This document shows, one piece after another, positions 1-32,000 of a stretch of 32,000 nt of DNA. Position numbers and translations under genes: made by a program. Each line of letters opens with the position of its first letter. Within the stretch, counting starts at the first letter, position 1. The stretch lies in the NCBI GenBank assembly GCA_023818895.1, contig JAMWCX010000002.1, positions 90,001-122,000 of the forward strand, written 5' to 3'. The DNA is from Candidatus Omnitrophota bacterium (GTDB taxonomy: Bacteria > Omnitrophota > Gorgyraeia > 2-01-FULL-45-10). Under the pieces are notes generated by a model that was not told where the DNA came from, made no database searches, and saw only the letters and a program-made list of their open reading frames with translations.

Positions 1-407
1 ATCGCGTCGGCGCCAGCCAAGGCTGATTCGTATATTTGGTATTCGTCTATAATGAAGTCTTTTCTCAAGACTGGAAGCGACACGCTATCTTTCACCAATT
101 TGATATATTCGAGCTTTCCCTCAAAGAAACGCTCATCGGTAAGAATAGATATCGCTGAGGCGCCATGCGCCTGATATGTCATGGCAATCTTGACAGGGTT
201 AAAATCACCCCTCAATATGCCCTTGGATGGAGAGGCCTTTTTAATCTCGGCTATTAAGTTGACATTGTGAGGCCTGGCGATATTCTTCTTAAAAGAGCTG
301 GAAACGTATAGGTTCTTTGTCTCTTTCACAAGCTCAGCCTGCGGCTTGGCGAGCTTGGCCGCTTCGACGACGCGCCTTTTTTCTTCGATAATCCTTGAAA
401 GTATCAA
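1..407 (-). CDS. trpC: Indole-3-glycerol phosphate synthase, N-terminal ~135 aa (gene runs off the window start)
   Basis: Absent from the ORF track because it is truncated. My minus-strand translation from 407 reads (TTG)[81 protein letters not shown]. These are hallmark TrpC motifs. The TTG start overlaps the trpD stop (TTGA, 404..407). Confidence 0.85.
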
Positions 408-1468
408 CTGTTTGTCATCTCCACCAGTTTCATTAGTTTGGCAAGGGCTCTGCCCGAATCTATCGACTCGGCCGCCAGCCGTATGCCTGAGCTCATGTTT
501 CGCGCTTTGTATCCTGCTACACAAGCGGCGGCCGCGTTAAGAAGCACCACGTCCCTCCTAGGGCCGCGCTCACCCTTAAGAACCGACATAACTATCCTGG
601 CGTTATCATCGGCGCTGCCGCCTTCTATGTCAGTTAGCCTGGCCCTCTTTATGCCGAATTCTTCGGGTGTTATATAATAATTACTTATCCTACCGCCTTT
701 AAGCTCAGAGACCTTTGTTCTTCCGGTAATGGTAATCTCATCGAGCGTATCCATACCATAGACGACAAAGGCCCTCCTGGACCCAAGATTCTTCAGAACA
801 CGCGCTATTATCTCCGTCAACCTGCCTTCATAAACCCCCAAGACCTGGCTCGTTGCATTAGCGGGGTTCGAGAGAGGCCCCAAGAGATTGAATATAGTCC
901 TTATTCCTATCTGTCTTCTCGGTTCTATGGCATATTTCATCGCATTGTGGAAAAGCGGCGCGTATAGAAAGCCTATTCCTATCTCAATAATACACTTACG
1001 GGTTATCTCAGCGCTCACATCAATCTTAACGCCGAGCCGCTCGAGAACATCCGCCGATCCACACTGGCTGGATGCTGCACGGTTGCCGTGCTTGGCTACT
1101 TTGAGGCCGCATCCGGCAACGACAAAAGCCACTGTTGTGGATATGTTAAACGTATTTGTGCCACTTCCGCCGGTACCGCAGGTATCTATTATGGTCTCCT
1201 CATCTATATTTATATCATCACGATCTATGTCCACCGTCCCGCCGCCGCAGGCGATGTGGATGGACTTCTCGCGCATCACCTTCGCTGCGCCGGTTATCTC
1301 CTCGACAGTTTCGCCCTTCATGCGAAGGGCTGTCACAAAAGCACCTATCTGGGCATATGTGGCCTTCCCCGACATGATCTCCTCAAATACTTGGCGCATC
1401 TCGTGTTCGCTTAAATTGATATGCTTAACCGCCTTCTCTATGGCCTCTTTTATCATATTCACAACCAC
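404..1468 (-). CDS. trpD: Anthranilate phosphoribosyltransferase
   Basis: 354-aa ORF containing [40 protein letters not shown], the typical TrpD glycine-rich PRPP-binding region. It lies between trpG and trpC. The annotated start at 1468 is GTG, and an ATG alternative at 1456 gives MIKEAIEK. Confidence 0.92.
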
Positions 1469-2032
1469 CTACAGTTTCAGGAAGTTATCTAATATCTTCT
1501 TGCCTTCCAAAGTTAATATCGACTCGGGATGAAACTGAACACCGTATATTGGATATTCCGTGTGCTTAAGGCCCATTATCTCTTTATCAGACGTTTCGGC
1601 CGTTATAATAAGGTCTTTGGGAAAGCTTTCTCTTTCTACCACCAGCGAGTGATACCTCGTAGCCTCAAAGGGATTGCTGACGCCGGTAAATATGCCTTTT
1701 CCGTCATGGTATATCTGAGAGGTCTTGCCGTGCATAAGGGCCTTCGCGCCGACTATCTTGCCTCCAAAAACCTCCCCTATGGCCTGATGGCCTAGGCATA
1801 CCCCAAGAATAGGAGTGCTCTTGCCAAAGATCCTGATGACTTCTTCTGATATTCCCGCATCCTTCGGCTGACCCGGGCCGGGTGAGATCACTATCCTTGC
1901 CGGGGCTATATTTTTTATCTCATCTATGGTGATCCTGTCATTCCTGTAGACTGATATCTCCGCACCAAGCTCGCCTAGATATTGGACAAGATTGTAAGTG
2001 AAAGAATCGTAATTATCGATTATTAGGATCAT
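1469..2032 (-). CDS. trpG: Anthranilate synthase component II (glutamine amidotransferase)
   Basis: [35 protein letters not shown] is the class I GATase triad region. I trimmed the track ORF (to 2194) to the ATG at 2032, which overlaps the trpE stop as ATGA. The upstream 54 codons are G/R-rich and lie inside trpE. Confidence 0.9.
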
Positions 2033-3507
2033 TCCAACCCCTTTTCCGCTATCTCTATCGCCCTGACCAAAGCCTTCGCCTTGTTCACAGTCTCCTGATA
2101 TTCCTTTTCCGGTTGGGAATCGGCCACGATACCAGCCCCTGCCTGTATATAGGCCACCTTGTTCTTTATCACTATCGTCCGTATGGTTATGCAACAGTCC
2201 AGGTTACCCGAAAAGCTGAAATATCCTACACAGCCGGCATAGGCCGAGCGCCTTACGTTCTCGAGCTCCTCTATTATCTCCATTGCCCGTACCTTTGGAG
2301 CGCCGGTAACTGTGCCCGCTGGGAACGTTGCCCTTAAAACGTCAAATATGTCTTTGTCCTTTCTGAGACGACCGGAAACATCCGTTACGATATGCATTAC
2401 ATGCGAATACTTCTCGATCGTCATGAGCTCCGATACCTTCACTGAATTGAAATCACAGACCCTCCCTATATCGTTGCGACCGAGATCCACAAGCATTATA
2501 TGCTCAGCCCTCTCCTTGGGATCCGCCAGAAGCTCCTTCATAAGGGCTTCGTCTTCTTTATCGGAAGCGCCCCTGGGCCTGGTGCCGGCTATGGGGCGCA
2601 CCTCAACAATGCCATCCTCACATCTAACCATGATCTCAGGCGATGATCCCACAAGATAAAAATCCTTTAGCTTAAGATAATACATGTAGGGAGACGGGTT
2701 CACAGAGCGCAAAGCCCTGTAAATCTGAAAGGGGTGGCATGAGACAGGCGTCCGAAATCTTTGCGAAAGCACCACCTGTATCATATCGCCTTTTCTTATA
2801 TATTCTTTAGCCTTGGTCACTATATCCTCAAACATTCTTTTATCAAGGTTAGATTTAAGGACAGGCGCCGCGGCGGCATTTTTTAACATGAAAGTCGGGA
2901 TGTCCTTTATAGGCGCCTTAAGACGATTGGCGATAGTATTTATTTTACGCGAAGCCTCCTCGTAAGCTGTCTCAGGCCGTTCGCTGACATAGGCATTACA
3001 TACTATCTTTATCTTATGATCGACATGGTCGAATACAAGTAGCGTATCAGCGAGCATGAAGGTGGCATCAGGTATTTCGAGACCGTCTGGATTCTTGTCC
3101 GGTATCTTCTCGATGAAACGCACCATATCGTAACCGAAAAATCCTACCAGGCCACCGGTAAATCTGGGCAGCCCGGCGACGCTGACGAAAGAATATCTGG
3201 ATAGTATCTTCTTCAGCTCGCCTATAGGATCGTCGGTTTCGAATACCTTTGTCCTGCCTGCCTCATGTAGCGTCACCTTTCTGCCCTTGCTTGAAAAAAC
3301 AAGCGACGGCTTACTGCCAAGAAAAGAATATCTGGCAAGCCTTTCGCCCCCCTCGACCGATTCAAGCAGAAAGGAATAATCACCGGCGTCGATCTTCGTA
3401 TAGGCCGATATTGGGGTGTCGAAATCAGCGACAACCTCCCGATACACGGGGATCAGATTACCCCTCTGGGCCAATTTTACGAACTCTTCTTTCGTCGGAT
3501 AAAGCAT
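2029..3507 (-). CDS. trpE: Anthranilate synthase component I
   Basis: 492-aa ORF with [16 protein letters not shown] near the N-terminus and a chorismate-binding C-terminal half ([44 protein letters not shown]). Confidence 0.93.
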
Positions 3508-3890
3508 TATTTATAGACCTTTCCCGGATCAAACAAACGATCGCCCAGTATCTTGATATTTCCGTCCTTGTCGACTTGTCGGAAATAGCAAGTAAAATAC
3601 CCTTCGTGACAGCCAGCGAGTTTCTGGTCCACTTTTATAAGGATAGAGTTACCCTCGCAATCCACGCAGATTGACCTTACCGCTTGCGTGCAGCCGCTTG
3701 TATCACCCTTCTTCATAAGTTTTCCCTTAGAACGCCTAAAGACGTACACGAACCCTTCTTGCAATGTCTTTTTAAGCGCCTCTTCGTTCATGTAGCAAAG
3801 CGTCAGAACCTGCAATGACCTCTCATCCTGTATTATTGCTGGGATAAGGCCTTTATCATTGAATTTTAATAAAGAGATCAATTTGCCCAT
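3507..3890 (-). CDS. hisI: Phosphoribosyl-AMP cyclohydrolase (monofunctional, no HisE fusion)
   Basis: 127-aa ORF with GLIPAIIQD..LTLCYMNEEALKKTL..FRRSKGKLMKKGDTSG..DCEGNSILIKVDQ..CHEGYFTCYF. Its TAA stop overlaps the trpE ATG by one base (TAATG). Confidence 0.9.
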   Translation of the reverse strand: MGKLISLLKFNDKGLIPAIIQDERSLQVLTLCYMNEEALKKTLQEGFVYVFRRSKGKLMKKGDTSGCTQAVRSICVDCEGNSILIKVDQKLAGCHEGYFTCYFRQVDKDGNIKILGDRLFDPGKVYK

Positions 3891-3905
3891 ACCGCCCCTC
3901 GATTA

Positions 3906-4676
3906 TTATAATCTAACAGCGACATTCTTTTTCTTAAGATATCTTTTTGCCTCGTTGACAGAGTACTGACGAAAATGAAATATAGAGGCCGCGAGTACCG
4001 CGTCAGCTTTCCCTTCAGTCAGCGCGTCATATAGATGATCCAAATTCCCCGCCCCGCCGGAAGCTATAACAGGAATGCGGACAGACTCGCTGACCCTCCT
4101 GGTCAGTTCTATGTCATAACCTTCTTTCGTGCCGTCATAATCCATGCTTGTTAAAAGTATTTCGCCTGCGCCGAAGCGCTCCATTCGGCGTGCCCATATA
4201 AGGGCGTCTATGCCGGTAGCTGTTCTTCCCCCATTTATAAATACCTCCCAGCGCTGAGAGGTCCTTGTCTTTAAGGTGCACTTAGCATCGATGGCCACCA
4301 CTATGCACTGGCTTCCAAACCTCGATGACGCCTTCTTGACAAACAAAGGATCCTTTACGGCGGCCGTGTTTATGGATACTTTGTCGCAGCCAGCGTTGAG
4401 AAGCGCTCTTATATCTTCTATCGTGCGAATGCCACCGCCCACCGTGAATGGCAGGAATATCGTTTCGGCAACATTCCTGACAAGCTCCAGCGTGGTCTTC
4501 CGCTTTTCGTAACTTGCGGTTATATCAAGAAAGACTATTTCGTCTGCGCCCTGGCTATCATAAAAAGCGGCATTCTGGACGGGATCACCGGCATCCTTAA
4601 GGTTTATGAAATTTACGCCCTTGACAACACGGCCGTCTTTTATGTCAAGACAGGGTATTATTCTTTTAGTAAGCAT
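3906..4676 (-). CDS. hisF: Imidazole glycerol phosphate synthase, cyclase subunit
   Basis: 256-aa [49 protein letters not shown] is the classic HisF (beta/alpha)8 signature. Confidence 0.94.
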
Positions 4677-5386
4677 GCCTCTATGGCTTCCTTCAGGTCT
4701 ATTCTACCCTCATAAAGGGCCTTACCTATTATCACGCCTTTGAGGCCTTCCGGCTCAAGTTTCTTCAGCCTCTTTATGTCGCCAATGGTAGAGACGCCGC
4801 CGGCGGCTATGACGTCAAGCTTTGTCACCCTCAGAATTTCGCGCAGACTGTCTATATTCGGCCCTTCAAGCATCCCGTCTCTCGAGATATCCGTGTAGTT
4901 TATGGTCTTGACCCCAAGCGTCTCCATCTTCTTGGCAAGGCCCACCGCCTTAATGTCAGTCTTGAAAAGCCATCCTCTTGTATGAACCACGCCTTCGTTG
5001 GCGTCTATACCCACGACGATCTTTTCACCGAACTTGGCGGTAATTTTCCGGAGAAAACGCTCATCGAGAGCTCTGGTCCCTATCACTACCTTGGAAACGC
5101 CGGCATCCAATGCCTGCCGGATGGACCCCTCATCGCGCATACCCCCGCCAAGCTCCACGTCAACCTTGATCGCGTGAATAATCTCTTTAACAGAAGCAAG
5201 GTTCTTAAGGCATCCTTCCCGAGCACCGTCGAGATCCACGATATGAATCATTTCCACCCCGTATGAGGCCCACTTTTTCGCCATCTCAACGGGTGAATCC
5301 GCATATACAGTCTGACGCGAAAACTCGCCTTGCGCAAGCCTGATAACCTTGCCATCTTTTATGTCAATAGCCGGTACGACTATCAT
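4658..5386 (-). CDS. hisA: ProFAR isomerase (1-(5-phosphoribosyl)-5-[(5-phosphoribosylamino)methylideneamino]imidazole-4-carboxamide isomerase)
   Basis: 242-aa ORF with [51 protein letters not shown]. It lies between hisH and hisF. Confidence 0.92.
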
Positions 5387-6018
5387 TTTAATCCGATAAA
5401 ATTCTTAAGGATAGATAGCCCAACAGACTGACTTTTTTCAGGATGAAACTGCAAGCCATACACATTATCCTTGTGCACACCAGACACGAAATCGACTCCG
5501 TAGTTGGTCGTTGTCAGCGTAAGCGTTCTATCAGCCGGCTTAACATAATACGAATGGACGAAATATACATACGAGCCATCCTTTATTCCATCCAAAATAG
5601 TCTTTTTAAGCCTGGTTTTTGAATTGTGATCCTTAAAGGTTATATTATTCCACCCCATATGCGGCACTTTTAGGGTGTTGTCGCTAAATCGAAACTTCTT
5701 TACCGAGCCTTTCAGCACAGATAGCCCCTTAACACCCGGCGCCTCTTCGCTTTCTTCGAAAAGAATCTGCAAACCGAGACACAGCCCAAGAAAAAGCCTT
5801 CCCTCGGCAATCGCAGCCCTGATAGCCCTCTCCAGCCCACGACGCCTAAGCTCTTTCATAGCATCTCCGAAGGCGCCGACGCCCGGCAATACTATCTTCT
5901 CGCATCCCGCAAGGTCCTCGGCATAAGAGGCAATCTTTGTCCGTGCACCGGAAACCTCCAGCGCCTTCTGGACGCTGCGGATATTTCCCATGCCATAATC
6001 TATAACCGCGATCATCAT
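5383..6018 (-). CDS. hisH: Imidazole glycerol phosphate synthase, glutamine amidotransferase subunit
   Basis: 211-aa ORF with IAVIDYGMGNIRSVQKALE..LPGVGAFG..GLCLGLQILF..VPHMGWN..FVHSY..QFHPEKS. An AGGAG Shine-Dalgarno sequence lies just upstream (plus strand ctcct at 6022..6026). Confidence 0.93.
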   Translation of the reverse strand: MMIAVIDYGMGNIRSVQKALEVSGARTKIASYAEDLAGCEKIVLPGVGAFGDAMKELRRRGLERAIRAAIAEGRLFLGLCLGLQILFEESEEAPGVKGLSVLKGSVKKFRFSDNTLKVPHMGWNNITFKDHNSKTRLKKTILDGIKDGSYVYFVHSYYVKPADRTLTLTTTNYGVDFVSGVHKDNVYGLQFHPEKSQSVGLSILKNFIGLK

Positions 6019-6133
6019 AAACTCCTGTAATTCGTAAGCAGTAAATTAAGTCCTGCGGACCTTAGACATACGAGTCGCCTAAGGCGATGCCGTTTAGGAT
6101 TTACAAATTACTAGCTACAAATACTTAGTTTTT

Positions 6134-6742
6134 TCAATCGATCGTCCCTTTGGTCGATGGAATGCCTTTACGCCGCGCATCTATCTGCGTAGCCTCATCG
6201 AGAGCTATGCCGAAGGCCTTGAATACCGCTTCAAGCACATGGTGCGTATCATGGCCGGCATATATATCCACATGCAGATTAATGTTCGCGTTCTTCGCAA
6301 ACGTGTCAAGAAAATCCCTGCCGTCCTCTATCGAATAATTCTCCGCCGGTTGCAGGGTATTGTCATATTTTGGCGCTCTCCAGGAAAAAGCGTACCTTCC
6401 TCCAATATCTATCATCACCTTCGCGGCCGCCATATCCATGGGCACCTCCTTTGAACCGTATCTTCTTATGCCTCTGCACTCACCCAGCGCCTCCCTGAAA
6501 GCTTTGCCCAAGCATATAGCCACATCCTCATTGGTGTGATGTATATCAACATTAAGGTCGCCTTTTGCTTTAAGCATAAGGTCGAAAAGACCGTGAAAAG
6601 CGAACAGTGTAAGCATGTGGTCCAGGAAGCCTATGCCCGTCTTTATATCGGATACGCCTTTCCCGTCAATCACGAGTTTACCGGATATATCAGTCTCCGT
6701 AGTCTTGCGTTTAATAAGAGCGTTGCGCGCTTTTGATGCCAT
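6134..6742 (-). CDS. hisB: Imidazoleglycerol-phosphate dehydratase
   Basis: 202-aa ORF with KRKTTETDISGKL..GIGFLDHMLTLFAFHG..DIHHTNEDVAICLG..HHVLEAVFKAFG. An AAGGAG Shine-Dalgarno sequence lies upstream. Confidence 0.93.
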   Translation of the reverse strand: MASKARNALIKRKTTETDISGKLVIDGKGVSDIKTGIGFLDHMLTLFAFHGLFDLMLKAKGDLNVDIHHTNEDVAICLGKAFREALGECRGIRRYGSKEVPMDMAAAKVMIDIGGRYAFSWRAPKYDNTLQPAENYSIEDGRDFLDTFAKNANINLHVDIYAGHDTHHVLEAVFKAFGIALDEATQIDARRKGIPSTKGTID

Positions 6743-6754
6743 AGGATCTCCTTA

Positions 6755-7975
6755 TTACTCAAACCTTGCCTTTATAGAATCAAGATGCTTCTGAAGCCCT
6801 TCTATCCCCGCTATCTTCTCAAGCGGTTCACGTATCTTTTCCAAAGCCTTCTTGGTGTAGGACAATATATGAGAGCTTTTGTAAAAATCAGAAACGCCGA
6901 GCCCTGAAAAGAAACGGACACTTCCGCCTGTCGGCAGTACGTGGCTCGGGCCGGCAACGTAATCCCCGACAGCCACCGGCGTATATGGGCCTAAAAATAT
7001 AGCGCCGGCATGGCTTATCTTATTAGCTATCTTTTTCGGATTGTTTGTCAATATCTGCAGGTGCTCTGCCGCCAGCATGTTCGCCACCTCAGCGGCCTCA
7101 TCCATATTTTTAACAAGTATGATATAACCTTTGATGTTCTCATCCTTGAATGTCCGCGCCAGTTTTTTAGAGTTCGTTATCAATATTGACAACCCCATGA
7201 AATGCTCGGCCTGGGCCTCCAGATCGGCCTTTATGAAATTTATGTTTGAAAGCTGGTTAGCTATAATGACCACCTCTGTAGGGCCAGCGAGCATATCTAT
7301 ATCGCAATAGCCAAAGACTTGGCGCTTGGCTTCCGTCACATAGGCGTTGCCGGGTCCTACGATCTTGTCGACTTTCGGTATGGTTCTTGTGCCATAAGCG
7401 AGCGCCGCTATAGCCTGAGCTCCTCCCACCTTGTATATCTCGTCCACCTTAAGCAGATCGGCTACCACGAGTATATGTGGATCCACCGACTTATATGCGT
7501 TAGGCGGGGTAACAAGCACGATCTTTTTTACGCCAGCCATCTTCGCCGGGATAACTGTCATATAGACGCTTGAGACCAGCGGCACGGTCCCGCTGGGAAC
7601 ATACACGCCGACAGTATCAAGGGGCATGATCTTTTCGCCGAGTAGAACACCATCCGCGTCCTTTATCTTCCAGGATCTCTTGAGCTGCTTTCTGTAGAAT
7701 TTATTTATATTCTCCATGACTATCTTAAGCGTAGACACAAATTCTGGCTTGATGTCCTGGTAAGCTCCTGACACCTCGCCCTCGGATACTTTCAGGTCCT
7801 TTACAGAAAGCCTTACCTTGTCGAACTTGCGCGTGTACTTTAGCACAGCTTCATCTCCGTAAAGTTTGACATTCTCGAGAATGCCCCTAACGCTTTCGCT
7901 TACGCGCTTGCTCCTTCCCGAGTTTCGTTCACAAAGTTTTCGGAATTGTTTGCTGCCAACCCTGACCAGCTTCAT
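6755..7975 (-). CDS. hisD: Histidinol dehydrogenase
   Basis: 406-aa ORF with VPSGTVPLVSSVYMTVIPAKMAGV..GGAQAIAALAYGT..GPGNAYVTEAKR..DMLAGPTEVVIIA..QAEH..GDYVAGPSHVLPT. Its ATG overlaps the alaS stop (ATGA). Confidence 0.92.
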   Translation of the reverse strand: MKLVRVGSKQFRKLCERNSGRSKRVSESVRGILENVKLYGDEAVLKYTRKFDKVRLSVKDLKVSEGEVSGAYQDIKPEFVSTLKIVMENINKFYRKQLKRSWKIKDADGVLLGEKIMPLDTVGVYVPSGTVPLVSSVYMTVIPAKMAGVKKIVLVTPPNAYKSVDPHILVVADLLKVDEIYKVGGAQAIAALAYGTRTIPKVDKIVGPGNAYVTEAKRQVFGYCDIDMLAGPTEVVIIANQLSNINFIKADLEAQAEHFMGLSILITNSKKLARTFKDENIKGYIILVKNMDEAAEVANMLAAEHLQILTNNPKKIANKISHAGAIFLGPYTPVAVGDYVAGPSHVLPTGGSVRFFSGLGVSDFYKSSHILSYTKKALEKIREPLEKIAGIEGLQKHLDSIKARFE

Positions 7976-10554
7976 CCTAATCTCTCCCTTATGGTATGTA
8001 ACGCTTTATTAAATGCCTCCTCCAATCTTGCGGCGGCTTTACCACCACCCTGAGCAAAATTATCCCTCCCGCCGCCAGAACCATCAAGTATCACCGCCGC
8101 TTCTTTCGCTATGGAGTTCGCGCTGATACCTTTTTTTACCGCCTTCTCCGGGACGGACACCACAAAAGATACCTTATCCGCAAGCCTGGTACCTAGAAGA
8201 ACTATGGCGTCTTTTTCCCTCTGCCTTATCCTGTCCGCAAGAGCCCTCAGCCCATCTATGCTTATGTCACCTATATTTTCAATAATAACTTTGGTATCGG
8301 CAACATTTTTAGCGCGTGACAAAAATAATTCTATGCGCTCGGCCTCTTCCTCAAGTCTTTTCGCGTAAAATTTCTTCTCCTCTTCTTTATGCGCCTCGGC
8401 CTTTTTTTTGGCCTCCGCCGCCCTCTTTCTTCCCTCCAGCCATTCTTCCGCCGCTCGACCTGTTACGGCCTCTATGCGCCTGACTCCCGAGGCTATGGAG
8501 CTTTCGCTCGTTATCTTGAAAATACCGATATCTTTGGTATTATCCAGATGGGTGCCGCCGCACAGCTCCTTGGACACGCCTTCCACCGTAACTACCCTGA
8601 CCATATTGTCATACTTCTCACCGAAAAGGGCTGTAGCGCCCTCTCTCCTTGCAGTCTCAATATCTTTTATCTCCTTTTTCACCGGTATGGCCTTCTTGAT
8701 ATTATCATTGACGATCTCCTCGACACGGCTTAACTCCCTTTCGTTCATCTTCTTCATGTGAGTAAAGTCAAAACGCAAATGCTGACTATCAACAAGAGAG
8801 CCCGTCTGCCTGACATGGTCTCCCAAAACTTTTTTAAGCGCGGCCTGCAGAAGGTGAGTGGCCGTATGGTTGGCCATAATCTTATTTCTGGCGCTTTCAT
8901 CGATGGAGACTTTGGCGATCTCCCCGACCGCTATCGTTCCTTTGAGCATACTGCCTATATGGACTATCGTATCCCCTATCTTTTTGGCATCCTCAACCTC
9001 CATCGCGCCGGAGGAAGTCTCTATCCTGCCTCGGTCGCCCACCTGACCGCCTGACTCACCGTAAAAGGGAGTCTTATCCAGGATCACTTCACCGTCTTCG
9101 AGAACGGCCAGAACCTTAGCTTCGGCGTGCGTTTTTTCGTACCCAACGAATTCCGTCTTCAGACGCAGGGCTTCGACCTTCTTGGCGAATGTCTCACTGA
9201 ATATCTCGCCTTTTATCTTCGTTCTTGAGCGCGACAGCTCCCTCTGTTTGTCCAAAAACCTATCAAACGCATTCCTGTCTATTTTCAGGCCGTATCTTTC
9301 TGCGATATCCTCAAGCATCTCATAAGGCATGCCGTAAGTATCGTAAAAGTTAAAAGCTATCTCGGCCAGCCTATCCGGGGCCTCAGTCCTCCTGAAATCC
9401 TCGAAAGCCGCTTCGACCTTTGGCAGGTGATTCTGCAAGATGAAGAGAAAATTCTCCTCCTCTCTTTTTACAATCTGCGCTATATCATCGCGCCTGACCC
9501 TCAATTCGGGATAAGGAGCTTTCATCACATCTGCGATAACACTTACGAGCTTATATAAAGCCGGCTCCTTTATTCCTATTTCCCGACCGTGGAGCATGGC
9601 GCGCCTTATAAGCTTGCGCACAACGTAACCGCGCTCTTCGTTGGAGGGCATAACCCCGTCGGCTATGCAAAATACGACAGCCCTGACGTGATCCGCCATC
9701 GCGTTTATCCTGAATCTGAGGTTCTGCGCATCACATGTAATTGTCTTTGCTTGCCTAAAGTCATGACGCCCCGCCAGGGTTTCTATCTCTTTCACTATAG
9801 GCACAAATATGTCGATATCAAAATTTGTACGCACACCTTGCAAGACAGATGCTATGCGTTCAATGCCCATTCCGGTATCGATATTTTTTTTAGGAAGCGG
9901 CTTCAGGCTTCCGTCGGGCTGCCTATCAAACTGCGTAAATACCAGGTTCCAGACTTCAACAAACCTGCCGCAATCACACGCTGGGGTGCAGGTCTCTTTT
10001 TGGCATCCTACACCGCTTCCGTAATCATAGAATATCTCGGAGCACGGCCCGCATGGACCGTTTGGCCCCTTCGTTGGCGCTTCTGAAGGCCAGAAATTTT
10101 CTTTGGCGCCAAATTTCATTATCTTGTATGCCGGCACTTTTATCTTTTTTTCCCAGATGTTGTAAGCCTCGTCATCGTCATTATAAACCGATACCCACAG
10201 CCTGTCGGAAGGTATCTTAAGCACTATTGTAAAAAATTCCCAAGCCCACTGGATAGCCTCTTGCTTGAAGTAGTCTCCGAAGGAAAAATTACCGAGCATT
10301 TCAAAGAAAGTATGGTGGCCCGCGGTCCTTCCAACATTCTCAAGGTCGCCTGTCCTGAGGCACTTCTGGCTTGATGCGGCACGGGTGTATGTAACGTTGC
10401 GGCCGAGAAACTTTTCCTTGAACTGATTCATGCCGGCGCCTGTAAAGAGGAGGGTCGGATCGTCCTTTGGCACCAGGGAGTCGCTCGGGACTATTTCATG
10501 ACCCTTCGATCTGAAGAATTCCAAAAATAAACTTCTTATCTCATCCGTTCTCAT
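7972..10554 (-). CDS. alaS: Alanine--tRNA ligase
   Basis: 860-aa ORF. It shows the N-terminal class II core (FLEFFRSKGHEIVPSDSLVP..DPTLLFTGAGMNQFK..HHTFFEMLGNFSFGDYFK). It also has the editing-domain HTATHLL..CGGTH motifs and a C-terminal DHHA1-like tail. Confidence 0.95.
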   Translation of the reverse strand: MRTDEIRSLFLEFFRSKGHEIVPSDSLVPKDDPTLLFTGAGMNQFKEKFLGRNVTYTRAASSQKCLRTGDLENVGRTAGHHTFFEMLGNFSFGDYFKQEAIQWAWEFFTIVLKIPSDRLWVSVYNDDDEAYNIWEKKIKVPAYKIMKFGAKENFWPSEAPTKGPNGPCGPCSEIFYDYGSGVGCQKETCTPACDCGRFVEVWNLVFTQFDRQPDGSLKPLPKKNIDTGMGIERIASVLQGVRTNFDIDIFVPIVKEIETLAGRHDFRQAKTITCDAQNLRFRINAMADHVRAVVFCIADGVMPSNEERGYVVRKLIRRAMLHGREIGIKEPALYKLVSVIADVMKAPYPELRVRRDDIAQIVKREEENFLFILQNHLPKVEAAFEDFRRTEAPDRLAEIAFNFYDTYGMPYEMLEDIAERYGLKIDRNAFDRFLDKQRELSRSRTKIKGEIFSETFAKKVEALRLKTEFVGYEKTHAEAKVLAVLEDGEVILDKTPFYGESGGQVGDRGRIETSSGAMEVEDAKKIGDTIVHIGSMLKGTIAVGEIAKVSIDESARNKIMANHTATHLLQAALKKVLGDHVRQTGSLVDSQHLRFDFTHMKKMNERELSRVEEIVNDNIKKAIPVKKEIKDIETARREGATALFGEKYDNMVRVVTVEGVSKELCGGTHLDNTKDIGIFKITSESSIASGVRRIEAVTGRAAEEWLEGRKRAAEAKKKAEAHKEEEKKFYAKRLEEEAERIELFLSRAKNVADTKVIIENIGDISIDGLRALADRIRQREKDAIVLLGTRLADKVSFVVSVPEKAVKKGISANSIAKEAAVILDGSGGGRDNFAQGGGKAAARLEEAFNKALHTIRERLG

Positions 10555-11023
10555 CGATTATGCCATCTATTATCCTTTGGATAATATCATAAGCAAATCC
10601 ACGCCTCGCAAGAAAATCATGCAATCTCTTAAGCGCTTTCTTGCTTTCTATCTTCGCAAGCCGCCCAAACTTCTCCTTTGCCATACTAAAAGCCACCTTA
10701 TATTCGTCATAATCAGCGTCCTTCTCCGCTAAGGTGGCTTCTATTATACTGTCACTTATGCCTTTTTCTTTCAGCTCTCGGCGCAGGACCATCTTTCCCA
10801 TCGGGTTAAAGCGCATACGAGATTCAACCCATAGGCGAGCAAACTTTGCATCATCGATTTCGCCACATCTTTTTAAAAAACCTACGGTGTCCTCTATAAC
10901 AGAAGGGCCGTATCCTTTAAGCTTGAGCCTGGCGCGGATCTCGGCTTCGCTTCGGGGCCTTGAACGCAATAGGCTATAGGCATTATTCCGGGCCCGTCTC
11001 AATATTCTATCGTCAGATCGCAA
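10541..11023 (-). CDS. recX: RecA regulator RecX
   Basis: 160-aa ORF directly after recA. RARNNAYSLLRSRPRSEAEIRARLKLKGY plus repeated three-helix segments is typical of RecX. The start codon is TTG (plus strand caa at 11021..11023). Its 3' end overlaps the alaS start by 14 nt. Confidence 0.82.
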   Translation of the reverse strand: MRSDDRILRRARNNAYSLLRSRPRSEAEIRARLKLKGYGPSVIEDTVGFLKRCGEIDDAKFARLWVESRMRFNPMGKMVLRRELKEKGISDSIIEATLAEKDADYDEYKVAFSMAKEKFGRLAKIESKKALKRLHDFLARRGFAYDIIQRIIDGIIDENG

Positions 11024-11119
11024 CGTAGGAAAATCCTAAATTATGAATATGAAACGCCAACTGAATGTTTATCTCAAAGTTACAAACTGCGTTGAAATCT
11101 CGATATCTGGATTCAGCTC

Positions 11120-12190
11120 TTACCTGATCGCCTTCTCAAGAATTTCTTTCTCTATCTTGGCTATCAGCTTGGGGTTTTGCTTAAGATACAGCCTGGCATT
11201 CTCCTTGCCTTGCCCGATCTTCTCCTCACCGTAAACAAGCCATGAACCGCTCTTTTTCAATATGCCCAGAGACTCACCCATATCGATTACGCTGCCCGCC
11301 CTTGAAATGCCCTCATCGAACATTATGTCAAATTCGGCCTTTCTGAAAGGTGGCGCCACCTTGTTCTTCGCGATAGACGCCCTGACGCGGTTGCCGACCG
11401 CCTCCTCACCTTTCTTAAGCGACGCTATTCTGCGCAGATCTATCCGGACGGAGGCATAGAATTTAAGCGCTCTTCCTCCCGGCGTCGTCTCGGGGTTGCC
11501 GAACATGACGCCTATCTTTTCGCGTATCTGGTTTATGAATATAACGCATGTCTTCGATTTCGATATAGCGCCTGACAGCTTCCTTAGCGCGTGGCTCATA
11601 AGACGGGCCTGTAGCCCCACATGTGATTGGCCCATTTCACCATCTATTTCGGCCTTAGGGGTCAGCGCGGCAACCGAGTCAATGACTATGACGTCTATGG
11701 CGTTCGATCTGACAAGTGTTTCGGCTATATCAAGCGCCTGTTCTCCTGTATCGGGTTGAGACATCAGCAGATTGTCGAGATTAACTCCCAGCAGCTTAGC
11801 ATATGCCGGATCAAAAGCGTGCTCGGCATCTATGAACGCCGCTGTGCCGCCTGCCTTCTGGGCGTTTGCGATTATGCTCAAGGTGAGCGTCGTCTTGCCG
11901 CTGGACTCCGGTCCGAATATCTCCACCACCCTGCCGCGCGGCACACCACCGACTCCGAGCGCCACATCCAACGCAACAGATCCAGTCGGTATTGCGGGGA
12001 CATCCAGCTTGAAGTCCTGGCCGAGCTTCATGATCGACCCTTTGCCAAACTGTTTCTCTATATGCTCCATAGCCAAATCAAGCGCCTTCATCTTCTGTTC
12101 CTGACTCTTCTCAGCCTGCGTAGTATCCCTCTTCTCTTCTCGTAATACTTCTTTAGTGCCGTGACCCTCTTTTACCTTGGTCTTTACCAT
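11120..12190 (-). CDS. recA: Recombinase RecA
   Basis: 356-aa ORF with [37 protein letters not shown] (Walker A)..[35 protein letters not shown] strong Shine-Dalgarno sequence, GGAGAGGAAGG, precedes the ATG at 12190. This start gives a ~30-aa K/E-rich N-terminal extension, and an internal alternative start is M34 at 12091. Confidence 0.95.
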
Positions 12191-12263
12191 TTCCTTCCTC
12201 TCCTTATACTTTATAGTGGTTTGTAATCTATTTATTATAATTATATTCTATTTAGGGAAATAT

Positions 12264-12293
12264 ATTATACAGGCATCACCTCCTTCTTGTAAA
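12264..12293 (-). promoter_or_regulatory. Candidate sigma70-type promoter for recA (TTTACA-N18-TATAAT)
   Basis: The minus strand reads gacTTTACAagaaggaggtgatgcctgTATAATatat. The -35 element is plus strand tgtaaa (12288..12293) and the -10 is plus strand attata (12264..12269), about 70 nt upstream of the recA ATG. This is a sequence match only. Confidence 0.4.
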
Positions 12294-12427
12294 GTCATTT
12301 CCCCTCCACTATATAAGATGCAAAATCGATTAAAAATATTGCAGGAAATCTCAAAATTCTTGCGATAGTTACTGTTTCTACGCCGATCGCCCTGCCGGCA
12401 TATGGGCGATAGAAAGTATTAAAAATT

Positions 12428-13000
12428 TTATGCTTGGAGATAAGATTCGTGGAGTTTGGTGTAAATGGAACCCTGCGAGGTCAAGGTACTCTGAAAGAGG
12501 ACAACAGATTCGACGCGGTGCGAAGGCACCGCGGAGAGATTGAAATTCGCCTCTACCGACGCCATCTTTTCTTTAAGCTTTGATCTGTTAACCGAAGATC
12601 TGACGCGGCCGATTGTAAGGTGCGGGCTAAAGGGCCTGTCTTCTTTCGCAAAGCCTATCTTAGAAAGCGCTTCATCTATCGAGGAGGCCAATTCCAAAGC
12701 CTCTCCGACTCCTTTCCCAAGGCCCACCCATATAACACGTGGATAATCTATCTTTGGGAAAGCGCCTATATCTTTCAACGTGATATCAAATTTCTTTGTC
12801 GAGGCAGCGACAGCATCAAGTGCGCTTTTTACTTCCGAAACTTTCGTCTCAGATACCTCACCAAGGAATTTCATCGTGACATGAATTATCTCGGGCCTAA
12901 CCCACTTTACATCAGCACCGGAGTATTTAAGATGGGACTCTATCTGACCAAGGATTTTCTTGATTTCATCCGAAACTTCTATAGCAATAAATGTCCTCAT
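12428..13000 (-). CDS. thpR: RNA 2',3'-cyclic phosphodiesterase (2H phosphoesterase, LigT/ThpR family)
   Basis: Two HxT/Sx motifs (HVTMKFLG and HLTIGR) at the spacing expected for the 2H fold. I trimmed the track ORF (to 13051) to the ATG at 13000 (MRTFIAIEV). This is the canonical family N-terminus and sits 2 nt after the cinA stop. Confidence 0.8.
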   Translation of the reverse strand: MRTFIAIEVSDEIKKILGQIESHLKYSGADVKWVRPEIIHVTMKFLGEVSETKVSEVKSALDAVAASTKKFDITLKDIGAFPKIDYPRVIWVGLGKGVGEALELASSIDEALSKIGFAKEDRPFSPHLTIGRVRSSVNRSKLKEKMASVEANFNLSAVPSHRVESVVLFQSTLTSQGSIYTKLHESYLQA

Positions 13001-13002
13001 AA

Positions 13003-14235
13003 TCAGATGCCGGTTCTTATCATATCTAAAGCCGCTTGCGACGTCTGCCATTTTATATCAGCGCGAGAACCAACAAAGTGAAATTCTTTAACCATGCTTA
13101 CCTCATCAGTAACCAAAGCGATATAGACCAAGCCCACGGGTTTACTCTTGGTGCCGCCGGTCGGACCGGCGATGCCTGTTACCCCAAGCCCAACATCCAC
13201 ATGCATAATCGATTTTATACCCCTTGCCATTTCTAGAGCGACTTGTTTTGAAACCGCACCATACCTCTTCAGCGTCTCCGCAGAAACTCCGACGTGCTTG
13301 ACCTTCACTTCGTTCGCGTAAGGAACGGCCCCCCTGATAAAATACCTGGAACTTCCGCTGACATCCGTCAGTCTGCTGGAAATAAGTCCTCCGGTACAAG
13401 ACTCAGCGACAGCTATGGTCTTGTTCTCTGCAATAAGCCTATGCCCTGCCGCTTGTTCGAGCGTCTCCTCGTCATAGCCGAAAATATATTTATCAAGCCT
13501 TGAGCGGATTTTATTTTCAATAACCGCGATGGCCTTTTCGGCAGCGATTCTGTTTTTGGCTTTCGCCATTATCGTCAGGTCAACCTCTCCAAGCTTCGCG
13601 TATATTCCGACTGTAGTAGGCGGCTTGAGCTCAAGAAGGTCCTTTACCATAATATTGATCTGCGATTCAGGAAGGCCTGTCGTCTTAATTGTCCTTGTCC
13701 TGAAAACATATCCGGACCTGAAGTTTTTCTTAAGATATGGGACAATCCCTTTCTCGAATATGGGTTGCAACTCTCTGGGAGGACCTGGAAGGCAAATCAA
13801 CACTTTATCGCGATGCTCGATGATAATACCGGGAGCGGTGCCAACTCTGTTGGCGACCCATTTGGCGCCTTGGGGTATATACGCCTGCCTCTCATTACCA
13901 TCCGGTACCGCCAAGTGGCGAGCCTTGAAGTGTCTTTTTATATTTTTAAGGATTGACCTCTTGAGCACAAGTTTCTTACCCAGCATAGCCGCTAGGGTCC
14001 TTATCGTTATGTCATCAACGGTAGGGCCGAGTCCGCCAGTCAACATCACAATATCTGATCTTATGAGGGCCTTGCGGACAAGCTGCGCAAGCCTGTGGGG
14101 GTTATCGCCAACGGTGGTCTGGTAATAGACGTCTATTCCAAGTTCGGCGAGTCTCTGGGAAAGATAGGCAGCGTTGGTATTCACAATGCGGCCGAGAAGC
14201 AACTCCGTGCCTATAGATATGATTTCCGCTTTCAT
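13003..14235 (-). CDS. cinA: CinA-family protein (MoCF-binding N-terminal domain plus nicotinamide-nucleotide amidase PncC-like C-terminal domain)
   Basis: 410-aa ORF with MKAEIISIGTELLLGRIVNTNAAYLSQRL..TGGLGPTVDDIT at the N-terminus and AESCTGGL..GVTGIAGP in the C-terminal half. It sits upstream of recA, as in many bacteria. Confidence 0.9.
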   Translation of the reverse strand: MKAEIISIGTELLLGRIVNTNAAYLSQRLAELGIDVYYQTTVGDNPHRLAQLVRKALIRSDIVMLTGGLGPTVDDITIRTLAAMLGKKLVLKRSILKNIKRHFKARHLAVPDGNERQAYIPQGAKWVANRVGTAPGIIIEHRDKVLICLPGPPRELQPIFEKGIVPYLKKNFRSGYVFRTRTIKTTGLPESQINIMVKDLLELKPPTTVGIYAKLGEVDLTIMAKAKNRIAAEKAIAVIENKIRSRLDKYIFGYDEETLEQAAGHRLIAENKTIAVAESCTGGLISSRLTDVSGSSRYFIRGAVPYANEVKVKHVGVSAETLKRYGAVSKQVALEMARGIKSIMHVDVGLGVTGIAGPTGGTKSKPVGLVYIALVTDEVSMVKEFHFVGSRADIKWQTSQAALDMIRTGI

Positions 14236-14362
14236 ATGAAATCATTATACCATCCGCCCTCTTAATCAAATAGCGAAAATTTTTGGCATCAAAGATACAT
14301 GGCGCCAAATAGACGCATTACGACAAGCTGAGCTGGGCCGAAAAGATTTCCCGACAAACATA

Positions 14363-14437
14363 ATAAAACCCGGGCTGGGGAGAGGATGGGCCAACTCGGG
14401 GGAAGCCCCCTCACCCCAGCTTGACCCGGGTTTTTAT
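14363..14437 (-). terminator. Rho-independent terminator downstream of the giant ORF (bidirectional in form)
   Basis: AAAACCCGGG (14365..14374) pairs with CCCGGGTTTT (14425..14434). Inner pairing is CTGGGG (14375..14380) with CCCCAG (14414..14419), plus a GGGGG-AAG-CCCCC core (14398..14410). On the minus strand the stem is followed by TTTTATTATG. It starts about 37 nt after the giant ORF stop codon. Confidence 0.7.
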
Positions 14438-14473
14438 TCATGGCGCCACCGCTTGATGCGCTTTTACCCTTTC

Positions 14474-17400
14474 TTAGGCTGCAATCAGGAAGTTCTCCAT
14501 CTTTATCCTGAAGCGATCAAGCTCATCAACGTCAATCCTGACCAGCGGCTTGAACCTGAGTATAGCCCTCATCGCAAACGCCATATTGTTCTGAGCGTCA
14601 TCCTTGATAAGCGCCAGTATCTCGTCATCTATGGCAACTCCGGACATCAACTTATAATAAGAGGCTATGGCCTGTCTGTTATTAGCCATAACGGCTCTGG
14701 CTAATCCTATGACTCCTTCCAAATAAAGATAATTAACCCCAACAAGCTTATCGTCGAGTATAAGCAGGCTTGAGCGAAGCGCCGTTTCTTTATCCGAACC
14801 GTTCCAGATATTTTTATCCTCGAAATCCTCTTTCGCAAGCACCGCGACCAGCTTGTCCTTGGAGGCTCCTTTGTTTGTCACTGCCCTGCGTATTTCGTCC
14901 GGTTTCATTATCGCCACACCCCCTCCCTCGAAAAGCGGCGCAAGAGCCAGTCTTATCTGAACGAGCTCTGTCTCATCGCCATCTCTCACAAAAAGGTTCT
15001 CAGACAAAAGTATCTTGCTTCCGTCAGCAGTAAGCTTTCCATTGAGGCCGCTTTCGAACAGAGAACGTATCTTTACAAGTATATCGCCTTCTCCAGAAAT
15101 GATCGGCTCAGCCCTATACACAACGCCTCTTCGCCTCTCACCGCCTGTACCCGGATACATGGAAAAATCATCGATATCTATATTCTGTCTTACGTAAGAA
15201 ATACCACTCTTCCTCCCCGCGATATTCAAAACTTCGTCCAAATACTGCAATTGGCGCTTGACGAACATAATTCCTACTGGATTATTCCTACATTCTTCGG
15301 CACTGTAGGGCGTGACATCGTTTACAAACAGGCGGCCGCCGTTCTTACTCAGATTTCGCAGTATAGGCTCCATAATCTTATATATTTTTCTCACGAAATA
15401 ATCCTCTGCTGCCATCTCCACCTTTTTTATCTTGTCAGCATCTGAGTGTGCTATTTGCGATTGCTTAAAGAAATCTAACGCTATAGTATCGGAAACAGGA
15501 TCTACAGCTGTATGCAGGACCGCCAGCATCACTATATCGTCAAAAACCCTATCAGAGATAGCGTCGTATGAACTAAACGCCTCTATCTCTTTGTCCAGCC
15601 CAAAGTTCCTATGTAAACGCTCCTGAGAATAAAGGCTTTTGGCGCCGGTATCGATGACGGTTGTCCTCATGCCTATCTTGGCGAGAAGCACCGGAAGATA
15701 GTCAAGGTTCCCTGGTCCTACCACAAGAACCCTTTCGCCTTTCTTGAGGCCCATATTGGCCACCTTCTTCAAAATATGTTTTTTCATATTCTCCGTGAAG
15801 AAATTATCTCCGGATATCCTGGCTATCTCCTCTATGGCCGCTTTGATATCAGCCGTCTCCACTACCGATGATAAGGGCGACTCAGACAAACTTTTTTGTG
15901 TTAGCTGCTGGTTTGATTTTCCCGCAACCAACTTCTCCCTAATTGCTCGATAGCCGTTAATAAGAGCCTCGCTGTTCCTGATAATATCATCGCGCTTTTC
16001 GCCGTCATACTGGGTTATGAGACGGCGCTGTTCCTCCGCCAATAAGCGCTCTTTTTCAAACAATTCTTTCAGCAGCAGATTATCTTTTAAGGAACTCCAT
16101 TCTTGAGGCGGCACAGCGAGCTTTCCATGCGCGCCAACTCCGCCTTCGTCGCCCAGATATATGCAATCTGGGTTTCCTTTACCATCAAGCGCGACCTCTA
16201 CACGATCTGCCAAAAGCATGTTTATGAATTTCTGAATTCTCATTAATGATGATTCGGCTAGCGCGGCTTTTTCGGGTGTCCAAACATTGTCGGCAAGCAT
16301 AATCTGTGCGATTCTGGCGCCTTCGAGGGCGTTTGTGAAATAATGCTCCAGAGATCTTATAAGGCATCTGATTAAAATGGGCTCGGGGAATGAGGATTCC
16401 TTTACCGCAATGCTGTTCTGTTGCGCATCCGGCAAGCGCTTCGCTGTACCATCTAAAATTATCGGCTCTTTGGCGCCGACCACAGACCCTTTTCTGGTAT
16501 AAACGTTGAGATAACCGCTTTTAAGCGGCACCCTCTCATACAAAAGCCCTTCATCCGATATGCGGTCCAAATCGCCGAATATAATAAGCTTGGCTCCATC
16601 CCGCATACCATTTTTACTCACCATTTTTTTGCGCAGGGCATCATGCCATTTAGCCGAATCCACGCCGGCAGGGCAAGTATAGAAGAAATACAGCACATCA
16701 TATCCGGATAGGTCGGTGTCTTCTGCGAGAAAATCGCCTTTAATGAACCTAACGTTTCGGGCACGCTTCACCAGCCCAAGATCCTTCTGATGTGAAAGCG
16801 CAGCCCTGTGAAGGTTCTCATTCCATTCGATGCCTGAAACATCCTTAAAATGCTTCGAGGCCAAGAAACAAAACATGCCATTTCCGCTGCCCAAGTCGCA
16901 TATATTAGCGGAAGGGTTAATCAGCTTTATGTAATGTATTATCTGCAAAGCTATGCTAGCGGGGGTCCACAAAAATATGCCGTGTTTTTCTGAATCATGT
17001 TTGTCCCCCAGATCTTTATCAACGCAGGCATTCTCAATGAGGCGTACATCCCAACTATAACACTCCTCTTGAGCTCTTCTAATCGCGTATTCCATTATAA
17101 GCGCCGAGCCGTCTTTGTCTGGCGGCTGCGTTATGTGCGGGGTGCCGGGGCCCCAGCCGGGGTTTCTTACGGGCATTGACTTCCCTATCACCAGCGAAGA
17201 ATCAAGATAACCGCTCTTTACCCATGCACCAACAGCATCAAGCAACCGTCCTGCCTCACAGAGTTTCTCCAGCTCATTAAGCGACTTTTCAGATCCTTCC
17301 AGACATTTCAGCATTTCTTTCTTGTCTACAGAGGCGCTATCGGTATGATATATTATCGCGATGAGACCGGTCATAGAATCCCTGACAAGATCAATAAATT

Positions 17401-20400
17401 CATCGGTCGCTATTCCATCGAACTCTTCATTAATGCTGGCTATTATATTCACAGCATGGGAATGCGCTCCGCTGATATCCCCTCTCTCTATATAAGCCCT
17501 GATCAGATTAATCTTGTCCCTGCATATCTTCGCGAATCGCCGAAATGCAACGTATAAGGCCTCCTCCTCAAAACACCTATGCAGATTTGCCCTGTTTATG
17601 GCAAACGCCTTAGCAACTTCAAACCGGCCAGCCTCGTCGAGACCAAAGTCAGAGGCCAGCGCCCTGACAAGCTCTGTCCGTGCGATCTTATCCAAGCGCC
17701 TTATGTATTCTCTATTCGAGTATTTATTCAATACAGCCATGGTGGCGGACAGGTCTTTTAATCTATTCATCCTGAGGACACGTTTTATGTCGTCTACTGC
17801 CGCTATGAGACGGAGCGTGCTTATGGCCTTGAAAGCGCTCTTTTCCATCGACACAAACGCTGCTAGATAACATAACATCTTAAAAGAAGTGGCGCGCGGC
17901 GAACCGCGTATAAGCTGCTTGGCCTTGATGAACGACTCAAAGGTCTCGATAAATGTGTCTTCCTTGAGGTAGCGCCTATTGCCGCCGGCGAGCCTTTCGG
18001 TTTCATATTTATCCCTGAACGATTCCATAAATTCGGCCAGAAGCGCCGCTTCCCCTATCTTATCCTTTAGTATCCCCGCCCAGAACTTAGCCCTGCTGAT
18101 GTGGACGGACTTTTCCTTTTCTGCCGAAGCATTCAGGACGCCTTCCGTTTCACGTATAAGCGGCCACAGAATCGAATCCAAACCCTCCAGGTCTGGCTCA
18201 TTTAGCTGCGACTTGATCCTCCTGTACAGACCATATGCATTATTGCGGGCAGAGCGATAATCTCCCTTATCAAGTAATATATTTATCTTATTCATCCTTG
18301 ATACAAGCTCCTTATTATGGAGAGCCACCATATCCCGATAAGGTTCCACTCGACCGGTCTTTAGGTAATGCAGCATGCTATCGATATTCTCCACCCTAAG
18401 GCCCAAATATCTTTTGGCTATGGGTAAAAGGTGCTTTAAGCTTGCGGTATCTTCCAAATCGATAAGGTCTATGGCTGTTTCAAGCGTTATGCGAGCGAGT
18501 CGCTTTTCCTCCACAATAACACCGGCCAGCCCGTATAGGATATGGCTTATATTTCCTGTATTCACCGCTGATGCGTCTGAAGCGGTGACGGCAATCTCTT
18601 TCGTAACCATATCTATGTAACCGGACATAACATCTCTTTCATCAAGCAAGCTTTCTATCTGATCATCCAGCGACCGACCTACCTGCCAGCGTAAATCGAA
18701 CTTTTTATCGATATATATCGGCACCAATGTCTTCGCCTCCTCGCCCGCGCGTATGTAACTATGCTGCTGTATTACAATCTTGCCATCTTTCTCATAAAAC
18801 CTTACCTTATGCTTTCCAGAAATGATCCTCTTTTTCAATATTTCTTCACGGGCGCCTGACACCGCATTCATGGCTCCTACAAGGGCGGCGTTTGCGGCAG
18901 GCTCATTGTCTTTCGATATCATAGCCAGGGCTTTATCGAATTCTTCCTTCACGCGGCGATGGTACTCTGCCATACGTATATCAGATGGCAGCGCCTTAAG
19001 GCGTTCTTCAAATACCTTTATTTCTTTCAACAATCCATCCACATAATTTAACGTCTCGATTTTCGCAGATACTAACGCATCTTTATCGGAATGCCTTTTT
19101 GCCTTCATCCTCTTCGCCAGCAGCACCAAAAGTCTTAAGTTGGCTTCAAAGAGAGTCTCGAAATAGTCCTTGTAAATAGATTCTGCGCTAACTTTTTCCT
19201 CGAATGTGACAGATGGTCGGCCTAATTCTTCATCGGGTGGTTGCGTTATATGCGGCGTACCTGGTCCCCAGAACTTGTTGGGACGTTCCTTTTCAGTATC
19301 TGACTTTGAGAGGGTACCGGCTGGCAAGGCTGCCAGTCCTTCAATGCGTCTGAGGATATGCTGTGGGACATCCTCATTCTTACCGTCCTCATATGCCCGC
19401 CAAATATTTTCATCCAATCCGAGTCTATCACTTATATCTTTCTCCGAAAGCCTGAGTAACTTTCTTACCAAAACCAACCTCTCGCCCATACTATGGGCTT
19501 TTTCCAGATTTTCGTTGACAAAGTTTTCCGTGGCTTCCCAGAAGGCACCCGCGGCATCTTTGGCCACATCAAGATACTGCTCATGATAAAATTCCCTCAT
19601 CTTATCGTCATCTATTTTATATATCATCAGACGTATGGCTATCAAAACGGGCCTTACATCGTCCCGTATGGCCCACCGTATCCTTTGAGGGTCCTTTGCC
19701 CTCTCTGCGTCATCTATCCTTGCCTCCGCGACCTGCAAGGCATTGTCTATCTCCGCCAAGAGCTCGTCCTGGCTGATCTCTTCTTCCTCAGCATCATCTT
19801 CGAGACTGTCACCGCTTTCAGCCAATACTTCGGTCTCCTCTTCCGATTCCACGCCCTCTTCGCCTATTTCTTCTATCACCTGCTTCAGTTTAGATGACAA
19901 AAGTCCATCAAAGTGACCGGGACGTTTTTCATTCCTCAAATACGACGGGTAGTTTTCCGCAAATATGGCCTCCTGTATCATTCGCGCCTTCTCATGGCCG
20001 ACATGCGGACAGATGATTTCATGGAAGAGATACTCCTCGAGGCAAGAATCGCTTTTCTCTAGTACATTAAGGACTTCTATTGCAAGACCTATAGTTCTGG
20101 GATATCTTTCTCTGAGCAGTTGCTGGAGGTTGTTCAGGCAGGCATCGTTAACAACTTTATCGGGCGCCCTCGGCATTGTGTTAAATCCGAGCAGCCATCC
20201 CTTCCCGCCCTCTCTGTAGGCCGGACCCGATAGCACCACAGCCCTAAATTTTACCACGTCCATGTCTCCAGCTTCTTTTATACGGTTCGACAACTCTTTC
20301 CTGAGACTTAAAGGTAGGTTCGAACTTTCTATCCTCTTCAATATGCCTTTTATCCTTTCGGAAAATTGTGTACGAAAACTGGCGGAAGGCAACTTTTGTT

Positions 20401-23400
20401 GGGGGCTGGTGATTAGCGCTTCGTAAAGGGCCTTTGGATCTCCCCGCGCAATCTGGCCGTAGTCAGCGGTTTTATAAATTGGTATGCTTACAACAAATCT
20501 TTCACCATTTATGGTCACTTCCCTGCGGTCGGTTCCCGCAAGCGCTGAACTCGGAACAAGCTCATCGTCTCTCAGCTTCCTGACAGTTATAAGGTACATT
20601 GATATATCATCTGATGCGACATTAGTAAAAGGAGTGAGCGATGAGACCGCCATGCCGCTTCTATTAAGCTTTTCTATTATATTGTGATAATGGCTTAATA
20701 GATCGCCTGTTTTTGGTACCATTATGGTCGCAATAAGGGCGCCGCCTGTTTTTAGCTGGTTATAAAAATTGGCGATGGCGCGTATAGGGTCATCAGCATA
20801 CTGAAGAGTAAAGAAAGATGTTATAAGATCCGCTTTCTCAAGAGGCCTGAAAACGGCGGGGTCGCATACATCTCCATTTATAAACTTATACCTGCCTTCC
20901 TTCTCCAGGGTATTTCTTTTCTCGGAAAAAGAGCGCCATTCCTCTTCGTCCAAAGAAGAATCTTTTCTATCCCACCTATTTATATCTATACCGTATGACT
21001 TAAGATGCGGATTTATCCATGAGGCCTCAACAGCCGCCCTGCCTATGCCGCATCCGGCGTCGATATAAACCAGCCCGCCCGACATCACCTGAGAAAAAAC
21101 CTCTACCATAGACATCTGGGCGAGGAAACTTTGATAATCCGAAAGGCCTCTTGATATATTTATCACCGTCTTATTATTTGATCCTGCCCTAATGGGCTGC
21201 GACCCGCTAAAATCGGGTAAGACTCGGTACCACCTATCCTGTGCTTTCTCACCGCCTTCCTCATCCTCCCTTGAAAGGAGAGCCATTCCCAACGCGGATA
21301 TGGCGAAAACACTCCAACTATCAAGCAGGCTTATAGTAAGGCCGGCTTTCAAAAAGAGAGGCGCTATAATAAAGGCGACGGTCGATGTGGCCGCTCCGAG
21401 GATCAACATAAATGATATGTTATCTGAAAATCCATCTTTGCGGGAATCCAACGCTATTTTTCGAGGCTCATCCGAAGGCTCTATGGAAGCTTCCCAGTCA
21501 AGTATAAAGCGATTATGGACCTTGTGATATACTATTTTGTTTATTCGGGCATATTGCTCCGCTCTTGAGATCGCGAATTTGATACTGCTGGAGATCACAT
21601 CTTGTTCCGCAACGTTCAACATACCGCGATCCTTGAAAATACTAAAAACTGTGCTTAGGTTTCTTATATCCTGAATTACGGCATTCAGCTCGTTTTCCGA
21701 AAGTCCTACCGACATTAACTCATCGCAAGTTTCAGATATATCGTTTACCTTGCTCAATATCTTCTCATAATCCGAGGGGGTGATCGGCTTTGGGAATGCC
21801 TCCCACATGGCCTTAAGTTCCAGACAACCTTTCTTAAGACGGCCCGCCCACTCCTTCAGCCTCTCTATAGTCAAGCGCTTCTCTTTTTCGAAAAGCGGAG
21901 AGGCCAATAGATACCACAAGTCGTTCAAAATTTTAGTGTACCATCTCTCTCTGAAGCCGGAAAGCAGCTTATCATAATCGTCCACTATCTCCTCAACGCC
22001 TCTGACCTCTATGGACTTTTCTCCGTATAGCTTTCTTCTCGTCACGCTCTCCAAAGACATGCCTTTTGTTTTCTCGTTTTCAGTCCTGGCTACGAGGACC
22101 GTCTCAGGTTCAGGATCAAAACCAAACCGGCCAATCGCATCTACCGAAAGCAAAAGAAGGTTGCCTTCCTTGTCAAGTATCCTGATCTGGCCTAAACGTT
22201 GCGAATCTTTGGTAAAACTGGAAAGCGATATCACCGTATTCACCCCCAGCTCTATGCGCCTTAACTGCCTCTCTTTATCACCACCTTCCGCAACGGCTAT
22301 ACCGCCGAGCTCTGGTGTGCCAAAAGGTGTTATAGCCCACTCTTCTTTGGTACGAGGATTCAACAAACCGAATATCTTAGGAAGCGGCCGTGTATCCTCT
22401 TTAAGCCTTTGCGAAAGATGCTCAAACACCACATCAAGCGGCTCATCGGGCCCTGTATTTAACAATTCTTCGATGTTATTTAAAATCTTTTGCTTAGTAA
22501 TCTTTTCGCCAAAACCATTTATACCGTTACTCTTTTTTATTTTATCAGCATCCCTTTCTCTTTGCACAATGGCCCTTATGGCATTTATGCGGTCCTCTCT
22601 TTTTACACCATTATCCTCACCAGCTGTCTCCATAAGAAGCCAAATCTCTTTCATAAGCTTCAAAAGCCATAAGCCCAAGAGAGTCTTCTGCCTGAATTCA
22701 TTCTCCATGGCATCAAGCGCCTCTATCCCTCTAAGGCCGCGCCATTTCAGGTTCTCCGGAACAGCTCCCGCTATATAAATATTATGGTGCTTATCTTCCG
22801 CGTACACGAACCTCATATTCTCAACTATAAATTCCGCCGTATCCAATAGCTTCGGGTGAAAACGATACCAAAGCTGCCACTGACTGTCGATGGTCGTTGA
22901 ATGTCTATTAGACATCTTTATCAGCATATCTTCAAAATGCTTGGCCTCCTCTATATCTTTTCGCAGCCTGGGAGGCGTGTTGTCGTCCACCGTCATTCTC
23001 GCCAGGGCCTTAAGGGATTTTAAAACGTTAGGCCCACCCAGGATCGGATTCGAAAGCCACGTAAAAGTTAATCTATCGTCACCGAGCATGGCCTGCAGGA
23101 AAATATGCTCGGTCTTACCCATTATCATCGATAGGCGCGGCAGCTTGCCAGAATCGATGTGTTCCCTTAGGAGATCTATGGCCTCAAGGCCATATTCTTC
23201 CTTGGTGCGCCCTATATAATCACCTATAAACTGAAGAGTTCTGTAGCCATTTTTATGAAGCCAGTCGAGAACCACCTTCAGCCTTACAACATTTCCGTGA
23301 ACCTCAGAGACTACCGCTTCGCGCTCAACATCGGCTGTTCTTATGTGCTCTAACCGCCTTCTGTTAAATTTCATCAGACTTTTAAGGCGAGTGATGTCAT

Positions 23401-25024
23401 ATACAGTGGAACGCACATCCACTTTCACGAGCCTGCATAATGGCAAAAACCCCAATATCTTCTTGGAGCCCGTTAAAGCCAGAGCTCTATTCACTTCCTC
23501 TATAATACGTTCTATCCTTTTCTTCCTCTCATCTTCACTGACACTTCCAGGGCCGTCGTCAGCTATTATGAGCGCGAAAGAACGCTTCGTGGAGCTTTCT
23601 ATCCTGTTCTTCAAAATTTCTATATTGTATTTTGCCCCGGCAGAATAGGCAGACTTGATAACGAGTATATCGTCAGGCCTGTTCGGACATTCTATCAACT
23701 CCACATTTTCGCTGAGAGCCTTCCCCTTAAGCCAGTCACGCCAATATATCATCTCACCCGTTCTCTCATCCTTCGTGTTGTTATGAGCGTATGCCGCTAT
23801 GAGGCTATCTATTTCCTCATCACTTAAATGCTCCCATGACTTCTGGTCAAGCAGCCAGTGACCGGCAGGACTTTTGGAAATGCCGAGCGCGATGGCCATA
23901 TATCGGCAAGCTATTGGGATAAGAATATTATATATTGCCAGAGAAAACCCAAATACGATATCGCTCATCGGCAAGAACCAGCCGAAAGCCGCCAACGAAA
24001 CGAAGTTAATCGTAAGCCATGGCAGGCAGAATGTAAGAGGGACGGCCGAAAGCTCTATCTTTACCCTGAACATCCCGCCAAATATTGCGTTGCTATGTAC
24101 CCATTCATGTAGATATACGACCCACTGGAAGAAGAGTGGCATTCGCCTTAAGGCATCCTTATCCGCGAAGAGGGCGCTATTGATACGAGTCATCTGGCCG
24201 TTCTTCAGCATTTTTTCTACGGTGAAGGAAAAATAGGACAGCTTGCCCTTGGCGTCTGCGCGCACGCTATTGTCTGTCACGGCGTCTAACACGCGTATAT
24301 TCTCTGCTCTGTCAAAGGGCTTGATGAGCCCATGGTCTTTTCTCGCATGGCGAAAGGAAAGGGCGTCTTCCATAAAATAGGCGGTGAAAACGGGCAATAG
24401 GCTCATGAATAAAACATAGAATATAGACAAGGCTACCGAGAAAATGCTTTGATGGACGGATGTTACAGAAATGAGCAAAAGGGTGCTTATTACGCCTATC
24501 AGCGCCGCCATCCTTATCTTTTGGGGTTCCGCGGCAGCCCCTTCAGGCGTCTGTGTGTTGCCAGCCGTATCGGATTTTCTTAAAACCTGTTTACAAACCG
24601 ACCCAAGCCGGCCAAAAGCTTCCTCACTGTATCCTTCAACATTCCGCAAAGCGATATTCGGGTCGAAATATCTTAGCGCGTAGTCGGATGGAAAACTTAT
24701 CAGGGCTTCACTAAAATTATCGGCAACACTATATACGACTCCGTTTTCGTTAAGCCACTTCTTATGATGCCGAAGTATGCGATCTATGCTTTCAATTGCG
24801 ACATCTCCGCTGTTGATATGCCCGTTCTTTTCTATGGATATCTCTATAAATTTAGCTACCGCGCGGATATGAGACTGAGCATTTCGCAGGAAAAATTCAG
24901 GGGCAAGTTTATCAGGATGTGCCCATACTATATCCTGGAAAATAAAAGTTATTATTAATATGGCGGAGATTAACTTAATTAATGGATGGAACTTAGTGGG
25001 CTTATTTTGGTTAAATGCGTACAA
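14474..25024 (-). CDS. Giant 3,516-aa membrane-anchored multidomain protein of unknown function (HExxH membrane module, three SAM-methyltransferase-like domains, embedded HTH)
   Basis: A single uninterrupted 10,551-nt ORF in mid-GC DNA. Multiple independent enzyme-like motifs are in frame (see the sub-features). The start is TTG at 25024..25022, with a TAA seven codons upstream in frame. There is no other ATG, GTG or TTG in frame in the first 40 codons I checked, and no Met residue before 172. I recognise no Shine-Dalgarno sequence (upstream gatagtaagaaaaaaTTG). Confidence 0.9.
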   Translation of the reverse strand: MYAFNQNKPTKFHPLIKLISAILIITFIFQDIVWAHPDKLAPEFFLRNAQSHIRAVAKFIEISIEKNGHINSGDVAIESIDRILRHHKKWLNENGVVYSVADNFSEALISFPSDYALRYFDPNIALRNVEGYSEEAFGRLGSVCKQVLRKSDTAGNTQTPEGAAAEPQKIRMAALIGVISTLLLISVTSVHQSIFSVALSIFYVLFMSLLPVFTAYFMEDALSFRHARKDHGLIKPFDRAENIRVLDAVTDNSVRADAKGKLSYFSFTVEKMLKNGQMTRINSALFADKDALRRMPLFFQWVVYLHEWVHSNAIFGGMFRVKIELSAVPLTFCLPWLTINFVSLAAFGWFLPMSDIVFGFSLAIYNILIPIACRYMAIALGISKSPAGHWLLDQKSWEHLSDEEIDSLIAAYAHNNTKDERTGEMIYWRDWLKGKALSENVELIECPNRPDDILVIKSAYSAGAKYNIEILKNRIESSTKRSFALIIADDGPGSVSEDERKKRIERIIEEVNRALALTGSKKILGFLPLCRLVKVDVRSTVYDITRLKSLMKFNRRRLEHIRTADVEREAVVSEVHGNVVRLKVVLDWLHKNGYRTLQFIGDYIGRTKEEYGLEAIDLLREHIDSGKLPRLSMIMGKTEHIFLQAMLGDDRLTFTWLSNPILGGPNVLKSLKALARMTVDDNTPPRLRKDIEEAKHFEDMLIKMSNRHSTTIDSQWQLWYRFHPKLLDTAEFIVENMRFVYAEDKHHNIYIAGAVPENLKWRGLRGIEALDAMENEFRQKTLLGLWLLKLMKEIWLLMETAGEDNGVKREDRINAIRAIVQRERDADKIKKSNGINGFGEKITKQKILNNIEELLNTGPDEPLDVVFEHLSQRLKEDTRPLPKIFGLLNPRTKEEWAITPFGTPELGGIAVAEGGDKERQLRRIELGVNTVISLSSFTKDSQRLGQIRILDKEGNLLLLSVDAIGRFGFDPEPETVLVARTENEKTKGMSLESVTRRKLYGEKSIEVRGVEEIVDDYDKLLSGFRERWYTKILNDLWYLLASPLFEKEKRLTIERLKEWAGRLKKGCLELKAMWEAFPKPITPSDYEKILSKVNDISETCDELMSVGLSENELNAVIQDIRNLSTVFSIFKDRGMLNVAEQDVISSSIKFAISRAEQYARINKIVYHKVHNRFILDWEASIEPSDEPRKIALDSRKDGFSDNISFMLILGAATSTVAFIIAPLFLKAGLTISLLDSWSVFAISALGMALLSREDEEGGEKAQDRWYRVLPDFSGSQPIRAGSNNKTVINISRGLSDYQSFLAQMSMVEVFSQVMSGGLVYIDAGCGIGRAAVEASWINPHLKSYGIDINRWDRKDSSLDEEEWRSFSEKRNTLEKEGRYKFINGDVCDPAVFRPLEKADLITSFFTLQYADDPIRAIANFYNQLKTGGALIATIMVPKTGDLLSHYHNIIEKLNRSGMAVSSLTPFTNVASDDISMYLITVRKLRDDELVPSSALAGTDRREVTINGERFVVSIPIYKTADYGQIARGDPKALYEALITSPQQKLPSASFRTQFSERIKGILKRIESSNLPLSLRKELSNRIKEAGDMDVVKFRAVVLSGPAYREGGKGWLLGFNTMPRAPDKVVNDACLNNLQQLLRERYPRTIGLAIEVLNVLEKSDSCLEEYLFHEIICPHVGHEKARMIQEAIFAENYPSYLRNEKRPGHFDGLLSSKLKQVIEEIGEEGVESEEETEVLAESGDSLEDDAEEEEISQDELLAEIDNALQVAEARIDDAERAKDPQRIRWAIRDDVRPVLIAIRLMIYKIDDDKMREFYHEQYLDVAKDAAGAFWEATENFVNENLEKAHSMGERLVLVRKLLRLSEKDISDRLGLDENIWRAYEDGKNEDVPQHILRRIEGLAALPAGTLSKSDTEKERPNKFWGPGTPHITQPPDEELGRPSVTFEEKVSAESIYKDYFETLFEANLRLLVLLAKRMKAKRHSDKDALVSAKIETLNYVDGLLKEIKVFEERLKALPSDIRMAEYHRRVKEEFDKALAMISKDNEPAANAALVGAMNAVSGAREEILKKRIISGKHKVRFYEKDGKIVIQQHSYIRAGEEAKTLVPIYIDKKFDLRWQVGRSLDDQIESLLDERDVMSGYIDMVTKEIAVTASDASAVNTGNISHILYGLAGVIVEEKRLARITLETAIDLIDLEDTASLKHLLPIAKRYLGLRVENIDSMLHYLKTGRVEPYRDMVALHNKELVSRMNKINILLDKGDYRSARNNAYGLYRRIKSQLNEPDLEGLDSILWPLIRETEGVLNASAEKEKSVHISRAKFWAGILKDKIGEAALLAEFMESFRDKYETERLAGGNRRYLKEDTFIETFESFIKAKQLIRGSPRATSFKMLCYLAAFVSMEKSAFKAISTLRLIAAVDDIKRVLRMNRLKDLSATMAVLNKYSNREYIRRLDKIARTELVRALASDFGLDEAGRFEVAKAFAINRANLHRCFEEEALYVAFRRFAKICRDKINLIRAYIERGDISGAHSHAVNIIASINEEFDGIATDEFIDLVRDSMTGLIAIIYHTDSASVDKKEMLKCLEGSEKSLNELEKLCEAGRLLDAVGAWVKSGYLDSSLVIGKSMPVRNPGWGPGTPHITQPPDKDGSALIMEYAIRRAQEECYSWDVRLIENACVDKDLGDKHDSEKHGIFLWTPASIALQIIHYIKLINPSANICDLGSGNGMFCFLASKHFKDVSGIEWNENLHRAALSHQKDLGLVKRARNVRFIKGDFLAEDTDLSGYDVLYFFYTCPAGVDSAKWHDALRKKMVSKNGMRDGAKLIIFGDLDRISDEGLLYERVPLKSGYLNVYTRKGSVVGAKEPIILDGTAKRLPDAQQNSIAVKESSFPEPILIRCLIRSLEHYFTNALEGARIAQIMLADNVWTPEKAALAESSLMRIQKFINMLLADRVEVALDGKGNPDCIYLGDEGGVGAHGKLAVPPQEWSSLKDNLLLKELFEKERLLAEEQRRLITQYDGEKRDDIIRNSEALINGYRAIREKLVAGKSNQQLTQKSLSESPLSSVVETADIKAAIEEIARISGDNFFTENMKKHILKKVANMGLKKGERVLVVGPGNLDYLPVLLAKIGMRTTVIDTGAKSLYSQERLHRNFGLDKEIEAFSSYDAISDRVFDDIVMLAVLHTAVDPVSDTIALDFFKQSQIAHSDADKIKKVEMAAEDYFVRKIYKIMEPILRNLSKNGGRLFVNDVTPYSAEECRNNPVGIMFVKRQLQYLDEVLNIAGRKSGISYVRQNIDIDDFSMYPGTGGERRRGVVYRAEPIISGEGDILVKIRSLFESGLNGKLTADGSKILLSENLFVRDGDETELVQIRLALAPLFEGGGVAIMKPDEIRRAVTNKGASKDKLVAVLAKEDFEDKNIWNGSDKETALRSSLLILDDKLVGVNYLYLEGVIGLARAVMANNRQAIASYYKLMSGVAIDDEILALIKDDAQNNMAFAMRAILRFKPLVRIDVDELDRFRIKMENFLIAA
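15305..15772 (-). other. Giant protein aa ~3085-3240: third Rossmann/SAM-methyltransferase-like domain
   Basis: GERVLVVGPGNLDYLPVLLAKIGMRTTVIDTGAKSL is a glycine-rich loop followed by an acidic residue at the end of beta2. FDDIVMLAVLH and LSKNGGRLFVNDV follow. It is weaker than domains 1 and 2, and the GPG loop is atypical. Confidence 0.4.
16550..16972 (-). other. Giant protein aa ~2685-2825: class I SAM-dependent methyltransferase-like domain 2
   Basis: Motif I is ICDLGSGNGMF, post-I is VSGIEWNENL, motif II is VRFIKGDFL, and motif III is YDVLYFFY. AKLIIF follows. Confidence 0.65.
17117..17155 (-). repeat. Giant protein aa 2624-2636: peptide WGPGTPHITQPPD, copy 2
   Basis: The reverse complement reads TGG GGC CCC GGC ACC CCG CAC ATA ACG CAG CCG CCA GAC. 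The peptide is identical to copy 1, with 9 synonymous third-position differences. Confidence 0.95.
19232..19270 (-). repeat. Giant protein aa 1919-1931: peptide WGPGTPHITQPPD, copy 1
   Basis: The reverse complement reads TGG GGA CCA GGT ACG CCG CAT ATA ACG CAA CCA CCC GAT. Confidence 0.95.
19370..19489 (-). other. Giant protein aa ~1846-1885: XRE/Cro-C1-type helix-turn-helix-like segment
   Basis: GERLVLVRKLLRLSEKDISDRLGLDENIWRAYEDGKNEDVPQHILRRIEGLAALPAGTL follows the pattern of XRE HTH domains (GxRLxxxRxxxxLSxxxLAxxLGxxxxxxxxxExGK..P....L..IA..L). Confidence 0.5.
20690..21127 (-). other. Giant protein aa ~1300-1445: class I SAM-dependent methyltransferase-like domain 1
   Basis: Motif I is VYIDAGCGIG (verified at 21041..21070), post-I is SYGIDIN, and motif II is FINGDV. 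These are followed by ADLITSFFTLQYADDPIRAIANFYNQLKTGGALIATI. Order and spacing match the Rossmann-fold methyltransferase pattern. Confidence 0.7.
21275..21418 (-). other. Giant protein aa 1203-1250: internal pair of predicted transmembrane helices
   Basis: ISFMLILGAATSTVAFIIAPLFLKAGLTISLLDSWSVFAISALGMALLS is two ~20-residue hydrophobic stretches separated by K-A-G. Charged sequence lies on both sides (RKDGFSD before, SREDEEGGEK after). Confidence 0.5.
24095..24109 (-). other. Giant protein aa 306-310: HEWVH (HExxH zinc-metallopeptidase-type motif) within a hydrophobic block
   Basis: Plus strand atgtacccattcatg is, in reverse complement, CAT GAA TGG GTA CAT = H E W V H. It is flanked by the hydrophobic segments LFFQWVVYL and, downstream, LSAVPLTFCLPWLTINFVSLAAFGWFL and IVFGFSLAIYNILIPIACRYMAIALGI. 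Confidence 0.4.
24923..24985 (-). other. Giant protein aa 14-34: N-terminal signal peptide or signal anchor
   Basis: A basic n-region (NKPTKFH) is followed by the hydrophobic stretch PLIKLISAILIITFIFQDIVWA and then HPD. V-W-A fits the -3/-1 signal peptidase rule. Confidence 0.5.
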
Positions 25025-25293
25025 TTTTTTCTTACTATCTATTAAATTAACCGATATTACAAAAAAATAAATGTTTTAATTAAATTAAAGGCGATTAGTT
25101 AAAATATTTAATCTAAATGTTTATTTATATAACAACAACTAAAATTAATAGCCACAATTCTAATAAGCTAAAAATTGAAATTCGAGAAATCATGTAGATA
25201 TAGGATATCATATAATAAAAATTTGTCAATAGTTAATACCTACCTATTTTATATCCTAACGGATATCTTGCTATATAAATCCTAAAATCTATT
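25025..25293 (-). promoter_or_regulatory. Extremely AT-rich intergenic region upstream of the giant ORF (presumed promoter and 5' leader)
   Basis: My hand count gives 53 G+C in 269 nt (about 20%), against visibly mid-GC coding flanks. It contains GGATATC at 25203..25209 and 25261..25267, an ATATCC-TAAC-GGATAT hairpin (25251..25266), and ATTAAATTAA twice (25041..25050 and 25079..25088). Confidence 0.5.
25202..25229 (-). promoter_or_regulatory. Candidate promoter for the giant ORF (TTGACA-N16-TATCCT)
   Basis: The minus strand reads TTGACAaatttttattatatgaTATCCT. The -35 element is plus strand tgtcaa (25224..25229) and the -10 is plus strand aggata (25202..25207). Chance matches are likely in DNA this AT-rich. 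Confidence 0.2.
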
Positions 25294-25749
25294 TTATTGT
25301 GCTATTGGAAAGGCCCGAAAGATGACCTGAAGGAGAATATTAGTATACAGTGCGGCTATTATATCGTCAAACATTATACCGAGAGATCCTGTAAGGTGTT
25401 CGAGTCTTTTAGCCGGTGGCGGTTTCAAAATATCAAAAATCCTGAACATGAAAAATCCGACTATCACCGAGTAGAGGTTAAACGGCACAAAAAACAGGGC
25501 GAGAAGCATTCCACACGCTTCATCTATTACTATCATAGCTGGATCTTTTCTCTTATATATCTTTTCCGCCTCCCCCGCAAACAGAACACCCATGGTAAAC
25601 AGAAAAAGTATCGAAAACGCGTACAAGATATCGTTTTCCCTGACCAAAAAATATACTATAAGACCTCCTAAAGAACCCATCGTGCCCGGCATAAATGGTG
25701 AATGGCCAAGATAAAAGAAACTTGTAACCATCTTAACTTTTTTTCGCAT
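25294..25749 (-). CDS. pgpA: Phosphatidylglycerophosphatase A
   Basis: 151-aa ORF with FFYLGHSPFMPGTMGSLGGL..VIDEACGM..FRIFDILKPPPAKRLE, plus a hydrophobic profile typical of PgpA. The ATG at 25749 overlaps the pgsA 3' end by 17 nt, and an alternative ATG lies at 25731. Confidence 0.85.
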   Translation of the reverse strand: MRKKVKMVTSFFYLGHSPFMPGTMGSLGGLIVYFLVRENDILYAFSILFLFTMGVLFAGEAEKIYKRKDPAMIVIDEACGMLLALFFVPFNLYSVIVGFFMFRIFDILKPPPAKRLEHLTGSLGIMFDDIIAALYTNILLQVIFRAFPIAQ

Positions 25750-26314
25750 TTGCGTAAACCCCCCTGTTCTTTACAAGGTAGGAAAGCCCGCTCATTAAAG
25801 TCAGTGTAACTGTGATAAGCATTAGAAAAAATATGGCGTTTTTGTAAAGATCGCCGGTCCGGCCGGAAGAGGCTGTCGGCGCAACCTCTTTAAATATAAT
25901 GAAGATAAGAATTATAAATATAGACAGCGCCTGACAGGCTGTCTTATGTTTGCCTCCAAGATCCGCCTCAACCACTTTACCATTGGCAAGCGCAAGAGCC
26001 CTAAGGCCCGTGATGGCAAGTTCCCTGAAAATTATTATCACAACCATCCATGCCGGCACGAGCTGCATCTGCACGAATGCCAGGAAGGCGGACAAGACCA
26101 AAACCTTGTCGGCGATCGGGTCCATCAGCTTTCCAAAATCAGTTATCTGGTTATGTTTTTTTGCGAGATAGCCATCCATGTAGTCGGTCAATGACGCGGC
26201 GATGAAGGTCAAAAGAGCGAGTGTTTTTGTTAGAAGGCCGGGCAGTAAAAGCAGCACAATGAATATGAAAGCCAAAAATAGTCTTAATACTGTGAGCTTG
26301 TTCGGTAGATTCAT
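25733..26314 (-). CDS. pgsA: CDP-diacylglycerol--glycerol-3-phosphate 3-phosphatidyltransferase
   Basis: 193-aa ORF with MNLPNKLTVLRL.. and the CDP-alcohol phosphotransferase motif DYMDGYLAKKHNQITDFGKLMDPIADK (D..DG..AR........G...D...D). Confidence 0.92.
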   Translation of the reverse strand: MNLPNKLTVLRLFLAFIFIVLLLLPGLLTKTLALLTFIAASLTDYMDGYLAKKHNQITDFGKLMDPIADKVLVLSAFLAFVQMQLVPAWMVVIIIFRELAITGLRALALANGKVVEADLGGKHKTACQALSIFIILIFIIFKEVAPTASSGRTGDLYKNAIFFLMLITVTLTLMSGLSYLVKNRGVYANAKKS

Positions 26315-26323
26315 GGCTTTATT

Positions 26324-27658
26324 TTACAGCGCCTTTCCTACCAAATCGTATTCCATCGCGTCCGTTACCTTGACCTTGTAAAATTCACCCGCTTTTAAAT
26401 TATTACCGGAAACGTACACCACCCCGTCTATATCCGGAGCGTCTCCCTCAGTGCGGCCGATAAATGATGTCTCCTCGCCAGCAACTTTCTCGTCGATCAA
26501 GACATCGATGGTCTTACCAACTAAAGATTTATTAATATCAAGCGATATGGCCTGCTGAAGCCTCATAATGGCATCGAACCTTTGCTTCTTGACGCTCTCC
26601 GGTATGTGCCCCTTAAATTTATACGCTGGGCTAGTCGCTTCGCGGGAATAAGTAAAAACGCCGAGTTTTTCAAAACGCGTCTGGCGCACAAAATCTGTAA
26701 GTTCTTTGAAATCCTTATCAGACTCGCCAGGGAAGCCGACTATCAAAGAGGTCCTTAAAGAAATTCCCGGAATTTTCCGCCTTAACTTATGTATAAGGTT
26801 TATTATATCACTCTTTCTGGTTTTCCTGTTCATCCTTTTTAGGATTTTATCGCTTATGTGCTGCACCGGCAGGTCGAGATACTTACATATACGATCTTGA
26901 CTTCGAATGACATCTATGAGCTCGTCTGTATAATGCGCAGGATGCGTATAGAGAATCCTTATCCAGCGAGGGCCTTTTTCGATAGCGCACAAATTCGCCA
27001 GAAGATATGGCAACGCCGGTTTTCCATACTGATCTATGCCGAAGAGTGTTGTGTCCTGACCGATTATATTTATCTCCCTTAAATGGCCACCAGACGAAAG
27101 ATTTTTTACTTCTCTGACAATGCTCGTGATTTTTCGTGAGCGAAACCGGCCGCGCAGGCGAGAGATTACACAGTAACTGCAGTAATTACTGCATCCTTCC
27201 GATATCTTGATATATCTGTAATGCTTGGGGGTAAGAAAAAGACGCGGAGAGCTATCATCATATATATAGTTTAAAGGTGATGATACTTCAAGACGTCTCT
27301 TGCCGTGTCCGCATTTGACGACAAGGCGTGCTATATCCGGAAAATCGCTTGTCCCTATAACGAGATCCGCCTCCGGCAACTCCGCCAAAAGCTTACCTTT
27401 GTAAAACTGAGGCAGGCAACCGGCAATCACAAGACACTTTATTTTGCCCTGTTTTTTCAGACGCCCGATCTCCAATATCGCGTCCACTGACTCTTCCCTG
27501 GCTGAAGAGGTAAAGGCGCATGTGTTCACGATGCACAGGTCGGTATTGCCCTCTGTCTTCATATAACTAAATCCGGCTTTTTTCAGGGAACCAGCCATGA
27601 TTTCGGAATCGACAAGGTTTCTGGGGCAACCGAGGCTGATTATTGAGAAGGTTTTCAT
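26324..27658 (-). CDS. rimO: Ribosomal protein S12 methylthiotransferase
   Basis: 444-aa ORF. It has an N-terminal UPF0004 domain (SLGCPRNLVDSE), a radical SAM cluster motif (CSNYCSYC) and a C-terminal TRAM-like domain (GKTIDVLIDE..GRTEGDAPDIDG). Confidence 0.88.
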   Translation of the reverse strand: MKTFSIISLGCPRNLVDSEIMAGSLKKAGFSYMKTEGNTDLCIVNTCAFTSSAREESVDAILEIGRLKKQGKIKCLVIAGCLPQFYKGKLLAELPEADLVIGTSDFPDIARLVVKCGHGKRRLEVSSPLNYIYDDSSPRLFLTPKHYRYIKISEGCSNYCSYCVISRLRGRFRSRKITSIVREVKNLSSGGHLREINIIGQDTTLFGIDQYGKPALPYLLANLCAIEKGPRWIRILYTHPAHYTDELIDVIRSQDRICKYLDLPVQHISDKILKRMNRKTRKSDIINLIHKLRRKIPGISLRTSLIVGFPGESDKDFKELTDFVRQTRFEKLGVFTYSREATSPAYKFKGHIPESVKKQRFDAIMRLQQAISLDINKSLVGKTIDVLIDEKVAGEETSFIGRTEGDAPDIDGVVYVSGNNLKAGEFYKVKVTDAMEYDLVGKAL

Positions 27659-27665
27659 TTGAGTC

Positions 27666-27714
27666 AGTAATTAGTAATTTTTGAGGTTTTCCGCGCTTTT
27701 TATTACTAATTACT
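27666..27714. repeat. 13-bp AT-rich inverted repeat (AGTAATTAGTAAT / ATTACTAATTACT) with a 23-nt loop in the rodZ-like/rimO spacer
   Basis: The arms are at 27666..27678 and 27702..27714. In the mRNA sense, the 3' arm ends 7 nt before the rimO ATG. The spacer also carries an exact 11-nt direct repeat, TTTTCCGCGCT, at 27687..27697 and 27729..27739. Confidence 0.75.
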
Positions 27715-27741
27715 AATTGCTAAGCCGTTTTTCCGCGCTGC

Positions 27742-28551
27742 TTATTTCACCTTAACACCGCTTCTTGTGATCTCGATATTTTTCATTAGGCCGGTACCTG
27801 GAGAACCGAGTGATTTGCCGTTCAGGACAAGCTCTATGGCTTCTCCTTTGGCAACGTAGATGTTGATTACATTCTCGGCGGTAAATTCTTCGGCTGTACC
27901 CTTATCCAGCACCCTTTCGAAAAGCAAGTTGCGGTCGGTCTTTAGCTTGACAAATACGCGCTGATTCACCTTAAGGAGGAGCTTTAAAGGAACATTTCGA
28001 GGTATTGATATTTTCTGGGCGATCGCCTTTTCAGAGGTCTTTTTCAGACTCTTACCCTTTACTGGAGCGGCCTTCGACTCCATAGCAGCGCGCGAAGAAA
28101 GAGCCTTCCCTCCAAGGAAGCTTTTCATCTTAACACCAAGAAATATAACTACTGATATGGCAGCTATCCCTATAGCTATGAATTTTACGGTGGAAATAAC
28201 GGCCGGTGATAACAAGAACCTTCTGTTTTCAGCTGCGAGAGGTATAGATGGCCGGCCTTCCGTCTTTGCTGTTAGTCCGCAAAGCGGACAGAGCGCGCTA
28301 TATTGGTCGATCAGGTGGCGGGAATCGAGGCCGAGATATTCAGCGTACTTTTTCAGGAAACTTTTTACATAGGTCGGATTCAGCATCTCATCGCAACGGC
28401 CTTCTTCCAAGGCCTTTATTACGGTAGAATTTATACGCGTGTGGCGCTGCACCTGGTCTATGGAAAGAGATTTTTTTTCGCGCGCCGCTCTAAGCGCTTC
28501 GCCGATACCCGTTATAGTTGCCTTATTGTGTTGATTGCTCGCTTGGACCAT
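27742..28551 (-). CDS. rodZ: RodZ-like cytoskeleton-associated protein (N-terminal XRE HTH, one TM helix, DUF4115-like C-terminus)
   Basis: 269-aa ORF. It has an HTH segment (IGEALRAAREKKSLSIDQVQRHTRINSTVIKALEEG) and a TM helix (VKFIAIGIAAISVVIFLGV). Its C-terminal beta-rich segment (VKLKTDRNLLFERVLDKGTAEEFTAE..IELVLNGKSLG) is as in RodZ. Confidence 0.75.
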   Translation of the reverse strand: MVQASNQHNKATITGIGEALRAAREKKSLSIDQVQRHTRINSTVIKALEEGRCDEMLNPTYVKSFLKKYAEYLGLDSRHLIDQYSALCPLCGLTAKTEGRPSIPLAAENRRFLLSPAVISTVKFIAIGIAAISVVIFLGVKMKSFLGGKALSSRAAMESKAAPVKGKSLKKTSEKAIAQKISIPRNVPLKLLLKVNQRVFVKLKTDRNLLFERVLDKGTAEEFTAENVINIYVAKGEAIELVLNGKSLGSPGTGLMKNIEITRSGVKVK

Positions 28552-30856
28552 TTTTCGCTTGATACTCCTCTAAGGTGATAAGTATATCACGGGGCTTGGA
28601 ACCTTGATACGGCCCGACTATCCCTTCATCTTCCATCATGTCTATGAGCCTGGCGGCGCGTGTGTAGCCGAGGCCAAGCCTTCTCTGCAGGACTGATACC
28701 GACGCCTGTTTTGTCTCAAGTACCAGCCTGACCGCCTCTTCGTAGACCTCATCTTTGTCAAACTTCTTAAATCCACCTTTCTTCTGGCTTTCGGATATCT
28801 CTGTTATGTATTCGGGAGAACGCTGGGCCTTGATAAATGACGTTATTCTCTCTATTTCCTTATCTGATATCAAACTGCACTGGGCTCTGACAGGATCCGG
28901 CGCGCCGGGGTCAATGAAAAGCATGTCACCCCTGCCAAGAAGTTCGTCTGCTCCATTGGCGTCCAACACTGTGCGCGAATCAACCTTCGAGGCCACCTTG
29001 AAAGATATTCTCGCCGGAAAGTTAGCCTTTATGACGCCCGTGATCACATCAACCGATGGCCTTTGCGTAGCTATTATCATATGTATTCCAACCGCTCTGG
29101 AAAGCTGCGCAAGACGCGTTATGGTGCTCTCGACATCATCCCTGGCAACCATCATAAGGTCCGCCAGCTCATCTATGACCACTACTATGTAAGGCAACTT
29201 ACCCAAATCCTGACCTTCCGTTGGCCTAGAGCCATTGCTGCCGTACCGCTCATTATAAGCGTCTATATTTCGCACCCCAACTTTGGCAAAGAGCTCGTAG
29301 CGCGAATCCATCTCGTTTACAACCCAGCCGAGTGTGCTGGCTACACGCTTAACGTCGGTAACCACAGGCGTAAGCAGATGCGGGAGGTCATTGAAAGGAA
29401 TAAGCTCAACCCTTTTCGGATCAACCATTATAAACTTTAAATCGTCAGGGCTGGCATTGAATAAGAGGCTTGTGATGATGGTATTTACGCATACCGTCTT
29501 ACCCGATCCTGTAGCGCCGGCTATCAGAAGATGCGGCATTTTGGAGAGATCCGCTACGACAGGGGTTCCTGCTATATCCTTGCCAAGAGCGATCTTGAGC
29601 TTTGACCTCATCTTCCGATACTCGTCTGAGTCGAGGACTTCGCTGAGGTAAACGAGCGTGCTCTGAGGGTTGGGCACCTCAAAACCTATAGTCCCCTTGC
29701 CTGGGATGGGCGCTACTATCCTGACGGACTGCGCCTTCATGGCAAGGGCTATGTTATCACTTAAGCTTGTTATCCTATGCACTTTCACACCGGGAGCGGG
29801 TTCCAGCTCATATCTGGTTATCACCGGCCCCTTGTTAATCTCAACGACCTTCCCCTCTATATCGAAATCTTTTAGAGTATCTTCAAGTATGCGCGCAACG
29901 TTCTCAAAATCCTCCTTAACCTTGCGTGCCTCTACCGCCGGCGGAGATTCGAGAAGATCCAGCGAGGGAAGCTTATAACCTGATCGACTCTGGACGGCCT
30001 GAGACGCGGCAGCCGGCATGGACTTTGATGCTCCATCAGTTGCCGATTGCGCAGGTTCTTTTTTCGCCACCGGCGCGACCTTTATCCTCGTCACCGCTTC
30101 TTTCGGCGGCTTTACGCCAAGAGAAGTCTTTATGCTCTCAAGCATATCCCTGGATTTTTCGGCTACCTCCTTAACCATAGCGCTCTTCTGCGGCTGGGCA
30201 ATATTTATAACGGGTTTCCTCTTCACCGTAAAAGTTGGCGCCTCTTCCTTCCGCGTAAGACTCTCTTTTAGGTCTGAAGGCATAACCAAAAAACGACGGA
30301 ACAAGCCCGAAAGAAAAGGTAATAAAAGAAATTCTGTGGCCAGAAGAAGCGATAAAAGGAAAAGGACCGCTATCACAACAAGCGCGCCTCCTCTGCCAAG
30401 ATATTTTATTAAAAAATCAGAAAATACCAAGCCAACGACCCCGCCCAGGCTGAAACGAAAAGAGTTGTCGCCGCTTCCGATCATCGCAAATATGGAACTT
30501 GAGGCAAGTATCAGAAAAAAGGTGCCAGATATTTTGAAGAGGATTTTTTGAGGGGTCACACCATAAAGTCTGGCTATCGCCCAAGAAATAACAAGTAGCG
30601 GGATCACGTAAGAGCTCAGCCCCATAAGGAAAAAGAGCGCCCCTCCAACGTACATTCCGAATATACCGGCGAAATTCCTAAGGGGCAAGTTCGGCGAGGA
30701 GGTGAACATCTTCAAATCCGAAAAGCTGAATGAGGCTAAACTTATAAGGATGAGTAAGGCAAGCGCGAAAAGTATTACCGCCTGTATCTCATTCCACCTC
30801 TTGCTGGCAGATTTTTCCTCGCTTCTATTGTCAAGTCTTATATGATTTTTCGGCAT
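28523..30856 (-). CDS. ftsK: DNA translocase FtsK/SpoIIIE
   Basis: N-terminal TM helices and a Pro/Ala/Lys-rich linker precede a motor domain with Walker A (LLIAGATGSGKT) and Walker B (YIVVVIDELADLM). The gamma winged-helix domain reads SVSVLQRRLGLGYTRAARLIDMMEDEGIVGP. I trimmed the track ORF (TTG at 30898, inside uppP) to the ATG at 30856, 2 nt after the uppP stop. Confidence 0.92.
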   Translation of the reverse strand: MPKNHIRLDNRSEEKSASKRWNEIQAVILFALALLILISLASFSFSDLKMFTSSPNLPLRNFAGIFGMYVGGALFFLMGLSSYVIPLLVISWAIARLYGVTPQKILFKISGTFFLILASSSIFAMIGSGDNSFRFSLGGVVGLVFSDFLIKYLGRGGALVVIAVLFLLSLLLATEFLLLPFLSGLFRRFLVMPSDLKESLTRKEEAPTFTVKRKPVINIAQPQKSAMVKEVAEKSRDMLESIKTSLGVKPPKEAVTRIKVAPVAKKEPAQSATDGASKSMPAAASQAVQSRSGYKLPSLDLLESPPAVEARKVKEDFENVARILEDTLKDFDIEGKVVEINKGPVITRYELEPAPGVKVHRITSLSDNIALAMKAQSVRIVAPIPGKGTIGFEVPNPQSTLVYLSEVLDSDEYRKMRSKLKIALGKDIAGTPVVADLSKMPHLLIAGATGSGKTVCVNTIITSLLFNASPDDLKFIMVDPKRVELIPFNDLPHLLTPVVTDVKRVASTLGWVVNEMDSRYELFAKVGVRNIDAYNERYGSNGSRPTEGQDLGKLPYIVVVIDELADLMMVARDDVESTITRLAQLSRAVGIHMIIATQRPSVDVITGVIKANFPARISFKVASKVDSRTVLDANGADELLGRGDMLFIDPGAPDPVRAQCSLISDKEIERITSFIKAQRSPEYITEISESQKKGGFKKFDKDEVYEEAVRLVLETKQASVSVLQRRLGLGYTRAARLIDMMEDEGIVGPYQGSKPRDILITLEEYQAKNGPSEQSTQ

Positions 30857-30858
30857 GG

Positions 30859-31629
30859 CTATGTTATTATTATAACGAGCGCACCAACTAAAATGCAATA
30901 TATTCCGAAGACATAAAGTTTATTATCCTTTACCACTCTTAAAAGGACATCTATAGCAAATAAGCCCACCACCATTGCGACGAAACCACCCGCAAGGAAT
31001 GAAGCAGCATCGCCCGAAAGAAGGTTATGGCCGATCCTATAGGCCTTTAAGAAGGTGGCGCCCAAGATGGCTGGTACCGAAAGAAGAAATGAAAATCTAA
31101 AAGCGGTATGATGATTAAGCCCTGCCAGTATACCTGTCGATATAGTAAGGCCGCTTCTCGATATGCCCGGAACTATCGCTATGCCTTGCGCAATACCTAT
31201 TACGACAGAATTTAACGCTCCTAGTTTCTTATCGGAATTGTGCCTTTTAAAATGCGAATAAAGGCTTGTAAAGATGAGAATAGCCCCCGTCACCAACATC
31301 ATGGCCCCAGACAGTTTTGGCATTCCGAAAAAATGCTCCACTGGTTCTTTAAAAAAGAACCCTATTATGAAGGTCGGCAGCGATGCTATTAATATGCAGA
31401 GAACGGTTTTTTTATCTTTGCCGAAAAGCCAATATATGTCACGGCGAAAATATACAATAACTGAGATTAGCGTGCCAAGATGAAGGAATATATCGAATGC
31501 CAGCTGAGGTTCCTTCAACCCGAAGAGCGCCTGACATATCACAAGATGCCCGGAGCTGGACACAGGAAAAAATTCCGTCAGCCCCTGCAAGACACCCAAT
31601 ACCACAGCCTCAAAAGGAGCCATTATCAT
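30859..31629 (-). CDS. uppP: Undecaprenyl-diphosphate phosphatase
   Basis: 256-aa polytopic ORF with [20 protein letters not shown] near the N-terminus and [16 protein letters not shown], the two conserved BacA/UppP motifs. Its ATG overlaps the dut stop (ATGA). Confidence 0.92.
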
Positions 31630-32000
31630 CTCCCCGTATGACCGAAACCGCCGGCGGATCTTAATGTGCTATCAAGCTCCTCAACCAATTCTATATCGGC
31701 CCTGATAACCTCTTTTATCACCATTTGCGCTATGCGGTCACCGCGCCTTATCCTGAAAGCCTCTTTACCGTGGTTTATCATTATGAGGCCCACCAAGCCC
31801 CTGTAATCAGAGTCTATAGTCCCAGGTGTATTCACAAGGCTTATTCCATGTTTTAACGCAAGTCCGCTTCTGGGTCTTATTTCGGCTTCATAACCTTCCG
31901 GTATGCTCAAATAAATGCCAGCCGAAACAAGCTTTGTCTCGCCTGGCAACAAGGTGATTTCCCCATCAACATCAGCGTAAAGGTCCATACCGCTTGAGCC
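31626..32000 (-). CDS. dut: dUTP diphosphatase (C-terminal ~124 aa; 5' end lies beyond the window)
   Basis: [51 protein letters not shown] are dUTPase motifs 2 to 5. The frame stays open to base 32000 (GSSGMDLYA corresponds to motif GSAGxDL), so the M at 31988 in the track is internal. Confidence 0.88.

Follow-up and report, generated by a model that had tools for sequence, protein, structure and literature searches.

The window, a stretch of 32,000 nucleotides from an Omnitrophota bacterium, contains a single open reading frame of 10,551 nt at 14474..25024 on the minus strand, the strand on which all features described below lie. It starts with TTG, a start codon that was also chosen by the NCBI annotation pipeline, and encodes a protein of 3,516 amino acids which is identical over 3,516/3,516 residues to MCM8790840.1 (P0024; NCBI, Candidatus Omnitrophica / Omnitrophota MAG). 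The gene is preceded by an AT-rich spacer of 269 nt (25025..25293; 19.7 % GC compared to ~47 % GC for the window) that contains a promoter-like site (TTGACA-16-TATCCT, 25229-25202), the count of such promoter-like matches being not above the expectation from shuffled sequence. It is followed by an intrinsic terminator (14365..14434), a compound G+C-rich hairpin and then the U-run UUUUAUUAU, with a folding energy of -42.7 kcal/mol (z = -4.07). A contig of a second, independent MAG covers aa 656-3108 of the same gene and is collinear over 7,361 nt with 5/7361 substitutions and no indels, and an N-terminal fragment from that MAG (P0023) matches aa 1-628 with one substitution. Since the second MAG has 7.4 kb of the same gene with five base differences, the gene is not a chimera. 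That several ordinary genes were joined by a mis-join or sequencing errors, as the origin from a metagenome-assembled genome and the split of the gene across contigs in the second MAG might suggest, is effectively refuted by this agreement, by genes for 3,029 and 2,036 aa at the same locus in other genomes and by the chance of a 3,516-codon open frame, which amounts to ~e^-180 by our own arithmetic (~5 % stop codons assumed, random 47 % GC). Therefore, 14474..25024 is a single and real gene, carried by an uncultured member of the Omnitrophota, and the first-pass annotation, which had described one unbroken, stand-alone frame of 10.5 kb with its own AT-rich upstream region and its own terminator, was correct in these points. 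It had also called the protein non-repetitive and free of NRPS/PKS, adhesin and RTX signatures and, indeed, TRF found no tandem repeats in the gene and a Pfam scan of the protein no NRPS, PKS, RTX or adhesin families. Rfam families, tRNAs and tandem repeats were not found in or around the gene either, and the only repeated stretches of at least 6 aa in the protein are the peptide WGPGTPHITQPPD and the 7-mer DADKIKK.

The protein begins with a Sec-type signal-peptide-like N-terminus (aa 1-35, 24920..25024) with a Lys-rich n-region and a hydrophobic core at aa 15-33, close to the signal or anchor helix proposed before for aa 14-34. A 'VWA|xPD' site, at which the chain may be cleaved as judged by eye, is conserved in all three syntenic genes, i.e. 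the gene in the window and its counterparts P0001 and P0004. The adjoining N-terminal leader domain (aa 36-165, 24530..24919) has no Pfam match and is common only to these syntenic genes; a wider distribution of the leader had been suspected but was not supported by comparison. The membrane domain (aa 166-381, 23882..24529) consists of two TM hairpins (aa 168-216 and aa 325-379) which bracket a loop with the invariant motifs GLIxPFxxAENxR, DAKGKxSYxS and HExxH (HEWVH, aa 306-310). Four homologues all have H306, E307, H310 and E324, a Glu 14 residues past the HExxH; the motif is one residue longer in P0001 (HExx(x)H). The helix carrying HEWVH has a mean hydropathy of 0.0, and searches of Pfam, NCBIfam and PDB revealed no match for this region, to a peptidase family or otherwise. 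Thus, of the about five helices with an HEWVH motif annotated at aa 170-381, the motif was retained and the number of helices came down to four. A third TM hairpin was located by hydropathy at aa 1205-1250 (21275..21412), almost exactly where it had been placed before (aa 1203-1250). Hydropathy therefore gives seven hydrophobic helices in total, one at the N-terminus and two in each of the three hairpins, and agrees with the helices of the AF2 models on membrane anchoring; both suggest a signal peptide and six TM helices.

Between the second and the third hairpin lies an alpha/beta segment (aa 382-1054, 21863..23881) with a degenerate calcineurin-like phosphoesterase homologue as its core (aa 570-779). 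Neither this segment nor the complete block of HExxH-membrane domain and pseudo-phosphatase, here called module A, has a Pfam or PDB sequence match. tblastn connected the phosphatase-like segment with an E-value of 4e-6 to a gene region at L009, a relative at the syntenic locus in which the motifs read DMHG / GDAID / GNHE / HGG; the corresponding motifs at aa 570-779 are SEVHG / GDYIGR / GKTEH / AGA. Foldseek gave SapH, PH1004, 1nnw, RLPH2 and PP1 as best local matches (probability 0.96-1.0, E = 0.05-1, model pLDDT 59). Like the calcineurin-like metallophosphoesterases of PF00149, aa 570-779 have a beta-alpha-beta core with the motifs in canonical order and can be aligned to the canonical member in the L009 neighbour gene, which carries GGDEF, Metallophos and HATPase_c. 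Unlike in PF00149, the canonical motifs DxH, GDxxDR, GNH[DE], H and GH are absent as such: in all four module A homologues DxH is changed to ExH, the second Asp of GDxxDR is missing, GNH[DE] is changed to Gx[ST]EH and HGG to AGA, the His being gone in 4/4. The segment is a real but degenerate calcineurin-type homologue without the canonical catalytic residues, as the degenerate metallophosphatase-like motifs noticed at first had indicated.

The third hairpin is followed by a class I SAM methyltransferase (methyltransferase 1, aa 1289-1551, 20372..21160). Its Pfam core (aa 1319-1431) matched Methyltransf_23 with 55.9 bits, above the gathering cut-off, and confirms the methyltransferase-like domain annotated at aa ~1300-1445; its SAM loop is DAGCGIG. 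It shares 36 % identity with cassettes of L001 and P0016, which are bounded there by the WGPGTPHITQPPD motif on both sides. Next come a module with an EYLxHExxCPxxGH motif (aa 1560-1720, 19865..20347; HEIICPHVGH at aa 1668-1677), a motif of which the large gene upstream of P0004 has two copies, and the acidic tract reported earlier (aa 1721-1765, 19730..19864). The XRE-like helix-turn-helix (HTH; aa 1847-1892, 19349..19486) is weakly supported: a match to HTH_19 was found again (E = 7e-4), but with 19.9 bits it stayed below the Pfam cut-off of 30.2. Copy 1 of WGPGTPHITQPPD (aa 1919-1931, 19232..19270) and copy 2 (aa 2624-2636, 17117..17155) enclose a helical, TPR-like module of 692 aa (aa 1932-2623, 17156..19231), just as the repeated peptide with ~690 aa of helical sequence between its copies had been described. 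This module is homologous to P0004 aa 1047-1569, P0003 aa 2378-2757 and P0001 aa 2685-2827. Methyltransferase 2 (aa 2659-2846, 16487..17050; Pfam core aa 2704-2798), also class I, has the SAM loop DLGSGNG, matched Methyltransf_31 with 54.0 bits, again above the gathering cut-off, and resembles protein methyltransferases (PDB 5fa8, 'ribosomal protein L11 methyltransferase, putative', E = 1.5e-3). It also gave a domain-level match to mad2 in PADLOC (1.9e-16); a reading as defence system was rejected, this match being its sole basis. A third Rossmann / SAM-fold-like module (aa 3055-3304, 15113..15862) with the loop VVGPGNLD is homologous to P0002 aa 3486-3738 and gave weak matches with E = 0.04-0.23 (BpsA_C 0.04, nicotianamine synthase 0.056). 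Hence, two SAM methyltransferase domains are solid and a third is weakly supported; the annotation had listed domains 2 and 3 side by side. The chain ends with an alpha/beta domain (aa 3313-3516, 14477..15088; ...MENFLIAA), designated type 1, for which the AF2 model (pLDDT 63) predicts a four-strand parallel core and no PDB match was obtained by sequence or fold (best fold E = 0.05, TM ~0.25). Pfam coverage of the whole protein is confined to the methyltransferase families and the weak HTH, the other modules having no Pfam family.

Among 5.8 billion proteins, the best homologue was P0001, which covered 28 % of the query with 43 % identity, and the full architecture had no sharer outside the same population. 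The homologues come from Omnitrophota MAGs, and distinct blocks of the protein match different relatives. The loci of P0001 and P0004 have the same neighbours, pgpA / gene / cinA-ligT-recA-recX-alaS-his. Exactly the three syntenic genes combine the N-terminal leader with the type 1 C-terminal domain; P0001 additionally retains the ~900-aa module A, and the interior cassettes are swapped among the counterparts. The type 1 C-terminal domain is present in the 3,516-aa protein, P0001, P0004 and P0006-P0014, and a type 2 domain in P0002, P0005, L001 and L005. One C-terminal domain for all these long proteins was considered and rejected, since types 1 and 2 were not linked by hmmsearch and hhalign gave a probability of 0.8 %. 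Other modules in the relatives include a CxxxCxxC radical-SAM signature in P0001, a response-regulator receiver (PF00072) and sigma-70 region 4 (PF04545) among the precomputed Pfam matches of P0003, and GNAT, kinase, methyltransferase and glycosyltransferase modules in relatives bearing the WGPGTPHITQPPD motif. In sum, the 3,516-aa protein is a mosaic of ~10 autonomous modules on one polypeptide, and its gene occupies the position that is taken by large genes at this housekeeping locus in other Omnitrophota.

The 13 residues of WGPGTPHITQPPD were found in 13 DNA-level copies in four organisms with a mean amino-acid identity of 93 %. Identity is 9-12 % in the flanks and, between loci, 46 % at third codon positions. 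In composition the flanks resemble linkers, with much G, E, R, D and P and little L and I. Every copy is situated between segments of domain size (158-692 aa), and both copies in the window gene are located at most ~20 residues from breakpoints of homology to different relatives. An exhaustive search of representatives among 1.84 billion proteins revealed carriers in only six protein clusters, and a relaxed scan of the genome contig collection gave one true match besides three chance matches in short high-GC ORFs. Exact scans of the genome contig collection and of viral contigs gave nothing, a tandem-motif profile yielded no candidates in the 5.8-billion-protein database, and the string 'WGPGTPH' was found in no paper by literature text search. 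An analogous repeated delimiter was not found in P0001-P0005. Likewise, no peptidase family common to the WGPGTPHITQPPD-bearing proteins was found, and the HExxH-carrying module A and the peptide occur separately, module A without WGPGTPHITQPPD in P0001-P0003 and WGPGTPHITQPPD without module A in L001, L003, P0016 and P0022. Judged from the sequence comparison, WGPGTPHITQPPD is a candidate processing signal.

We give a probability of about 50 % to the reading that the protein is a membrane-tethered carrier of interchangeable modules, most probably on the cytoplasmic side, with WGPGTPHITQPPD as a boundary recognition site. The carrier would hold enzyme and binding modules at the membrane, namely three SAM-fold domains, an HTH and a TPR-like scaffold, which would behave as independent units. 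They would most probably act on the cytoplasmic side: SAM-dependent reactions and DNA binding depend on the cytoplasm, and so do the radical-SAM, GGDEF, receiver and sigma-factor modules of the relatives. WGPGTPHITQPPD would mark the module boundaries and would most likely be a site at which the chain is recognized, and cleaved or otherwise handled. If it is cleaved, the 692-aa helical module could be freed, and methyltransferase 2, the third SAM-fold-like module and the C-terminal domain could be separated from the anchored part. Against this model stand the absence of a common peptidase among the WGPGTPHITQPPD carriers, the separate occurrence of module A and WGPGTPHITQPPD, the parity of the hydrophobic helices, the lost catalytic residues of the phosphatase-like domain and the weakness of the calls for the third methyltransferase and the HTH. 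Typical protease sites are shorter than an invariant site of 13 residues, which also speaks against cleavage. Concerning parity, the first-pass annotation had counted an odd number of helices after the signal and, therefore, assigned all SAM-dependent and HTH parts to the cytoplasm. This was not reproduced: by hydropathy, the signal-peptide-like N-terminus and the three hairpins, an even count, place the bulk of the protein outside the cytoplasm, but a cytoplasmic location of the modules may still hold on biochemical grounds.

The even number of TM helices after the N-terminus is also the starting point of an alternative which we consider possible, if unlikely: a Sec-exported chain pinned by the three hairpins, whose conserved ends anchor or deliver the protein and whose central enzymes are shown on the cell surface or brought to a host or prey cell, where they are released by cleavage at the WGPGTPHITQPPD linkers in the manner of MARTX toxins. 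At the N-terminus, n, h and c regions are present in addition to the conserved 'VWA|xPD', and the GNAT, kinase, methyltransferase and glycosyltransferase modules of the motif-bearing relatives look like a set of effectors. Omnitrophota are regarded as dependent on hosts or as predators, and most of their long proteins are predicted to be extracytoplasmic (PMC10066038; 10.1101/2023.11.21.568195; 10.64898/2026.06.07.730766), the last of which assigns most of them to the signal-peptide-plus-TM class by DeepTMHMM. The N- and C-terminal regions of MARTX toxins are conserved and enclose a central, modular effector region (PMC5218395), and the toxins' size range of 3,500-5,200 aa (PMC5218395, PMC6315884) as well as the conserved termini flanking exchangeable central enzyme modules are found again in the 3,516-aa gene and its syntenic relatives. 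In both cases the modules are divided by linkers, at which MARTX toxins are processed and the 3,516-aa protein only hypothetically so. Unlike MARTX toxins, it has no glycine-rich RTX-type repeats at its ends (no Pfam repeat families, no tandem repeats) and no inositol-hexakisphosphate-activated cysteine protease domain (no peptidase family in Pfam/NCBIfam), and there are no secretion genes, type I included, near the gene, whose neighbours are housekeeping genes; TM hairpins and a Sec-type leader are present instead. Furthermore, since SAM, DNA and GTP are not available outside the cell, activity would require delivery into another cell, for which no mechanism is evident, and the cytoplasm of the producing cell is the only place where the receiver and sigma-factor modules of the relatives would be of use.

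A second alternative leaves the chain in one piece: WGPGTPHITQPPD would be a ribosome-pausing nascent-chain signal which lets the modules fold or insert, or a rigid hinge or docking epitope. Its conservation across organisms of 46-57 % GC is far above that of the adjoining catalytic domains (34-68 % identical), which fits recognition by a universally conserved machine and not by a co-evolving protease of the lineage, and the lack of a peptidase common to its carriers points in the same direction. The Trp 11 residues before Pro-Pro-Asp resembles the Trp-to-Pro spacing of the arrest peptides SecM and TnaC, and the PPD triplet is among those known to stall ribosomes in an EF-P-dependent manner. 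However, the second Pro (Pro12) is Ala in 2/13 copies and, therefore, a polyproline stall is not conserved, which weakens this reading. Besides, the peptide is limited to the six clusters mentioned above and other long Omnitrophota proteins do without it. We regard the uncleaved chain as distinctly improbable.

A further-reaching reading would make WGPGTPHITQPPD a dedicated, genetically encoded delimiter of a bacterial cellular polyprotein, at which the chain is cleaved, or translation pauses until folding or insertion of the module before it is complete. Long mosaic genes of one Omnitrophota lineage would then resemble operons, as strings of enzymes that act separately, and modules would be exchanged at the delimiters. 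We put this forward as speculative and rather unlikely. If true, the delimiter would supply the giant-protein problem with its first defined 'cleavage point', the lack of which is stated by West-Roberts et al.

Long membrane-anchored multi-enzyme proteins rich in methyltransferase domains have already been described in Omnitrophota (10.1101/2023.11.21.568195, 'Archaeovorin' type; 10.64898/2026.06.07.730766, class 1, Module 1; PMC10066038). Therefore, the kind is known, although the 3,516-aa protein is below the size thresholds of those catalogues, and the protein is a small relative in the style of the giant membrane multi-enzyme proteins. The earlier statement that the architecture cannot be placed in any described family is thus right for the complete architecture, with no sharer outside the same population, and not supported for the kind of protein. 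The Archaeovorin type sequence is the 39,678-aa protein of Velamenicoccus archaeovorus (10.1101/2023.11.21.568195). Both proteins come from the same phylum, consist of one ORF with many unrelated enzyme domains including SAM methyltransferases and interspersed TM helices, have numerous transmembrane regions (seven hydrophobic helices in the 3,516-aa protein) and are poorly conserved overall, and the question of product cleavage applies to both. With 10,551 nt and 3,516 aa the gene is, however, ~ten times shorter than the Archaeovorin threshold of >90 kb / >30,000 aa. SecA DEAD and preprotein-binding domains were not found in its product (Pfam, NCBIfam, E <= 1), nor were C39 / S8 peptidase, glycosyl hydrolase, glycosyltransferase or NUDIX, only methyltransferases being present from that domain set. 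The gene is located in a housekeeping locus and not beside type II secretion or carbohydrate-import genes, and it encodes a delimiter peptide, whereas no such peptide was found in the searched sections of 10.1101/2023.11.21.568195, where the term 'linker' does not occur. In class 1 / Module 1 (methyltransferase / HATPase / GNAT / HAD), many different Pfam families follow one another along the chain and none dominates by copy number; in the 3,516-aa protein, where no repeat dominates either, methyltransferase families and the weak HTH are those that reach Pfam. Class 1 / Module 1 resembles the 3,516-aa protein in its PF08241-type methyltransferases, with HATPase_c and GNAT in relatives of the 3,516-aa protein, and in a signal peptide and/or TM helices at about one helix per few hundred residues, as hydropathy and the AF2 helices suggest for the 3,516-aa protein; it differs in its cut-off of >=10,000 aa. 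Linker or cleavage sites, linker motifs, conserved ends and module swapping at a fixed locus were not found in the searched sections of 10.64898/2026.06.07.730766.

Whether the huge multi-enzyme proteins of Omnitrophota act as one chain or as cut pieces is an explicit question in 10.1101/2023.11.21.568195, where their cleavage points are stated to be unknown, and the missing cleavage points block modelling and proteomics. The 3.5-kAA gene is a tractable miniature of this giant class, with an exactly defined candidate site to look for in metaproteomes and to test with reporters. As an invariant peptide at module boundaries, WGPGTPHITQPPD could reveal whether such proteins are cut. The assembly of mosaics could be studied in the natural series formed by the fixed pgpA / gene / cinA-recA locus, where the ends are kept and the interior is swapped. 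If WGPGTPHITQPPD is only a hinge, the gene would still be a well-documented but ordinary case of something already known.

The giant gene, a single open frame of 3,516 codons on the minus strand (14474..25024) that starts with TTG, is real and mosaic; it encodes a membrane-associated multi-domain protein of Omnitrophota and sits at a conserved locus. It is preceded by a 269-nt spacer (25025-25293) with 19.7 % G+C versus about 47 % for the window and followed, forty bases past the stop codon, by a compound G+C-rich hairpin (-42.7 kcal/mol, z = -4.1 versus shuffles) and then UUUUAUUAU. The AT-rich spacer before the gene and the hairpin after its stop therefore define a stand-alone unit, as the first-pass annotation had proposed. 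A TTGACA-16-TATCCT site lies within the spacer; such matches are not commoner there than in shuffled sequence. The 3,516 aa are identical, including the start, to the deposited MCM8790840.1 ('MAG: methyltransferase domain-containing protein [Candidatus Omnitrophica bacterium]'), whose source contig has 442,820 nt. Furthermore, a second MAG (GCA_023818765.1) contains two fragments of the gene on separate contigs, one of 7,361 nt covering aa 656-3108 with 5 nucleotide differences and no indels, the other covering aa 1-628 with one substitution. Since the deposited protein is identical and both fragments agree, a chimera or frameshift, the objection raised initially, is very unlikely, and an artefact is effectively excluded. 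All five differences between the 7,361-nt contig (JAMWDH010000047.1) and window 15701-23059 alter the encoded amino acid (codon position 1 in four cases, position 2 in one), which is not significant at n = 5. Tandem repeats, Rfam families and tRNAs were not found in the gene and its surroundings; an exact repeat of DADKIKK, at aa 825-831 in the phosphatase-like block and aa 3195-3201 in the third SAM-fold module, is probably due to chance.

The gene is flanked by housekeeping genes, on one side bacA, ftsK, rodZ, a miaB-like gene, pgsA and pgpA, on the other cinA, ligT, recA, recX, alaS, hisD, hisB, hisH, hisA, hisF, hisI, trpE, trpG and trpD. In another genome, the gene for P0001 (3,029 aa) has the same pgpA on one side and the same ligT-cinA-recA-recX-alaS-his genes on the other. 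The gene for P0004 (2,036 aa), in its own genome, is located directly upstream of the same ligT-cinA-recA set. Profile searches found the N-terminal leader and type 1 C-terminal domain in exactly the giant, P0001 and P0004; nine C-terminal fragments from short contigs matched as well. Because both ends are common to the three syntenic genes, the locus is a conserved place for a large gene that retains its two ends and exchanges its interior. The cinA and ligT genes are co-directional with the giant in the window (12428-14235), whereas at the P0001 locus (L008, 15531-17325) and the P0004 locus (L009, 16173-17869) the two are flipped with respect to recA and the large gene, which indicates a rearrangement directly beside the large gene's 3' end. 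Between recA and recX, L009 has an HtrA-type trypsin/PDZ protease gene (19251-20702) that the window and L008 lack at this position. All assigned ORFs of the window (1-32000), including the flanking genes, are on the minus strand and GC skew is negative in all 1-kb bins but one, consistent with a single replication-strand orientation. Tandem arrangement of large mosaic genes is frequent (L011 10001-26553; L012 1478-20112; L009 1-16111): upstream of P0004 is another gene, of at least 3,840 aa, with GGDEF, Metallophos and HATPase_c domains, and P0005 (3,116 aa) is directly followed by a gene of 2,398 or 3,091 aa.

The N-terminus (aa 1-35) has a Lys-rich start and a hydrophobic core (aa 15-33), then IVWA directly followed by HPD; WA-xPD after the core is also present in both syntenic relatives, and judged by eye the segment looks like a Sec signal peptide. 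The leader domain (aa 36-165) matched no family. The membrane domain (aa 166-381) consists of TM hairpins at aa 168-216 and 325-379 and, between them, a loop whose invariant motifs include an HExxH (HEWVH, aa 306-310) and, 14 residues downstream, a Glu. The HEWVH helix has a mean hydropathy of 0.0 and is not a TM segment. The HEWVH reported at first for aa 170-381 was confirmed, but the about five helices were replaced by two hairpins in the hydropathy analysis. An alpha/beta segment and a phosphatase-like domain follow (aa 382-1054), for which Pfam and PDB sequences gave no match. An AF2 model (pLDDT 59) had local Foldseek matches with probabilities of 0.96-1.0 and weak E-values of 0.05-1, exclusively to calcineurin-like phosphoesterases (SapH, PH1004, 1nnw, RLPH2, PP1). 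Residues 570-779 align (E = 4e-6) with a canonical domain encoded in L009, with SEVHG, GDYIGR, GKTEH and AGA in place of DMHG, GDAID, GNHE and HGG. Since these replacements are common to all four homologues of the block, it is a conserved, degenerate phosphatase homologue, in line with the metallophosphatase-like segment suspected before. A third TM hairpin (aa 1205-1250, by hydropathy) precedes methyltransferase 1 (aa 1289-1551, Pfam 55.9 bits).

The next module (aa 1560-1720) carries EYLxHExxCPxxGH (aa 1668-1677, window 19994-20023), which occurs twice more in the large gene upstream of P0004 (L009, about 3339 and 5247). The motif resembles the metzincin signature HExxHxxGxxH with the second His replaced by Cys; it may bind metal or mark an unusual peptidase. 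The module is followed by an acidic tract (aa 1721-1765), an XRE-like HTH (aa 1847-1892), which the first-pass annotation had named and which matched weakly (19.9 bits versus a cut-off of 30.2), a 692-aa helical module (aa 1932-2623) and methyltransferase 2 (aa 2659-2846, Pfam 54 bits). The nearest matches of the latter were 5fa8 ('ribosomal protein L11 methyltransferase, putative'), protein-L-isoaspartate O-methyltransferase models and, at domain level, mad2 of the methylation-associated defence system (PADLOC; window 16664-17011, aa 2672-2787, E = 1.9e-16). This last resemblance is confined to one domain, over 110 of 492 profile positions, and is no evidence of a defence system. Of the three methyltransferase-like domains claimed, the third, a Rossmann-type segment (aa 3055-3304), had weak SAM-fold matches; the other two are well matched. 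The C-terminal alpha/beta domain (aa 3313-3516; AF2 pLDDT 63, four parallel strands) had no match in PDB by sequence or by structure.

Only five proteins among 5.8 billion share blocks with the giant (P0001-P0005); those that carry a name are all Omnitrophota proteins, and the best match spans 28 % of the giant. BLAST revealed a mosaic in which successive blocks match different relatives: aa 16-984 P0001; aa 161-1054 P0002 and P0003, at internal positions; aa 1289-1551 contig L001 and P0016; aa 1948-2465 P0004, with P0003 over aa 2035-2429; aa 2464-2618 P0001; aa 2614-2846, spanning three matches, P0005 and contigs L003 and L001; aa 3055-3304 P0002; and aa 3304-3516 P0001 and P0004. Where the giant has methyltransferases, HTH and helical module, P0001 has segments labelled radical-SAM, nitrilase-like and kinase-like by reading the sequence, not by family search. 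A second kind of C-terminal alpha/beta domain, type 2, has about 200 aa (...W-I..., ...V-x-V-L-A-G..., ...F-x-P-x-A-x-P-I-D...Y...A-stop) and ends P0002, P0005, P0016, P0022, P0026 and ORFs of L001 and L005. Homology between types 1 and 2 was not demonstrable (hhalign probability 0.8 %); a similar P..D..Y....A tail closes both.

The 13-residue peptide WGPGTPHITQPPD flanks the helical module (aa 1919-1931 and 2624-2636). The two copies differ at 8 of 12 free third-codon positions, so the peptide and not the DNA is conserved. Scans with degenerate patterns located it in three JGI metagenome contigs and one Omnitrophota MAG (Zod_Metabat.83). When 1.84 billion representatives were searched exhaustively with HMMER, there were eight matches, six of them true (giant, P0016, P0017, P0018, P0019, P0022); it is absent from all of P0001-P0005. 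The thirteen DNA-level copies, which all share W, G, P, G, P, H, I, Q, P and D, have a mean identity of 93 %, versus 9-12 % for the 20 residues on each side and 46 % for third-codon positions between loci. In the flanks, G, E, R, D and P are over-represented and L and I under-represented. Every copy is located between segments the size of a domain (158-692 aa); one protein contains six copies, and two proteins have a methyltransferase-1 cassette with the peptide at both borders. In the giant, copy 1 lies a few residues ahead of the start of homology to P0004 and copy 2 six residues past the end of homology to P0001, which continues from this breakpoint with a short spacer and the C-terminal domain. 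These data show a strongly selected boundary peptide; a text search found no paper containing the string. The P0019 cluster includes P0026 (MCM8790201.1, 3,441 aa, locus tag NC938_00665, 732,676-nt contig), which has one copy at aa 344-356 and ends in a type 2 domain (...YKVQEFA). Its accession and NC938 locus-tag series suggest that P0026 and the window belong to one MAG.

By hydropathy, all hydrophobic helices after the N-terminal segment are in hairpins with loops of 3-7 residues, so their parity is even. If the N-terminus is a signal peptide, the whole body would therefore be outside the cytoplasm, the opposite of the cytoplasmic face deduced from parity at first, and the giant could be an exported, MARTX-like effector carrier. 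SAM-dependent enzymes and HTH require the cytoplasm, and the modules of relatives (radical-SAM, GGDEF, receiver, sigma-70 region 4) also count against an extracytoplasmic body. On these biochemical grounds we lean slightly towards modules on the cytoplasmic face. The identical paradox of topology versus chemistry is described for giant Omnitrophota proteins (10.1101/2023.11.21.568195; 10.64898/2026.06.07.730766). We propose that the giant may be a membrane-tethered carrier whose modules act independently and that the peptide would signal where the chain is handled, in the simplest case by processing. The membrane domain with its invariant HExxH and the HExxCPxxGH module would be candidate proteases; neither strictly co-occurs with the peptide, and no peptidase family common to the peptide-bearing proteins was found. 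A role in pausing, in arrest or as a hinge is the rival to processing.

The full layout, which the first-pass annotation could not place, has no match outside the same population, but the giant is not unplaceable, since long multi-enzyme membrane proteins of Omnitrophota are an already known kind. It lies outside the size and SecA criteria that define 'Archaeovorins' and below the cut-off of the 10-kAA catalogue of long proteins and is, therefore, a small variant and not a member. The fixed locus with conserved ends and the conserved pseudo-phosphatase/HExxH block appear to be new and so, foremost, does the delimiter peptide, which would be used in more than one gene of the genome if the assignment of P0026 to the same MAG is correct.

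Follow-up and report, generated by a model that had tools for sequence, protein, structure and literature searches.

A near-invariant 13-residue peptide between the modules of long Omnitrophota proteins, possibly a recognition site or point of cutting

We found 18 copies of a 13-residue peptide, WGPGTPHITQPPD, spread over 9 non-redundant proteins, all of them long and multi-domain, from at least five uncultured populations. Two of these copies are carried by a single 3516-aa ORF in the DNA analysed here, a stretch of 32,000 nucleotides from a Candidatus Omnitrophota bacterium (hereafter, the window). Every copy (18/18) sits between two modules, the types of which vary (HTH, helical, methyltransferase, GNAT-like, and HAD-like). 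Its near letter-perfect retention at 18 inter-domain places marks the motif as a probable, so far undescribed recognition site, and possibly a point of cutting. Nothing similar was found in Pfam, NCBIfam, PDB sequences, or the literature, in agreement with the preliminary description of this DNA, which knew of no such motif. The 24-mer RRPRPGWGPGTPHITQPPDGTDAP matched no Pfam family at E up to 0.01 and no PDB sequence at E up to 10, and a full-text literature search with sub-strings of the motif returned unrelated antibody sequences only.

The two window copies lie 705 residues apart in the same ORF, and we confirmed the coordinates and sequences first reported for them. Of their 39 bases, 9 differ, each at a third codon position. 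The longest exact repeat in the real protein is 13 residues, compared with 4-7 in 500 shuffles of it. Smith-Waterman scores between the 40-300-residue flanks of both copies stayed within the shuffle range (z -1.2 to +1.3), so that the flanks are indeed unlike each other, and this lack of residual similarity led us to reject an ancient duplication of a larger domain. The preliminary description had also argued against a recent DNA duplication or an assembly artefact. Both are ruled out by the nine synonymous differences, the unrelated flanks, and an independent assembly, 99.93% identical, that carries the same two copies; with shuffled proteins giving repeats of 7 residues at most and 16 more copies existing outside the window protein, an origin by chance, recent duplication, or artefact can practically be dismissed.

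Selection acts on the peptide. Among 13 copies available as DNA (78 pairs), the motif codons were identical in 506 comparisons, synonymous in 420, and non-synonymous in 88, whereas 844-925 of 1014 comparisons were non-synonymous in the 13 flanking codons on each side, which bears out the strong purifying selection proposed earlier. Another long protein (P0010/P0015) from the MAG of the window carries a third copy, and pairwise comparison of the three copies in this genome gives 7, 9, and 11 differences, every one at a third position. We found no nucleotide conservation outside the motif codons, and no codon-level or mRNA-level feature accompanying the motif.

Copies were collected by a metagenome DNA scan and an HMM search of 1.84 billion representative proteins, only six of which matched, so that the motif is rare; those motif-bearing proteins that have names belong to Candidatus Omnitrophota. 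With 18 copies across 9 proteins, the motif is not a private repeat of the window protein. Eleven of the 18 copies are identical, whereas each of the remaining seven has 1-3 substitutions (T5 to A/S, I8 to V, T9 to S/N/P, P12 to A, and D13 to N). Gly directly precedes 16/18 copies, including copy 2 of the window, the residues that follow are usually acidic, and several copies have a PrAMP-like RPRPG, RPHPG, or PPRPG in front. No decayed copies were found: the motif is either intact or absent. Proteins carry between one and six copies. In L004p, six copies lie within 1200 residues, with module-sized pieces of 170-520 aa between them, while the copy of L005p directly precedes a short C-terminal domain of ~160 aa. 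Among 185,579 species-representative genomes, the strict core pattern turned up only once, as an off-frame chance match; therefore, the motif is not a general Omnitrophota feature, but lineage-restricted and confined to some Omnitrophota. It had been expected in homologues of the window protein as well, an expectation that failed, as the closest ones (P0001-P0005) lack it even at homologous junctions. The sequence is therefore conserved and its position is not, and the motif acts as an optional cassette of ~14-19 residues in the inter-domain linkers of variously built proteins.

The ORF product matches NCBI MCM8790840.1, 'methyltransferase domain-containing protein [Candidatus Omnitrophota bacterium]', and, by eye, is identical and equal in length to cluster member P0013 except for the annotated M start. 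Its features are listed below.

Features of the motif-bearing protein (positions in the window)
Feature	Position	Strand	Evidence
ORF, membrane-anchored multi-domain protein	14474..25024	-	ORF list, translation, Pfam
Last pair of hydrophobic segments, aa 1207-1249	21278..21406	-	Kyte-Doolittle scan
Methyltransferase domain 1 module, aa 1289-1551	20372..21160	-	Pfam; BLASTP
Weak XRE-type helix-turn-helix, aa 1847-1892	19349..19486	-	Pfam HTH_19; AF2 short helices
Linker 1, aa ~1899-1940, from HTH-like helices to long helical module, holds copy 1	19205..19330	-	AF2
Motif copy 1, WGPGTPHITQPPD, aa 1919-1931	19232..19270	-	Sequence
All-helical module, aa 1941-2618, between the two copies	17171..19204	-	Homology; AF2 helices
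Linker 2, aa 2600-2637, from helical module to methyltransferase domain 2, holds copy 2	17114..17227	-	AF2; P0001 comparison
Motif copy 2, WGPGTPHITQPPD, aa 2624-2636	17117..17155	-	Sequence
Class I SAM methyltransferase domain 2, aa 2638-2846	16487..17113	-	Pfam Methyltransf_31/25; AF2

Beyond the last hydrophobic pair, the Kyte-Doolittle scan places the whole chain, both motif copies included, on one side of the membrane, which would be the cytoplasm because SAM-dependent methyltransferase and HTH domains lie there. The layout proposed around the two copies stands. Copy 1 follows the HTH, a weak match (E=0.0034, under the curated cut-off); the long helical region that the copies were said to bracket is the all-helical module, which is homologous to inner parts of P0004 (25%), P0003 (24%), and P0001 (34% identity); and the distance from the C-terminal end of copy 2 to the SAM-binding motif CDLGSGNG of methyltransferase domain 2, put at about 70 residues, is 72. 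This second methyltransferase domain, directly downstream of copy 2, was modelled with a pLDDT of 70-94, and its top Foldseek matches in the PDB were aKMT 5fad, DOT1L, Trm11, and 5bxy. The methyltransferase domain 1 module resembles residues 1592-1852 of L004p (34% identity, BLASTP); in the junction alignment, L004p and P0007 have the motif on both flanks of this module and the window protein has none.

Motif-bearing junctions are HTH/helical (copy 1) and helical/methyltransferase (copy 2) in the window protein; helical/unknown, GNAT-like/methyltransferase, and methyltransferase/small domain in L004p and P0007; and kinase-like/small domain in P0011. The two copies of L007p enclose a module in which a HAD-like DxDxT signature was recognised by eye. 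The preceding domain runs straight into the motif, for example as '...FDIRSPDYIRKG-WGPG'. Alignment of linker 2 with P0001 shows the motif as additional residues within 'GKSMP...DG(V)SA'. The window protein has two motifs for at least ten modules, leaving most junctions without one. In the AF2 model of the copy 1 region (m8f97cbf8fe8f), residues 121-123 and 125-145 (aa 1920-1944) have a pLDDT <50, and regular structure around the copy is absent up to the helix starting at aa 1941; in that of the copy 2 region (m33e105b732df), residues 1-38 have a pLDDT of 25-34 and a confident methyltransferase fold begins at aa 2638. These low values at the motif stem from very shallow alignments of 2-4 sequences. 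In the models, both window copies thus fall in low-confidence, unstructured stretches next to confidently folded domains. The models speak against the structural cap that had also been suggested, as both copies are irregular, have a pLDDT <50, and stand beside unrelated domain types. Together, a position outside folded domains, higher conservation than in the flanks, and recurrence in non-homologous contexts suggest that this is a short linear motif in predicted unstructured inter-domain linkers.

We consider it probable that the motif is a recognition site for a trans-acting protein. It would be read as a peptide, neither as DNA nor as RNA, by a conserved partner, the likeliest being a site-specific protease that parts neighbouring modules. 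The narrower proposal, that the motif is a site-specific proteolytic cleavage site separating modules, is distinctly more tentative, a serious possibility rather than an expectation. We infer both the existence of the partner and cutting by it. If modules were separated by proteolysis, the long ORFs would work as polyproteins; in the window protein, cutting would set free the helical module of 690 aa, and the C-terminal methyltransferase part would lose its link to the membrane-anchored N-terminal part. As would suit a processing site, the motif lies between independently folding modules and recurs inside one protein. Neither the motif-bearing proteins nor their neighbours gave a match to any peptidase family. 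An HExxH sequence is present in the N-terminal membrane module, and motif-less homologues have it too; a small domain with a C...H-x-W-x-E...D pattern, for which no family was detectable, follows two copies. The neighbours in the window and at L004, L006, L007, L008, and L009 are housekeeping genes, with no protease or other partner identified among them, and no candidate partner domain or neighbouring gene was found to be common to the motif-bearing proteins. Further points weigh against this reading. The 13-14 near-invariant residues are much longer than typical protease subsites, and invariance across divergent lineages would need an unusually slowly evolving partner, because the sequence is identical though the domains shared across lineages are only 33-44% identical. 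Since most junctions and the nearest homologues lack the motif, cleavage cannot be a general requirement of the protein family.

At known viral 3C/NIa-type and MARTX sites, ~1-8 specificity residues vary from site to site, and MARTX effector linkers are cut by an internal cysteine protease domain. Like the sites of polyproteins and multi-effector toxins, the motif recurs in unstructured linkers of independently folding modules within a long mosaic chain, and its copy number varies with module number. Unlike them, it has 13-14 near-invariant residues and only some junctions bear it, and a cognate protease was not found in the protein or nearby. GPS/GAIN autoproteolysis occurs at H-[L/I]-↓-[T/S] in a conserved autoproteolytic fold of ~320 aa. 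H-[IV]-[TS] is present in 16/18 copies, but the remaining two read HIN and HIP, without a nucleophile, and the conserved flanking fold is absent, so this candidate was rejected. The consensus of PPEP-1 is VNP↓PVP. Pro-Pro endopeptidases, which are secreted, recognise the six residues P3-P3' (PMC12828418). The motif resembles the adhesin-linker motifs of PPEP-1/2/3 in being proline-rich, having a Pro-Pro bond, and being repeated in linkers; however, its context is TQP↓PD and its side of the membrane is probably cytoplasmic. With the Pro-Pro pair alone in common, and replaced by Pro-Ala in two copies, we rejected a PPEP substrate motif as well.

A partner might instead bind without cutting. The motif would then be a docking handle for a scaffold, chaperone, localisation factor, or modifying enzyme on a chain that stays intact, and proteins with several copies would bind their partner multivalently. 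The disordered linker, the peptide-level selection, the recurrence, and the 1-6 copies fit docking equally well. Constraint on all 13 residues is easier to explain for a peptide that folds on binding than for a protease site, and the composition, Pro/Gly-rich with a single Trp and a single His, is what extended ligands typically have. However, no candidate receptor domain is common to all motif-bearing proteins, no known ligand class of a peptide-binding domain fits, and the search of PDB sequences was empty even at E=10. We therefore regard docking without cleavage as unlikely, if well worth weighing.

The motif could also act inside the ribosome, as a nascent-chain signal at module boundaries that slows or arrests elongation or, in the extreme, makes the ribosome skip a peptide bond, and so paces how very long proteins fold, reach the membrane, or assemble; we find this improbable. 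Identity across divergent lineages would suit a partner that changes as little as the ribosomal tunnel or the peptidyl-transferase centre. E. coli ribosomes stall in an EF-P-dependent way at Pro-Pro when Asp comes next, and the Pro-rich 14-mer ends similarly in Q-P-P-D. Its Trp precedes the last Pro by 11 residues, close to the W155-P166 spacing of SecM, and the PrAMP-like sequences before several copies would fit too. The 2A 'StopGo' C-terminal consensus, D(V/I)ExNPG↓P, is absent, an 'NPG' before copy 2 only being coincidental, and 2A was rejected. Arrest motifs described so far often read X-(A/G)-P-P or LPPP, with LPPP occurring in the related phylum Planctomycetota, and arrest peptides such as the RAPP/RGPP/QAPP 'RQH' family form the C-terminal end of small upstream ORFs of sec/yidC genes, with [R/Q/H]-[A/G]-P-P or RAGP (PMC10987492). 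The motif shares with them a length of ~10-17 residues, a Pro-Pro end, an upstream Trp, and strong conservation. Unlike them, it reads T-Q-P-P-D, without [RQH]-[AG]-P-P, and is internal to 2000-3500-aa proteins rather than placed in a small upstream ORF. An arrest peptide of the RAPP-like/SecM type was rejected, since T-Q-P-P-D lies inside a 3516-aa ORF between cinA and pgpA. Moreover, the motif abuts the preceding domain, so that a pause would keep the end of that domain in the tunnel, unfolded, and no codon-level or mRNA-level feature goes with it. That the ribosome itself reads the motif, halting or bond-skipping at module borders so that the ORF is delivered as paced or separate enzymes, is a shade less probable again; if true, giant multi-enzyme genes would contain a bacterial equivalent of arrest or 'StopGo' peptides.

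It is very doubtful that the motif works without any partner, as a rigid proline/tryptophan 'knuckle' that sets domain spacing or orientation. Its Pro/Gly-rich sequence, whose single Trp could pack against the prolines, and its constant inter-domain place would suit such an element. Yet linkers accept substitutions, so that 13 near-invariant residues without decayed copies would be unexpected; homologous junctions do without the motif, and AF2 gives it no confident structure.

Least credible of the functional readings is a recombination joint, a coding micro-homology for module swaps among mosaic genes. The boundary motifs of polymorphic toxins (VENN in CdiA, PxxxxDPxGL in Rhs) have reportedly been proposed to serve as such micro-homology. 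These pre-toxin motifs are found as a single copy in each protein, where the toxin tip starts, and are part of larger conserved folds. The motif likewise is a short conserved peptide bordering exchangeable modules, with the L005p copy directly before a C-terminal domain, but it has up to six copies, both of its flanks are unrelated, and its modules are enzymes, not toxins. The motif-bearing proteins are clearly mosaic, homologous junctions show its presence and absence, and the six copies in the GC-richer L004 gene are close in DNA. However, the window-genome copies differ at 7-11/39 bases, too diverged for homologous recombination, the flanking DNA signature is absent, and the synonymous variation points to selection on the peptide, not on DNA. 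Because this divergence is synonymous only, recombination as the primary function is largely refuted.

In the main text of two reports on long Omnitrophota proteins (10.1101/2023.11.21.568195, 10.64898/2026.06.07.730766), the words 'polyprotein' and 'linker' are absent; 'motif' occurs once in the former and is absent from the latter. A strict Archaeovorin was rejected for the window protein: it is far smaller, at 3516 aa, than these giant proteins, with their many thousands to tens of thousands of residues, and its Pfam content is methyltransferases and the weak HTH only, not glycosyl transferase/hydrolase, peptidase, or NUDIX. One class of Omnitrophota long proteins has been described as a 'multi-enzyme metabolic cluster' (10.64898/2026.06.07.730766). 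The motif-bearing proteins resemble the long multi-enzyme proteins of Omnitrophota described in the two reports with respect to phylum, membrane anchoring, and tiling of methyltransferase, HATPase, GNAT, and HAD-type domains. The NCBI names of P0013, P0015, P0011, and P0002-P0004, their domains, and their hydrophobic segments place them in this group.

Both copies of the motif WGPGTPHITQPPD lie within a single giant ORF, whose product equals the NCBI protein MCM8790840.1 in length and, by eye, is identical to it except for the annotated M start. This entry, encoded on a MAG contig of 442 kb, is annotated 'methyltransferase domain-containing protein [Candidatus Omnitrophota bacterium]'. The gene recurs at 99.93% identity in the independent assembly GCA_023818765.1 (contig JAMWDH010000047.1), with 5 differences in total over 7361 bases, all non-synonymous. 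It is flanked on one side by CinA, LigT, RecA, RecX, AlaRS and his/trp biosynthesis genes, and on the other by PgpA, PgsA, a MiaB-like protein, RodZ, FtsK and UppP, all ordinary chromosomal genes. The opposite strand of this region holds only short nested ORFs of 60-126 aa. The last hydrophobic segment of the protein ends at aa 1249, and beyond it both motif copies share one long soluble part with the SAM-dependent enzymes and the HTH; we infer that this part is cytoplasmic.

Coordinates of features in the window protein and in other long proteins (P0001-P0005, distant mosaic homologues of the window protein that lack the motif; P0007, P0011, L004p and L006p, proteins of loci L008, L009, L004 and L006)
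Feature	Protein or locus	Nucleotides (strand)	Residues	Basis or remark
Giant ORF	Window protein	14474..25024 (-)	3516 aa	Contains both motif copies
N-terminal module	Window protein	21863..24979 (-)	16-1054	40-43% identity to P0001, P0002, P0003
Hydrophobic clusters	Window protein		172-212, 351-382	Within N-terminal module
SLESVTRRK	Window protein	~22031..22057 (-)	990-998	End of N-terminal module
Class I methyltransferase domain 1	Window protein		~1319-1431	Pfam
Weak HTH	Window protein		1847-1892	Pfam
Motif copy 1	Window protein	19270..19232 (-)	1919-1931	Translation
Motif copy 2	Window protein	17155..17117 (-)	2624-2636	Translation
Class I methyltransferase domain 2	Window protein		~2704-2798	Pfam
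Methyltransferase domain 2, AF2 model	Window protein	16487..17113 (-)	2638-2846	Foldseek
Third methyltransferase-like module	Window protein		3055-3304	Homologous to P0002; BLASTP alignment and by eye
C-terminal domain	Window protein	14477..15115 (-)	3304-3516	32-38% identity to P0001, P0004
DADKIKK repeat	Window protein		825, 3195	Exact 7-mer
Substitutions	Window vs JAMWDH010000047.1	21298, 21285, 19783, 18814, 18628		S1243A, M1247T, E1748K, K2071Q, M2133L
Small post-motif domain	L004p	ORF 81..8066	1845-2000	35% identity to P0011
Small post-motif domain	P0011	ORF 5656..15852	3054-3200	35% identity to L004p
Near-exact ~30-aa repeat	P0007	ORF 243..6278	1205, 1543	
Tandem repeats of ~65 aa	L006p	ORF starting at 8747	1290-1640	Between two motif copies
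Most divergent motif copy	L005	1..585 (+)		Contig fragment, 62% GC

The 13-residue repeat is real and lies far beyond chance, which is excluded because shuffled versions of the protein (n=500) gave longest exact repeats of only 4-7 residues. At the DNA level the two copies differ at 9 of 39 bases, every one a third codon position. Self-BLAST had returned the identity match only, and the flanks were compared by Smith-Waterman against shuffles; over 40-300 residues on each side, the local scores stayed inside the shuffle distribution, and the flanks are unrelated. The preliminary description of the pair, with its coordinates, nine synonymous differences and unrelated flanks, was right in every detail. 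The giant protein also contains the exact 7-mer DADKIKK twice, which is compatible with chance, as 13 of 500 shuffles gave a 7-residue repeat.

Further copies were sought at the DNA and protein levels. A scan of a metagenome collection with the back-translated relaxed core W-G-P-G-x-P-H-x-x-Q-P-P recovered a 2661-aa ORF (L004p) with 5 matching copies and a sixth reading QPAD, two more long ORFs with 2 copies each, and a contig-end fragment with a single copy; two other matches, L002 and L003, were rejected as chance hits in GC-rich DNA. With HMMER (E <= 0.001), a profile built from both copies in the window matched only 6 of 1.84 billion representative proteins: the window protein, P0007 (2011 aa, 2 copies), the L007 protein, a 241-aa fragment, P0011 (3398 aa, Omnitrophota MAG) and P0010. 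The last occurs in one assembly with a near-identical copy of the window gene, and its full-length form, P0015 (3441 aa), belongs to the MAG of the window protein. This genome therefore has at least 3 motif copies in 2 proteins, with pairwise differences of 7, 9 and 11 bases, exclusively at third positions. A whole-protein search with the window protein returned 5 relatives, all distant, long, mosaic Omnitrophota proteins, and the motif was absent from every one; single modules are shared with them at 24-45% identity.

In total, we counted 18 copies in 9 non-redundant proteins, 11 of them identical, and changes in the other 7 were limited to T5 to A/S, I8 to V, T9 to S/N/P, P12 to A and D13 to N. 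The residue before Trp is Gly in 16 of the 18; often there is a Pro or basic residue 2-4 positions upstream, and acidic residues frequently follow the motif (20-mer form with neighboring residues, RPRPGWGPGTPHITQPPDGT). This invariance is partly due to ascertainment, because the DNA pattern fixed 9 positions; the positions that it left free were also almost constant. When ~33,000 residues of motif proteins and homologues were searched without filters, with an HMM built from all copies, no weakened or degenerate version was detected: the motif is present intact or not at all. The copy that diverges most, WGPGSPHVSQPPD, is directly followed by a C-terminal domain of ~160 aa and a stop codon, and this domain shows, by eye, a PD-(D/E)xK-like 'DLVVEVPQ...K' pattern.

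Searches elsewhere found no related sequence. Among 185,579 species-representative genomes, which we take to include Omnitrophota with the largest proteins, the relaxed core gave one off-frame chance match in a Burkholderiales MAG and nothing else. No match was found in viral contigs, in Pfam (E <= 0.01) or in PDB sequences (E <= 10), and none of the 19 candidates from a word-indexed database of 5.8 billion scored against the motif profile. A profile covering the adjoining GNAT and MTase modules of L004p and P0007, built to seek divergent motifs at homologous junctions, had no match. Full-text literature searches with sub-strings of the motif returned unrelated antibody sequences only. In the main texts of two papers on Omnitrophota giant proteins, 10.1101/2023.11.21.568195 and 10.64898/2026.06.07.730766, the words polyprotein and linker are absent, and 'motif' occurs once in the former and is absent from the latter. 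The motif is undescribed, rare and lineage-restricted.

Selection is at the peptide level. When 13 DNA copies were compared in 78 pairs, motif codons were identical in 506 comparisons, synonymous in 420 and non-synonymous in 88, whereas 844-925 of 1014 comparisons were non-synonymous in the 13 flanking codons on each side. Outside the motif codons, the only conserved nucleotides were GG in the glycine codon just before them, and the GC content of motif loci ranged from 45% to 62%. These codon statistics, the lack of conserved flanking bases and the GC range exclude a DNA or RNA element, recent duplication and gene conversion; Rfam was also empty for the window. The purifying selection on the peptide and the absence of recent duplication, both proposed in the preliminary description, are thereby borne out. 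Meanwhile, the catalytic domains common to motif proteins have drifted to 33-44% identity.

The motif occupies linkers between modules that vary from protein to protein. In the window protein, copy 1 has HTH-like helices before it and a helical module of 690 aa after it, and copy 2 lies between this module and methyltransferase domain 2. L004p is divided by its 6 copies into, successively, a HEAT-like helical region, an unassigned domain of 190 aa, another helical region, a GNAT-like domain, a methyltransferase with homology to window domain 1, a small unassigned domain and the remainder. P0007 repeats part of this arrangement (GNAT-like, motif, MTase, motif) and lacks the motif before its GNAT-like module, where L004p has it. 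Similarly, the L007 protein has no motif before its domain-2-type methyltransferase, and at a homologous junction P0001 reads 'GKSMPGTDGVSAF' where the window protein reads 'GKSMPVRNPG-WGPGTPHITQPPD-KDGSAL'. Because homologous junctions in other proteins lack it, the motif is an optional cassette of ~14-19 residues in linkers, and the positional conservation expected earlier did not hold. AF2 models gave no regular structure at either copy (pLDDT 25-34 at copy 2, aa 2600-2870, 4-sequence alignment; pLDDT < 50 at copy 1, aa 1800-2060, 2-sequence alignment), while the adjoining methyltransferase and helical bundle reached 70-94. Given such shallow alignments, these models are supportive of an unstructured state rather than conclusive; the earlier idea of a structural cap is disfavored.

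A near-invariant, exposed, Pro/Gly-rich 13-14-mer that is freely gained and lost at junctions between domains at 33-44% identity points to an external, slowly evolving factor that would recognize the peptide in linkers. We consider the motif to be probably a recognition site for a trans-acting protein, a judgment that sums the likelihoods we assign to cleavage and to docking. The most likely partner would be a site-specific protease, because the location, recurrence and module-sized spacing of the copies (170-520 aa in L004p) match polyprotein sites, and cleavage at the motif is quite possible, if somewhat short of an even chance. That Omnitrophota giant proteins are cleaved has been proposed for independent reasons, in passages that state the cleavage points to be missing. 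Against this reading, known protease sites are shorter and less uniform than the motif, most module junctions carry no motif, and domain and neighbor-gene searches found no protease in motif-bearing proteins or near their genes. Docking of a partner without cleavage would account better for the length of the motif, but it has no candidate receptor and seems rather unlikely; neither a protease nor a receptor was common to the domains of motif-bearing proteins or to the genes neighboring the window gene, L004, L006, L007, L008 and L009. A ribosome-level signal would best account for identity across lineages, but it is improbable, as it is at odds with a motif placed right behind folded domains and corresponds to none of the known arrest classes. 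The motif fits neither 2A peptides nor GPS/GAIN sites. It also differs from the RAPP-like arrest family, in which [R/Q/H]-[A/G]-P-P ends small upstream ORFs (PMC10987492), and from the six-residue sites of PPEP (PMC12828418). A role as a passive hinge is very doubtful and one as a recombination joint hardly credible, since both fit the selection pattern poorly. The methyltransferase domains were rejected as motif-modifying enzymes, having no specific link to the motif and equal counterparts in motif-less homologues.

The motif bears on whether Omnitrophota giant proteins function as intact chains or are processed into many separate products. Passages of the main study of these proteins state that missing cleavage-point information blocks structure prediction and functional dissection. 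The motif is the first concrete, sequence-defined candidate for a module border in proteins of this type, and it can be tested as a putative module border or processing point of the long Omnitrophota proteins. Even if uncleaved, an identical 13-mer beside such diverged domains would imply an unusually constrained partner. Its scope is limited: it occurs in 6 of 1.84 billion representatives and is absent from the closest homologues and from the 185,579 species-representative genomes.

The long proteins have other conserved pieces. The N-terminal module of the window protein combines a signal-anchor, two hydrophobic clusters with HEWVH (HExxH) between them and, following these, a metallophosphoesterase-like 'EVHGN...GDYIGR' signature; it may be a membrane metalloprotease-like unit, which motif-less homologues also have. 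At its end lies another short boundary peptide that is conserved, SLESVTRRK, but in a homologous context: it is kept in P0001 and P0002, in the former despite a ~300-aa insertion. A C-terminal domain of ~200 aa, ending '...RFKP...IAA', is found in the window protein, P0001 and P0004. A second, different type ('...LGTSWIK...KVQEFA' and relatives) appears to end L004p, P0005, P0007, P0011 and P0015, assigned partly by eye with a BLASTP alignment for L004p-P0005 only. These resemblances suggest a tail common to the long proteins.

In PDB, Foldseek matched the methyltransferase domain 2 model best to aKMT (5fad), an archaeal protein-lysine methyltransferase, DOT1L, Trm11 and 5bxy; a passage of 10.1101/2023.11.21.568195 also cites 5bxy in connection with one domain of a giant protein of the Archaeovorin type. 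In L004p and P0011 the motif is directly followed by a small domain with a conserved Cys, HVWLE ~35 residues on and then an Asp. This pattern is reminiscent of Cys/His/Asp hydrolases or transglutaminase-like enzymes, and the domain was suspected to be one. Profile searches of Pfam, NCBIfam and PDB gave no match to this domain, and P0015 possibly contains a similar segment. Finally, P0007 carries a near-exact ~30-aa repeat, LTLEEQFRRDDEEHSGELDNTR.SVREMLDGM, and L006p has tandem repeats between two motif copies.
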